This document shows, piece by piece, positions 1-64,000 of a DNA stretch of 64,000 nucleotides; within the stretch, counting starts at the first letter, position 1; each line of letters starts with the position of its first letter. Location: assembly GCA_001662655.1 (NCBI GenBank), contig KV460257.1; one strand, 5' to 3'. Below the pieces are notes generated by a model. It was given only the letters and a program-made list of their open reading frames with translations. It had not been told where the DNA came from and did no database searches. The stretch is from Pseudogymnoascus verrucosus (Eukaryota). The position numbers and the translations under genes were made by a program.

Positions 1-651
1 CACAATTCTCACCCCTCCAATTGTATACTCGTCCGCCCCCGCCCCGCCCCTAACCCTCACCCTCTGCAGTCCATAAAGTTCCGCAGCCTGGTAACACAGA
101 AACGCCCTTGCTTGCACCGTCAAAGCATGCGCGTGGTTCCAGCGATAGGTACTCATCTTCGACGCCTTAGCAAGGTCGTCCAAAGCTCTTTGTTGCCGGG
201 CTGCGAGGCCGTTCCGCGCTTTTTCGAGAGCCCGCTGCCGTGCTGCTAGGGCGGCTTTGCGGGCTGCGATGGAGGCGCGCGCATGCGTGAGGGAGAGGCG
301 CAGGGTGTCGGCTTTGAGGATTATTTCAGCTGTGCGTGCTGCGGAGGCGTCGCGCTCGGAGAGGGTGACGGAGAGGGCGAGTGCGAGTTGTTCGGGGGTG
401 CGGTCATCTGTGGGGGGTTCGGTGGAGGGGGGGTTATAGGTGTGTTCTTTCCCCTCGGAGGGGGAGGAGGACGAGGGGTCTTCGGTGGTGAGGGCTGCGA
501 TTTTCTGGCTTAGGGCGTCGTTTTGGAGGAGCACTTCGGCGTGGCGGAGGCGGGACTCGTAGAGTTGGTTTCGGGCGTCGGTGGCGCAGAGGAAGGGGAG
601 TTTGCGGCTGCCGGGGCGGAAGCAGATGTCGCAGTGAATTTTGCCGTCCAT
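1..651 (-). CDS. Atg14/UVRAG-like autophagy PI3K-complex subunit, 5' part (runs off the window)
   Basis: Manual minus-strand translation from ATG 651: MDGKIHCDICFRPGSRKLPFLCATDARNQLYESRLRHAEVLLQNDAL, then a coiled coil, then ARAFLCYQAAELYGLQR...EYTIGG. Resembles fungal Atg14-family N-termini. Absent from the ORF track because it has no stop within the window. Confidence 0.7.
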   Translation of the reverse strand, partial: MDGKIHCDICFRPGSRKLPFLCATDARNQLYESRLRHAEVLLQNDALSQKIAALTTEDPSSSSPSEGKEHTYNPPSTEPPTDDRTPEQLALALSVTLSERDASAARTAEIILKADTLRLSLTHARASIAARKAALAARQRALEKARNGLAARQQRALDDLAKASKMSTYRWNHAHALTVQARAFLCYQAAELYGLQRVRVRGGAGADEYTIGGVRIV

Positions 652-1152
652 TTTGTAGGTTTGCGGATGTGAAGCCTTGGGATGTGCTCGAGGTGGGATG
701 AGGAGATAGGCGGTGTCGGGCCTTGTAGGTATGTCGATAGGCACAGCCTGCGATGTGATTGAGTTTCAGCGAGGAGATAGCATCGTTATATATGGTGTTT
801 CGGAGCTGATATATTCGGCTTTGAGGTGTGTCTTTCAGTTGCTTGGAGATTCGGAGACTATGGGTCGTTCACGCATCGTCTGAAGGTAGTCACGATGGTA
901 ACCTGGGTCGATTAATCTTATCTTATCTGCACGTGATACGGCGTGTGTACCTGCCTATCAATAGCCTCGCTGCGAGGCTCACATATAAATAGAACTGCAA
1001 GGTCAATCACCACGACATATCACCATAAGATCAAGACTTGAGAATAAATAATTCTGAATGTGAAGCTACCAACCAATTACCTGGTCTTCCAAGCCGGTAT
1101 CAGCTTTGCTACTTTCTCAACTCCAGAAAAACAAACCCCAACCCACATCACA

Positions 1153-1889
1153 ATGGCCCAGGATGAGAGCCCCACAATCCAAGTAGAGGAAACGCAGTAC
1201 GATGCCAACAAGGAGCCATATGTCCAAGCATCCCAACCCGATCCCAAGAACAAAGAATCCCCTCCAACCGCCCAGAAACCCAAAACCCCAGGCCAACTGA
1301 TGACACCAGCCACCCCTCGCACCAGGGCGGAGTCTGCTCAAACTCCTCCCCTCGGCCCCGCGCCCAGCCTGCCATCTCAATACCCAGTGCCGCAGAGCCC
1401 AAGCCAGGAGAGCGACGATGGCAGCTCTGAGAATTCAGATGATGGACCTAAGGAGGCGCACCGTGAAAAGGAAAAGGTTGATCCGCACGTGCTTCCCCAG
1501 TTTGACTGGGAGGGGTTGGAAACGGAGTACTACGCCGCTTTGAGCAGGGCGAACGATGTTGAGGCAAATCTCAACGAGGAGTTCAAGGCGCTTGCTAATG
1601 TGAGGACTTCGTTACGTCTTATCTGCCATTGCACTTTTCTGACAAATCTCATAGTTCTTCGCTCAATGGTCCAATATGTCGCTTGCAAAAGACGAGGAGA
1701 GGGCTGTGAAACGGTTCAGGACGAGGCAGGAGCATGTGTTTCACTCGGAAGACAAGTTTTCGAAGAAAAAAGAACACCGTAAGTGGCGATCTTTGGCGTT
1801 GTGTGGGTATATATGCTGACTACTTTGCAGATGAGGAGGTGGTTAAGGCGCTTAAATCCGTGATGGCGCTTATGCACCACACTAATTGA
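1153..1889 (+). CDS. Fungal hypothetical protein (Pro/Ser-rich N-terminus, helical/coiled-coil C-terminus), 2 introns
   Basis: ATG 1153. Introns ~1600-1654 and ~1779-1830 (GT...AG). Splicing gives ...FDWEGLETEYY...FFAQWSNMSLAKDEERAVKRFRTR...HHEEVVKALKSVMALMHHTN* (TGA 1887-1889). Divergent from the atg14-like gene. Confidence 0.7.
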
Positions 1890-2351
1890 GTGGGTTCTGT
1901 TAATGGATGCAATGAAATGCGCAAGAGCTGGGGGTGAATGGATGGCTGGAGAGGTTGTGATGTGAAGTATGCTACCAAGGTCAGGGGACAGAAGCGTGGA
2001 TGGCTCAGCTCTTTGACAGAGCTGGGGAAGACGAGAAGACTTCTTGGAGGAAATAAGAGTCGCTTCAGAGGACCGTCCAGCTAGGTGCGGGCGTATTGGC
2101 TTGGTTGCTTTGCTTTTGAATTGGCGCATCCAACATCAAAAGGCCAGGACGGTGTCGATATATTACAGCTACATGCTTTGATGAAGCATTGCTATTGCTG
2201 ATGGAGATAAACGAACATACATAGTTATACATAATACCAATCAAAATGTCAAAAACAGTCAAATTTCATGATTGGACGTAGCTTTATTTCATATACCGTG
2301 CTAAATAGCTCGCACGCATAGAGCACGCTCGACAATAACAAAATAGATCGC

Positions 2352-4114
2352 TTAAAAATGCTCCTTCCAAAACGAGAAGTTAACATCCGGCGTCGTAACC
2401 TCCTTACACGCCTTCTTGATCCCCCTAGCCGCCGCACTCGGTCCGCAGAAGTACACCCCGACATCCGTCCTCATCGTGCCCTCCAGCCCACTCATATACG
2501 TGCGGTCCATAATACCCTCACGCATCCCCGTCAACAGGCGGTGAAAGTCGGGACGCCCGAAGTTCGTGCGTGTCTTGAGCTCAGTGAGCGGGTCAACGTC
2601 AGAGCCAACACTGTTAAGCACGATGTTCTGTGCGGTATCTGCGTCGAGGCGCTGTGTAAGGTAGGTGTGGATGCGCAGGAACTCGGTGCCAGAGGAGCCT
2701 GGGATGCTAGCAGCCTCGAAGGACTGAGCCTCGAGCGAGGACAGCAGGGTTTGGAACCACTCGAAACTAGTGGTGTCTTTGCAGACCCAGATGAACTCGA
2801 CACGGCGCAGACGCTTTGGCGGGTTTGGGCTGTTGCGGAGATGCCAGATGTTCTTGAGGATGGCAGCCCAGGGGGTGACACCGATACCGGTTCCGATGAG
2901 GACGGCGATTTCGTTGTCGAAGACATCTTCGGCGGGAGCACCGTAGGGGCCGTCGATGCGGAGCTTCGGCATCTGTTGTCCGTTTTGGAGGGCGACTTCG
3001 TACATGCCGTTGGGATCGACGCCGTCGTAGAGTTTGGCTTGGGCGGGACCGGCGCCGAGGGCGTCTCCGAGGGCGCGGGTGAAATCACCGACTTGGCGGA
3101 CGTGGACGGAGATGTAGGGGTCGAATGGGCAGGAGGTGATGGTAAAGGGATGCCATTGCTGGCGGGACACTGAAGGAACTTGAAGGAAGAGCCATTGGCC
3201 TGCCTTGTACTTCATCGATGGCTTCTTGAATTGGATCTCCATGGCGTCTGATAAGGCGTTAGTAGGAACTTGGTAATGAACGATTGTATTACTTACCATA
3301 TGGATGGCGAATGACGCGGATGATCTCCGTCTCTCTTCTCGCACGAATCTCACGGTAGAGGCGCTCAGCGAAGTAGAGGCCGCCTCCCCAAAGCTCCCAT
3401 CTCCATCCTTCGTACCCAACGCAGTGGTCCCAGAAGTCTTTTCCGGCAAATGGAGAGAAAGGATCCGCGGTGTCTCGCACAAAGCATCCAGTCGCATGCG
3501 TATATAATCCAAGCAAAAACGGGATAAATAGATGGTGCGTATACCAAAAGGTCTCAAAAGATTGTTGGCGAATCTTCGCATGTGCAGTTGTGTACATAAG
3601 AAGCATGCAGAGGAGCATGATATGTCCTGTGATACCACCGGCTTGAGCGTAATGGATCTGGATTGCGGTAACGGGACGAATCTGTGTCTTTTCGACGTTG
3701 AAGAAGTTCACGTAATGGGCCGAGACGTGGATGACCGTGTATACCAGCATCGAGTATGCGACCTGGCGATGGAACCATTGCGACTCGTCGAGAGGCAGGA
3801 ACCGGACCTTTGGTCTGACCCATCGTAATATGTTCCTGCACATCGGTAACAGAATCATGGCCCCATCGACCGATAGAACGAGACCCGCGCCTCGTGATAA
3901 CCACACCGAGTATGTCAATGTATTCAGCCCCGCTAACCTTTCGTCCATTGATTGCTTGTACCTGTAAAACGTTAGATGCTACTCAACTCCCACGCCAGAG
4001 GAAAACTACTCACCATCCCAAGGCGAATAAGCCGATGTGACCGCCATGGAACAAGACGTTGAAGACCAACTTCGTCCCCCACAGCTGATTCTTCACAGCT
4101 TCCAAAAACCCCAT
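2352..4114 (-). CDS. noxA: NADPH oxidase A (gp91phox-like), 2 introns
   Basis: ATG 4114 (MGFLEAVKNQLWGTKLVFNVLFHGGH). Haem-binding His residues (FHRQVAY, HVSAHY, YTHHLF), FAD motif HPFTITS, IDGPYG, NADPH motif GTGIGVTP, VYFCGP and C-terminal FWKEHF. No NoxB N-terminal extension. Confidence 0.95.
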
Positions 4115-6420
4115 AATTACTGCGTTCTATATCTTGCTCTGTCGTTTCGTATTAATGTCGTCCAGCGACTGCTCCCTGAGTATGTTCAGGGTATCCAAAA
4201 AGTATAGTTGAGAAATCAGAATCGACCTAGAGAGCGACTATCAAGGCACTCCTTGGCGATTAAGAATAAGACCACTGGGGTCGACGAAGTAAAGGACAAA
4301 GAATGTAAACACTGGCCCACGAAACCCAAAATATCGCCGGTATCACCAAGATTCAAGAAAGATGCGACCAACGGGGAGGGCGTCTGATAATAAAGGTTCC
4401 TGTCACAAGTTTCGGGACCGCGGCCAGTTGGTTACGGGGCTAAATCAGGACCAATACTATCTTGAGACACGGGATATGGTATAGTCTACGGCGATGGAGG
4501 GGTCCGCGCATGGGGTTCCTCGGAAACCCTCTTTGCTGCTCTTCCTGACAGGCTTGTCCCGTCTTGCGACCCTGGCGCAACGCCGTGACTGGCCGTTTAC
4601 TCGGATGTTCCTAAGCCAAGGTTTCGCGCTGTAGCATTCGCAAGAGATCAATCGAAAAATTCTGTATGTGGGTATAGATCGTGGTTCATCAAGGTCGTGA
4701 AGGGGTGTGTGCGCCAGGCGATGAGACGTGGAGTGTATGAGAAGTTCGGTCTGGCAGCGTGCCGAGTGTTTGGGGTTGCAGCGGCAGCTGGGGTCTCGAA
4801 GATGCTGTCAATGCGCACGAAAGGGGAAGGCGATTGTTGTTCGAATAGCGGGAGCCGAAAGATACGGAATCGATATCGTCGAGAGCAAGAAATAAATCAT
4901 CAATGGGGTCATGTCATGTCAAGAGAAGAGCAGAGGAGGTTCAAGAGTACATGAACTATATGGGACGAGGAGAATGGTCCCTGGTGGGACGAGGATCTGA
5001 TGTTGCATGGGTCAGTCCACTCGTGGCTTGGGATGGGCGCTTCGCGGTCCAGTTGAATTCGCGAGACCGCTGTATCACGGTCAATCACGACCACTAGGGT
5101 AGCAACGAGACAAGCCAAGGGCCAATATTCAAACCCACTCCTTGAGGACGGTACTGAATGGAGTAAGGGGAATTGCTGGTGTTATTTTGGTTCTTTGGTT
5201 ATTTGGTATTTGGTTATTTTGGGAATTGTTGGGAGTTGTTGGTTTGCTCATTGGGGCCTTGTTAGACGAAATAGCGTCTTGTTTCCCCAATGAGGTCGTG
5301 GCTTCGGCCGGTGCCTGGTTCTCCACGTGTGAAGTTCCTGGCAAGTCTGACGTCTGATGTCGGAAGTCTGATGACTGATCTATTTGAGATTATCTTGCCG
5401 CCCAGCGCAAACTCTATTCGTTTCGTCGCATAAACATCGTCGTGATCTATCCGATCCGAATGCCATGAAACGCTGCCGTGGGAGGTGAGACGGATGCTCC
5501 CTAGTGGCCCGCTTTGAACCCACAGCAGTGTTTGCGCTGCACGATGACGGCTATCACGAGATAGATTGCTTGACAGGTACAGCAAGGATAAAGTTTGATT
5601 GTGCAAGGCTCCCAAAGGCTCGCACGAGAACCGGGATAGATCTCACGGTTTTTCGTCGCTCACCTTATTAAGTGCCGTGATCCGTCGTGGCAGGTACCAG
5701 GCCGCTCCTGTCGGTTGTTCCTAGCATCTTACAACCCATTGGCTCTCAAGAGTTTATCTCATGAAAATAATAGGTTGCTTGCCGTAAAAGGGGTACCGTC
5801 GCCGCTACAACCCCCGTGGCGGACGCGTGCAATCCCCATGGCCGTCGCTATCGCCATCTGGCCGCCAACGAGTGCGTCGCTTTGTCATACCATACCTTTC
5901 AGAACTGTCTGCCACATTGCTGGGCGCGCATTCTGAGCCCACGACTCTTCATTTGGCACTCAATCATTGTCTACTACTCCCTTTCTGGGACTAAACATTA
6001 TGCAGACATGTCTAATATTTCGTAGGGTTGCACCTCCCATATTGTGACTAAACCAGTTATCACCATACACAGCAATTGTGGCTGGTGCATTGCTACGACC
6101 GGTGAGGTTTATGGCAATAACTAGTGTAGCCACAATATGCGAGTTGACACCACTCGAAGCACCCTACCTAAGACATAGTTGGATTGAATTTTAAGATATA
6201 TATAGGATTTACGGCAAGGCTATTCAGCTGTGATTCTCCAAGCTTTAAAGATCAACTATATCCACCCTTCTCCGAGGAACTAATATCTATCTATATACTG
6301 CCAAATATTGAGGAAATAGCCACGACACGTATTCAAGTAGTTTGGTTACTGTTGTCACCTACTAGGAGATTTTCTTCTTCTGGTCACTCTTCATAGTCAT
6401 CCCCTGATATAGGTGTGTAG

Positions 6421-7369
6421 TTGTACTCACCTCTGATGTCTCAGCCCCTCCCTGGTGCTCTCCCTGGTGGTGGTGATGTTACGACCCAGCTCCCTGATAG
6501 TGGTGATGTTGTCGCCAAGCGCCCTCTTAGTGGTGATGTTACCATCCAGCTCCCTGGTAGTGGTGGTGGTACTATCCAGAACCCCGCTGCTGGTGGGCTC
6601 CCTGCTGATGGTGTTACCGCCCCAGCTGTCTGCTATGCTATTTGCAATGAGTCCCCAGTCTCAAATTGTCGATTATCTCTCACATAATGGCTAGATAATG
6701 CTAGTATTGTGGCCCAGACCATGGTAAGGTCGCCTGCACTTTGCGGCCCGGATTCTGCTTTCATAACAAGTTATAACGCCTGCACGAAATGTATTGCGGA
6801 AAATAGATTTAAATCGGATGAAAGCTCCCCTCTCCCACAATTTGGAGAGGTTCTTAGTTACTGCAACTTAGCACTTGCTACTTCCACGGTCACCCTCACC
6901 ATGACAGATGGCAAAATAACGACAATTGTTTATATCGTTCCAGAAACGGCATCCGTATCAACTACAGGCTCAGCATCTTCACCGCCAGAGCGCGCATCAA
7001 CCGCCACCGCCACCACCTCCTCCTCGACTACATCCTCGACGACACCCTCGATGACATCCTCGATGGCATCCCCGACGATATCCCCGATGGTATCCCCAAC
7101 GATAACCCCGACACACCCCATTCATCAACAACGAGCAAAGCCTGGATAGCTGGCCCAGTCGTCGGTTCCATTGCCGTGTTGGCGCTCATCCTCATCTTTC
7201 TTCTTTACATTCGGAAAAGGGGTCAAAAAACAACTATCACGCATAATGAGTCGGGTTTACAGTATGAGAAAGCAGAGCTCCATGGCGACGATGTGATAAA
7301 GCCTACTTATGAGGTAGAGACTCATGAGATCCACGAGGTTGAAGGGTCATATCCTCATCCGGCCGAATG
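6421..7369 (+). pseudogene. Ser/Thr-rich single-pass membrane protein, frameshifted and 3'-truncated
   Basis: Cys-rich segment (CYAICN...CGPDSAFITSYNACTKCI) and a Ser/Thr stalk. A frameshift near 7120 separates the stalk from SKAWIAGPVVGSIAVLALILIFLLYIRKR (TM) and the tail YEKAELHG...HEVEGS. The tail runs directly into the antisense of the GH172 gene. The true start is uncertain. Confidence 0.6.
6445..6610 (+). repeat. ~30-bp degenerate coding tandem repeat (GGTGATGTTACxAxCCAGCTCCCTGxTAGT)
   Basis: About 4-5 copies encoding GDVTTQLPDS / GDVVAKRPLS / GDVTIQLPGS / GGTIQNPAA. A 12-bp TCCTCGAYGACA-type repeat also occurs at ~7021-7110. Confidence 0.8.
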
Positions 7370-8297
7370 GGAACGCATTCTTCTGCATGCCCCATCCCTG
7401 ACTAAAGTAGTCTTCACCACCGGTGCCGTGCATGCTTGGGGGCCAAGTGTCATCATCGATAAAGATCATGTCATCGCCCTCGCCCCACCACGTCCCTTGG
7501 AAATGCAGCACAGAGTGATTACATCCGATGAAGGCGCCTGCTCCTTCGGTTTCGAGAATGGTATAGTTGCCTTTGCCGTCCAAGTTAGGCACTTGGGTTT
7601 CGAGGCTGTTCGTTTGTGTGTTTTGTGCAGCCCACCCTTTCGTTGGGTTCTCTCGTCGCCAGTGTGCGTGAAAGTAGAGGATCTCTGAGGGATTGAACGG
7701 AGCTGGACGAAGCTCGTAGTCGATGTAAAAGTATTGGATGTAGGCGTTCTCGCCTTGGTTTTCAATCTCGATTCTTGCACGCTTGTTGAACGGCATAGGG
7801 ACATAGCAGTTGAACGCGGCATTTCCACCGAATTTCTTCTCTTCCGACGGCTTAACACTGACGGTAAATGGCGTAGACTGGAAATTGGCGGCCATAGAAT
7901 GACCCAAACAGAAGAAATCTCCGATGGGTGCTATGACATTAGGCGTCTCGGAGTCATCCCAGTACATCTTGATGATAATTTTTCGGTAATAATCTGGATC
8001 ATTGTCTTCGTAGTTCAGACCCAGAGCATTGTGGATCTCCATCATGGCAACGCCCGATTTCGAGTATGGGATCAGTCCGGGACCAAGAATGCGGCGACAG
8101 GCCTGAACAAACCACAAGTGAGTAATTTTGCCCGGGCCTTCAATATCACACAAAATGGCAGTCTCGCCTGGTTGGACGATAAAGGCGTCCTCGTTCAGCC
8201 CGGATTGATCCCAGCTGGAAATTCGAGCACTGCGCGCAACCTTGCGTTGCGCTGCAGCCGACATCAAGTCGCCATCAAGAAAGGCGGAGGTTGACAT
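7347..8297 (-). CDS. DUF2961 / glycoside hydrolase family 172 (difructose-dianhydride / alpha-fructofuranosidase / D-arabinofuranosidase family); intronless, probably C-terminally truncated
   Basis: Family motifs RISSWDQSGLNED, DIEGPGKITHLW, MYWDDSETPNVIAPIGDFF, NCYVPMPF, YFHAHWRRE, WWGEGDD and GTGGEDYF. Ends abruptly at GWGMQKNAFPF-GRMRI*. Confidence 0.88.
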   Translation of the reverse strand: MSTSAFLDGDLMSAAAQRKVARSARISSWDQSGLNEDAFIVQPGETAILCDIEGPGKITHLWFVQACRRILGPGLIPYSKSGVAMMEIHNALGLNYEDNDPDYYRKIIIKMYWDDSETPNVIAPIGDFFCLGHSMAANFQSTPFTVSVKPSEEKKFGGNAAFNCYVPMPFNKRARIEIENQGENAYIQYFYIDYELRPAPFNPSEILYFHAHWRRENPTKGWAAQNTQTNSLETQVPNLDGKGNYTILETEGAGAFIGCNHSVLHFQGTWWGEGDDMIFIDDDTWPPSMHGTGGEDYFSQGWGMQKNAFPFGRMRI

Positions 8298-8906
8298 GTT
8301 TGTAAATAGAGGAGTTGTCTCTTGGTGAATGGTAAATTGTAGAGCAGCGAGGACTCGATGATAATTTACTCGATGTGTGAGAGAATATGAATGGGAGAGG
8401 AAAGTCGAAAGGGGAGTTCAATGATGATAGTTATACTTTTCAGAAAGTGGGCTGAGAGTCGCCCGCCATTGACTTACATGACCACATGCACTTCGCTGAT
8501 GCAAGTTGCAAAGACGAGGATCCTGTGAATCCACTCCATGATACCGCAACGAAAGACGCGAGTGCAGCCGATTTGAAGTCATACCAGCGCTGGTGTGGGG
8601 ATTCTAATTCTGTAGCCGGCGTCTTGGAAGGGGGGAGAAGCGCGACAGCGTCCGGACATCTCATCGTTATCGGAGCAACCATCCCTATTTCCGCGAAGTG
8701 AGGAGTGGGTGGGGCATTTCCCCACATCCAAAACTTGGGGCACTGCGGGGTAACCCTGCTCGGAGACATTAACCCCGCTTGGCAGTCGTCTACCACACCA
8801 GTATATTTAACTTCTCGCGGACATCCTGCCTTTACCCGCTGATGCCTTCTCGTCCTGCAGAATATTTGTCCCTTCACCTCGGAAGCAAACCCCGATAGTC
8901 CTCAGT

Positions 8907-11067
8907 ATGAAAATGATGGAGCAGGATACACCCCATGAATATGATGGCCAGCGGAGCAATACAACTAGTCCCCGAGGCTGTTCTTCTCCACCACTGTCGC
9001 AACCTGTGGCCCCACGATCTCGACCGACCCTCCGAACAAGGACAAGAAAGAAATCAGCCATTGCGTGTAATACATGCCGTGCTAGACGGACAAAATGTGA
9101 CAGCCAGAGGCCCTCATGCTCGTACTGCCAGTCTCGTAACGTCAACTGCCACTACCCACAGCCTGTAGCAGCTCCAGAAACTAGGTATGAAAGCCCTTAG
9201 GTTGCCAATCTCTTCTTGCAAATATGCTTAATACTAGTGTCTTTCTTCCACGAGTAGAACAAGTGCTAACGTAACGCTAGCAGATATGAAGTTGAGCTTT
9301 CTACCATCCGTCAACGTCTCGATCACCTAACTAGTATTCTTGAGGGTAGCTCCTCGCCGAGGCCCCTACCTGAAACTAGCGGAGCAGTGGATTCCACGAC
9401 GACAAGAGAACAATTAACTGATTTTGGAAATACCCCATATAAACTGCTCAACACGCGACGCATGATGGCTGCCTTAGGCCTAGGAGAGGATATTGTCGAT
9501 GAGCTTACTAGGCTAGAAAGGATTCCTTTGGCATCCCTGGGCGCTACTGGCGCTTCTCGGTTATGCTTTGTCCAGCATCACCAAGCTGCTAGGTAAGCTA
9601 CTACGTTTTCTAGAATATTTACTTATAATGTGGCCTAATACCCATGTTTATAGCGCCCTAGCGGCTTTCTTTGAGAACGTCCATATCTGGTATCCAATCC
9701 TAAGCCCTGGATTTTCTAAACAGTACCTTAGCATCATATCCGGGCCGTTGACACCATCTCCCAATTCATGTCTTGTCCTACTAGTGGCTGCAGTTGGACT
9801 CTTGGCCCAGGAAATTGTTTCCAATGGCGAGCTCATCGAAAGCACACACAGCTCGTACTTTGAGGCTGCAATGACAATGTTGCCAATAGTCGTGTCAGAC
9901 TGCGAGTTAACTAGCGTAAAATGTTTAGTTCTAATCAGCATCTACCACTGCTGTCTTCTCAAGCCTTATCAGGCACATAACTACTGCCTTATTGCGTCCT
10001 CCAAGATACAAAATCTTCTCAAAAGGTAGGTGCATTTATACTGCATAGATGACGCTTAGTATGGACTAATGTTGAAACTATAGTTGTGCTAGCATAGAGC
10101 AATGCACTCCGGAGACCCACGAACAGGCAGTTCGAGTTTATTGGGCTGTTTTATTGCTCGAAAGGTGAGCTTGGTCACTCCTACCTAATCTTGCAGTTTT
10201 CTAAAACGTTTAGTGAGCTTGGCGTGAATTTTGATGTTGCAAATAGCGGCATATGGACCCTAGATGAACACGTCGGACTTCCAGACTGCAGCGACACATG
10301 CCAATATGACATTGGGGTTGGGTCCCCTCTCGCAGTATTGTCTCCTTCAAGCGTATCATCAACAGCTAGTGCAGACATAAATAAAGTCCAATCGTATTTC
10401 CTCGCGGAGATTTCTATGAGACGCATGTTACGCAGATGTAACACTGCGATTGGACGAGGTGCAAACGGAACAATATGCTATGCGCCAGGAATCGCAGTCG
10501 AGCTTGAATTACAGTTGGATGAGTGGTATAACTACCTACCGGAAGTAATTCGATTCCATCTAGATTTCGCCACTACGACGTTTGAAGTTCCGCTAGATGA
10601 ATGTCCGCTCCGTAACTTCCTGCGCGTGCAGTATTACTGCTGCAAGGTTGCAATATACTGGCCTGCAGTATACCAGGTGATGGAAGATGGGATTGCGAAT
10701 GGACAACTCCTTGATCATTGCCAAAAATTCTTTGCGTCGTATGTTCAACTCATGCCAAGTATCATAGCCGCTTTCCACGGCTGCATCGTGAATAGGTGGA
10801 CAATATTTGCAAGGTAAGAGATGTTATCCCTTCGCAGCAGTCTCAAATATCTATTACCAAAAATAAAAATAACCTTATAATAGCATATTTACGAACACTA
10901 TGGCTGCTATGAAAGCTGCAAGCACTAGTTGTTTGTATGCCAGTAGTTCTCCGGAGCTATACCAGTGTTTTGCCTTAATAAGAAATGTTGATGAGCGTGT
11001 CATTGAGAGAAGCGCATCTTTGTCTTTGCTAAGGAACGATTTGATGGAGAAACTTGTAGCCGGGTAG
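8907..11067 (+). CDS. Zn(II)2Cys6 transcription factor with fungal TF middle-homology region, multi-exon
   Basis: ACNTCRARRTKCDSQRPSCSYCQSRNVNCHY; AFFENVHIWYPIL; RVYWAVLLLE; ELELQLDEWY. The last exon ends at TAG 11065-11067. Divergent from GH172 and convergent with GH32. Confidence 0.9.
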
Positions 11068-11147
11068 TAGGAAGAAAGGCACCATGAAAATCTGCTGCTA
11101 GGAAAAGCTACGGGATTTGGTATATCTTAATTATTTATTCTAAAACT

Positions 11148-13042
11148 CTAATTTTTAAGCTGTACTTGGCCCAACGGTTCCATGCCATTTAATCCGTCCC
11201 AGAGGCTAATCTTCTCGAATATTGCACTGTTGTCCAACCCCGTTGCAAATGCAGCGATACCATTATTGCCCTCATAATCACAAGTATACACCATTGTTGC
11301 AAGTGCAAAGCGATCATTGGCATAGACTTCGAGAATGTCTCCATCCGAGATGATACGGATCCGAAGTCGCTCTTGTTCCTCCTCACCCGTAGATGGGTCT
11401 CGGGTTTTAAAGAGAGTAAAGGGTCCCTTCTCTGGGAATCTATTGATGTCTTTGTATGATGTTGAGGCGCTGCGATCTACGGTGATCGTTTCGGCGAGGA
11501 GAGAGAAAAACACAGTGGTGCGAATCGATAAGTCTTTGCTGTAGCGCAGGTGAAATCCTACAGTTTCACAACCTGTCGCTACTGATATTGTAGCTTGGAG
11601 CTCCCATGTTGGGGTCGAGGTAACGGCTAGATGTTCATGCTGTATTGAGTTTGGTCGAGGCAGGAAAGTCTCATTCTTCTCATAGGACCAGAAACAATTA
11701 TCGCGCAGACGGCTCATTTCTGAGATGGGTCTGATGCCTAGCGTGTGTAATGTTGTGGAATCGTTCGGTTCTAACTGACGTTCCACGCAGGTAATCTCAG
11801 AAATTTGGCTGCTGAGTGCGCTAATGACGTTTGGGATCGAGAGAAGGAACACTTCGCGTGGGATGGATAAAGCACCATTCCATCCCTTTCTTCGAGCATG
11901 TTCATCCGTGCAATCCTCTTCGGGGATCCAACCATGCACTATCTGCTTATTCGACAGAGGGTCGAGGAAAGAGTTTGCCGCATAGTAACTTCCATGGTCG
12001 AGAATGCCGCCGAATTTGAATTGGAGCTTGATATTGTCTCCTTTCTTAACCAAGTTGCCGGACATCCAGACCTGCTGCCTTACTGTCCTCGGGGAAGTAG
12101 CCGCAGGGAAAATGGAATTGTTAATGTGATCACGCTCAACTTCCCCTTCTGCGCCAATGATGAGAAACTCCCGCGATACCGAGTTGGATTCGAGTGTCAT
12201 GAAATTAGTGCATTCCCAATTGATACCATAATTACCACCCCACTTCTCAGAGGGCTGGTAACTGATTGATAAATCCACCAAAGAACCAAGATAGTCCCAT
12301 TGCCCTAAGGCTTCTGGCTGGATCTCATACAGAAATGTAGTCGGACCTAAACCCGCGATACCGCCAGAGACAAGACCATAAAGCGATTTCCCATTCTTCC
12401 CACGAAGTCGATCCAAAGCAGGCCAATTTGCAATATACGGGTCGCGAAAACCTGTCACGTCAACATCTTGAGGTTCCCCATTTAGTATTGGATTATCGGG
12501 TGATTTTGCCCATGTTGATCCGCCATCATCCGATGTTGCTATGCCCAACCCTGCTGCATTCCGTGGGTATGGCAGCGTGCTCCAATGAAAAGGCAACTTG
12601 AACACGGAGGAATAGAAAACCGTCAGTTGCTTGTTATTTGCATTCGCAACAGGAGCAAAGCAACCCGTAAAGACCCCATCTTGATCATACCCTTTACCTG
12701 GACTTAGTGCGGGCTGGGTTGGCATGTTATTCCAGGTTAGAAGGTCTTTGCTAGTTACATGAACCCACGACATGTTTCCCCATTCAGTGCCATAAGGATT
12801 ACCTATGGCAATAAAGTAATTGTATTAGCTACGAATAACTCGTTGCGACAAAGCATTGCGTAGAGACACTTACATTGGAAGAAGACGTGATATAGCCCAG
12901 TACCTGGATCATATCCTGGGGCACACGGATCGTTTATCCAACAGGGCGCGGTAATATGGATCGTTGGCCGGCTGTAGTGGACGGTTTGGAGGTTTGTCAA
13001 GATGCGATTTGCTGTCTTTGCTTCGATCTGTATCTGGGGCAT
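11148..13042 (-). CDS. Intracellular GH32 beta-fructofuranosidase (invertase/exo-inulinase-like), 1 intron
   Basis: Catalytic motifs WINDP, FRDP and WEC, plus FTG and a C-terminal beta-sandwich (LEVYANDR). No signal peptide. Intron at ~12803-12872. Confidence 0.92.
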
Positions 13043-13782
13043 AGTGGCTCGCCTTCCAGGACTCGTTTTTAAAGCACTATGAAATGTCGGCCGCTTGAAA
13101 ATGAAGTATACTCTAACTGCCCCCTCGACCTTTAAACTTAATCTACTCTGAAGTCTTCAAGGAGAGACGTAGGTGCTTATAGTGAATATTTAGAACTCGA
13201 CTAGCTATTGTAAGTGGCTTGAGCTCAATACACGTGATGCTGGTATTGCTGCATCAACTAATGTGCGTGAGTATTCAATCGACTCAGCTAGAAGCTACTA
13301 CTGGAAATTGCATCGCGGTGGCCGTCTGTTGCTCCGCGATGGGACAGGTCAAGATGACTCGCGTTTTCAAAATTATGGGCCCTCGCGGAGGATTTATCTC
13401 TCTCCGCGAGATCTCCGCACTGGCCCAGGATTCTATGAATGAACTGTGGCGATGGGGCCGTTCTAGGCGTTACGCCAGGTCATAGCCAACCCCACATTTC
13501 TTTAGCCAATTTTTACCCCGCGTTCTTCCCAGCGAACTGGCTGACCTTACCAGACCCGACTGCATGGCTAACTTGACCAAGTCTGGGGTTCATGGGGAAA
13601 CAATATGATACATGGACTCCTCAGGAACAAGTAAGTCCTATGATTTACCTATAATAACGCTATCATCAGCTTCTAATGCTTGAATTATTAAGTCTCGGAC
13701 AGCGACCATCCTCTCATAACTTCAAACTCCTAACTTGCTGATACTAAGACAACTAAATCAGACATTACTCAACCTCGTTGCG

Positions 13783-15912
13783 ATGACTCTGGTTCAAGGG
13801 TGCGCATAAAACGAACCCCTTTATGTGACAATATTAACGCCGTCTCATTGCAGTGTCGACTACTCAGTCGTCAATCCGGAGCAAAAATGGAAAATTCTCA
13901 GGTCGCAATCACGCTTCGCTTTCTGGGGTGAGTGTACATGGTTACTACAAGTCCCGTGTTTGATAACTAACCTTATACATAGCTTTTTGGATTTCCACTG
14001 GTGTCATAATGCAAGGTTTTGATATCGTAGCCGGTGGTCAGCTAGCTGCTCTGCCTGCTTTTCGAGAGCAGTTCGGAACTCTTCAACCAGATGGGAGCCA
14101 TTTGATCCCAGCTTATTACCTTTCAGCCTGGAACTCCATTGCTCCTGCGTGTGAAATCGTGGCTACTTTTATCTTTGCACCTATGCTAGAGAAGTTTGGA
14201 CGCAAACCTGGGATCCTTGCTGCGTCCATTATATCCGTCGCCGGTGTCCTGCTTCAATAACTATCTAAGGATTGGAAGGTACATTTAGCTGGACGTGGTG
14301 TTAATGGTAGGTTACTCTTCGTGCATCATACCGATTGACGAGCTATTATTAACAAGTCTGCCTAGGTATTGCCATTGGTATTATGTTCACTATAGCTCCT
14401 TTATGGATTGGCGAGACCTGTCGTCCTGAACTCCGTGGCTTCTTTCTTTGTTTCTTCAACACTAGTATTGTGTTTGGACAATTTGCCATGTACGTTCCTC
14501 GAGACCGAAGAACTTTGCTAAAATGCTAATTGACTTCAGCGTCGTGGTATCGAAAGGAAGCAGCGGCATAGACGGTAAATGGTAGGCCTCTGTTGCACAC
14601 GATTGAGGGATGACGCTGACTTTAACTTTGAAGGCAGTGGTGGCTTCCTGTCGTTGCCATGTATATATTCCCACGTAAGTCATCCAACATCGAGGAGCCC
14701 CGAACATTCCCCTACGGCGCTCGCTCCTTTCCATTAGTATAATCAAACTAACAACAAAACTCATAGTTATCCTTACTGTCGTCTGGCCTTTTTTTCCTGA
14801 ATCACCATACTGGCTCGTTCGCCAGAATCGCACCACCGATGCCAAGAATGCCCTCCGCCGCGCCTATGGCTTCAAGGGTGCCGACTCAGCATTTTATGAC
14901 ATAGAAGTCCTCCGCATGGAAGAGGAGATACGAATTACAACTGAGTTGCAAGGCGGTGTTGCTGCTAAACGTAACACTATCTTAGGTGTTAATGTATCCG
15001 CCGAAGCCGAATGCTTCCGTGGCATAAACCGCAAGCGCACGTTAACTGCAATTTTTGCTGCCAGCGCACAGCAAATGATTGGAGCGACTTTCGTGATTGG
15101 TTATGCCACATATTTCCTAGAACTCATCGGGATTACTAATTATTTCAATGCTTCGGTTGCGCTGTATGTAGTCATGCTTATAGCGAGCATGGCTGCGTTC
15201 CCACTTACCGAGATCTTTGGACGACGTGTATTGCTAGTTTGGCCTCAATTTGTTCTATGTTTCATGTTACTGATGATTGGAATTATGGGGTGTGTGCCTA
15301 ATCAGGTCCAAGCAGGTTATGGCATTGTGGCTTTCATCTATCTGTGGGCCATCATCTACCAACTTTCAATTGGTGCTACTGGGTTCGTCCTTGCATCTGA
15401 AATTGCAACTATGCGGCTTCGCGGGGCAACTCAAGGTCTGATCACGATCACCAACGCGTGTTGGGGATTGATCATGCAGTTTACTGTCCCTTATATGGTA
15501 AGTCCACAGACTTCTTGGCCTTATTAGAGCAGCCGTTCTTGGGTGCTAACTGCGACCTTAAAGATAAACCCAGACGCAGGGAATCTTGGAGGAAAAGTGG
15601 GCTTCATTTTCCTTGGGACTGGACTGATAGCAGCTATTGGAGGGTGGTACCTGTACCCTGAGACGAAAGTAAGTCATTCGGTCTCTAATATCCATTCGCA
15701 GGACATGAAGTCTTTCGAAACTAACAACTAGAAAGGGCATCTCATTTGAGAAACTCGATGAACTTTACAGCTTAAAGGTTGCACCTCGACATTTCAAGAA
15801 GTTGTCTAGGGAGGCAGGTATTGGACACATACGTGACAGCCCACAGCAGGTCGAAGCAGAGGTGATTGCGAACAAGACGGACAAAGAGCACGTAGAGCAT
15901 TCGAGCGTTTAA
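13783..15912 (+). pseudogene. MFS sugar porter (maltose/alpha-glucoside permease-like) with one in-frame stop
   Basis: [52 protein letters not shown] and YPETKG motifs over several introns. Premature TAA at 14258-14260 (LLQ*LSKDWK). Confidence 0.85.
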
Positions 15913-16727
15913 TGGCGAGTTACCTTTTTTGGAAGCTATAGTATGGTACTTTCTAGTGCGGGGTATATCAGAATGCGCGTGGCTAACAGGATATAAAGCC
16001 CTTAGTTCCCCGCTCACCCTTGCCTCGTCGTCACCACACTTCCGGCTAGGACCGTTGCAGGTGGATCATCCTGAGGAAAATATACTCTAGCAGGTGGCAA
16101 TTGCTTCGCGCGAGCACAATTGCTAGAGTAGATATAACTTGGATGAGGTGTGAGTATTTCAACTAAAGGCATCGGATCGACTTTGACTTGTACTACATTA
16201 TATTATACTTTTCAAGTAGTAGTGGTGGTGTTTAGGCTGCTGAATCCAGCAGCTTTGCACTGCTTTATACTATTTATTGAAACATGCAATAATAATTCAT
16301 GCATACTATACTCTGACCAACGCCCATGCTGCTAATATACCCCCCCAAACAGTCTCTACAGATGCCGATATAGCCGCGCGCTGGGCATGCAACATGTTTA
16401 AAAAGCAGGCGGAAGAATTATCCCACCTTCCATTTCGGAACAATGATAACAAGCTTCGGAACAACCCCGCCGCCGTCTCCTCTGCCCCGCGTTTCCCCCA
16501 CAACATGCAACGTCGTCCTGTATGTAGTATCGGACGACGATCTTCAAGTGGAAATATAAAAGACTCGTAGATTCCACCTCGGGCTTATCTTTAGTAATGT
16601 AGCTAAGAGCTGAGATTTTCCTTAACTCCAGGCGTCGGTTTCTGAGCTGTAGTTGACTCGGTTGCGCTGTAGCCTTGTTTGTTCGTTTCGTGCTACTCTT
16701 CTACACGCTGCCTGAAATACTACTGTA

Positions 16728-19353
16728 ATGATGAAGTCATTTTCATGGCTGGTTGTGCTCTCCCCGGCTGCGTTGCCAATGGTTGCGGGCAAGGGGTTCT
16801 GGTCGAGTACTCCAGCCACATTTCAACATCTTATCAAAGAAACGTACCCCGTTGGAAATGGCAGGCTAGGAGGTATGAGAGTCAATAATTTGGCAGTTTT
16901 TCAGATTTTTGACGAATTCAAGCTATGCCATTTGGTCCTCCCGGAGCAGAAAAAGTGGTTCTCAACATTGACTCGCTTTGGTCCGGTGGCCCATTCGAAT
17001 CATCTGTGAGTGTGATGAACACTTTATAAGGATCAAACTAATATTTGCCATGAGACATACACTGGCGGAAACCCAACATCCCCTCTTAATGAGTACCTTC
17101 CGGGAATTAGAGATTCAATCTTCCAGAAAGGCACAGGAAGTAAGCTCTCCATTCTGAAACCTTGCCTTCCATTATTAGTCTTTATGTAGCCTGCGCTGAC
17201 AGATTCCAGACGTCGATCAGCTTCTTGGAAATGGAGACAATTATGGAAGCTACCAGGTGTTTGCCAATTTATCAGTTGTCATCAATGGCGTGAGCTCTGC
17301 AACCAGCTACAATCGGTCTCTCGATTTCAACACGGGCATCCACACTACGGCCTATACTGCAGACAATGGGAACGATTATAAATCAACTGTGTATTGTTCC
17401 TATCCCGATCAGATTTGTGTCTACAGCCTTTCATCTAACGCTGCTCTTCCCAATATTACCATTTATCTGGAGAATCAGCTTACATCTGCGCCCTATTCTG
17501 CATCTTGCGAACGAAATGACACCTCTGTTATTCTGTCAGGCGTTACCCAGGCCGGTCCTCCTCAAGGAATGCAGTACGAAGGGAAAGCCCAATTAATAAC
17601 TGGAACAGGAAAATCCATGCTTCATCGCGGCGCTCACACGAGACCTCTGTGCAGTGGCTCATCGCTAATTATACCATCCGATTCTAAAACTCGGACACTT
17701 AGTCTCGTAATTGGTGCTGCTACGAATTATGACCAACTGGCTGGCAACGCCGAAAGCAACTTCTCATTTGCAATTCCAGGATCCGATACAATTGACACTC
17801 ATTCTTTGCTTGATCCAATTATCTCAGCAGTCACGTCACCGGCAGCGTCAAAGGCAGAAAGCACACTCCGACGAGCCCACATTACAGACTACCATGACTT
17901 GGTGGGCCAATTCACCTTGGAGCTTCCAGATTCTGCAGGGTCATCCGGTCTAGAAACATCAGTTCTTATTAGCCAGTATAACTCTTCCGGCCTAGGCGAC
18001 CCATATCTCGAATCTACAATATTTGCGCTGGGACGCCATCTCTTTATCTCCTCTTCGAGAGATAATTCCCTCCCTACAAATCTAGCAGGGAGATGGAGTG
18101 AGACAATTGGAGCTGCATGGAGTGCAGACTATCACTCCAATATCAACTTCCAAATGAATCATTGGGGCGCTGATCAGACTGGACTGGGGCGTCTCCAAGC
18201 CTCGACCTGGAACTACATCCAGAATACTTGGGTGCCTCGAGGGACCGAAACCGCACAGCTTCTATATGGGGCTCCAGGATGGGTTACGCACGATGAAATG
18301 AACATCTTCGGGCACACAGGCATGAAGGAGGATGCTCAATGGGCCAATTATCCAGTCGCTGCCGCATGGATGATGCAGCATGTCTCCGATCATTTCTCCT
18401 ATTCGCAAAACGTTACCTGGTATCGAGATCAAGGATACCCGCTCCTCAAAGGCGTCGCCCAGTTCTGGCTTTCCCAGCTTCAACCAGACAAATACTTTAA
18501 TGACGGCAGCCTTGTGGTGAACCCATGCAACTCAGCGGAACATGGTCCTACTACATTCGCATGCACGCACTATCAGCAACTAATTCACCAGCTCTTGACC
18601 GATATCAGGTCAACGGAGGCTTTGCTTCCAGATACCGAGGAGGAGTTCATTGCTAACGTCACAACCGCCCTGAAAACTCTCGATAATGGCCTGCATATCG
18701 GTACCTGGGGCCAAGTCAAAGAGTGGAAGATCCCGGATTCTTTTGGTTATGACTTTGAGAACGATACCCATCGCCACCTCTCTAATCTCGTCGGATGGTA
18801 CCCTGGTTATAGTATGTCCTCCTTCCTTGGGGGATACACGAACACAACTATTCAGGATGCTGTGGCTACAACCCTTTACTCAAGAGGACCAGGATATGCC
18901 GACGCAAACGCAGGTTGGGAGAAAGTCTGGCGATCAGCTTGCTGGGCCAGATTGAATAATACCGATGAGGCTTATTTTGAGCTCAGATATGCGATTGATG
19001 AGAATTTTGCCTCGAATGGCTTGAGTATGTACAGCGGACAGAATCCGCCTTTCCAAATCGATGCCAACTTCGGGATTGTGGGAGCAATGCTAAGCATGCT
19101 GGTTGTGGATTTGCCGAATGGCAATGCAGTGGAGAATCGGACAGTGGTATTGGGACCAGCTATTCCTACGAGATGGGGCGGTGGGTCTGTTAAAGGACTG
19201 CGACTGAGAGGTGGTGGACTAGTCGACTTCACATGGGACCTAAATGGGCTTGTTGTAAGTGTGAATGCAAGCGGAATAGCCAAAGGTCTTCGGATTGAGA
19301 ATAAGGAGGGGACTATCCTCGTAGGATCTCGATTACGAACTGAGATACTTTAG
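16728..19353 (+). CDS. Secreted GH95 alpha-L-fucosidase-like glycosidase, 3 introns near the 5' end
   Basis: Signal peptide [20 protein letters not shown]. Motifs [56 protein letters not shown] and [11 protein letters not shown]. Confidence 0.92.
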
Positions 19354-19509
19354 TCCCCTTTCTCTTTTCAGTAACTTATACAATCATGAAACTACTGTTC
19401 AAAACTCCTGCATACTAATTTAGCTATGTAACTTTAAACTCCTTTTGTGTAGCATTGTATCCGATTCCATTATAGAATCTCAACAAATAACATTTGCCTG
19501 ACTATTTTC

Positions 19510-21028
19510 TTAACCTGTACCACCTTGCATGTTGATGGTAATGGACTTTGCTTCCAGATAACTCATTAGACCAGCACGGCCACCTTCTCTTCCTCCATTC
19601 CCACTCTCTTTCCACCCTCCGAAAGGCATGTCGATGTTTCCCCCAATGCTCGCGTTGATTGATACAGTCCCAGCCTCAATCAACTTGCTGACCCTTAGAG
19701 CTAGCGGGATATCCCTCGTGAACAAGTAAGCAGCTAGTCCATAAGTTGTATCGTTCGCGAGTTCAATTGCTTCCTCCACGGTTTTAAAGGTTCGAATTGC
19801 TAGAGCCGGGCCGAATATTTCATCCCTCCAAACCGAAGATTCAAGAGGAGGGTTATTCATGATTGTTGGCTCGATGTAATTCCCCTTCGACTTTCCGCCA
19901 GCGAGAAACTCAACACCGTCCTTCTTCGCTTGCTCAAAGAATGACACAACTCGGTCCTTTTGTGCAGTGTCTGCTAAGGGACCTAGAAACGTTGACGGAA
20001 GCGCAGGGTCTCCAAGTGCCCCTTTGAACATGTCGAATCGGGCCTTCAAGCCCTTAGTAAACTCCTCGGCAATCTCTTCCTGAACCAAAATCCGTGTTGC
20101 AGCAATGCAGACTTGACCGGAGTTGAAAAGGAAGTTTTGGGAGGAGTGAACAAGTGCATTCTCGAGATCGGCGTCTTTGAAAATGATTGACGGGGATTTA
20201 CCACCAAGTTCTAGAGTAACGCGCTTGAGATTACTATTCGTTGCCGCGATTTGTACTTTCCTGCCGGATGAGACGGATCCGGTGTAACTAATCTTCTTGA
20301 TGCCCATGTGCGATGCCATGAGGGCTCCTGTAGAACCATCACCACTCAGCAGGTTGATAACGCCAGGAGGAAACCCAGCTTGGACAATCAATTCCCCAAC
20401 CGGAAGTGAGCCCAGAGGTGATTTTTCCGAGGATTTGAAGATGAATGTATTCCCAGCAGCAACCGCTGGTGCGATTTTCATACAAAGCATGTAGAGTGTA
20501 GCATTCCATGCCGCAATACCAGCGCATACTCCGAGAGGGTCGTACCGGATCAGCTTGTACGTCTTGTCATCGCCCTCGGGAACTAGTTCTCCGGGAATCT
20601 TATCGCAATACCCAGCATAATGGCGCCAGGTAGAACCCATGAGACTGCCCAAGGGAGCGGCCAGTGCTACCGGTTGGCCCATTGCAATAGTTTCTAGCTT
20701 CATCAGACTCTCGAAATTTTCATCCAAAAGGTCAGCAAGTTTTAGCATGCATTTGGCCCTCTCAGAACCGGGCATTATGCTCCATGGGCCTTTGAAGGCT
20801 GCTTGTGCTGCAGCGACAGCATCGTTTACGTCCTCTTCGCCACCAGAGTGTACCGCATCCGTGACGATCGAGTCATCAACGGGATTACGAACAACCACGT
20901 AAGTGCCAGATTTAGCAGACACATACTAGAGAAATTGTAGGTATTAGACTATATGCAAGCAATGGTAATGGCGAGTATGCACTGACCTCGTTGTTGATAA
21001 AAAGCTTGGTTTGGAAATTTTGAGCCAT
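19510..21028 (-). CDS. NAD(P)+-dependent aldehyde dehydrogenase, 1 intron
   Basis: Exon 1 MAQNFQTKLFINNE (ATG 21028). Motifs AWN, KSSEKSP, YTGS, TLELGGKS, catalytic FNSGQVC, EIFGP and PFGGWKESG. Confidence 0.93.
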
Positions 21029-21668
21029 CTTTGTAATGAGACCAAATTGAGTGTTCACTTTGAGGAAGAATATTAATGGGTTTTATTTCAGGCTGTGCTT
21101 ATTATCGGGATTACGACGTCTCTTTAATCCAACGCGGGGTTGCAGTTACTTGAATAGATCATAGTTTAGATTGGCCCAAATTAACGACGTGGTGCGTCAT
21201 CTTGGAAAAGGATCGAGATCCTAGTTCCGCCCGCAGCGTAACACCGCCCTCAGCGCAAATATCTTCATCTCCGAATGATCGGTGCTCGAAGAAGGAATGT
21301 CCTTGTCCCATACTGTGGACGAAAGCTCTGGGCTAGAGATATCGATATCGGCGGAAGTTGAACCTTGCTGCCACGTTCAAGAGTCCCGTACTCTAGAGCT
21401 AGGGGAAGATAGTGAGCAGAAACGGTGGGCTGTTAAGTTTTGACAGGGAATTAAGATGGGGCGACTAGTTGTAGATAACCTATGTCGGTTCATAATTCTA
21501 CTCATTCTTAGTTTGATTCGATACAGCACCATTGCTGCTGGTTCATATCGAGAATTTTTTATCGTAGCAGGAGGCAACTGCTTCACGCAAACACATTCGC
21601 GGAATAGACATGAGTTGGATGAGATGTGACTATTTCTACTAAAGGCACCTGATCAACTTTGACATATA

Positions 21669-24600
21669 CTAAATTTCCGCCTCTTTCGCGCCATGTTGCC
21701 GTAAAAGTTGAGCGATATCTGAGTAGCCGCGATTATTAGCCTCCTGCAATGCGCTGCCAAAACCCTCGCGCATGTAATTAGCATTAGCTCTTGCTTGAAG
21801 AAGCAGCTCCACTATGTGCTTTTTCCCGCAGCTAGCTGCCGCCGAGAGTGCGTTTCCATAATATCTGCCGCCTCCTCTATTTATATCAGCTCCTGCTTGA
21901 AGAAGCATCCGGACTATTTTCTCATGCCCATGGTAAGCTGCCTCCTGCAATGCGCTGCTGTAAGTCCCACCTATGCTATTCACATCAGCTCCTGTGTCAA
22001 GAAGCATCTGCACTGCCAAAGCATTCCCATGCTGAGCTGCCGCCTCCAGTGCGCTGCCGAGCTTTCTGTTCCCGCTATTCACATTAGCTCCCCACTGAAG
22101 AAGGAGCTTTACAACCTGCACACTCCCACCGACAGCTGCTGCATACAGTGCGTTGCTATAATCATGGCCACCTCCGCTATTTGCATCGGCCCCTGATTGT
22201 AGAAGCAGCTGAACAATCTCATATTTTCCAGCAAATGCAGCAGCCTGTAGTGCGATCCCATCGATCTCACACACGAAGTTTACATCAGCCCGGAACTGGA
22301 GAAGCAGACGAACTATCTGCCAGTTCCCTTTACTAGAAGCCGCCTGCTGCAGTGCTCTGCCACCTTCTATGTCTACATCACCCCCTAAATGTAGTAGTTT
22401 TTGTACGACGGCCGTCAATCCTACTGTTGCGGCCATAATGAGTGGTGTCTGGGTGCACCTATCATTATTGCCGCAACAGTAGGATACAATATCATGGCGG
22501 GCACCATTTTCGAGTAGTAGCAGTGCAACGTCTATGTGACCAGAATCTATAGCTGAAAGGAGTGGAGCTAACCTAGGTTTGTCTCCAGGAAAATCGATAT
22601 CTGCGCCTGCGGCGATGAGATGCCGGGCAACTGCGAGGTATCCCTTGCCTGCTGCTAGTTGCAGGGGACTGCCGTGTTGTCTTCCTACATCATTGACATT
22701 TCCCTTGATTTGTATTAAGTTCAGGAGGAGGTCAGGTAGATTTTCGTTCGATAGTATGTAGATTAGACTGTCGTTTGGATGATAGACTGTAGGGCTACCT
22801 CTGGGGTTATAACTGAAGTCATTATACACCATCATCCATTTTTGAATTGATGTCCTATCAGGGGCTTCGAAATCAGTGAGAAACCCTCCCTGGTCTATAT
22901 CGCAGCTTTGGGCGACTTCAGCGTGAGCGAAGACGTACCGAACAGCATACCACGCGAATGGAAAGTGGCGCAAAATATCATCCTTTAGGTTCGGCTTTGT
23001 CCTCAGTCCATTAAGTAGTGGGGTCAGTCTTGGCTGCGTAGGGCTCCAACGGTTATCCTTAAACACGCCCAGTGTCATGTACTGATAGCAGCAATGTTTT
23101 AGTCGTTCCTCGCTGAATCCCCTAACATTGATCGCAAAGTTGGGTTCGAGCTTGGTGAAGCCATCATGAAGAAGAAGAAAGTCGCATACGGACTCATAGA
23201 TGAACTGGACAGTTCTATCCATCTTGGTTACTTCTACGAGCCCCTTCGAGATATTGAGGATAAAATTTTCAATGCCCTCGGAATTAATTTCGTCAGCATC
23301 CCATTTTTCTATTGCTGTTGGCTCTGTTCCTGCTAGAACGGCAAAGTATAGCTCCTCTGGGTTCAGTGGCCTCTTAGCGAACAAGACCCATTGAAAGCAC
23401 AGAATTGATTTGTACTTCGAGTTGGGGTCTGATTTTAGGATGTTGGTAAACAGGTCGTCGAGCTCCTTGGGGACACTGTCTAGTAGTTGTTGTAATTGGG
23501 CAGGCTTGCCTTCGCCACGACGGAATGCCATGTTTAAGAGTTCTACTACCAACCTAACCCATATAAATACCCCCGATGATCTGCTGCACAATTCACACTT
23601 AATAAGAGCTACGTGTGGGCTGTAGGGCACTCTGAATTCGCTGTCGATGTATGTCATAATGTCTTGATTATGGCTATATTGCTTCTCGAGGGTTAATTTA
23701 ACACCCCACCGAATCAGGATATTTAGATAGTGGCGCGTCGATAGGCATATGTGCAGAGGTGATCCTAATGACACTGCAGTATGCCCGATGTTCTCGAAGA
23801 ATTTGACTAATTTAAGCACCTCATCGTCCTTGCATTCGTCAAGTGCGTCGATAAACCACATAACTGGATACTCTTGAGGTGTCTTCATAATTGTAATTAG
23901 AATCGCCTAGAGCTCGCCAATATTCCACTCATAGACCTCGCTATGCTTTATCTTGAAGGAGAGTAGATGTGAGAGGTCATCTAGGATAGTTGGGGTTTTC
24001 GAGATTAATTGGAGTAAGACTGAGCGGTACATTCCTAGTATTGACCTTTCAAGTTCAGCTCCTCGCGCGTTGAAGAAGAACGTGATAACTGTAGATGGCA
24101 ACGCCGCATTAGTAGCGGCTTCGACAGCGAGCTTCATAATCGTCGACTTTCCAGATCCTGGCTTCCCTTTAATCTAGATGAAACCATTATGTTCGGAGAC
24201 AAGATTACTGTCAAGCCACTAGTCGTATTCAGGTGTGGAAAACAGCCAATCGCACGTTGTGCTAGTTGCTGTCTCGATATTAAAGAACCGCGTCTTCTTC
24301 TAATTGAACTTCAATGAGTCTTCGATAGCCTTTTTCTCCTTTTCAGTTAACTTTTTTAGATTCAGCTGCCCTTTGATACCACGAGGGATAGTGCTCATAG
24401 CAGTTAACGTCATGCAATTTAGCTTCGCAAGAACTTCGTCATAGTCGCTATCGTTCGGAGTGAATTTAACCAACGTTGAATGATCTCTCTTCATTCCTAT
24501 GCAATTATGGGCTTCGTTCTCCCACGGGCGGGTATGTCTTGCGGAAGAGCTATCAACTAAGATGCAAAGCGGTCCCCCCATATTCCATACATTGTTTTCT

Positions 24601-25668
24601 ATCTTCTGAATGTTAGTGCGTGAAAGTAAAAACAGCGTACTGAGCTTACAAATTTTGCTGTTTGCAACATCTCGGTTTCGTAGTAGCAGAATATTTCTGA
24701 ATCTTTTCTGTCAAATGCCTTAGGGAAGTCTCGAGACTGATTTCGAAGGAAATGTGACTCCTTTCCGAGAGTGTGAAGTAGAGCTTGGTTTGGCTGACCT
24801 GCAACCATTGGTACAAGAGAAGCTACCTCCATGCCTTGGCTTGGGACGCTAAAGAAAAGACCGCCGTCCTGGTGTTTCTTATCGTTCTTCATTTGTATCA
24901 TTGCCTCTTTAACGATTAATCCCCCAAGGCTATGGGCTATAAATATCAAGGGCACTGTTTTCATTTGGGAATTGGTCGAGCCTGGTGCCCTCTGAGCAGC
25001 GATGCTTGCTCGGAACGAGCTCGCTAATGATTTAATATCTTGAAAAGAAGCACTGCCATGAAGTTGAGTGTCGTAGCCGTATATCATGATTTGGGCACCT
25101 AGAAGACCTCGGGGTAGTGAGTCACACAACCACATATGTTGCCCATCTCGCGCTTTAAATGACCCAAATGCATGTCCCCTAAGTCCTGAGATTGCAATAA
25201 TGCTACGCGTTGTTAGATATTTGCGATATATATCTGAATATTGACTTATACGTACTCTATCTTGTGTTCATCTAACTTACTGAAAGATCGAAGTACTGTG
25301 ATGCCTTTGAAATGTGAATCAACTGTAATGATTTGCTCTTGGGGAATTATATCGTCGTCATCATCAGTGCTACTATTTTCACTATTATTTTCAGTGGGTA
25401 TAGGAAAATGCCATTCTCCATCGGCCCTTGGGGGGAGGAGTATCGGCAGGCAGCTAAAGCATACTGTAGCCACCCTGGTCCTCCGGTTCGGACTGATAGC
25501 GATCGACCTGAGTTTGACCGAGTTCCCAGCCTTGTCAAGTTGCAAGACCGTTTGGAGTAGGGACTTGACTTGCTTCTGCTTGTAGTCTATAGGGATTCCC
25601 GTAACCCGGTATGCGGCATTAGCTTCATTTTTGTTTGAGCCTATCAACTGCGGATCCAAGGTCCCCAT
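21669..25668 (-). pseudogene. Fungal NLR: SesB-like alpha/beta-hydrolase + NACHT + ankyrin repeats, inactivated by RIP-type stops
   Basis: SGLRGHAFGSF, MWLCDSLP and FIAHSLGGLIVKEA (hydrolase); GKPGSGKST (Walker A) and FIDALDEC (Walker B); about ten ankyrin repeats. In-frame TAGs at ~23907, ~24175, ~24220 and ~24300 fit CAG>TAG or TGG>TAG changes. Confidence 0.9.
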
Positions 25669-25971
25669 AGTATATAGGTAGCATATGAGGAATATGACAT
25701 AAGACAAATACTCATATCCTCGCGGTAGGCCATATTTGAAGAGGGTAGCTGGTGAGGCTGGGAGACCAGTAGCCCATATAACCCCTGCAATATTGGGCCT
25801 CCAATGCGAGACTCAACACAGCTTCTCTCTCCTCCGGTTCACGTGAGATATGTAACAGAAAAAAGGCTAGCAACTTCGTTATATCATAAACTACATATCC
25901 TGATGCGAAGGCTTGCCACAGATTTATGAGAGTTAGTAGGGGATTAAGTAAGAATCCAAGAGAGACGCTAT

Positions 25972-26225
25972 GAGAGAGAATTGTGTTATCAGAACTTTCT
26001 ATCACTTGATTACTAGATGGCCTCTCATTCGACTTTCCCTGTGGTGGGAAGCTACGAGAGAGTTGTGTCCTTAGAACTTCAAATCGCCCAACAAATAGAT
26101 AGCCTCTCATGTGACTATGCCTTACTGTGAGACGTTATTAAAGAGAGCTGTGTCCTCAGGACCTTTAAATCACGCCCCTGCCCCCCCCCCAAAAAATAGA
26201 TGGCCTTTCGTGACTTTTTCTGTGC
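25972..26225 (+). repeat. Three diverged ~85-bp tandem units
   Basis: GAGAG..TGTGT....AG.AC.TT starts near 25972, 26056 and 26143. Each copy is followed by TAGAT.GCCT.TC...GACT. Confidence 0.7.
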
Positions 26226-26646
26226 TGAGATGCTTGCCTAGTGTACCTGGCACTATATAATCTCTAGATGTGGCAATGGCGATGATATATTGTGGAGATA
26301 CTATGACCGACGTGGATGCGGCTGTGCCTATCCCCAAAATCCAAAGTGTGGCGGAGCCTTGCTTACATACGCACCATTGCGTACCTTCCTCCGTTAACCA
26401 AACCACCAAACCGCGCACGGAAATAACCGATAAGCAACTCGAAGACAATGACGACTGAACCCCCCCATACATTGAAAAATATTATTGATTCTTGACTCGA
26501 CTCGCTTTGGTCGCACTTTCGTCTTTCTTGTCTATTGTTACTCTTTCAGATTATTCCCATTCACTCTTTCGATACCCTCATTTAATCTTCTGGCTTTGCA
26601 ACTTCACGGAACTTCGCGACAGACTTGAGGCCTCCCAGGCTACACC

Positions 26647-29600
26647 ATGGTGAGATTGGCCCCCCAACCCCCGATCCGGTCTCGATGCGGACATTTCTTT
26701 CTGACACGCCTGTTTTATTAGGGGATAAGTAGGCGACCAAAGGATAAATCCGCAGGCAATGCGCCGTCAGGCGGCCGTGGGGCAGGGGGAGGGAAGCCCA
26801 ACATCAAGAAGGCGGCATTCGATACGACCAAGAAGAAGGAGGTCGGAGTCTCGGACTTGACGCTACTGAGCAAAGTGTCGAACGAAGCTATCAACGAGAA
26901 TTTGAAGAAGCGCTTTGAGAATGGAGAGATTTACGTTCGTTTAAGCATCCTCCCTGAGCGGACGTTTGAATTCTGACCTACGCGCCCAACAGACTTACAT
27001 CGGCCATGTGCTGGTATCAGTCAATCCCTTTCGAGACTGTGAGTATTGCGCCAACAGCTATTTACACAGGGTGCTGACAAGCTTCCGAAGTGGGTATTTA
27101 TACAGATGCCGTGTTGGATAGCTATAAGGGGAAGAATCGATTGGAGGTGGGCCAGATCTCCGAATTTTGAAATGCGCCGCTGACCACTGCAGATGCCACC
27201 CCACGTATACGCAGTTGCCGAGTCCTCATATTATAACATGAACGCCTACAAAGATAATCAGTGTGTCATTATTTCCGGAGAGTCTGGTGCGGGGAAGACA
27301 GAGGCGGCAAAGCGCATTATGCAGTATATCGCCAACGTGTCAGGAGGTAAGGACTCGTCGATCCAGGAGATTAAGGATATGGTGCTGGCAACAAACCCTC
27401 TGCTGGAATCGTTTGGAAATGCGAAAACACTGCGAAACAACAATTCGTCGAGATTCGGAAAGTACCTCCAGCTCCAGTTCAACTCTGCCGGCGAGCCCGT
27501 CGGAGCGGATATTACGAATTATCTTTTGGAGAAATCCAGAGTGGTTGGGCAAATTATGAACGAGCGCAACTTCCACATCTTTTACCAATTTACGAAAGGA
27601 GCATCACAAAAGTATCGCGAGACATTCGGAGTGCAGAAGCCGGAGACATACGTGTATACTAGCAAGTCGAAATGCTTTGACGTTGATGGTATTGATGACC
27701 TGGCAGAATTCCAAGATACGCTGAATGCGATGAAGATTATCGGGCTGTCTCAGGCAGAGCAGGACGAGATCTTCCGCATCCTAGCGGCGATCTTATGGAC
27801 GGGTAATATCCACTTTGTCGAGGATAAGGATGGATATGCTGCTATTGCAGACCAATCTGTGGTAGATTTCTTGGCTTATCTATTGGAAGTTGACGCAGCG
27901 CATGTCGTTTCCGCCATCACGATCCGCATCTTGACGCCAAGAAATGGCGAGGTTATTGAGTCTCCCGCCAACCCCGCACAGGCAGCAGCTACCAGAGATG
28001 GACTGGCGAAAGCTCTCTATAACAATCTGTTTGACTGGATTGTCGAGCGTGTCAACGTGTCGTTGAAGGCTCGCGGCGCAACCTCGAACTCAATTGGTAT
28101 TCTGGATATCTACGGCTTCGAGATTTTTGAGAAGAACAGTTTTGAGCAGCTCTGTATCAACTATGTCAACGAGAAGCTGCAACAGATCTTTATCCAGCTT
28201 ACCTTGAAGACGGAGCAAGAGGAATATGCCCGCGAGCAGATTAAGTGGACGCCTATCCAATACTTTGACAACAAGATTGTCTGCGACTTGATTGAGGGTA
28301 CGAGGCCACCAGGAATCTTCTCCGCCATGAAGGATGCGACCAGAACTGCACATGCGGACCCCGCAGCTTCGGATAGGACGTTCATGCAGAGCATCAACGG
28401 AATGTCGAACCCCCATCTCACTCCTCGCCAGGGCAACTTCATCGTCAAGCATTATGCTGGTGATGTGAGCTACACAGTTGAAGGTATTACCGATAAGAAC
28501 AAGGACCAGCTTCTCAAGGGCCTGTTGAACCTCTTCGCGCAAAGCCAGAACGAGTTTGTGCATACATTGTTCCCCAACGAAGTCAACCAGGATGACAGGC
28601 GACAGCCCCCAGCGGCTGGAGACAAGATCAAGACGTCAGCCAACGAACTTGTCGCCACGCTCATGAAAGCCACACCGTCTTACATCCGTACGATCAAGCC
28701 CAACGAAAATAAGTCGTTCTCTGAATATAATGTGCCAAACGTCATGCATCAGATCAAGTACCTTGGTCTGCAGGAGAACGTCCGTATCAGACGTGCTGGA
28801 TTCGCCTATCGTCAGACTTACGACAAGTTTGTCGAGCGCTTTTACCTCCTGTCGCCACAGTGCTCATATGCTGGTGAGTATACTTGGACAGGCGACTCAA
28901 AGTCCGGCGCCAAGCAGATCCTGAAGGACACCAGCATCCCCGCCGAAGAGTATCAATTTGGTGTAACAAAGGCGTTCATCAAGGCGCCAGAGACGCTCTT
29001 CGCTTTAGAGCACATGCGCGACCGATACTGGCACAACATGGCCATCCGCATTCAGAGAGTATGGCGAGCATACCTACGCATCCGCTCCGAAGCCGCAACT
29101 CGCATCCAGAGGGTATGGCGCAAGAAGCGTGTCGGGGCGGAATTCCTCGAGATGCGCGAGAGGGGCCACAAACTTCTGCAGGGCCGCAAGGAGAGGCGTC
29201 GCATGAGTCTGCTCGGCTCGAGACGCTTCATGGGCGATTATTTGGGCTGCAACGCTGGGAGCGGGCCTGGCGCGCGCATCCGCAACGCGATCAACATCCC
29301 CGGCAACGAAGTCATCCTCTTTTCGTGTCGTGGCGAGGTCCTCGAGTCCAAGTTCGGACGCTCTAGTAAGCCTAGCCCGCGCATCTTCGTCCTAACCAAG
29401 AGCCGGTTCTACGTCGTCTTGCAGGCTGTTGTCAACAAGCAGGTCCAAATCTCCGCTGAGCGCGCCATTCCCCTGGGCTCGATTAAATTCATCGGCCTAT
29501 CGACAAGCCGCGACGACTGGTTCTCCCTAGGCATCGGGTCCCCACAAGAAGCAGACCCCTTACTCAGCTGCGTCTTCAAAACCGAGTTCTTCACGCACCT

Positions 29601-30643
29601 CACGCGCGCCTCACCCGGCAGCGGCTCCGCCCTCCTCAAGATCTCTGACCACATTGCATACGCCAAGAAGCCCGGCAAGATGACAGACATCAAGGTCCTA
29701 CGCGACTCCCAGCAGCGCGAGGACTTCTACAAGAGCGGCGCTATCCACACCCAGTCTGGCGAGCCCCCGAACTCCGTCTCCCGCCCTCTCCCCAAGGGGA
29801 AGCCCATCCCCGCCAAGCCCTTCACCAAGGGCCGCCTCATCCGCCCCGGTGGTCCAGACGGCCGGCCGTCGAAATTCGCAAACGTAGCGCGCAGCACCAA
29901 GCCCGTGGCACACCCCGTACCACATCAGCCTGTCGCGCAGAACCCTATCGCTCACGCGCCTGTCGCTGCGCATAACCCGTTGGCGCAGCAGCTCGCGTCG
30001 CGTACGCGCGCGCTCCCGCAGCAGCCGCAGGAGATCTCGCTGTCGCAATATGGTGCTATTGCAGCTGCATCCCATGCGGCGCCGGCGCCTGCGGCACGTG
30101 CGGTACCGCCGCCTCCGCCACCACCGCCCCCGGCTGCGACGCCTGCGGGCCCGATTTTCCGAGCGATGTATGACTTTGAAGGACAGAGTGCGAATGAGTT
30201 GAGCTTCAAGAAGGATGAGGTGGTGGATATTGTGCAGAAGGAGAATAATGGTATGTCTTTCCCATCCCTCTCCTCGAACAGACAAACTAACATGACCCCC
30301 AGGTTGGTGGTTAGCGAAAATTAACGGCCGCGAAGGCTGGGCTCCGTCCGCCTATCTCAAGGAAGAAACCCCTCCTCCACCTCCCCCACCATCTGCCCGG
30401 CCCTCGGCCGCAAACGGGAAACCCAAGCCTCCTGCTCCTCCAGCCAAGCGTCCCGCTGCTGGAGGACGCAAGGCCGCGGCGCTACCCGGGCAGAGGGATT
30501 CGGGAGGGATGGCGAGTGGGAATGAGGGAGGAGGAAGTGGCAGGAGCACGCCAAGTTTGGCGGGTGGGTTGGCGGAGGCGTTGAGAGCGAGGCAGAGTGC
30601 TATGAATGCGGGGCACGGGGGGAGAGATGAGGATGATTGGTAG
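26647..30643 (+). CDS. myoA: Class I myosin (motor, IQ, TH1, Pro-rich, SH3, acidic DEDDW tail)
   Basis: ATG-only first exon. Motifs [26 protein letters not shown] and LDIYGFE. SH3 (AMYDFEG...NGWW) and C-terminal [11 protein letters not shown]...DEDDW* (TAG 30641-30643). Confidence 0.95.
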
Positions 30644-30867
30644 GCAGTACGCTTGGTGACGGCGGGGTCAGGTAGGGGATGATTTAGACATGTGAGGGGA
30701 GGCAGATAGAATGAATGAAATTTGAATACGTGCCACTTTTCGTACCCAACCCCGTCTATGTATCAACATGTATCATCATATAAACCGTAGCCACAATCCC
30801 GTCGCCCATCTCCAAATCCCCACCTCTATAAATATCAAACCTCGCACTCATCCCCCTTCCCCAGCCC

Positions 30868-32805
30868 CTACCGCCCCCCAACAATCCTCCCCGCAACATC
30901 CCTCAGCACATGCTTCTTCACTTTCCCACTCCCCGTCTGCGGCACCTCACTCATCCCCGTCTCCGCATCCCCGAACCAGAAAATATGCGCTGGCGCTTTG
31001 TGCCTCCCCAGCACCTCGCGGACCCACGCGCGGAGGTCATCGTCGGTCGGTCTTTCCTCCTCTTGCGATGACGACGATGGGGAAGACGGAGGTGCGGGGA
31101 GAAGGAAGGCTCCTACCACTTCCCCATACTTAGGGTGCGGGATCCCCACCACTGCCGCGCGGGTGATGAGCCCCGAGGGGTGCGCGACGAGGCGGGATTC
31201 CACTTCTAGGGGGTATATGTTCTCGCCTCCTTCGTGATGGTTAGTGTTTGATCGGATGGAATGGAGTTGAACGAGCGACATACCTCTTATTATAATATCT
31301 TTAAATCTTCCGGTGATGGTACAGTACCCTTCCGCATCAAATACGGCCTCATCACCCGTATGCAACCACACTACACCCTGCTCATCCCGGATCATGACTT
31401 CCCGCGTCTTGTCGGGGTTGTTCCAGTACCCCTTCTGTAGTGAGTAACCGGCCATGCAGAGTTCGCCGGGCGTGCCGACTGGGACAATGGCGCCGTGGCG
31501 ATCAATGATCTTTGATCTCAGGTGCGGCAAGACACGGCCTACGGTTGTGAGTTTGCGGTGGATGGAATCACCCGCATGAGCATTGAAGCAGGTTGGTGAA
31601 GCTTCAGTAAGGCCGTAACTACTGGTGAACTCCTTCATATTTAACTCCCCCACCATTCGCTCCATCAACTCCACCGGCACCGGTGCACCTGCCACTATCC
31701 CGGTGCGTAAATTGGGACACGACCAGGACGCCGGCCGCGGGAGGGAAAGAAGTTCCTCGAACATGGCGGGAACGCCATGAAGCGCTGTGCAGTTTTCCGC
31801 AGCGACCGCAGCGAGCACGGCGGGGGCGGAAAAGGAGGGGCTAGGGAGGACGATGGTGCTGCCATGGGTGATGCAGACGAGGAGGCCGAGGACGAGGCCG
31901 AAGCAGTGGAAGAGGGGGGGAGGACAGCAGAGAATGTCGGCGGGGGTGAAGGACATGCGGTGGCCGATAGAGTGGGCGTTGTTGATCATGTTGCTGGGGG
32001 TGTTAACTTGGTTTGATGGGCGATGGGGAGATTGACTTACTGGTGCGTCAGCATTGCGGCTTTAGGTTGTCCGGTTGAGCCACTGGTGTATTGAAGGTTG
32101 CAAATGTCATGGGGAGAGACCATTATGCTTGCTGCTTTGAGGACTTCACTCGGGATAAGGGCCCCAGCATCGATTAGTTCGTCGTAAGTCGGGAAGCCGT
32201 TCAGGGGTCCCTTTATCATGACGAGGCTCTTGAGACTACCGAGATTATTTCTGTTCGAGAGATTCGAGGTGACCTCAGAAAGGAGCTGTGTGTTATTGAA
32301 TTTGCCATACTCCTCCTGTGCAAACAGAAGCTTGCAACCTAATCACCAATTAACCAATGTCCTCCAACACGTCTCTGCCAAACTCACCAGAATGGTCCAG
32401 CGCATACTGTGCTTCCGTAGCCGTATAAGTACTGTTCAACACCACCAGCACACACCCCACATACCCCGCCGCAAAAAACACACTGACATATTCCTCGCAA
32501 TTGCCCGCGAGAATCCCGACACGATCACCCCCCCGCACTCCCAGTGCCAGCATGGCTTTCGCGAGACTCCTGCTCTTATGCTGCAACTGGGTGTATGACC
32601 ATCGCGCGCCGGTCCAGGGAACGACGAGACATTCCTTGTCACCGCGCAGCGCGCATTGCTCGTCTAGAAGCTCGCCGAGAGTCAGGTCGACGAGGGTTGG
32701 TTCGGCGCCGCCGTGTACGAGGGAGAGGGTGGTTGGCTCGGCGACATCGTTGAGGTGGTGCGTGGTCTGTTGGAGGCGGCGGATGGTAGTTGTATTAGAA
32801 GACAT
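30868..32805 (-). CDS. AMP-binding acyl-CoA synthetase with an N-terminal PTS2 peroxisomal signal, multi-exon
   Basis: YTSGSTGQPKA, YGLTEASP, WLHTGDEA, GRFKDIIIRGGENIYP and TGSGKV. The N-terminal RLQQTTHHL matches the PTS2 consensus RLx5HL. Confidence 0.9.
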
Positions 32806-34490
32806 GATGCGCGCACTTGTAGGAAAGACAGTGAACAAGCACACTCAAATAAGAAACAACGAACAGACTCAAGAAATCTATCTCTAGTTGAAAGAAAGAC
32901 ACGAAACTGAAAATCCCTCGAATTTTTATTCCCAAACGCAAGTACGTTCGGCTTTCGAACAGCCTGGCGGCACCACGGCACACACACACACACTTCGACC
33001 CACCTCCTCGAGCTCCCGACACATTCTCGAGCTGGTTATTACCTCCCCTTGGCCATGGTCACTAGCTCCCCAGCCAGGCCAAACTGAGCACCTTTCCCTG
33101 CTGATGATAGGGGGGCATGTCGCGAAAGATCTGATTAGATTGGATCAGCTACGCAGGGATGGGTCGCATCTGATTAGATTGGATTAGCTGCACGCCCCTC
33201 GAGCCGTCGTCCGTCTTGGCTCTGTCCCGGTCAGCGGCGGGGGTTGGAATTGCACCTCCATGACATGTGCCTTCCTGGACTGGCTTTGGGAGGGAGGTCT
33301 GAGGATCTTAAAGCAGCATCGGATCGCATTTCGTATAGTAGCTACATTACGGTAGCTGTAACATTAGCCTCCCCAGAGATTAACCACGCACGAGAAAACC
33401 AGGATCATACATCCGGTTGACAGCTTGAATAGGGCTTTCATGGATGGGGGTGTCTCATAATTGGCTGTGTGGAGTGCTTATTAGGCGATCCGGTCGGGTA
33501 TACGCCATCTGATAAGAAAAAATTATCAGATCCTGCAGCTGTTAGCGCCGTCGCCGTGGGGGTAGTACGTACTATGACAGAAGGTTGGGTCCACACACAC
33601 GTTTGGAGAGCACCGATGTCGCTTTGTGGGAGGTAATTACATGGTTTTGTGGTGACAGTGATGCTTTTATTAGAGGTGCGTTGATATACTCTATGCTGTG
33701 CCGTGGTGAAGCCTTTAATGCTTCTGTAGGGTGGGGGGATGGGGAGGAAATAGAAGGATGTGCTTGTGTGTTTTAGATACTTGGGACGTGGATGTATGGA
33801 AGGTGGAACATTTCAGGTGAGTTCATTGTTATTCGTTATTGTTTATTTATTATTATAAAAACAAACAATACAATTTGTTTCCATTTCCATTTCCAGTCAA
33901 TCGTTTCGGAAGCTATCCTCTCCGAGGCCATCCTTCCAAGTGTGTTTCCTTTCGAGATCATTCCTTCCAAGACCATCATTGCCAAGGGTCAATCTTCTCC
34001 AGATCATTCCTTCGAAGGTCATCCTTTCTGAGGTCACTATTTCTGAGGTAGTTCTCCATTGCCAGCCTTTCCGTCCTTCCCCAGGCAGCTTCTTCTCTGA
34101 GTGATGCTTACGGGCAGCATAATATAGCGACGAGTGGATTTCCAGCGTCTTGTTGCGAGGGGCACGCGGCAGACAGAGTAAGTGTTTTGTTTTATTTTGT
34201 CAGCATGCGAGAACGTAAGTAACTGCTTCGGACTCATGATCTTGAGAGATGTGTCGATGCTTGGGGCAGGTCTTCCGACATGACGCCCTTCCGAAGTATG
34301 GGGGGTGGATGAAGTTCAAGGGGTGACTGGATCCGAGTCATTCAGAGGACGTGACGAGACATGATTGTTCTGTGCTTCAGCTCGGGGACGCATGTGCCTA
34401 CTCCGGAGCCGCGCAAGTTGAGGATGATCCGAGTGCTTGACGCGAATCGCGCGACGCCCTACCCATCCGGACGAACGGCGAAATGAGGTC

Positions 34491-35480
34491 CTAGGGGTAG
34501 CTCTTCGGATCCCAAGCATTCACCGGCACGCGCCCCTTCGAGAGCGACATGACATAACGCGGCATCCTTTTCCATCCTGCGAAGTAGGGATGCAGGTAGT
34601 TTTCCGTCTCTGTGTCGACCTGGAATAAGAGCGGGTTCATCTGGTGAGGCAGCTCGAGGAAGAGGTCCTTCGTGAGATTGTTGATCTGCACGTCGGCGAC
34701 GGAGGCGAGACCGAGTTTGAAGGTGGTGTAGTGTGTCGTGTGATACACAAGCGCGTCGAGGTAGGCGGGGATACTGAGGATGTTGATGGGAGAAGTGTTT
34801 CCGGCGCCCTTGGTGCGCTGGTATATCGTGTTGAATATGCCGTCGGCGCCGCTATTGGCGGCTGCATCGTCGAGGATGCGGGGGCCATAGAACCATCCGT
34901 CGTCGCGGCGGAGGGCGGGGTGGAATTCCTCCTCCACCAGAAACGGGTTCCACGGATACAGCTCGGGGACTTCGACGAGCGGGCATGCATCGATGTTGAT
35001 GTGATAGGCCTCCTCGGTCCATAACCGCATGTACGAGAATCCGATGCCTTCGATGCCTTCCCACTTCAGGACAGTGTCTGCGTCGCAAAGATACTCGATT
35101 AGCATCTTCTCCTCAATGTTTTCGAGATCCTGCCATGCCGCGTCGGACTTGAAGACCTCGAGCGTTTTGACGCCGTCGAAGATGGTCCAGAAACCAGTTT
35201 CAACGAGCGAGGTGACGATGGCGGGGAGTTGGGACGTGCGCAGGACGAGGTCGAAGCCAGCGTCGACGCTGGAGGAGCAGCCCATCCAGCGGAGTGCGAC
35301 ATGGCCGACGAGGATGAATGGGTGGGAGTATTTGTCCAGGATGTCAAGAACATGGTCGATGGTTCCTTCGGCGGCGGTGTTGGGCGCGGTGATGGTGCTT
35401 GTCTCTCCTCCAGGTTTGGTTTCCATCTCATGAATTTCCTCGCTGATCGTACACGTGGAGGCGGGCGAAGAGGCGTCCAT
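34491..35480 (-). CDS. Fungal hypothetical protein (N-terminal LVGxxALxWxG...DLV motif, possibly nucleotidyltransferase-like); the C-terminus may be disrupted
   Basis: 329-aa GC-rich ORF with coding-like composition. No confident family. Confidence 0.6.
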   Translation of the reverse strand: MDASSPASTCTISEEIHEMETKPGGETSTITAPNTAAEGTIDHVLDILDKYSHPFILVGHVALRWMGCSSSVDAGFDLVLRTSQLPAIVTSLVETGFWTIFDGVKTLEVFKSDAAWQDLENIEEKMLIEYLCDADTVLKWEGIEGIGFSYMRLWTEEAYHINIDACPLVEVPELYPWNPFLVEEEFHPALRRDDGWFYGPRILDDAAANSGADGIFNTIYQRTKGAGNTSPINILSIPAYLDALVYHTTHYTTFKLGLASVADVQINNLTKDLFLELPHQMNPLLFQVDTETENYLHPYFAGWKRMPRYVMSLSKGRVPVNAWDPKSYP

Positions 35481-38400
35481 TTTGGCGATGGGAGTTCGGT
35501 GAGATGGTGATGGGAGGAGGAAGGAAGGTGTTCACGCCAGTTTCTGGGAAGGTGGGATTTATCACATGGTTCCACGCTATTTAGATTCAGTCTAAATGGT
35601 TATAACCTCGAGCTAAGTCGAGCTAATCTTTTGACGTAAGGTACATGTATACAGGTAGTGCAGGGTCTAATTACATTTTATAACATATTAATTTGGTATT
35701 CATTGCGTTCTTTCCATAATGCGGCGTGGGAATGATATTCCTCGGGCACCATATGCTTACTTACCGAGAGTTATTCTATCCTCAAACAACCTTTACCAAC
35801 ATTTCAAGAAAATCGTCGATTATGACATAACGTCCTCGTAGTCGGAGTTGGTTCCAAAACTCAAGATATCTCCCGACGATTAGTTTGGTAAGGTTGATGA
35901 GTACAGCGACAGCAAGAGGCGACAGGAGAAGTAGTGGTGGTGAGAGACATGACTCTCACCACCGCCGCCCATTCTCACCACCACCCATTCCCACCCACCC
36001 CTTCCCCACAAACCAACTTCTCATCCCAGCCGCCCCTCCCCGTAGTATCTCATCGAGAAACGATAAGGACGCATGCTTCTCTTCTCCGTGTGTTCGTCCA
36101 TCTATTCGAATGCGTCTTCGACGTCTTTCTTGGTTTTCCTATCCAGGCCCAGGTCAGGGGTGCGCGTCGTCATCATTTATCATGTCTCGTACCAGAATTC
36201 ATTTTTTGATTATCCCATGTCTGGTGGAGCTTTTGGGCTGTGTGCGATCGAGACGCCCCTTCATCTCTCTTTGGTCGCGAATCCCCTTTCCCTTCTTACC
36301 ATGATCTTAAGTCTTTGTTGTGGGGGTTCTACTTACCTTTATTCGGAGTCGGGTGATGATGATGATGATATTCTTTTCCCCTAACGATGACCTTTAAGGC
36401 TGTGTGAGGTAGCGGAGAGTGAATGAGATGGATAGAAAGAACGGCGATATGATGGGAAGGATGGCCACTCTCCTCCTGCAGCGTAGATTCGAGAGAAATG
36501 AGTAAACGCTACCTCGCCGGCCATCGTCGGCAAGCAACCCATCAAGTCCGACTAAAAGCGATGACAACCCCACCGACAATCACGATAAGGAGAATGACGA
36601 CAATGTGTATGACATTCCTCTATCCCGTTCGCAGACATGAGAAATGTAGACATCATCGCCGAGCTCGCAAAACTTAGATAAAACCAAAAAGAAAGGCTCT
36701 GACCGATGCTCTTTCAAAGATTAAGGCATAAAAGATCGTCATCGTCATCAATTTCCTCAAAACAGATAAGCAGAACGCGGGCTAAGGTAATTCATCTACC
36801 TTGTGCTAATGGTGCCGGTATCTCCTGTCCTCAGCACAGCTCATTCTCACCACGACGCCTTCTCACCCATCTCTCATTCTCACCACCCACCTCCTCTTCT
36901 CACCACACACGTCTTCTCACCACTACCCCACCCCTTCCCACACCCCTTCAACCACCTCGTCTCACAACGGGAGTGTATCCACGTAACCACCCGTTTGCTG
37001 ACGGAAACGATAATAATGTATTGACGAAGTCCTGTGGACATATAGCTAATCTAAGATAGCATATTCATCAACAAGTGCATCGTGCACACGCTCTTCATAT
37101 CCTCGGCGTCACCAAGAAAAGCCAAAGTGTCCGGTAATGACGCCTTGCAGCGGCTCTCTCAGGGTTGCCGATGTAATGCGCTGATGGCGAGGCGTTTGGG
37201 TCGTGGGAGATGGAGAAAAAGGGGTGGGGGATGGGATAAACAGCTAGATAAAAAATCGCAGACCAACACAAAAAGTGACCCAAAAAAAAACCGAACGAAA
37301 CCCCCACCGCACCCTCCGCCCATGTCGCTAGGCGGGTAAGAAGCGTCGGGCCGAGAAGAAAGTTCCATAGGGGATGATGATGAGAATAACGAGGCGAAAA
37401 CAAGCATCATCGAGCATGAGAAGGATAAGACAAGTCTCCACACAAACCTGACGGCAGCGAACGCCACAGCTACTTGTGTCGTTGGGCTTGAACCTCGCAC
37501 CGCGCTGACTACGAGATGGGAAGTGCTGAACTGTACACTGATTAGTTGATGTCGTGACATGTTGGCCGTGGGAAGGATGGGGTATACGGTGACGAGAACT
37601 GCTGATTGTGGTGAGAAGAACCACCGCCCCTATAACCCTCTCCTCTCCAACCACCGTCGCAGAACCCTCAACCCCGCATCCACCCAGTCACAGAACTCCC
37701 TATCCTTCATGCCGACGAATTTGAATATGCTCTGCAAGGGGTGTTCGTCATTCGCACTGCTGGTATTTTAAATAGTTGGCTGGTTGGGGGGGGGTTACCT
37801 GTCGTCGGTTGGGTGGGATGGGGAATGGGGGATGGCGGGGATAGATTTCCGCACCGCTACGTGCTTGTGGGATGTGATGGATGTGATGCGAGGTGATGCG
37901 GGGGAAGGAACATTGACATCGCACTACCATTCTAGAATCGCGGTGACTACGCCTTTTCCAAGGTCATACAACACCGCTTAACATTACAAGGGATAGTGAT
38001 GATGATGATGATGATGATGATGGGACGCCGCCGGGGGGGAAGAGGGGAGTTGGTTGATATAGAGGTGAGTGATTAATGGGGTTAGTAGATAGGTGGGTTG
38101 CAAGAGGGGGGGAATGATGACTCCGGGGGCCATGGGAGGGAGGGATCGGGTGAGTAATTGGTGTTGATGTTGACGCATGAGGGTTCTGTTCATGTATATG
38201 GGGACTTCACAATTACATTGCATGCATGCACGAAGAAGAGACATGGGTGTTTTTTTTATATATTTTTTGCAACTTTTCTTCAATTCTTATCTCATCTCAT
38301 TCCCTCAACTCTCAACAACTATAGTGTAAAAATCTGCAGCCCCTCCTCATGGGGATATAAACAAGTCCACATGTCTCGCACGTGTCGAGAAGAAGCTTTC

Positions 38401-38731
38401 ACAGATCACCACCACCATCTCTCCACCTCCTTTCATCCCCATCCCCCATATCCCTTTCCCCGGGCCTATATCATCATCAACTTTCCACCTCCTACATACA
38501 ATCCGTCCTGTTTGTATCCAAAACCCATCCCGGATAGACACCGTGGATAGAACGCGCGCGGAGAAAATTTCAAAAAAAAAACGGTGAGGGGGGTATCAAG
38601 ACACCAGGCCCGTTCCGCCACCATTCCCGCGTTCCCCGGCAAAAAGGCAAGTTGTCGCATGCAAGTAAAATATCAAAAGCAAAAGCAAGAACAGGCATCA
38701 CCAGCTACCCATCACTCTTCAAAGAAGTGAT

Positions 38732-40078
38732 TTAAGCAGCAACGCTGAAAGTGCTCAACAAGCTCCCCGTCACCGAGTTGAGGAAGGTGGTGACCTGGTC
38801 CGAGGTCAAGCTGGCAGGGAAGGTAGCGTCATCGCTCAGCTTCTGGATGTTGGCAGTTCCATCAGCACCATTGAAGATGACAGCCAACTTCATGGTTCCG
38901 CTGGTAGGGCGAGCGAAGTAATCCGAGCTTCCACCAGGAGCGTTGGTGTGCAGAGTAGACTTGCACCTGTTATCGCCCGACATCAAGACCTCAGCAATAT
39001 CAAACTCTCCGCATCCAGTAGTCCAGCACGAGCAGCTCGCCTCACCGTACTGGAGGGTACGGGGAATCTGCGCATTGAGCATCCAGACGGCGGGCATATC
39101 AGCGTTGAAACCCGAGGACCCATCGGCGGGCATGCCGAACTCGAGGAGGAAGACCTTATCCGCGCCATCGAAGCCGTGGTACGCGACGGAGCCCGGGCGC
39201 GTGTAGCCGCAGCTGTCACCCTCAACGCACTCGTTGTCGGTGAAGATGGCGAATTCCTTGTTGCTGCCGATCAGGGCGTCGGCGAGGACGGAGGCGGAGG
39301 CGGCGCCGCCGGTGCCGGCGGAGTTGAGGTAGGAGAGCGAGTTGCCGAAGACGTTGTCGAAGACGCCGGATCCCGAACCGCCGTAGTTGCCCAGGAAGGT
39401 CAGGCCGTCCAGGGTCTGCGATGCGGCGTCGTAGTATCCGCTGCGCGTGTAGGCGGCGTTGGGGTCAGCGGCCTGCTTCTGCTTGACGGCTGCGACGACG
39501 GGGGCGCCGGCTGCTGCGGCGGAGGAGGCGACCTCAGGGGTGGGGACGGCGGCTGCGGCGGCGTTGACAACAGCGGCGACGGGGGCGTCAGTGGCCTTTG
39601 CGCCGCCGGGGCCGAAGTAGTTGTTCTCCCAGGTCTGGACGACGCCGTCGATGGTTGCGGTGACGATGTCAGCGCGCTTCTCGACGGTCTCCTTCAGGGC
39701 GCGCGCGTGGAAGGCCTTGTGGCCGTGGCGGCTGTGGGAGTGGGTGTCGCGCTTCTTGGAGGAACCGGAGGTCTTGGTGTAGACGGCGACCTGCTTGAGG
39801 GTGATGGGGCCACGGAAGTGGAGGGAGACCTCCTCGTCGAGGGGGGCGAGGGAGCCGGAGTAGGAGACGGGGGTTGTGGCGCACTTGCCGTCGGAACCCA
39901 TGGAGGTCACCTTGTTGTAGGCGCCGGCGTGGCCGACGTTGGAGTACTGGATGGCGTCGACGAGCTGGCAGAAGTAGTTGCCGCCGTCGAGGGTGGAGCC
40001 GGAGGCGCACTGGTCGGCGACGGCGGAGGAGGCAGCGAAGGCCAGGATGAGAGAGGCGATGCGCATGGTGAAATGCAT
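38732..40078 (-). CDS. TOS1/PGA52-like secreted cell-wall protein (DUF2403 + DUF2401, glucanase-like)
   Basis: Signal peptide; GSLAPLDEEVSLHFRGPITLKQ; KR sites with a His-rich linker; DMPAVWMLNAQIPRTLQYG; CSCWTTGCGEFDI. Confidence 0.9.
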   Translation of the reverse strand: MHFTMRIASLILAFAASSAVADQCASGSTLDGGNYFCQLVDAIQYSNVGHAGAYNKVTSMGSDGKCATTPVSYSGSLAPLDEEVSLHFRGPITLKQVAVYTKTSGSSKKRDTHSHSRHGHKAFHARALKETVEKRADIVTATIDGVVQTWENNYFGPGGAKATDAPVAAVVNAAAAAVPTPEVASSAAAAGAPVVAAVKQKQAADPNAAYTRSGYYDAASQTLDGLTFLGNYGGSGSGVFDNVFGNSLSYLNSAGTGGAASASVLADALIGSNKEFAIFTDNECVEGDSCGYTRPGSVAYHGFDGADKVFLLEFGMPADGSSGFNADMPAVWMLNAQIPRTLQYGEASCSCWTTGCGEFDIAEVLMSGDNRCKSTLHTNAPGGSSDYFARPTSGTMKLAVIFNGADGTANIQKLSDDATFPASLTSDQVTTFLNSVTGSLLSTFSVAA

Positions 40079-43000
40079 TTTGAGATGTGGTTTAGGGGTA
40101 GTTGTTTTCGTGATATAGGATTGATTGATCGTTAAATTTCGTGGGTGGTAAGGAGTGTGGATTTGGAACTTGTGCTTCGTCCAGCGGGATTTGTCTTATT
40201 GCTTCAAATGAGTGAATATCAGTTGGCGGTCTCGTTTCGCAACTTTTTGAATCCTTTGTTTCCGTAGAGGTGATGAAAGGTGAAGAAGGGAAGTGGACTG
40301 GGGGGGGTTGGGGAGGGTAGTATTTAAAGACAGTCCTTACTCAAGTGGAAAGTGGCATTGTAGGTGCAGTGTGGTGTGGATGAGTGGTTCGTGTTGGCTT
40401 GTGTGGGTGGTCCTTGTGTCCTTGGGATCATAGACCATGTAACCTTAGCAAACTGACTCTGGACCGTGCAAGGGCATGGGTATGGGTATGGGTGAAATGG
40501 CTGAATGGGTAGAATGAGTGACGGTGGAAGGGGCTGGACGGTCGAGATGGTCGAGATGAGCGCGATGGGCGGTGATGGGCCAGATTAGCAGTTCGTGCAA
40601 GATTAAACGGGAGATTAGTGTAGGAGTGGTGTTTAAGTGGGTCTGTGCCTGAGTAGGATGGGCTGTGATTGGAGGGGAAGCGAAAGAGAGGGCGACCCTG
40701 AAACATGGATAGCGTGGGTGAAATGAGCGAGTTACTTTGTCAAATGTGAGTAAGCAAAGTACTAGTTGTATGCATTACAGTGTGCATTATGCACTGTGAG
40801 TTGTGTGGAAAGTACAAGAAAAGGAACTTCCGTGAGTGGTCGGGGTGTTTGACCAGGTGTCGACCGGGTGTGGGTATTGAAGAGGTTTAGTGCATGTGTT
40901 AGTGCATGGTAGTGCATGTTAGCGTCAGGTACGCGTCAGGTACGCGTGAGGCATGGTGCCAAGGTTGAACAAGGGGGGATGGGAGGGAGGTGAGTGAGAT
41001 GGATGGGATTGGATGGGATGGGGGGAATTTGGATAGGATGGGCGGTATACAGGCCCTGCGCGTACGAATGATTGTCGTTGATCCCCAGCGAATCACAACT
41101 ACATCTAGCAAGTGTAATCAAGCTGTAATTTAGTCTTGTACGAAGCCCTGTTCAAAGCAGGTGATACAGAGAAACAAGATATGAGCATCAACAGGTGCAG
41201 TATTAAATACGAGAACTAGTCGACATAGGGCATGGTGTGGGATCGAGGGATCATCAAGGGATCCATGGGGGAGGAATGAGAGGCATGAACAGTGAATAGT
41301 GAGGAATCAGTATCAAAGGAAGCGTACAGTCAGCAAAGTACTCAATCAGTACCCTCTATAAAAAAAGTGCTTCCTTCATCCTTCATCCTTTGTTGCAAGT
41401 GGTAGAGATCAAAGAAGTGGAGAGGCGGGACATTCCATACTCTAACCCTATACTGAGCATACTCGAGAGTAGTGCAAGTGGACTGGTTCATGTCCATCAC
41501 CGCCCATCCATATAAACCGATCTCAACCAACCTCAACCACTGACCACTGCCAACCACCATATAACCTCCCGTACCAAGGGTCTACCTTACCATATAACCA
41601 TACTGACAAGTCCTCTGGGTCTTCTTACTCGAGGGAAAATTCTTCTTTGTTCTAGTCTAGAAGCTTCTTTCTACCCTTTGACAGCATGGCATGGTCAGTG
41701 TTTCTTTGGTCTATCCGTCTGGTCCGGACGACTGACAACTGACATGTAAAGACTGGTACTGCTGACTGGCGGCTACTGACTGGCAATGCTGCTGTCGACC
41801 ACACTGATACCGGTGACTGACTGGCCACTGACTGGCAATTGGGACTAGCAATTGGGACTGACAATGCTCCTGTCAACCACACCCCGTACAGCTGACTGGT
41901 TAGTGACTGGCAATTGCGACTGATACTCCTAACTGGCCACCACTGACTGACCATGCCATGCCGTCGTCGTCTACCGCCAACCACGCAACTCACTCCACGG
42001 ATAATTCCGCGAATACCCTCACTCACTCCACGACCACGCCACGACCACGACCACGACCACGTCTCCCACGACAACGGTACATTCAACCAACCCCCCTCCC
42101 CTCCTAAAAAACTCACTCACTCACGAAAAACTCACTACTGCAAAGAAAAGAAGAAATTTTCGGTTTTTAACCATGCATGCATGCACCTCAAACATCCCCC
42201 CTCCCCACAACCGCACAATCACCACGCCCTACCAGCCACCCATCCAACTCCCACTCCCAGTAAGACACCAAGGGTCCCCCCCCGTGCCGCGCGGCACACA
42301 AAACTCCACCCCCTCCACCCAACCCGCGCGTCCACTTCATAGCCAGCCCCGTCAGTCGACTCCATCGCGATGGCGTCGATTGGAGAGGAGTGAAGCGTGC
42401 GGTTGTTTCATGTCTTTTGTTCTGGTCCACAAGTTCTATCCACCGAGTCCACAACTTCTATCTCTTCCACCAGCGAAGTTTGATCCCACACCACCACCAC
42501 TGCCACGAGCACCCACTACCAGCGCATCGATCAATCACTGCCAGCGAGAGAGTCCACACCACCACCACTACCAGCGCATCAATCAATCACTCAGTGCCAG
42601 CGAGGGAGCGCCTCGGCCCATTCCACTGTGCTGGCAGTACTGTACTCGCACTTGCTGTACTCGCACTTACTGTACTTACTTACACTGTCAGATGTACGTA
42701 CAGTTGGAAGTACAGTAGCATCCCATCCCCCCTCGTATCTTCGTGTAAACCCTGTGCTGTGCTGTGCTGTTCGCGTCTACCTTGCACACCCCTCGTGTCC
42801 CTCACTTCTATCACTTCCATCCAGCACACTCAACTCACGCACTCACTTCCCCCCCCTCCTCCCCCTACCCCCAACCCCCAGCTAACAGTGCGATAAGCCG
42901 ACCGATACTCCGCAAGCACCGCCCAACTAAGTACGTGGACGCCTGCGGTCCATCTCACTCAATACCCACAACCCCACACCACGACGACGCCTCCATTCCC

Positions 43001-45420
43001 ATCCCACTCCCACTCTCCACCCACGAAGAAGAAGCCGATCCACCCACGAAACAAACAACCACCGGATCCACTTCGGCAGTAAAAGGCGGTTGCCAAGTTT
43101 ACTGCCAAGACAGGCGTGAGCGCCCAGAAGTGGTGTGTGTGTGTGTGTGTGTGTCTGGACTTTTGGGGTGGTGGTGGTAGTGGTGGTGAGTGCGTGCGCG
43201 AGCTGGTGGGTGAGAAAAGTAGGGCCGTGGAGTGGGCTCGGGTAATTGACCAGTCACGTCTCTCCAACCACGACCACCAAAGCGTTTCTCCGAAGTTACC
43301 GCGCACCATCGCCATACCACTGGCCAAAAAATGCATGACCTGACGGAAATGGCCTACCGGTTAATTATAGTGCGGAATACACATCACTACCCCAATAATT
43401 CTCAAGCGGCTTTAGCTCACTTGGGAGAGCGCCAGACTGAAGTTAACTTCGGTTCGATATCTGGAGGCACTGTGTTCGATCCACAGAAGCCGCAAACTTA
43501 CTGCGAATCGGGGATCACCTCGATTAACGAACACTTCTTTTTTTGCCATTTTTTTCTACTTTTGTATTATTTTTCGGGCGGGGTATGGGGGGGATGGGGA
43601 AGACGGGGAGTAAGTGAAGTGAGATAGTTTACCATGGGAAAGATAGATGGAGGGAAGGAAGTAATGAAGTCTATATACTATACTAAACACTCCCATGGAC
43701 ACAATTACCACCACCACCACCGCCGTCGCTGTAGCTTTTTTCCCCAAAAAAAATCCCCCGTGAAAAGGAACGCATTCCCCATCCCCATCCCACTCCCCCC
43801 TCCCCGCCGCGAAACGGGAGAAAACCAGAACCCGCCCCTGCAGCAGTATCAATCAACATATAAAAACAGCGCCCGTAGGCCGGTAGAACGCAATTAAGCA
43901 AGGAGGGAGTAGAACGCAATTGCCATAACCTAGGGGACTTGGTGGTGCGGGCGGGGGTGATGGGTGAGGGAGGGGGAGCGGCTGTTGGTGGGGTGGGTTT
44001 TGTTACTGTTGTTGTGTTCTCACCACCTCCTATTCTCACCACCGCCCATTCTCACCACTCCAATATCTCCTCACCTGCCTCTCTTCCCCCTCACCAGTCC
44101 ACGCAGCACCCGCTTTCTCACATCCATCTTCCTGTTCGACTGGGCATTGCTCCTCGCAGATAAGTCGTCGGATGCTGAGAAAGAAACTCGTAGCAAGGGC
44201 GTTTAGATTTCATGGCTGGCATACTACAAGTAGTTTAACAATAACAAAACCACGGATGTTCCTACTACCACACTATTATCAGTAAGTATCTACTACCATC
44301 TCATATTCCCTTTTGAGCCTCAACTTCCCCCTCCCCACCAACCACCTCCAACACCTTGCCCGTGCTCACAGATAGCACTTTCCTCTACCGTGCACACCCA
44401 TCCCTTCCCATCACGCAACGATCATCCCCTCCCCTTCCCTTCCCTCCTCCCAGCTAGATTGCGAGAGTCGGTACGTACAGAGACTAAGAAACAAGAAATA
44501 ACCCGCCCCGGCAAGAAATGGTGATCGGCGCGCTGATCGGGGATCGGCTTCGGTAGTGGGAGATGGTGGGAGATGGCGTGCTGGGACTAGACTGGGGGGT
44601 GAGGGCGGGAGGTACCGCGCCGTTGCCAAGGAAGGGGGTCTGGGTCTGGATCGTGAGAGGGGGATGGAGATGGGGAGATGGGGGAAGATGCAGATGGAGG
44701 TCGGGGGGGAGGTAGAGATAGAGACGTAAGACATAGAAGAGATGGCGATATCAAAAGGATGAATAGATAGGATCTCATCTCTCGATAACCCAGACCTCGC
44801 ACCATCAAAAGAAAAGAAAAAAATTATATAAGCACCACCCCATCCCACTCTCCATTCTTCTCGGACTTCCCTCCACAGGTCGGTCCCTTGCGGATAACCG
44901 AATCTTTTTGGTTTCAAACAAACTACGGGGAGAAGTTTGGGGGAACGTTGCGGTGGGATGGAGGGATGGGTTTGAGGGGGGGGCGCGGGGGGTGGATTGC
45001 GAGCGAGGGAAGGGGTGGGGCTGAAAATGGGAGATGGTGGTGAGAAGGTGGTGAGAATAGGGGACGGTGAGAATAGGATACGGTGAGAATAGGAGACGGT
45101 GAGACTAGGAGACGGTGAGAATAGGAGACGGTAAGAAGATAGTAGTAAAAACAAAAGAATTCCTCCTCCAATATCCACATCCACGCACCACCCGGTACTC
45201 ACATATCCCACAATCAACGAACAGATGCAACTCTCAGTTTTCCTCAAGTTATTTCAACCCCTTGCCTTGGTTCACCTCTACCGCCCGTCGACTGCTTTTA
45301 TAATCTGCTCCTCCTAGAGGGGTTCTAAAAAGAGGTTTTCTTTCAAGACTCGCGCGCTGGGTGGTTTAGGGACTGCTGTGGGGGGAGGGGCAGGGGGGTT
45401 TTCTAACATATCAAAACAGC

Positions 45421-45436
45421 AAAAAAAAAAAAAAAA
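45421..45436 (-). terminator. Oligo-T RNA polymerase III terminator of the 5S gene
   Basis: An A-run on + (T-run on -) lies immediately after the 5S 3' end. Confidence 0.75.
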
Positions 45437-45504
45437 ACATACAACAGTGGGTATTCGCTGGTGGTCACCCACCCAACTACTAATCCACCGATCTCAAGCT
45501 TGAA
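45437..45504 (-). rRNA. 5S rRNA gene, 3' half (interrupted)
   Basis: Reverse complement TTCAAGCTTGAGATCGGTGGATTAGTAGTTGGGTGGGTGACCACCAGCGAATACCCACTGTTGTATGT matches the 3' half of Pezizomycotina 5S. Confidence 0.93.
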
Positions 45505-45708
45505 GTGGATTGATACTCTGGACGGTGCCATTTGGACTAGCGGGTGAGCGTCGCCGCCCTTAAGTTTTTGATGCCTCACGATGATCCGGTTGTCCCCCTC
45601 AGCTACCTGATGGCGACCACGTCAACACGCACGAAGTGGGTCTCGTATTAAGACGCGATGAACGCGATGCACCGCGACTTTGGATGGCCATGGATAATCT
45701 GGTACCTG

Positions 45709-45766
45709 GGTGAACGAAGGTGAGCGGGGGTGAGCGAGGGTGAGCGAGGGTGAGCGAGGGTGAGCT
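45709..45766 (+). repeat. 10-bp tandem repeat (GGGTGAGCGA)n upstream of the captain
   Basis: About 5-6 copies visible directly, followed by TATAAAA at ~45776. Confidence 0.85.
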
Positions 45767-45863
45767 TGAAAATGGTATAAAAGGCACCCTCCCGCCATGT
45801 CTACATTCTGCAGTCTACCATCTACAACATTCTTCATTCAATTTCAAGGACTTCACTAGTACT

Positions 45864-48525
45864 ATGGGACGGAAAACCCTCTCTAAAGAAGGACAAGCTG
45901 CTCTAGCACAGTCGCGAGGCTGTTTTGAGGAGAAAACATCTAAAGAACAGAACGTATTAAGTTAAGTTGAACAACGTTATCTCTCTAGCGCTACTAAAGC
46001 TAAGCACGTAGACGTGGGGGAGTTATTCCAAAAGTATGTTAGACTTAATCACACTGTGTATAGTGCTAACAGAGATATTAGTTTTCTTGCTGCAAAGGGT
46101 ATACAGATTGAGTCAGTGCTACAACATAACAGGGCTCTGTATAAAAACTTTGTTAAATACTATGCTTTATCACGATATGGTCGAATTGAGGAACTTCTAA
46201 CAGTCCACAGTATTGTTAATATGTAGCACCGATATGTTAGCTATGCTCGCATTACAAAATCTAAGATTGACAAGAACATCTCTCGTAATGTTGCTAATGT
46301 ATGATCTACACGCCCCTATCGAGAATTAATTAACATTTATCTAGTATATTAAGGGTTCTTTAAAGGCTAAGATTGGTCTGAGCACAAAGAAACGTGACAA
46401 ATACTTAGTCACTAACAAAGACCTAACAGTATTAATAACACATCTGTGGTGTTATGATGATCATGACTATCTACAGGAGCGCTATAGAGTCTAGATATCT
46501 TTTGCTTTGATTTTCTTTGCTAATACTGGCGCAAGAGGTGGTGCCTGTGTAGAATCAAGTTGCTATAGGGGGACAAATGAAGCAATTGTTTATAAGGTAT
46601 GTCTCGAGTCTATATATAGAGCGCTACTTTACTAACTAATTAGGATTGCCGAGTTCATTTGTTGCGATGCGCCAATGGCAGTTTTACTCTTAAACTTGAA
46701 GTAGTTCAGCGATATTTAAAAGGAAGGCGTCATGATGAGAATGACAAGTACGTAAGTTCTTAGTAGTTATTGAGCAATGCTTACTAGACATAGCCTCGAA
46801 ATGGTCATGGAGTCAGTAGACGATTTGCAACATAACGGAGTAATGTTTTTTTTTGCTATAGCAATGGCTAATAATGCATTTAAATTCTACGACACTCTAG
46901 AAAAACTTTTGAAGGCTCGCTTGCCAGTAGGGAGAGATTCGTAGACTCTAGGATGGAAAGAAGAAGCCCTTGACCGTCCTGTACTTCGGATGGCATCTTT
47001 AAATGGCGTACACGAAAGTAGGGCACTGACCTTTGCAACTCTCTAAGATCAAATCGTCTCTCTTGGAAAACGTGCTAGCTATAGGGACACTGTGAAGATC
47101 CATGCAATTTGCGCTAGGGTTGCAAATAAGATTAAAGGTAAGCTTAATCTATACAATACCTAGAGTCTTCTAATTGTGCTAAGATCCATAGGTACGAAAA
47201 CAGGTTCTAGGTTAGAAAAGCGATGCTGTATATAATGAATACTACAGATCAAAGCTTGTAAAAGAAGATATATTTTCTTTGTACTCTAACAAAGATAAAT
47301 CTATAGAAACTACTAAGCACATCGAGGTGTTATGCAGCATAGGTCATCAACGTAACGAGAACGCCCCTAGAGACCTTACTCGCAAAGAGAAAGATGAGCT
47401 TCATTAAAGCGCTAAAGTCTAAGAGCTCAATATGCACATTAAGGAGGCGACGGCAAAGATGCCTCTAAATCCGGACAAAGGCTCAGCCTAGTTCAAAGAG
47501 CGACAGAAGCTATACACTCAAAAAAGTATGCTATACCGATCAGCTCGCGCATCAAATAGAGAGAAGTGGTTCTCTAGTAGTTTCGATGAAGAGGCTCAAA
47601 GGCAATTGGAACAAGAGGATGATGAAACTTTACCAAAACTAAGAGGCACATTTCCTTTGACCCACCACCTTATGCTAGAACGCGATCGTATTGCTAATAC
47701 ATTGTTTGTTGCCAAAGGCCTACAAAGCAAAGCAGGGCAAGCTGTTTTACAAGATGTCTACAGCTTATGCAGTAATGATAACCAAGTGGCATATCGACCT
47801 AATGAATGGCCTGTTAATGGAGCATGCCCTTCTAACAACTATCCGAAGGTTATTGCAGAGTAAGCATAAAATGCAATTCCAAGTTAATCAAAGCTAACTG
47901 ATTTAGGTTGAGTCTTCCCATACACTCAAAGCACATACATAATTGCCGCTAACGCGAGCAGCGAGATACCCTGAGTCAACAGCCTAGCTCCTACTCCCGC
48001 CAGCTTCGGAACCAAAAGCTCCCATTTGCAGAGTACTGCTATGCATGTTGCAAATGGAGCCACAGTAAGGATAACTGGAGCAATCATTGCAAATGGCATC
48101 TTGAAAATCTAACAATAAGATGCGGGCTCCTTACTTTTCGCTATACGCTTGCAATCGCAGGTTACTGTCCATTCTGTATAGCCGATGAGAGCCTTCTTCC
48201 ATCACGAAGGATGCTGCAATGGATGACGAAGCCTACGCTAATCAATCATATTGACAAGCACCTTGAGACTAGCGCAAAAAAGGAATGTCCACATCCCTTA
48301 TGTTGCGTAGCACTCATGAACGCTTCAGACTCCTAGGCCCATTTTCAGGATGCTCACTGTATTGAAGAACCACGTTCAAACTGTGTCACTATGAAACGGA
48401 AGAGCGAAGATGACGAGGAAAATGTGCAAGACCCGAAGGGCGAGGCTTTGAGCTGTATGAGCAAGAAGGCAAAGGGTGAGCATGAGAGGGTAGAGGAGGA
48501 ATATGCGAGATCTACGACATCATAA
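45864..48525 (+). pseudogene. DUF3435 tyrosine recombinase (Starship captain) with C-terminal Cys/His zinc-finger-like region; RIP-inactivated
   Basis: Manual multi-exon translation: HLWCYDDHDYLQERYRV; FANTGARGGACVES (catalytic Arg motif); LGKRASYRDTVKIHAICARVANK (degenerate HxxR); QVLG*KSDAVYNEYY (catalytic Tyr region); YCYACCKW...HCKWHL...GYCPFC...CPHPLC...HFQDAH. Many TAA/TAG codons fall at Gln/Trp positions. Confidence 0.88.
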
Positions 48526-49923
48526 GATAAATAATACTATTGTTCTTTTTAAGTTGCGATTTAAACCGTGACTCAAATTGCGGGTGGTTGCTGTGGCTGA
48601 GTCCTTGTACGACGGTGGTGCTTGAACATTTCTAGACTCGGCATTAGATACATTCCGCGGGGTGGACCAAAACCAGTTAATATCAGGTGGGCAAAGGGCG
48701 ATAGGTCTTATTGACAGAAGCAACTAAGCGTGCTACGTTCAAGTCTGTTTGCTCCTGACTTCTCAAGTCACGACAGTCAATTCAAATCATATGCACACTC
48801 CCGCCTCGTTGCACAACCTCCTTACCTCCCGTCCTCACCATGGAAAACATAAGATACAACCTTTCCTCCCCATTTTCCTTCATGCTCACTCGAATTATTT
48901 ATTTGGTGTCACATCTCCGTCTCCTCCAGTGGTTGCTACTTATCACCATCGCCATTCTCACATTTCATCCACTGTGTCCTCTGCTCTCCACCACCACGAC
49001 AATGTCGCCGCAGCAGCAAAATAATGAAAATGGAGGAGTTAATAACTCAGGCAATGCAGGTTCTAGTATGGCGTATGTACATGTTTTCATATTTCCGACC
49101 CTCTTTTAAGTCGTGCAACAATATGATGCTGTTCTTTGCCTTATCACGTGACACACTTCTTCCAAATTGTAATTCTGGCCTGCAGAATCAGGCATATAAG
49201 GCACCCACATTCTGAGACGTGTAGTGTACGGGTGTAGTTTCGTACGGTAGAGTAGCCTACGGGCCACGGCATAAGTAAAGGCCGTGGCCCCATAGAATTC
49301 TACAAGTTTGGTTCGCGCTCGGAAATCACAAAATAACTGAGCCAAAACGCTGATGCAAACCACCGCCTCCAGATTCTCCTTAGCCATCCTCGCCGCGGGT
49401 CCTCTGGTGCCTCCGCATTACCCTCTCATCGAGTGGTCGACCAATGTCTCCAGAAGCGACAATCCCGTTACGGATTTTCTCTTCGAGTTTATCCCCGTCG
49501 AGAAATCCCAGAATAATCCAGGAAGTGCATGATTAGAATGCCAGTCGTTGAGAAGATTGGGCGGACTGCAGTTGTGGGGAGGCAGGAGGTGCCTGGAGTA
49601 CACTCACTAGCGTCAGCAACCTTGGGCCGGCCTGTGAAGGCGAACGCAGTCAGATATGATGGTGGGCAGATCATCAGCTGAGGGCCTATCGGACTATCAG
49701 TGGATCTAGGTTAGGCGGAAGTTAATGGAGCTCTCAGGAAAGCTCCTTTCGTAGAAATAGTTGACGAATTTGAAACTGAAGGATGGGCAGGGCTCTTCAA
49801 AATGGCGATTTACTGAAAAATAATAAAACTGCTTCATATTTGCACGAGCTGGAGGACACGAAATACTAATTGGTACATATCAAATAGCCCAAGGTGAGAG
49901 GTAGGGAATGAGCAAAGACGAAC

Positions 49924-50228
49924 AGCGATCTGCTGGCTACTACCCGATGATACCGGTGAACACGGCCCTCAATTTTCTGCTGGTCACCACCTGGTGATAC
50001 CAGATGTTGACCACACACCTCAATTTTATGGTGCAGTGCCACCACGCGTAAGCAAGCCACTATGGCCACATAAATATAACGTAGCGCTATGGCAGCAGTG
50101 AAATATGTAATTAGTTTATAATGAACTGCCCTCGAACTAGCAACTAGGAAAGGGCCAAATGGCGAACTGAGTGCAGGGAGAAGTTAGCCAGTCACATTCG
50201 TAAGTGTACTCGGTACATAATAAGCCAT
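49924..50228 (+). repeat. Left arm of an internal inverted repeat (partner 53504-53758)
   Basis: Collinear with the reverse complement of 53504-53758 (for example GGTGATACCAGATGTTGACCACACACCTCAATTTT and GGGCCAAATGGCGAACT.AGTGCAGGGAGAAGTTAGCCA). The left copy has an extra ~50-bp tandem duplication. Confidence 0.9.
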
Positions 50229-51323
50229 GTCTAATTGTGTCATTTAGCCAGACTCCTAACTTAGGCTTTCTATTCTCTTAATTAGTGTCAAGCTCATAAC
50301 AAAACTAGAGGACCTGTATTAATAGAGTATTTTAACACCTGTAAGGGCTCTATTGTTTAATAAACAACTAAGCAAGCACTCGACTAGGGCCTATATCGAC
50401 CTATGTAGTAGAGTAGGAGTACATTTTAAGGCTGTGCTAGCAGAAGGCGCTGCATACTATAAACAAGAAACGCGACTCGTTACAACAAGCACAGCTTCTA
50501 ACGTACTAGAGAAGAGCAGAGAACATCCTTCTAGCGATATAATTACCTTTCAACTTAACGCTAAAGAATAGCGTGAGAAATTTAATGCAGAAGTGGCTAT
50601 AAGAGAGGCTCTAGAGATCGAGATGATAGGAATTAAAGGAGAGAATGCGGAACTGCTGACTGAGATGAAAGCCCTTCGCGAAGAAGAAGCAACGTGGATC
50701 CAAGAACATAAAAAAGCACGGGAGGTTCTGCTGATAACATCGCGCATACTTTAAGAACGAGCATTAAAGGCATCTGAAGACTCATAGAGGGTTACACACG
50801 CCGCAACTTCCCTAAAGCTGGGAAGCAACCCATGTATGTAGTTTCGTCCGAAATATATTCCTCAATGCATTCTGATCAAACAGCCGAAGTAGTAGGACCT
50901 GAATGATACCGCTGGGGAAGCAAAGACGGTCAGGTGTATCCAGGATAGGTACATACATCGGTGTCTACGTGATGAGGCGAGATGCAGAGAAAAGTACGGG
51001 GGACGTGGGACGAGTATTGTCGCATTGTGAGGTGGCGAATGATTCCGGGGGTTTTTTAAGCTCCGTTGACGAACTGGAACATAAAAGGATTAGATGTTAC
51101 AGGGTCCATTCCATGCAGTTACAGCGCTGCTGTCAGATCAATCAGATCTTTTGAGGCTCGAGTCTGAATTGATTAATCTGTTAAAAATACCGAGTCTGAT
51201 TTGAATTGATTGGATTGACTGATATATTTGATTGTTAATGTAATCTGACAGCGGTCCTATGCCGTTATTGGGACACACTTTGAGAATTTACTTTCTTCTG
51301 TAATCAGTCTATCATATAATGTC

Positions 51324-53248
51324 TCAATGCTTGAGTTTGAGTATGGCCCAGGATGCCAGTCTATGTCCCAGTATGATTACAATCACAATTCCGATATTCT
51401 GCTTCTGATTTTCCGTCTTATACCCAAACTGATTCAAAACAGTTTCCCCGGCAATATGACACTGGCTTGTCGGTATTGGGTCATATCTACAGTGACATCC
51501 ACTGCCACAGTCGTATGTCTCTCCGTCGAACTGGGTGACCATCATGCCCTGGAAGACGTAGTTCTGGAAGTTCCAGTAATAAAACCCATACTTGTAGAAT
51601 GAATTCAGTTTCTCAGGCGGCACCAAGGCGCCTGCAGTCGCAAACCACAAAACGTTAATGAACGCAACTAGTACAAGAGCACCAACCAAATTCGGAACAA
51701 TCGAGATAGCAAGAACCACCACGGCTTCGGCGGCTAGTCAGTCGAAAAAAAGCCAAGTGACCCAGGTAAGGAAGGCCGTTAATGAATTTTGACAGTTAGA
51801 GAGCCAATAGAAGATGATGGAAAACATGATGGAGAAGAGAAACAGGTGCGGCATGCCAACCAAGAAATTGGACACTGAAAACAGGGTGGCCCCGTATAAA
51901 CCGTTGCGTTGCTCATGGATGTACTGTTAGTGGTCTTCAATGAAAGCGGGGACGTATGTCACTGCCATGAACGCCATGAATCCGCAGCTAACAAGGAGCG
52001 CGTTAATCAGAAGCTGGATGGAGTCTTGGTTGCGGTCCAACTGCAGCCAGAGTGTTCCCATCAGGATAGCCAAGCCCATATACATGACGAGCCGAAACGT
52101 GTATGCCATGATATCGCGGTATGCCTTGAGAAAGCTTCGCTGCAACAAGGTCATCAGCTGGCCGCCTATACCGGGCTTGTCGTCGGCTTGGATGCTCAAA
52201 CCCTCGGACGAACGATCAGTAGCCAGTATTGACTCGCAAAGAAGCTGAGCGCTGTTAGATGCTTGCCAGAGAGACTGCAGGTCCGCAATGCGTTGAGAAG
52301 CTGCGGTTATGTCTTGTGAAAAGTCAATATTGACTAACTCAAGCAGAAAATCTGCAGGATTGACTCGTTGAGGGATTGTTACACCGATGCCCTCGCAGTA
52401 GTCAATCACAGCGCTCCTAGCGCCAAAGTACTGTGTTTTCCCCGCCGATAGTAGTAGCAACTTGTTGAAAAGATTAAACGTTGACGTGGACGGTTGGTGA
52501 ATAGAACAGATAATGATGAGATTGTTGCGCTTTGCAAGGTCGCGTAGGTAGCTGATAATGTGAAAACTGGCACTGAGTCGAGCCCGCTGGTGGGCTCATC
52601 GAGGAAAAGAATCTTTGGACCAGTGACGAGCCGTTCAGCAACTGCCAGCCGTCGCTTCTGGCCTTTTGAAATCCCCTTCTCAACAAGCGCACTGGCTTGG
52701 TCAACAAGACCAAAGGATTTGAGAAGTGTATCGATGCGGGCTTGAGATTCATGTCTGAAAGATCTATTCGCCATAAGTATATTTCATGGTCATCGAGAGC
52801 TTACTCACGTTATGCCTGCCAGCTTTGAGGCGAATTGCAGTGTTTCACGAACAGTCAATGACCCAATAAAGGTATCATGGTCCTCCACAAATGACGTGAC
52901 ATGACGGAACGCAGCATCTGGTAGTTGTGTACTGTTGATACAGACTCGGCCGTCAACAGTAGCATTAATAGGTCGCCTAGCAAGAGCATTCAAGAGCGTT
53001 GTCTTGCCACAACCCGATGGCCCCATGACGGCGCAGCAATCACCTAAAGATGGGTCAGTTCGTGGGTGCATATGGACATCAGGGCGATGCATACCAGAAT
53101 TTACAAGACCTTCTACATTATCAAGAATATTTCTGGTTTGTCCGGTCCTGCGATCCTTGATGGCGACAGTCAATCCGCTCCACGAGATTTTGTGTACAGT
53201 GGTATTGAGAAAGTGTTTCTCAGCAACTGGACGCTGCTCGATATCCAT
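51324..53248 (-). pseudogene. Half-size ABCG (White-type) transporter pseudogene (element cargo)
   Basis: Walker A GPSGCGKT, signature ISKGQKRR, Walker B ILFLDEPTSGLD, then the membrane domain (RSFLKAYRD, EQRNGLYG). Frameshift near 52575 and in-frame stops at ~51927 and ~51740. Confidence 0.88.
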
Positions 53249-53503
53249 TCTCAGATACGGCTTGAATGCACTGGATTGAATGTATACAGTATAGTTTCAA
53301 GGATTTTCTCAATATTTTACTATGGAGGCAACAATGAACCGCATCAATATTGTCGTGACTCGTGAGCTGGCGTAGATCTGTGAGGGCCTAAGGTCAGTCT
53401 GCCTCTACATCCGCATTCCCAGACGCACAGGTTGCATACCTATAATTCAGTGCATTACCAAGACACTCCGTCGAGGAAACTCGCATGTGAAATACGTTAC
53501 GTT

Positions 53504-54280
53504 ATGGCTTATTATATACTAATTACACTCACGAATGTGATTGGCTAACTTCTCCCTGCACTTAGTTCGCCATTTGGCCCTCTCCTAGTTGCTAGTTTGA
53601 GGGCAATTTATTTTAATTACATATTTCAATACCGCTATAGCACGATGTTATATTTACGTGGTCTTAGTGGTTTACTTACACGTGGTGGCACCTTGCAGCA
53701 GAAAATTGAGGTGTGTGGTCAACATCTGGTATCACCGGGTGGTGGCCAGCAGATCGCTACTCTTTCAAATTGTGAGCCATTATTTCCGTCAACTTATTAA
53801 CACTGTTACTCACGGGCATAGAGGGCAACCGCACGTGGGATTTGAGCCACAATTGAATCCGCAACTGAGACGTAATCTTAGTTTCAGAGTGACGACGATT
53901 TGTAAAACGCCAACTACAACGCCAACATCGTCAATGGTTTCCCTCACAACATTGTTAGCCACAATTGGCAGCCGCACCCGCAATTTGAGCCACAGTTTAA
54001 ATCGCAATTTGAAAACGACAATAGTATTATCTATCTTATGACGTCATAGATCCCTTATTTCTCCCCTCCACCTTCTCATCCTCATTCTTTGCCTTTTTGC
54101 TCACATAGTAAAGCCTCGCCCTTCGTGTCTTGCATATTTTCCTCATCGTCTTCGCTCTTCCGTTTTCTAGACACACAGTTTGAACGCGGTTCTCCAATAC
54201 AATGCACATCTTCAAAATGAGCTCTAAAATCTGATGGGGACTTGAGATGTGCGTGACACATAGGGTGTGGACGTTTTGAT
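53504..54280 (-). mobile_element. Inverted remnant of a related element: captain 3' end, downstream sequence and right arm of the inverted repeat
   Basis: 53970-54275 (reverse complement) aligns with 48285-48590: PHPMC...AHFEDVHCIGEPRSNCVSRKRKSEDDEENMQDTKGEAL versus PHPLC...AHFQDAHCIEEPRSNCVTMKRKSEDDEENVQDPKGEAL. 53504-53758 aligns with 49924-50228. Confidence 0.85.
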
Positions 54281-54318
54281 TCCCCATAAGTAATGAAAGC
54301 CCACTATAGGCGCTTCGA

Positions 54319-56166
54319 TTACTTTAGTGTCACGTGGACGTCGACTTGTGATTCGTCAAATCTCCTCGATGCATGGCTCGTCTCCTCGTCATCCGGACTC
54401 CATTCTTCCGGCTGGAAATTAGGGTTACTGTAATGTGCAGTATTATAGTGACTATTTTTGAACATGCTTGTCTGGAAGATCGGTGCCGATGGGTCGTTCC
54501 AGTCGCTCTCGTACTCGTACTTGGAGTGCCGAAACTGGTTGCCCAAACTAGACAGAGGAACTTCAACATGAAGATTGCGAGTGCGTTGTGGTTGTGATGG
54601 TGCGCTATGGACTGAAGGAGCAGCAGCCGGGACGATTGGCGTGCCAGAGTCGTGGGGAGATACCGCTGATATAGGTGGGACATACTGCATGTTTGGTGTC
54701 GACACTGATGTATCGAATGGATAGGTGGGTGTCAAGATAGGCTCGTAGTCGCCGAGGGGGGTATATGTCGAGGGAAAGCCATGATTACTCAGAGCTGCCA
54801 GAGACAGGCCAGGTATGTTCACTGTACCGGGCAGGTAAAACGAGTTCAAGTTGGGTATCGGCGATGGATCCATAGCACGATTGAAGACGCCACCACGGTT
54901 AAACCGGATATTACTAGCAGCGGACGCGCTATCGATGATCTGATGCTGTCGTAGAGATTGGGAAGCGTTGGTATACTTGCATAAGATGTCATAGTGGCCA
55001 GGTTGGTAAAGAAAGTGAACGGTGGGTCCAGCAGGGTTGATTGGAATGCCATTATCATCCTCGGCCCGGATAAGATGACTATTAACGTGTGTGCCACTCC
55101 TGTCCTGGTAGACAATCTCGACGGCGATACTCATTGGATTCATGAGGACGTCAATCAAAATGGTCACCCCTAGATTCTCAACCTCTATGTTCAGAGGCTC
55201 TAGCATGTCCTTGCAGAAGTTGCCGACCCCGTCTGGAATGAAGCCTTGGTTAGTGACAGAGATAGCCTTCAAAAAAGCACTGGCAAAAAGTCTGAAGTAG
55301 TACATTATGGCGCTAGAAACCTCCTCGTCGTTGAAGCGCCGAAGGATCAGTGAGTTTGCATCTGATTGTGGCCCCACGTGTATGGCAGCGAGATCCGTCA
55401 ATAGGTTGATTACTTCACCCCTAATATCCTCAAAGATCCATTTCCGATGGTCGCACCACATTTCAATAGAGCCTGTTAGGTTCATGCTCCCATACTCTTC
55501 GTCTATCCGGTCCTTGCTCCCAAGATTGTGGAAAGTCCCGAGGTAGGGGAAGTTCATAGCTAAAGCAGTTAGCGCGTGGTCCTACCATCATCTGAGTTTA
55601 CCGGGCCCAATATCAAAAGCTACGATTCTAAAATGGAGAAAAGCAGGTTGATGTAGGTTTGAGAATACGGACATCGCCATCGACAGTTGGCATCGTCGAG
55701 CAACGGTCGATAGTGACTGTAGGTCTGACATAACTGCTGCTAAGTAGTCAGTAGTGATTTTTATGTACAGCTGGGACGGCCTACTGAAGCTTTGGCCATA
55801 TAGCCTGGATCGGCCTTTGCGTGTTCGTCTCTGATATCGTGAGTGCTCTTCTCCCCCCCCACCAAAGGTCCCTGTAATTCAATTAGCACAACTCCACGCC
55901 AAAGCGAATAGCTGCAGCCTTACTTTCAAGTCTGGTTGATACCCTCTCGCCGGCGCCTCTAGGGTGGCCATATCGTCCGCGGTTGGTGGGTTATCCAAGG
56001 TGCTGTTGTAGCGCTGTATCTGACTCCCGAAGGAGCCAAGATCAGTAAAATTTAATCCTAGATTCAACGTCGCAGCCTGGAAATTATAGTCGCTGGGTAG
56101 GCTATTGCCTGATACTGACGCGGCATAAGCAAGGGACGAGAAAGGGATCGCTTGCGGCTGAAACAT
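54319..56166 (-). CDS. Otubain-like deubiquitinase (peptidase C65), diverged; element cargo, multi-exon
   Basis: MFQPQ...ARGYQPDLK | GPLVG...DPGYMAK | QTYSHYRPLLDDANCRWR (Cys loop) | ...YYFRLFASAFLK...FLYQPGHYDIL, with the fungal-type C-terminus FQTSMFKNSHYNTAHYSNPNFQPEEWSP. Confidence 0.82.
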
Positions 56167-58492
56167 CTCCCGCGAGAGACTGGAGTCTATTCACTTATTC
56201 TAGAGCACGAAGGAAGGCCAAGGCAACAGATGATCACTGGCGACGTGAGCGACGAAAGGAACCAAACAACAGTTCGACAGTGATGTGCATCTGCTCTTCG
56301 ATATGGAAAGTTTGAATTGTTGAACAAGTACTTTATATTCCAGGGGCGAGTATTCCCTACGTGTATATACTCCATCTGTCTCTCTTGAAGCTCCGAGGCT
56401 GACGACGTGCAATTGGAAGGCAATAATGGTCGCCGTTGCATGCAGTGAGAATAGATCGCCTTGCAGGCCGAGTGGTGCATGGCCCTTCCTTCAAATATCG
56501 CAAATGAGGCAGCACTGTGCACATCGGCTAGCCTCATATTCGTAGCTTGGCATCTTCATTCTTCTTTAGGACCAGACAACCTAGACTAATTGTTCTCCCA
56601 GGTTCTGGCCCATGTGAGGATCGTACGACAATCGGCAGATGCCCTACCCTGTTGGGAGATTCCCAAGCTTTGTCGTCTCCTGCATAACATACATGGACCA
56701 GATCCCTGTTGACACTTCTGCATCTGGCATCTGCTTGGTTGATCTGTGGTTATCGATTTCTGAGAGACAATAATGCGGGGCTTGGAGCCCAGTGCAGAAA
56801 CGATCCACTGCCCTGTATCAAAGAGAGACAAGGCAATACCCCGATTCAGGAGTATGAAATCCGCTAATTGAAAAAGACACTATGAGTCCCTGCGGGCGGA
56901 GTTAACTCCATATAGGTAAGTACCATACCCATGAGTGTTCAACTCGTTCAATGCATTGCCTTGGGTGCTTACTTCTGCAAGTGCCGCCGATTTGAACTGT
57001 CTTGATCCTTGCTCGGAATGCGATCCGCGCTTCCCATGAAACACATCAACGAATACATGAACTATACCGCCACTGCAATATCAATTTGCGTTCCCCAGAT
57101 CTTGTCAACGAAACGGATACGAGAGAAGAAAACCACCGCTATATTCTCTTTTTCCGCTTGGCTGCGTCGCTGGTTTCGTGAAGGGCACGGGGTGAGAATT
57201 CAACAGAGGTCCCGACCTGATTTCTACGCGATATGTCGCACACTCCTTCAAGCAAATCAAAGATAATAAGCAATTGGTGTAACAGCATTTGCCTGATCGG
57301 CAGCTTGACCGGTGAAATAATTTCGGTTTAGCTGGTGCAGCAAATAAGTCTATTGGTTTTATGCGAATTTCGTTCATGGGCATGATATTGAACGATCTCG
57401 AGGTGAGACATAGCTCGTTGTCAAATGCTTTGTGGGCTCTACACGCCACTACACGCCACTTTGCCGTCGCTAGTCTCGATATAGAGCGATCATCCGAGAC
57501 AGGGTCCTCTCACATCAGGTTCCTCATCTTTTCTTTCCCTCAAATACGGCACACCACCTATCAAAGCTCCTCTGAGCATACGAACAAAGTATTCACATTG
57601 TAGCTGTTGGACTAACAATCATTACTCTCCTCAGCAGGACTCTGTGCTACGCCTCCGTCTTCGCATACTGTCCGCCCTGCACGCGACGCGATCCCTTCCC
57701 TTGGTGTTGGTACGTTACTCGGATATCGGACGTCGTATAGCTCCGAGACATGTATGGGCGCGCGAGATTGGCTGCGCCGGCATAATGGGAATTGGGAGGC
57801 GGAGAGAAGGGAGACGGATATGCTGTACTCGAGTATCACTATCTTTGCCCCTCTAAAGTCCCGAACCATGTGGGGGGAGCACAAGTCTGGCCATCACCAT
57901 CCCCATTGCTACTACGAGAGCGCCACCACGCGCCGCGGTGCAACCACAGCTGTCCCTGACGCGCAGACAAGGCTCGGCACATCAGCACACTCAACTATTG
58001 TTTCAGAGAGCACGAATACCAAGTCTACCAAGCTTCGGATTGTTAAATCTTCGGCGCTGTTAGACCTTGCTGAGCTGGATTGTTCGCTCTTGACTAGGAG
58101 AACTCATAACTTACTACTTACTGAACAGCACCGACGTACCCTTGCTGGTTGACCCTTGTCAATCTCAGAGTACAAATTACGACGCTTGTTACTGATACGC
58201 ACCACCATCTACCTAAATCCGCTAAGGTCCATATTTAACCTCCCCCCACCAGATCATATACGCTCCCTCCCTCCTCTTCCCACGATTTTACCGAATCACA
58301 CCAGACGCTATTTTTTATGAGTCTTCGCATGATCATTTGACTCTCGGATTTTATCACTTTTATTGCATTCCGTAACTCAATATTGAGAACCTGAGCATCA
58401 GCATGAAAGATGGCGGTCACAAGAAGGCCATACATTTCGGCCCTGGCAATTCCACGCTATGCCTATTGGCACGATTAAGAGTATTAACCCAC

Positions 58493-58545
58493 TGAATGGC
58501 AGAGCGGACGGGATGCCCAGTTCTGTTGAGTCTATGGTCGTATGT
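58493..58545 (-). rRNA. 5S rRNA gene, 5' half (interrupted)
   Basis: Reverse complement ACATACGACCATAGACTCAACAGAACTGGGCATCCCGTCCGCTCTGCCATTCA. Its CTCAA can pair with TTGAG in the 3' half (helix II), consistent with both halves coming from one gene. Confidence 0.93.
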
Positions 58546-58864
58546 GATAATTACTTGCTTATCGGAAGATACATACCATATAAACCCTGCTCAGCTATGG
58601 CACTCTAGCTCTAGGGGCTAGGATAGCCTGCTTCGCATGTTGATATCTGTTACTTGATCGAGAACCAAGCAGACTTCGGGAGACTAAACCACCGAGAGGA
58701 CTAGCGGCGGACGCTCTGAGATAAGCTTGCGAGTCTGAGCTTCAGGTTAAAATGTACGCCACCGAAAGCCTGGAGGTGGGCTCATTGCTTATACGTCGTC
58801 ACCTGCGGGCGCTGTACCCCTCGCGAATGACGACGAGAAAAGCAACATTCTACTTTTCTCGTCG

Positions 58865-59613
58865 TCATTCGCGAGGGGTATCGCTTACGGACCTCAGCCG
58901 GAGGTGCGAGCCATCGTCGTTATCAGGCTCAGCCTCCTTTGATTCCTGCTCTGGGACCACCAAGAAGCTAGGACACAGGGGACCGTGGATAACGATCTTC
59001 GTGGATAGTATTCCCACATATGGATGTTTAAGGACCTCACTGATGGAGCATGCCTTGGTGTCTCCCGTTTTGTAGTCCTCCAGCGTTGGCGGTGATCCTG
59101 GCCCTTCCGGCTCGGGCGGACAGCCGCAAGATCCTCTATCGGCAGTACACTGGTTTAAGTGAGTTAGCTGCCATTTGGTATGAGGTGTACTAAAAGCTTT
59201 GAGCTCTGCCTTGAACCTGTCGTACGCGTCAATGTATTCTGCAATCCTGGCGAGGTCGACGCACCCGCTATGCTGGAACCATTTCCGCAACATCAGGCCC
59301 CATGTCCAAGGCCGGCCGCTATTCCACCGATAACCACCCTTGTCGAGCTTAAATTGAGACGGCGCTAGCAATGGAAGATCGATCATATTCTCTAGGCACG
59401 ATATGTGGAAATACTCGAGGTTATGGCTCACAAGGGCAATTCGGTAATCAGCCATGATCAGGCTATCTCCTCTTGGCAACGCATTTGTGATGAAACATTC
59501 TTTGCCCGGCAATGTGCTCGTCTCATATGTATTGGCGGGGACGGCTGTAGGAGAATTGTGATTGCGGCATCTTGCTCGAGCCGGCGTTGTAGTCTTCGCC
59601 CGTCCTCTGCCAT
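58865..59613 (-). pseudogene. Hypothetical Cys/His-containing protein, apparently frameshifted near 59505
   Basis: The upstream frame MAEDGRRLQRRLEQ...RRAHCRAK joins the ORF ECFITN...YFHISCLE only through a 1-nt shift. The CxxxxC...HxxC spacing resembles a zinc finger. Confidence 0.5.
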
Positions 59614-60081
59614 CCTTTCCTCTTGGGTTAGGCGGATCTCCGGCGGCTGCTTCGGGGTCGGTGGAGTTTCGTGTCCATCGCTTCTGGGAAGATTTGGGAG
59701 GAGGGTTATTGCTTTGACTAGGAGAAAAATTTAATTAGATGGATCTGCCCTAAGACAGATGATCGAAGCCTTATTCAATGGGCGAGGCGGTTGACGTTGA
59801 TGTGAAGTCGAACAATTACAAGCAAAGGAATACCCCAAGCCAGAAATACTTGCGAATGCCAGCTACGACGAAATCAAAATGTACTTTAGGGACCTCAGAC
59901 TTCTGCGTCGTGCGTGGTGGCTCATCGAATTACCCAAAAAATGGCTCATAGATCTTCCTTAAGCAGGGAAGATAAGAAAGAAGATGTGGGGGGGATCCAT
60001 ACAAGCTGATCAGAAGTCCCGCACCTTAAAGGTGTAGGGCTATATGCCAGCGATGCTTGGAGGATTTTTTGCAAGGATAAT

Positions 60082-60462
60082 ATGTACGAAAAAGCAGGCA
60101 TGAAAGTGATGGAAAGCGAGTGGAAGATCGTCAAGCCAAAGGACAAAGAGCTAAGATTCTACTTAATATGGAGGTGGGCAAAAGAGGGTTATTATTGGGA
60201 CCCTGAGACTGGGGTAGCTATTGAACGAAGCTTGGAGACTGGTGATTGCGATCGAGGCATGAGCTGTCTCACAATTGATGATTCGAAAGGAGACCGACGA
60301 CTACAACAAGTTCGTATCTCTGATTCGAAGACTAAAGAAGTCTGCTATCTGGAGGAGCTACCAGTTCCTCTTGGCCGTGTTATGAAAGGAACGGCTGAAG
60401 GGGAGCCCGTTGCAACCATATCAGATATTGCTACTGATGGTTCACCTGTGAAATATATCTAA
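60082..60462 (+). CDS. Small hypothetical protein or gene fragment
   Basis: 126-aa ORF with plausible composition. No recognised motif. Confidence 0.35.
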   Translation: MYEKAGMKVMESEWKIVKPKDKELRFYLIWRWAKEGYYWDPETGVAIERSLETGDCDRGMSCLTIDDSKGDRRLQQVRISDSKTKEVCYLEELPVPLGRVMKGTAEGEPVATISDIATDGSPVKYI

Positions 60463-60899
60463 TGCCGAATAACTTAATGGGCTTTAAAATCTACAAGAGC
60501 GCTGCCATTTTGTCAGTGATCCATACTGTAAAGCGTCTCGATTTTATAAGTAAGCAACCTTTGCTATAGGATATTCATCTGTTCGTGATGGTACTTTGGA
60601 GCAATAAATTGAGTTCACCATTGATAGCTAGCTATTTCCGCACCAAAGACACATATAAACGAAACTTAAGAAGCCGGGCCATTCAAGAGTTTGAGCAAGC
60701 ACAGTGAATTGCACACTACAGCTGCCTACGAACTCTAGACCTCCCCACCTATCTCATGTCTCGACAGACCCATTTGAGACAGACACCGAACTACCAGAGT
60801 CTAAAATTATCATAGAAATCATCTTGGCTACAGCTCGACCAGTCTTACTCTCCACCGTCCCGCCCATCCTTATCCATACTTCACACTCCCTATCTCGGC

Positions 60900-62150
60900 T
60901 AAGGGGCTTGCATTGCACAACTGTCGAGATACTGTCTTCTGTAGGAGCTGTGTTCAACATTTGTTCCAATTGCGGCTTTCGAGAACTTCTTATTTAACCG
61001 GCGGACGAATGTTGGTCTGCCAAGATTCGGTTGATATGCGCCTTAACGCGACAGCCGAGCTCGCCTGGGAGGCTCTGGAAGGGAGGTTGGAGATAAGAGG
61101 ACATCTTGTAAGGGTTTCCTACTACAGCATTTGAAATAATCAGATCATCACTGCTCAACGCGCTCTTGAGGATTTCGTGATACGGGGGAGGGACATATCA
61201 CATTGATGGGTGACAACCACTACCTTCCGCCTCTTGAGCTCAGCTTGACAAATGCTACTCGCCTCTACATAAGATGTTTCAACCCTCGCTCACAGATATA
61301 TTCTATTGCTGCAACGTCCCATTTCAATAACATCCACACCAACCGAAGAGCCGATCAACCTGCTTTCAACCTCCATTAAGTTTCAGCAGGTTTCTGTGGA
61401 GGTGCTGCAGGAATACGCGGAATGAAGCATAGTAACTGGACTATTACAGTTTCAATTTCAAGGACAATCTGTCTACTTTTTTCCCCATGCCGTGTACTAC
61501 ACTCCCTTCTCCGTTGCTTCTTGCAACAGCCTTTCCTCCGTTCCGGATACTGCCTTGAGTCTTTATGACCATAAGTGCCTTCGATTATGGTGGGGTCGAA
61601 ATACCGCTGTATTTTGTCAACGCAGAGATATCCTAGTATCGCCGACACAAATCGTAATCCGTCCTGGTTAATGTCGAAAGGAGGCGATGCGCACAGATAA
61701 TTGAATGAATCGCGAAATACATCCAGCCCGTCCGCAACTGCCTGCTTTCGTGCATGGATTGTTGCCACCCGGATGGCTTAGGCGGCTTGGTTTCTGCGGC
61801 TTAAACTATTATCGATCGTCAAAGCATTTTAAGCCTTTCCACCCTGGACATATACCAACTCAAGTCTACCAGGTAAAGGAGCGGTCTATCTTGACCCCCT
61901 GCAGTACAGTGGGTCTAGTGTTTGTGACAACGGGATGATCTGCATTATCTAGTGGTGCCTTGGGACATAACAATGCGAGACTTCATGAAACTCGGGCGCA
62001 TTCACAACTTCCTGCTACTACCTCACAACTACTCCTTCCTTACCTCTACACAAATTCGAAAAGTCGTGACAATTACGGCAATACTATCCAAACCGCTCCC
62101 TCGAAACCGTAGTAAGGCTGCCAGTAGAGAAAAGACGTTTTAACATGGAC
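60900..62150 (-). pseudogene. Heavily degraded fungal-specific protein kinase (FunK1/Pkinase_fungal) remnant
   Basis: Fragments SPPFDINQDGLRFVSAILGYL...FDPTI and KDSRQYPER / EERLLQEATEKGV (shifted frame) resemble this family. Boundaries are approximate. Confidence 0.6.
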
Positions 62151-62831
62151 AATATGTTGGTAACGCAAACATACGTAAATGCCTTCAAGGCTGTTGTGAC
62201 GAGTCAATGTGCTTTGTGGGTTATCATCTTCACCTCCGCACTGGTAATAATATAATTCCGAAGCAGGTTATTTGGAGATGCTCACCATCACCGTCCATTT
62301 ACCATAATGATGCGTCATATTCATGTATGTCTCAGAATATCACTCCCATCAATATGTGCTGGCCGAGGCAGAACGAAAGCCCAACGCAGGTCGTGAGTAT
62401 GGTTATATCGAAGCTGATCACCGAAAAAAAGCTTTCATGTAGCTCAACACGCCCTAGTGTGGAACAATATCGTCTCTGGGTGGATTGGAGGCGTTAACCG
62501 TGCATATACTCGGATGCGGCCGTCCCTAGCGGGAAATCATCATCTGCAAGGCGGGGTGGAGTAGCGACGTGGTCCTCTGATTATCAGGGTCAGAGCAATG
62601 CCCATTACATTTTGATAATTTTCAAAGATGGAGAATTGATTTATGGTATCGAGATATTTTTTTTAGCAATTTGGTATATATAGATTTGTCCCTTTAATGA
62701 AATTCAAGTTATCTACAGCAGTCTACCTCAAGCCATTCTCACTTTACGATCACAATTGCTCTTCCTCATCGGTCTTCTTCTTCCATCCACATCCACCTAT
62801 CATCACCAACACTTCAAAGCCATTTCCTAGT

Positions 62832-63563
62832 ATGAAGTGTACCATTTTCAGCAATGGCAGGCTCGCCCTTTTTGCTCTCGCCATCACACAATTCAGCCCC
62901 ATCCTAGCCCACCCTTCCATAGTCGAGCGCGGTTCCCCCATTGCCCTGGGAGCTGCCAAAACATACGGAGCAATCGCAGCCACGACTCTCACTAGCACAG
63001 GCAACACTCGCATCACCGGCGACTGCGGAACCTGCCCTGGAACATCAATCACCGGCTTCCTCCCTGGAGTGTGTACCGGAACCACATCAGCGGGTGGGAA
63101 AGCAGCTTGCGCCGCAGAAGCCGCTTGTCTTTCCGCATACAACAATGCTAGAGGTCTTGCCTCTACCGCTACAGCTCTCCCATCATCGGACCTCGCAGGC
63201 TTAGCATTGGCTCCAGGCGTCTACAAATTCCCCACGGCGGCAGCCACTAATTCGGCCACTCTGACACTTAACGGAGCTAAGAACACCATGGGGCAATTCA
63301 TCTTCCTCATCGACACAACCTTAACAACTGCCGGTAGCTCCAAGGTCGTGTTGATCAACGGCGCACAAGCTTGCAATGTTTATTTTATTGTTGGCTCATC
63401 TGCTACTATTGGAGAGTCAAGTGCAATGACCGGAAATATTCTGGCGCATACTTCTATTGGTCTGACCAATGCTGCGAGTAATAAAGGTACTCTCTGTGCA
63501 CTCAATGGAGCTGTTACTTTGATCAACAACTCCCTCACTGCTCAGACTGTCTGCAGTTCATAG
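62832..63563 (+). CDS. Secreted DUF3494 ice-binding-like protein, intronless
   Basis: Signal peptide, then IALGAAKTYGAIAATTLTSTGNTRITGD.G..PGTSITGF, DLAGLALAPGVYK, LTLNG, FIF, VVLINGAQACNVYFIVGSSATIG, GNILAHTSI and ALNGAVTLINN, the DUF3494 beta-solenoid pattern. Confidence 0.9.
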   Translation: MKCTIFSNGRLALFALAITQFSPILAHPSIVERGSPIALGAAKTYGAIAATTLTSTGNTRITGDCGTCPGTSITGFLPGVCTGTTSAGGKAACAAEAACLSAYNNARGLASTATALPSSDLAGLALAPGVYKFPTAAATNSATLTLNGAKNTMGQFIFLIDTTLTTAGSSKVVLINGAQACNVYFIVGSSATIGESSAMTGNILAHTSIGLTNAASNKGTLCALNGAVTLINNSLTAQTVCSS

Positions 63564-64000
63564 GCTTTCGTGCTTGTTGCGATTTTTCTTTCTGGTTGTT
63601 TATCAAGATTTAGTGTACTTTTACTAGTTACAGATCAGATCACCACAATGTATTCTAGGGAACGAATTGAAATCAGTCTTTTGATCTCTCCCCTGCTTGT
63701 GATTGACCCTGGCAGTCTCCTTTTCAAGCGGGAAGAGCAACATGTCAATATCTGCATAGCGATACGGTTATATGAGTTAGGGGGACTGGACAGTTGAAGG
63801 GAGGTGGTGATTATACAGGGCTTCTGGGATGGAATTAACAACGCGCGCGCTAAGAACCTAGGAGGGATATCGCAGGCGCCTGATTGGGTGAGGAGGGAAT
63901 CTTCGTTCAGGTTCATTTTCGAAACTTCCATGCCCTTATTAATATCGCGGCAGCCGTGGGACATCAGAGGTTGAACGGGGAAGGGATTAAGAGCTTTAAG

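Follow-up and report, generated by a model that had tools for sequence, protein, structure and literature searches.

A fungal gene cluster, probably for the catabolism of difructose anhydride I, present as a decaying copy in Pseudogymnoascus verrucosus

Four adjacent genes of Pseudogymnoascus verrucosus, encoding a GH172 protein, a Zn2Cys6 regulator, a GH32 β-fructofuranosidase and a sugar porter, probably represent a dedicated catabolic cluster for difructose anhydride I (DFA I) or a close alpha-fructofuranosyl dimer such as DHL II. The genes lie in a stretch of 64,000 nucleotides from contig KV460257.1 (the window), where the GH172 and transporter genes are broken and the regulator and GH32 genes are intact. 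Orthologues of the GH172 gene and its partners are neighbours in other fungi. The most likely function, for which we infer substrate and direction, would be import of DFA I, opening to inulobiose and hydrolysis to fructose.

Results

Layout of the locus and state of this copy

Pfam profile matches bear out the original prediction of four genes at 7347..15912 arranged as two divergent pairs, GH172/regulator and GH32/sugar porter (Table 1). The regulator gene model (exons 8907-9184, 9284-9592, 9654-10025, 10084-10164, 10214-10813 and 10884-11067) is identical to annotated protein P0661. The GH32 gene has a single intron (12803-12873) and its product retains the catalytic motifs (WINDP 35, FRDP 175, WECT 252) as well as both the N- and C-terminal domains.

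Table 1. Features of the DFA I-type locus in the window.
Feature	Position	Strand	Evidence and remarks
GH172 (DUF2961)	8297-7347	-	PF11175, E 3.8e-63; DFA I synthase/hydrolase orthologue (by sequence), intronless, truncated
Zn2Cys6 transcription factor	8907-11067	+	PF00172 and PF04082; 607 aa, 6 exons, intact
GH32 beta-fructofuranosidase	13042-11148	-	PF00251 and PF08244; 607 aa, intact
Sugar porter (MFS)	13783-15912	+	PF00083; 9 exons, 544 codons, inactivated
Deletion junction (~1.43-kb deletion, 3-base overlap)	7364..7366		Comparison with X2 record 6
Divergent promoter GH172/regulator	8298..8906		TCCGCG at 8690 and 8816
Divergent promoter GH32/transporter	13043..13782		TCCGCG at 13333, 13384 and 13403
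Premature stop TAA in transporter	14258..14260	+	Codon 123

The copy had been suspected of decay, and it is decaying. Its GH172 protein has 316 residues against 456 in congeners and matches them up to residue 311 only; residues 1-311 are native, and five residues of read-through sequence come after them. What is missing is the final 145 residues, which comprise the C-terminal helix and roughly half of jelly roll 2 (domain limits from PMC8605356), so that the window protein lacks a complete second jelly roll and the long C-terminal helix, both of which are present in congeners 99% identical to it that align to a GH172 structure over residues 17-454. Comparison with X2 record 6 (window 4755-7366 corresponds to record 1-2614, window 7364-17246 to record 4043-13922) reveals that the deletion took the 3' ends of GH172 and of its convergent neighbour gene. 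An X1 contig covering 3500-22500 has zero differences from the window (X1 is possibly the same DNA source and hence not independent); the truncation was therefore not introduced by the final assembly. A search of the P. verrucosus genome for a second GH172 copy or a displaced 3' end found neither. The window GH172 is thus a pseudogene of a member of the DFA I synthase/hydrolase subfamily. In the transporter, the premature stop falls on a sense codon in all four homologues compared (Q or of the Y-A-A-Q type, with Q in that column in three), and beyond it there is no further lesion in the gene.

Both hydrolases had been predicted to lack signal peptides. The best 10-residue hydropathy within the first 35 residues, a cruder measure than SignalP, is 0.1-1.5 in 12 of 12 proteins tested, in agreement with the absence of a hydrophobic N-terminal stretch, and the GH32 is predicted to be intracellular. 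The flanking GH95 and aldehyde dehydrogenase genes were considered as further members and rejected, being matched in none of 80 metagenome loci, the fungal L002 and L003 included.

The genes are linked across fungi

Co-localisation in other fungi, on which the original prediction depended, is found. GH172 is at most two locus tags away from the orthologous regulator, the orthologous GH32 or both in 37 of the 41 assemblies checked, which come from four fungal classes; these assemblies are a sample from the matches listed (at most 15 members per cluster), many of them strains of few genera. In 10 of these the genes for GH172, regulator and GH32 have consecutive tags or accessions (four of Pseudogymnoascus, two each of Exophiala and Fusarium, and one each of Cladophialophora and Saxophila); in 27 more GH172 is within two tags of one partner, and four are misses. 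None of the partner genes was observed with the GH172s of Cryptococcus, Lipomyces, Monascus and Ascosphaera. The contigs of X2, X3 and X5, from three studies, each span all four genes. Metagenome locus L002 carries GH172 with a divergent regulator, and L003 carries GH32, GH172 and transporter together; the regulator was not seen in L003 (14.6 kb), whose contig stops 235 bases beyond the transporter start. The transporter is linked in fewer cases, outside Pseudogymnoascus in three only (L003, PFLUO_LOCUS559/560, and four proteins sharing a longest contig of 20,014 bases). Physical linkage, the mark of a fungal catabolic gene cluster, is thus conserved across taxa.

With 58 sugar-porter matches and about seven GH32 loci in the P. 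verrucosus genome, unrelated sugar genes could in principle have met here by chance. This reading has practically no standing and is refuted by the linkage, since the same orthologues remain adjacent even though gene order is rearranged between lineages.

The hexamer TCCGCG, picked post hoc from the two divergent promoters, is found in both (Table 1) and is only a hint of a shared promoter motif that may provide candidate regulator sites.

Subfamily and active site of the GH172 protein

On sequence evidence the GH172 is a member of the DFA I synthase/hydrolase subfamily typified by alphaFFase1. This enzyme is the top structure match of the truncated window protein (E 2e-104) and of a full-length congener (2e-148, residues 17-454). 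The window protein keeps all eight mapped catalytic and subsite residues (E85, K147, Y187, W267, E270, E291, D292 and W298); within its DUF2961 double jelly-roll, nucleophile E291 and acid/base E270 correspond to E295 and E273, and the +1 subsite pair E85/K147 to E87/K149. The -1 subsite (Y187, W267, D292, W298) and the calcium ligands (N31, D33, N272, T288) are also matched; at the N272 position all 45 fungal GH172 rows have D, as do 37 of the 39 bacterial ones. Across 45 named fungal GH172 proteins, position 85 is occupied by E in 44 proteins and by D in one, position 147 by K in 41 and by R in four, and E291, D292 and W298 are invariant. Mutants of E85 and K147 lose activity on inulobiose and keep activity on pNP-Araf (PMC8605356).

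The substrate range is narrower than originally proposed: the type enzyme has no action on DFA III or inulin, and the +1 pair E85/K147, a mark of inulobiose specificity, is present, which makes alpha-D-arabinofuranosides, DFA III and levan improbable substrates of the fungal GH172. An alpha-D-arabinofuranosidase system directed at bacterial cell-wall arabinan is highly improbable: the GH172 family does include such enzymes and alphaFFase1 itself cleaves pNP-alpha-D-Araf, but arabinofuranosidase-type structures match far worse (best 2e-32 for the window protein, 7e-46 for the full-length congener), full-length orthologues have the +1 residues and the alphaFFase1-type C-terminal helix, signal peptides are lacking, and the partner is a fructosidase.

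Unlikely, rather than implausible, is that the natural substrate is another alpha-D-fructofuranoside (DHL II, or other dianhydrides from honey, plant litter or sugars that are heated or acidic) or a plant glycoside, activity on DFA I being incidental. In favour of this, DHL II and simple alpha-fructofuranosides are also substrates of the type enzyme, some fungal clades have K147R or E85D, and GH172 is present in Ascosphaera and Monascus, fungi of sugar-rich habitats. Against this, E85 and K147 are kept exactly in the clade of the window protein, and a gene of the GH91 inulin-fructotransferase family is found among the closest bacterial loci; such a gene adjoins GH172 in 8 of 79 bacterial genome loci. 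A search for GH91 (PF18835) in the P. verrucosus genome gave no match, and the control searches were blank too.

One bacterial gene among fungal genes

The fungal GH172s form one clade nested within Actinomycetota (AU p = 0.0007; FastTree, 106 rows; IQ-TREE LG+G4, 38 hand-picked rows), which argues that one bacterial gene was acquired once by fungi. The suspected bacterial origin is thereby upheld on other grounds than those first offered: the fungal orthologue L015 contains introns, so the evidence for transfer is the tree and not the intronless state. Base composition offers no evidence of a recent transfer, since the third-position GC of GH172 (0.59) falls between that of its neighbours (0.46-0.49) and that of myosin I (0.67).

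The GH32 is, by contrast, of native fungal affinity in the tree and appears not to have been transferred along with GH172. With FastTree it groups with three fungal paralogues of the P. verrucosus genome (97) and stands apart from 17 operon GH32s, to which it is only 24-31% identical. The regulator and transporter are of fungal families, not those of the bacterial operon, the porter belonging to a distinct fungal MFS sugar-porter subfamily. Wholesale transfer of a bacterial LacI-ABC-GH172-GH32 operon is therefore rejected.

Discussion

Comparison with bacterial DFA I operons

The nearest functional parallel is the DFA I locus of Bifidobacterium dentium [LacI, GH32 BBDE_2039, GH172 alphaFFase1 BBDE_2040 and an ABC transporter (PMC8605356)]; growth of B. 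dentium with such an operon on DFA I is quoted there as an unpublished result. The two systems share the GH172 subfamily with its catalytic and +1 residues, and the logic of a regulator, an importer and intracellular GH172 and GH32 enzymes. They differ in that the fungal cluster has a Zn2Cys6 factor in place of LacI, an MFS porter in place of the ABC transporter, a GH32 that is a native paralogue, and divergent pairs in place of an operon. In bacteria, 35 of 48 close genome loci have a GH32 no more than 7 kb from GH172, against none of 31 distant loci; in Jiangella the order is LacI-ABC-GH172-GH32-PfkB. The fungal cluster would thus work like the bacterial DFA I operon without being a member of it: one bacterial gene and three fungal genes may be its functional equivalent and, as the GH32 groups with native fungal enzymes, its logic appears to have been rebuilt from the fungi's own parts.

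Related systems in Aspergillus

The original prediction knew of no characterised fungal cluster of this kind, and our literature search found no description of this one. Fungal activity is, however, on record. The difructose-anhydride synthase of A. fumigatus (EC 3.2.1.134), which makes DFA I from inulobiose, has been known since the 1980s, and AFUA_5G00510 is proposed as its gene (PMC8605356). This protein (XP_748288.1) falls into one fungal clade with the window GH172 and shares 80% identity with it and 74% with the full-length congener, so the enzyme is already known in part. In the available text of PMC8605356 no cluster, regulator or transporter is described with it, and a literature search on AFUA_5G00510 and nearby locus identifiers returned only that paper, whose supplement text contains no fungal names and whose Figs S15 and S16 may list more fungal members.

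The GH32 is an orthologue of A. niger SucC (An06g02420), an intracellular enzyme of the same GH32 clade with 57% identity, described only as an unexpressed invertase. In PMC11865173, SucC is the name of an A. niger fructosyltransferase, possibly other than An06g02420. Expression of sucC is silent in all conditions of two expression studies, including inulin, sucrose and fructose, which fits the need for a rare dedicated inducer. The silence may instead reflect a lost regulator: five A. niger or A. awamori assemblies give GH172 and GH32 neighbouring tags, in A. niger the two genes may lack the regulator between them, and the 107 regulator matches include no protein named as from A. niger. The A. 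niger InuR regulon (inuR, sucB) likewise pairs a Zn2Cys6 regulator with an intracellular GH32, there serving the use of fructans, inuR and sucB being presumably clustered with a transporter. Unlike the cluster described here, it responds to sucrose and inulin, is without GH172 and does not activate sucC.

Direction of the pathway

We propose that the porter imports DFA I, that cytosolic GH172 would open its alpha-(2,1) bond to give inulobiose, and that the SucC-type GH32 would split inulobiose into two fructoses, thereby pulling a reaction whose equilibrium is 89:11 towards DFA I. The Zn2Cys6 factor would turn on both divergent promoters in response to DFA I, perhaps via the TCCGCG sites.

Two observations run counter to catabolism of DFA I: the efficiency of the type enzyme is some 20-fold higher on inulobiose, the direction of synthesis, than on DFA I (kcat/Km 0.813 against 0.0378), and the A. 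fumigatus activity is described as a synthase. The cluster might then be mainly synthetic, with inulobiose imported during growth on inulin, locked as DFA I to serve as a compatible solute or as a carbon reserve of the fungus's own, and later reopened by the same two enzymes. The kinetics, the equilibrium and the product of the A. fumigatus enzyme all favour such a role, and soil bacteria are thought to monopolise inulin carbon through DFA III (PMC10941961). We nevertheless consider it distinctly unlikely, as a cytosolic GH32 under shared regulation would break down inulobiose and empty the store, A. niger sucC is not induced on inulin, and the PfkB-family kinase that ends bacterial versions points to catabolism.

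For the catabolic cluster, a fuller history can be offered tentatively, at somewhat less than even chances. An early fungus would have taken GH172 from soil Actinobacteria that lock inulin carbon as DFA I with a secreted GH91 and reopen it with GH172; Pezizomycotina would then have built a regulated importer-hydrolase cluster to eat that sugar. DFA I would be the missing inducer of sucC, and the Zn2Cys6 factor a DFA I sensor acting on TCCGCG.

The copy in the window is merely a broken example of the cluster. Two loose ends, the A. fumigatus DFA synthase with its gene only proposed and the silent sucC of A. niger, are tied to one locus. A tightly silent, DFA I-inducible promoter would serve fungal biotechnology. 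The cluster would be a widespread fungal sugar pathway, so far uncharacterised, for which substrate, importer and regulator each have a named candidate, and a clear case of the logic of a bacterial operon rebuilt around a single transferred gene.

Two divergent gene pairs

The four genes of the cluster lie where the original prediction placed them. The DNA is fungal, and in a homologue search several Pseudogymnoascus isolates have proteins 97-99% identical to the GH172 product. Neither GH172 nor GH32 has a signal-like N-terminus in a crude hydropathy test, in keeping with the predicted lack of signal peptides. GH172 has no other copy in its own genome; the porter represents a distinct subfamily, its next-best relative among 58 own-genome matches being at 33%.

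Features of the window and of other loci (X2, X3 and X5, sequencing runs compared with the window; G000, its own genome; L084 and L094, Streptomyces loci)
Feature	Position	Strand	Remarks
GH172	8297-7347	-	316 aa
Zn2Cys6 regulator	8907-11067	+	607 aa, five introns
GH32	13042-11148	-	607 aa, one intron; WINDP, FRDP and WECT motifs intact
Sugar porter	13783-15912	+	nine exons, introns all GT-AG
Cys-domain, Ser/Thr-rich, single-pass membrane protein	6437-7363	+	cut by the GH172 deletion; frame change near 7110-7150; in X2, absent from X3 and X5; single-copy in genome; no Pfam or NCBIfam match
Lower-GC block (44-51%)	5700-26000		between NADPH-oxidase-like gene and myosin I; holds cluster and other variable genes
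Short dispersed repeat, ~35 bases	16221-16256		right edge of cluster; matched by several other contigs per run
GH95 (alpha-L-fucosidase family)	16716-19353	+	apparent signal peptide; adjoins cluster
Aldehyde dehydrogenase	19510-20925	-	adjoins cluster
Lipase-like/NACHT-like/ankyrin repeat gene	21669-25812	-	in several pieces; X5 rearranged there
Two other GH32 loci	G000:C45:15400-22300; G000:C38:9300-12400		no more than a few kb from sugar-porter matches; probable clusters for sucrose or inulin
Second DUF2961 gene beside the first	L084:2986-4419; L094:535-1959

GH172 and the DFA I enzyme

The closest solved structure to the window GH172 is alphaFFase1, the difructose dianhydride I (DFA I) synthase/hydrolase of B. 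dentium (E = 2e-104; E = 2e-148 over residues 17-454 for a full-length congener), whereas arabinofuranosidase-type GH172s score far lower. When the residues named in the available text of PMC8605356 are transferred through a phmmer alignment, the window protein is seen to keep all eight of the catalytic and subsite residues, E85 and K147 (alphaFFase1 numbering) included, and these sites are nearly invariant over 45 named fungal GH172 proteins. In that text, mutation of E85 or K147 abolishes activity on inulobiose but spares arabinofuranosidase activity; arabinan is a very improbable substrate. alphaFFase1 is inactive on DFA III and inulin, and its equilibrium is 89:11 in favour of DFA I. That the natural substrate is another alpha-fructofuranoside is unlikely, if the foremost of the alternatives. 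The A. fumigatus protein XP_748288.1 (P0632), proposed in PMC8605356 as a DFA synthase, is 74-80% identical to Pseudogymnoascus GH172 and falls in the same clade. Synthesis of DFA I as a store is likewise unlikely, ranking second among the alternatives.

Linkage in other fungi

Linkage was judged from locus tags and accession numbers in homologue searches (GH172, GH32, regulator) and three cluster look-ups, which listed at most 15 members per cluster. The hand-counted sample comprises 41 other assemblies with GH172 and partner tags fully visible (one with an incompletely visible GH172 tag was omitted); it covers four classes, and many rows are strains of a few genera. Among the matches listed, GH172, regulator and GH32 carry consecutive tags in 10 of the 41 (V499_02919-21, VF21_04032-34, VE02_01381-83, V490_02462-64, LTR84_002788-90, Z519_07657-59, PV11_04161-63, LTR77_001928-30, KAK2671520-22 and KAJ4031293-95). 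In 27 further assemblies, spanning Pseudogymnoascus, Cadophora, Elasticomyces, Fusarium, Thyridium, Penicillium, Aspergillus and Purpureocillium, GH172 is at most two tags from one partner among the matches listed. The grouping, with GH172 near regulator and/or GH32 in 37 of 41, thus extends across four fungal classes, and a chance neighbourhood hardly merits consideration. The four misses are FOPG, BHE90 (a regulator paralogue, 41% identical), A. ambiguus and a second P. lilacinum copy.

By a less strict measure, 35 of the 94 longest-contig sizes listed with the regulator matches are found again among those of GH32, and seven are common to all three lists. Two fungal metagenome loci agree: L002 has GH172 and regulator divergent as in the window, and L003 has GH32, GH172 and a porter 70% identical to that of the window, the regulator being absent from its sequenced stretch. 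Single contigs of X2, X3 and X5 each span all four genes. Outside Pseudogymnoascus, porter linkage is seen only in L003, PFLUO_LOCUS559/560 and a shared 20,014-base longest contig. The Talaromyces DUF2961 reported, in the available text of PMC8812541, as 'fused' to a fungal transcription-factor domain would be a merged gene model of GH172 and the neighbouring regulator. Among the matches listed, no partner genes were seen for GH172s of basidiomycete yeasts, Lipomyces, Monascus or Ascosphaera; orthologues lacking a visible partner occur in Lipomyces (several copies), Cryptococcus gattii-group yeasts, Trichomonascus and Ascosphaera (protein clusters P0034, P0055, P0067 and P0080). GH95 and aldehyde dehydrogenase were not linked to GH172 elsewhere among the loci examined.

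Decay of the window copy

Two of the four genes, GH172 and the porter, are dead in this strain, and the copy is decaying as had been suspected. GH172 measures 316 aa vs 456 aa in congeners, its alignment ending at residue 311; by the domain limits of alphaFFase1 (available text of PMC8605356) the protein lacks the C-terminal helix and roughly half of its second jelly roll, so the product is almost certainly non-functional. Comparison of four runs attributes the truncation to a loss of bases: X2 has ~1,430 extra at 7364-7366, with a 3-base overlap. X3 and X5 have 898 different letters in place of the window's 1,284 between 6079 and 7364, and X1 is identical throughout, being possibly the window's source. 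A single premature stop, at codon 123, interrupts the porter, which elsewhere shows 74% and 67% identity to two full-length homologues. In relatives GH172 is still full-length.

Origin and bacterial loci

A FastTree of 106 rows puts every one of the 45 named fungal GH172s on one side of a branch (support 98) within Actinomycetota. A 38-row IQ-TREE (LG+G4, no mixture model; rows hand-chosen, rooted on two distant GH172s) recovers the fungal clade at 100/99, nested in Streptomyces, Jiangella, Solirubrobacteraceae and Nitriliruptor branches (100/99 twice); constraining the 20 ingroup bacteria to one group is 73 log units worse (AU p = 0.0007), which bears out the suspected bacterial origin. The nearest bacterial proteins are 66-68% identical over their full length. 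The window GH32 clusters with three fungal paralogues of its own genome (FastTree, long branches) and shares only 24-31% identity with 17 operon GH32s. Together these trees indicate that one gene, GH172, was acquired from bacteria and that the cluster was assembled within fungi. Leotio-, Eurotio-, Dothideo- and Sordariomycete rows share one 100/98 branch apart from Fusarium and Aspergillus, a departure from the fungal classes that suggests hidden paralogy or later transfer.

Of 48 close bacterial genome loci, 35 have a GH32 no more than 7 kb from GH172, vs 0 of 31 distant ones, and a Pfam scan of 58 ORFs from six bacterial loci found genes for LacI, ABC sugar transport and PfkB. A GH91 inulin-fructotransferase-family gene is present in 8 of 79 genome loci; in Streptomyces locus L082 its nearest structure is PDB 8hsn ('Fructotransferase'), presumably a DFA I-forming enzyme. 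In the available text of PMC10941961, GH91 enzymes form DFA I from inulin, and the proposed role of DFA III is to secure inulin for soil bacteria alone.

Regulation

The promoters share sequence. The L002 and L003 promoters have four 7-mers in common with both promoters of the window (mean of shuffles 0.31; none of 200 as high). CGG is typical of Zn2Cys6 sites and is contained in TCCGCG, which occurs 2, 3, 5 and 5 times in these promoters vs 0.29, 0.24, 0.78 and 0.28 expected (whole window, 20 vs 25); it is a lead only, since the motif was chosen from the sequences in which it was counted.

The A. niger GH32 match P0142 shares a cluster with An06g02420, named sucC in the available supplement of PMC5701360; SucC is 57% identical to the window GH32, and among the matches listed, five assemblies of A. 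niger or A. awamori have the sucC orthologue next to a GH172. That supplement flags sucC as not expressed (13-24 in all columns, inulin, sucrose and fructose included), and it is silent too in the available text of PMC10142829. We prefer want of its inducer as the reason; A. niger may instead have lost the regulator.

A predicted route for DFA I

Earlier work had described the bacterial operon with its enzyme, GH172 homologues in fungi and the activity of A. fumigatus. In open-licence PMC and bioRxiv full text we found no description of the fungal cluster, its regulator or porter, the sucC link or the actinobacterial origin; the original remark that no such characterised fungal cluster was known thus stands for the cluster, but activity of the kind had been reported in A. 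fumigatus. The likely route is that DFA I would be imported, its ring opened by GH172 and the resulting inulobiose hydrolysed by GH32, which would pull the unfavourable equilibrium, all under a dedicated regulator. Formation of DFA I from inulin by GH91 would offer a natural source of this substrate besides caramel.

What the first reader, a model, noticed from the sequence alone, without database searches (positions are those of the whole stretch)
45437..58545. A compact Starship-type element that has split a 5S rRNA gene, with both ends resolvable to the base
Seen: the 3' half of a 5S gene (45437-45504) and its 5' half (58493-58545) lie 13 kb apart, on the same strand and in the right order. 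The same TGAA sits at both junctions. The inner ends are imperfect inverted repeats (GTGGATTGATACTCTGGACGGTGCCATTTGGACTAGCG versus reverse complement GTGGGTTAATACTCTTAATCGTGCCAATAGGCATAGCG; 28/38 by manual count). The first gene is a DUF3435-like tyrosine recombinase. Established: some Starships target dispersed 5S genes. Inference: this is an unusually small, now immobile element, and it is invisible in the ORF track because the captain is shattered by stops.
Basis: partly seen in the sequence, partly recalled or inferred. Interest (0 to 1): 0.88.

Follow-up and report, generated by a model that had tools for sequence, protein, structure and literature searches.

The report
Dead small Starship splitting a 5S gene
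A 13-kb mobile element of the fungal "Starship" kind, whose own recombinase gene is now riddled with stop codons, sits inside one copy of the 5S ribosomal RNA gene of a Pseudogymnoascus fungus; this is a good example of something already known.

Summary
A minus-strand 5S rRNA gene is split into a 5' half (58545..58493) and a 3' half (45504..45437). Between them lie 12,988 bp bounded by imperfect inverted ends (28/38, or 29/39) and TGAA at both junctions. The first gene (ATG 45864, reading inward) is a DUF3435 tyrosine-recombinase "captain" with at least 9 in-frame stops. Its Pseudogymnoascus relatives are listed as Starship captains of fam06, the family that holds the Enterprise captain and is reported to favour 5S rDNA.

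Three metagenome contigs carry related captains with the same layout: antisense 5S 3' half, homologous terminal repeat, a 10-bp tandem array, then the captain. All break the 5S at the same spot. A sister strain's contig spans the same right junction.

Cargo is a half-size ABC transporter gene with 2 premature stops and an intact, multicopy otubain-like gene. An inverted partial copy of the captain's tail shows the interior was rearranged.

Two caveats apply. TGAA is not a simple duplication of the canonical 5S sequence, and relatives have TTCA at that spot, so the ends are fixed only to about 4 nt. No empty site could be shown.

Verdict: a real, degenerate member of a known kind, of modest interest.

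The parts
45437..45504 (-). 3' half of a 5S rRNA gene (68 nt, including the junction TTCA on the RNA strand). A T-run terminator follows on the RNA strand (A-run 45419-45436 on +).
   Evidence: RF00001 at 28.9 bits, E 0.016. Aligns at 90.9% to the intact 5S of L002. Sequence read.
45501..45504 (.). Left junction tetranucleotide TGAA (direct repeat with 58493-58496).
   Evidence: Relatives have TTCA (L007, L008) or AAACAC (L001) here.
45505..45542 (+). Left terminal inverted repeat, at the captain-proximal end.
   Evidence: 28/38 (29/39) against the reverse complement of 58455-58492; score 28 against a shuffle maximum of 27. Homologous left ends occur in L007, L001 and L008.
45708..45765 (+). 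Tandem array of 5.8 copies of a 10-bp unit (GGGTGAGCGA), between the left repeat and a TATA-like box (about 45776-45783) upstream of the captain.
   Evidence: TRF score 95. GGTGAGC occurs 5 times here, of 11 in the whole window. The same array lies at the same place in L001, L002, L007 and L008.
45864..48336 (+). Captain pseudogene: a DUF3435 tyrosine recombinase with several exons and at least 9 in-frame stops. An acidic tail continues to about 48525.
   Evidence: Pfam PF11917 at 33.6 and 38.6 bits on read-through frames. tblastn with P0002 and P0004 from ATG 45864. Relatives listed.
48337..48586 (+). Repeat A: the captain's C-terminal tail and downstream DNA. Its inverted partner is 53975-54222.
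   Evidence: 82.8% over 250 nt (I1/I2).
49976..50228 (+). Repeat B: part of the family backbone downstream of the captain. Its inverted partner is 53504-53753.
   Evidence: 85.9% over 255 nt. Matches L007 3570-3971.
51327..53248 (-). Cargo: a full-length half-size ABC (ABCG-type) transporter gene with one intron and 2 premature stops in the second exon.
   Evidence: Pfam ABC_tran, ABC2_membrane_7 and ABC2_membrane. 96% identical to P0038 (609 aa) over residues 195-609, with 2 stops. The annotated model in P. verrucosus is truncated at 392 aa.
53504..53753 (-). Repeat B', an inverted copy of B.
53975..54303 (-). Repeat A' and a remnant of a second captain copy. Only the last ~70 codons (C-terminal tail) remain, in inverted orientation.
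   Evidence: The translation of 54082..54303 (-) resembles the captain's tail. Nucleotide match. Collinear with L007 2896-3822.
54322..56166 (-). Cargo: an intact otubain-like cysteine peptidase gene (Peptidase_C65) with three exons, from a family that is multicopy in the genus.
   Evidence: Pfam PF10275, E 1.1e-28. The first and last exons are letter-identical to P0008 (544 aa). All 29 hits are Pseudogymnoascus or unnamed.
58455..58492 (-). Right terminal inverted repeat.
   Evidence: 32/42 identical to the left end of L007 when the TTCA tip is included. 5-7 contigs per related genome share 58449 onward but differ before it (table 7).
58493..58545 (-). 5' half of the same 5S rRNA gene (53 nt, including the junction tetranucleotide 58493-58496).
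   Evidence: Aligns at 88.7% to the intact 5S of L002. Helix I pairs 9/9 with the other half. No Rfam hit by itself.

Best explanation
This is a degenerate, non-autonomous Starship-type element of the Enterprise family (fam06). It is 12,988 bp long (45505-58492) and sits in a Pseudogymnoascus genome.

Inferred history. When its captain was intact, that tyrosine recombinase recombined the joined ends of an excised, probably circular copy with one dispersed 5S rRNA gene, between about nt 50 and 55 of the 119-nt RNA. Integration is orientation-specific: the captain end always abuts the 5S 3' half, and the captain reads opposite to the 5S. The insertion split that 5S copy and presumably inactivated it.

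Later decay. The captain gathered at least 9 premature stops and lost the Arg of its conserved HAIRAG motif (HAICAR here). The excess of C-to-T and G-to-A changes is RIP-like. The ABC transporter cargo gene gained 2 stops, while the otubain-like cargo gene stayed intact. The interior was rearranged: it holds an inverted partial copy of the captain tail plus downstream backbone. The present small size may therefore be secondary.

Shown: the anatomy, the family affiliation of relatives, the same junction architecture in independent copies, and the pseudogene states.
Inferred: the circular intermediate, the crossover position, RIP as the cause, and immobility.
For: 1. Split 5S, ends and TGAA: and (table 5c: 45502 joined to 58496 with TGT between, in 4 of 4 runs).

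2. Captain.
- DUF3435 hits at 33.6 and 38.6 bits.
- ATG at 45864, 359 nt inside the left end.
- 9 stops at aligned positions where P0002 has Q, W or R.

3. Family.
- Seven proteins scored E<=0.001, all from Pseudogymnoascus. Six are captain gene models; the seventh, P0007, is an MFS transporter model with a captain-like C-terminal part.
- The four captains at 44-50% identity (KFY94199.1, OBT76035.1, KFZ13483.1, KFY94270.1) are listed as 'tyr', fam06, in Tables S3/S4 of PMC11162782.
- Those tables place the Enterprise captain in fam06 too.

4. Independent copies.
- Of the 8 metagenome loci with related captains, 3 hold an antisense 5S 3' half, then a homologous terminal repeat, then a captain: L001, L007 and L008.
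- A fourth, L002, holds a deleted version that keeps only the last ~14 nt of the 5S.
- The other four (L003-L006) have less upstream DNA than the 359 nt needed to reach the junction.
- L001, L007 and L008 leave the 5S at the same place as the window.

5. Variable cargo among copies: alkyl sulfatase in L007, catechol dioxygenase in L008, and ABC transporter plus otubain-like gene here.

6. A different strain (run X2) has a contig covering 54907-58555 with 3 differences. It spans the right junction and runs 10 nt past the 5S (table 8).

7. Mechanism. Hephaestus moves through a circular intermediate formed at a 4-bp flanking microhomology (passages of bioRxiv 10.64898/2026.09.21.753150).

8. Mutation bias against L007. 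C>T 87 and G>A 92, against T>C 52 and A>G 67. 44 of 84 C>T changes lie in CpA. GC falls to 39.5% and TpA/ApT rises to 1.16 in 46-48 kb.
Against: - No empty site was seen. The Logan contigs of the relatives stop at the multicopy 5S, so an insertion polymorphism at this locus is not demonstrated.
- TGAA does not match the canonical 5S at that place, T(G/A)TGTA. Removing the element and one TGAA gives 117 nt, 2 nt short of the 119-nt canonical gene.
- Related copies carry TTCA or AAACAC at the left junction. The 4-nt repeat may therefore be part of the element's tips or a crossover scar rather than a target duplication.
- The direct repeat is 4 bp, whereas 5S-targeting Starships are reported to have 6-16 bp repeats.
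- The element is below the reported Starship size range.
- Family placement is indirect. It rests on relatives' labels in a published table, with no tree against reference captains.
- The RIP signal is moderate and both directions of transition are common.
- The 5' half alone has no Rfam hit.
Confidence: 0.85

Rival explanations
1. Deletion derivative. The element was once a much larger Starship, and internal deletion and inversion reduced it to 13 kb. 'Compact' then describes decay, not the element's native design. This refines the main reading rather than opposing it.
For: - There is an inverted partial copy of the captain tail and backbone (A' and B', 53504-54303), 83-86% identical to A and B.
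- The A-to-B spacing is about 220 nt in L007 and in the right arm, but 1,390 nt in the left arm.
- The second captain copy is cut off about 20 nt from the otubain stop codon.
- L007's element runs for more than 8.3 kb without reaching a right end.
Against: No full-length relative with both ends was available, so the native size of this lineage is unknown. The right end is a short, conserved terminus shared by several copies in related genomes (table 7), so both original ends are still present.
Confidence: 0.5
2. Composite of two elements. Two related elements, in opposite orientations, inserted or recombined at this 5S, and the right part (53.3-58.5 kb) is the remnant of the second one.
For: The inverted captain tail and backbone at 53504-54303 read leftward from the right part.
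Against: - No captain similarity lies between 54.3 and 58.5 kb on the minus strand. tblastn with P0002 and P0004 at E<0.01 hits only 45864-47854, and Pfam finds only otubain there.
- The right subterminal region lacks the 10-bp array and TATA box of a captain end.
- The two 5S halves add up to one gene.
Confidence: 0.08
3. A tyrosine-recombinase element of another kind (Crypton-like), or a dead DUF3435 gene that merely lies beside unrelated 5S debris.
For: - The size is below the Starship range.
- The direct repeat is short.
- Single stop-free captain pieces stay below the Pfam cut-off.
Against: - DUF3435 passes the cut-off on read-through frames.
- Relatives are catalogued as Starship captains.
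- The element carries cargo genes, which differ between copies.
- The 5S break, terminal repeat and captain keep the same order and spacing in the window and in 3 independent loci.
Confidence: 0.04
4. Assembly artefact: a collapsed or chimeric join at a multicopy 5S.
For: 5S is multicopy and short-read assemblies break there.
Against: A contig from another strain's data spans the right junction (record 7). The left-junction architecture recurs in three metagenome contigs. The two halves are complementary parts of one gene, not duplicates.
Confidence: 0.03

Closest known systems
Enterprise-family Starships that insert into 5S rDNA (for example the Osiris navis of Aspergillus fumigatus; Gluck-Thaler & Vogan 2024; Gluck-Thaler et al. 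2025 preprint)
   Same: It has a DUF3435 captain as first gene, terminal repeats, variable cargo, and an insertion that fragments one dispersed 5S copy. The captain's relatives are labelled fam06, together with the Enterprise captain.
   Different: - The host is a Leotiomycete, not Aspergillus.
- The element is 13 kb, against 47-152 kb for the A. fumigatus hotspot elements.
- The junction repeat is 4 nt, whereas repeats over 6 bp are associated with 5S targeting.
- The captain is dead.
- I could not see Figure 5C or Table S13, so I cannot say whether nt 50-55 is one of the five or more published 5S target sites.
Voyager (Macrophomina phaseolina) and its Alternaria relative
   Same: Site-specific insertion inside the 5S coding region, leaving two halves and presumably killing that copy.
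   Different: - Voyager belongs to another family (fam10).
- It inserts 20 bp from the 5S 5' start, with a 12-bp repeat. This element inserts near nt 50-55.
- Voyager is about 91 kb and active.
Hephaestus (Paecilomyces variotii), the experimentally studied Starship
   Same: It has a 4-bp flanking microhomology (TTAC), and a captain-dependent circular intermediate gives the likely mechanism.
   Different: It belongs to a different family, has a non-5S target TTAC(N7)A, and is large and active.
Bacterial integrative elements in tRNA genes
   Same: A tyrosine recombinase integrates a circular element into a conserved small-RNA gene. This analogy is drawn in the Starship papers.
   Different: Those elements usually restore the RNA gene with their own copy of its end. 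Here the 5S copy stays broken.

Membership tests
Starship (captain-mobilised cargo element) | A DUF3435 tyrosine-recombinase captain is the first gene at one end and is transcribed inward | tested here: met
   PF11917 at 33.6 and 38.6 bits on read-through frames. ATG at 45864, 359 nt from the left end, on the + strand. The gene is a pseudogene with at least 9 stops.
Starship (captain-mobilised cargo element) | Flanking direct repeats that reflect the target site | tested here: inconclusive
   TGAA is present at both junctions. It differs from the canonical 5S sequence at that place and from the junctions of related copies.
Starship (captain-mobilised cargo element) | Terminal inverted repeats (present in many, not all, Starships) | tested here: met
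   29/39 identity, score 28 against a shuffle maximum of 27. 32/42 between this right end and the left end of L007.
Starship (captain-mobilised cargo element) | Carries cargo genes that differ between related elements | tested here: met
   ABC transporter pseudogene and otubain-like gene here. Alkyl sulfatase in L007 and catechol dioxygenase in L008.
Starship (captain-mobilised cargo element) | An empty site in another individual, or the same element at two loci (the criterion used by starfish) | tested here: inconclusive
   The relatives' contigs end at the multicopy 5S and none bridges the locus. At family level, related elements occupy other 5S copies. The same element at a second locus could not be sought because no genome is held.
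Starship (captain-mobilised cargo element) | Size within the reported range (15,020-511,117 bp in the 2024 survey) | tested here: not met
   12,988 bp between the junction repeats, against the minimum quoted. Size is typical of the kind, not formally defining.
Enterprise family (fam06) of Starship captains | The captain falls in the fam06 clade of the reference captain phylogeny | tested here: inconclusive
   Indirect only. Four relatives at 44-50% identity (E 1e-39 to 1e-48) are labelled fam06, as is the Enterprise captain.
5S rRNA (Rfam RF00001) | Scores at or above the 38-bit gathering threshold | tested here: not met
   No hit at gathering threshold. The 3' half scores 28.9 bits and the 5' half gives no hit. 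That is expected for halves, and the joined sequence could not be given to the Rfam tool.
5S rRNA (Rfam RF00001) | The two pieces together make one complete 5S with helix I and a three-arm fold | tested here: met
   The halves align to adjacent parts of an intact 74.6-bit 5S. Helix I pairs 9/9 and the minimum-free-energy fold is a Y. Relatives' contigs join the two halves.
RIP (repeat-induced point mutation) as the cause of decay | An excess of C>T and G>A changes in CpA/TpG context, with AT enrichment | tested here: inconclusive
   179 against 119 transitions in the RIP direction, with 44 of 84 C>T changes in CpA. GC is 39.5% and TpA/ApT 1.16 only in 46-48 kb. The whole-element indices are unremarkable, at 0.85 and 1.22.

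The most novel reading that the evidence does not exclude
This Pseudogymnoascus lineage could be a naturally minimal Starship system with a 5S target not yet catalogued, at nt 50-55. From recalled knowledge, that is the 5' edge of the Pol III internal control region. Its features would be:
- short terminal repeats whose tips (TTCAGTGG / CCACTGAA) would form a perfect palindrome when joined in a circle;
- a variable 4-nt crossover;
- a conserved 10-bp tandem array next to the captain promoter, acting as recombinase-binding or circle-dependent promoter sites.

Because the retained 5S 3' half keeps the internal promoter, Pol III might start inside the element's end. Such a small, fully bounded element would be a handy model for how captains pick 5S genes.
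Probability: 0.12. Interest if true: 0.6.

Novelty: new member of a known kind. Interest (0 to 1): 0.35.

Why it matters
The finding adds a bounded, base-level example of a 5S-targeting Enterprise-family Starship in Leotiomycetes. That genus includes the bat white-nose pathogen, although this window matches a soil species.

- In the part of the 2024 survey's tables that I could read, only captains are listed for this genus, not elements.
- Together with three independent metagenome copies, it defines the left end of the lineage: 5S break point, terminal repeat, 10-bp array, TATA box and captain.
- It shows how such elements decay. The captain died first, the cargo is partly alive, and the interior is rearranged.
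- It does not change what is known about Starships. 5S targeting, short flanking repeats and degraded copies are all documented.

Tried and rejected
- Own-genome search was impossible: no genome is held for this window. Copy number of the termini, intact captains in the same genome, and other 5S copies could therefore not be examined.
- Rfam on the 5' half alone gave only a chance snoRNA match, E 5.9.
- Empty-site test with public runs. Four runs (X2-X5) were laid as Logan contigs, and X1 was left out as the possible source. No contig bridges the locus, because contigs stop at the 5S.
- In X3 and X4 several element bins have no cover (51296-53287, 56608-57271).
- X3 contigs approach the 5S from both flanks (records 10 and 14), but this proves nothing about occupancy.
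- An exact 21-nt right-junction pattern found nothing in metagenome contigs.
- No locus holds a right end, so the right junction of relatives is known only as loose ends.
- Linkage of the otubain-like gene to captains in other genomes was considered. Only one pair of nearby locus tags (V492_05993 and V492_05999) turned up, and they lie on contigs of different length. I rejected this as evidence.
- I looked for this element, or its F-103 and P. verrucosus orthologues, in the 2024 survey's tables. The two closest accessions are not listed (0 occurrences). One fam06 'tyr' entry exists for P. verrucosus, but its position near a contig end does not fit this window's layout. The stored supplement is cut, so later tables (elements, direct repeats) were not seen.
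- Earlier notes of this scan: nothing on this genome or topic.
- The ferric reductase gene at 2355-3978, a gene type often found on Starships, lies 42 kb away among ordinary genes. I did not link it to the element.

Full report
**1. What is in the sequence**

The 5S gene lies on the minus strand. Its 5' half is 58545..58493 (53 nt). Its 3' half is 45504..45437 (68 nt), followed by a T-run on the RNA strand.

Rfam gives limited support for the halves taken singly:
- At gathering threshold it reports nothing in the whole window.
- In E-value mode the 3' half scores 28.9 bits for RF00001, E 0.016, against a gathering score of 38.
- The 5' half alone gives no 5S hit.

Three other results show that the halves belong together:
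- Both align to adjacent parts of an intact 5S (74.6 bits) found on metagenome locus L002, at 90.9% and 88.7% identity with one base between the two alignments.
- In all four related genomes laid as contigs, a contig joins window 45502 to 58496 with only TGT between. The word depth of 510-1202 is far above neighbouring single-copy pieces, as expected for a dispersed multicopy gene (table 5c). The tool warns that depth is not a copy count.
- The first 9 nt of the 5' half pair 9/9 with the last 9 nt of the 3' half, and the joined halves fold as a three-arm Y.

TGAA stands at both junctions. The alignment score is 28, against mean 13.7, sd 2.2 and maximum 27 in 500 shuffles. The DNA between the two TGAA copies is 12,988 bp.

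**2. The captain**

Single stop-free pieces barely touch Pfam: one piece reaches 23 bits for DUF3435, below the 25.8 cut-off. Frames read through with X at stops pass it, at 33.6 bits (profile 106-201) and 38.6 bits (profile 218-395).

A protein search with one read-through exon found seven proteins, all from Pseudogymnoascus. One is 97% identical (strain VKM F-103), one is 59%, and four are 44-50%. These six are captain gene models. The seventh (62% over 48% of the query) is an MFS transporter model with a captain-like C-terminal part.

tblastn with two of them maps the gene from ATG 45864, 359 nt inside the left end, on the + strand.
- There are 9 in-frame stops at aligned positions where the relative has Q, W or R.
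- The changes of frame may be introns.
- The relatives' conserved HAIRAG motif reads HAICAR here.
- A further stop separates the last exon from its acidic tail.

**3. Which family**

The accession numbers of the four more distant relatives appear in Tables S3 and S4 of Gluck-Thaler & Vogan 2024 (PMC11162782; I saw table rows only). They are listed there as 'tyr' genes of fam06. The Enterprise captain is also fam06, Voyager is fam10 and Galactica fam07.

The text of that paper (passages) says:
- 23% of 222 curated insertion sites lie in 5S rDNA.
- At least five distinct 5S target sites exist.

The placement is indirect, because I built no tree against reference captains. The two closest accessions are not in the table, and the stored supplement is cut.

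**4. Independent copies**

A metagenome scan with an alignment of five relatives returned 8 loci.
- L007, L001 and L008 each hold the same order of parts: an antisense 5S 3' half, a homologous terminal repeat, a tandem array of a 10-bp unit, a TATA-like box, and the captain ATG.
- L002 holds a deleted version that keeps only the last ~14 nt of the 5S.
- L003-L006 have too little upstream DNA to tell.
- L007 matches the window at 83.5% from the 5S half through the captain.
- In the alignment, the window and L001, L007 and L008 all leave the intact 5S at the same place, after AAGC(TT).

Cargo differs between copies: alkyl sulfatase in L007, catechol dioxygenase in L008. This is family-level evidence for orientation-specific, site-specific insertion into 5S.

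In the related genomes, 5-7 contigs per run share the right end from 58449 into the 5S 5' half but differ before it (table 7). That fits several copies with a short conserved right terminus and variable cargo.

**5. Cargo and interior**

- 51327-53248 (-) is a full-length half-size ABC transporter gene, 96% identical to a 609-aa relative over the second exon. It has 2 premature stops there, and its public gene model in P. verrucosus is truncated at 392 aa.
- 54322-56166 (-) is an intact three-exon otubain-like gene. Its first and last exons are letter-identical to a 544-aa P. verrucosus protein, and the family has many paralogues in the genus.
- Two inverted repeat pairs lie inside the element: A 48337-48586 / 53975-54222 at 82.8%, and B 49976-50228 / 53504-53753 at 85.9%.
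- A' encodes the C-terminal tail of a second captain copy, cut off about 20 nt from the otubain stop codon.
- In L007 the A-to-B spacing is about 220 nt, as in the window's right arm, whereas the left arm has 1,390 nt there.

The interior has therefore been rearranged, and the small size may be the result of decay.

**6. The junctions are not fully resolved**

- The canonical 5S of a sister strain reads AAGCTT-GTGT-ATGGCAG on the window's + strand, and L002 has ATGT there.
- The window has AAGCT-TGAA-[element]-TGAA-TGGCAG.
- Removing the element and one TGAA gives 117 nt, 2 nt short of 119.
- L007 and L008 have TTCA, the reverse complement of TGAA, at the left junction, and L001 has AAACAC.
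- The reverse complement of the window's right end matches L007's left end through TTCA, at 32/42.

The 4 nt may therefore be element tips, a crossover scar or a target duplication. I cannot tell which, so the ends are fixed to about 4 nt. The break lies between nt 50 and 55 of the RNA.

**7. Mechanism**

The most likely mechanism is captain-mediated recombination between the joined ends of an excised circle and the 5S target. This has been shown for Hephaestus, which uses a 4-bp microhomology (passages and abstract of bioRxiv 10.64898/2026.09.21.753150). For this element the mechanism is inferred, not shown.

The captain's decay has a RIP-like bias. Against L007 there are 179 C>T or G>A changes and 119 in the reverse direction, and 44 of 84 C>T changes lie in CpA. 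GC is 39.5% and TpA/ApT 1.16 in 46-48 kb. The signal is moderate, and the whole-element indices are ordinary.

**8. Age and reality of the insertion**

A contig from another strain's data (X2) covers 54907-58555 with 3 differences, so it spans the right junction. Other X2 contigs cover the captain (10 differences in 2,612 nt) and the ABC gene (table 8). The insertion is thus shared by two near-identical strains and is not an artefact of one assembly.

No contig bridges the locus in the more distant relatives, so an empty site was not shown.

**9. Context**

The flanks carry ordinary genes: ATG14, ferric reductase, GH32, GH95, aldehyde dehydrogenase, ankyrin protein, myosin-1, acyl-CoA synthetase, Tos1, and an ice-binding-like protein. 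The element therefore sits in normal gene-rich DNA.

**10. Novelty**

5S-targeting Starships, short flanking repeats and degraded copies are all in print.
- A search for Pseudogymnoascus together with Starship found 1 paper, a DNA-repair review that I did not read.
- The 2024 survey lists captains for the genus. In the part of the supplement that is held, no element rows for these captains were found.
- The element is below that survey's smallest Starship, 15,020 bp.
- I could not see Figure 5C or Table S13. Supplements of the bioRxiv papers are closed. So whether nt 50-55 is a listed target remains open.
- The three 5S repeats visible in Table S1 are different sequences.

Verdict: a real feature and a new member of a known kind. 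Interest 0.35.

Noticed in passing
window 45708-45765; L001 255-340; L002 5835-5916; L007 296-371; L008 3230-3254: A tandem array of a 10-bp unit (GGGTGAGCGA, 3-8 copies) lies between the left terminal repeat and a TATA-like box upstream of the captain. It is kept in copies whose captains are only about 67% identical in DNA. It may be a recombinase-binding or promoter array. Its copy number seems to vary (the joint 45642->45762 skips 119 nt in three runs).
   Followed up: partly
window 62667-63560 (+): An ORF with an ice-binding-like domain (PF11999, E 4.8e-47) lies 4 kb right of the element. That fits a cold-adapted fungus.
   Followed up: no
window 45050-45137 and 44017-44069: A 16-bp tandem repeat (GGTGAGAATAGGAGAC, 5.5 copies) sits in the left flank, with an inverted partner about 1 kb away. 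Both lie outside the element, inside or beside a long minus-strand ORF (44414-45253) that has no Pfam hit.
   Followed up: no
window 48701-49976: About 1.27 kb in the left arm replaces about 217 nt of the family backbone seen in L007 and in the window's right arm. It is multicopy by word depth in related genomes, so it may be a nested small repeat element.
   Followed up: no
L002 5690-5740 and 12136-12255: On a 153-kb metagenome contig, a degraded captain copy keeps only the last ~14 nt of a 5S before a deletion into the subterminal region. A Copia-like retroelement fragment and an intact 5S gene lie 2-6 kb downstream.
   Followed up: partly
L003 1-320 (and L004): Another captain subfamily has about 7 tandem copies of a 39-40-bp unit directly upstream of its ATG, in place of the 10-bp array.
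   Followed up: no
L001 1-45 and L007 1-30: Two contigs of one metagenome assembly share the same sequence just outside the 5S terminator, yet carry different element subfamilies. Either the same 5S locus type is occupied by different elements, or these 5S genes sit in a larger repeat.
   Followed up: no
window 51327-53248 (-): Outside Pseudogymnoascus, nearly all the named hits to the ABC half-transporter cargo gene among the 120 listed are from Sordariomycetes (Chaetomium, Fusarium, Metarhizium and others, 46-56% identity). No other Leotiomycete was apparent. This may be database bias or a hint of horizontal origin.
   Followed up: no
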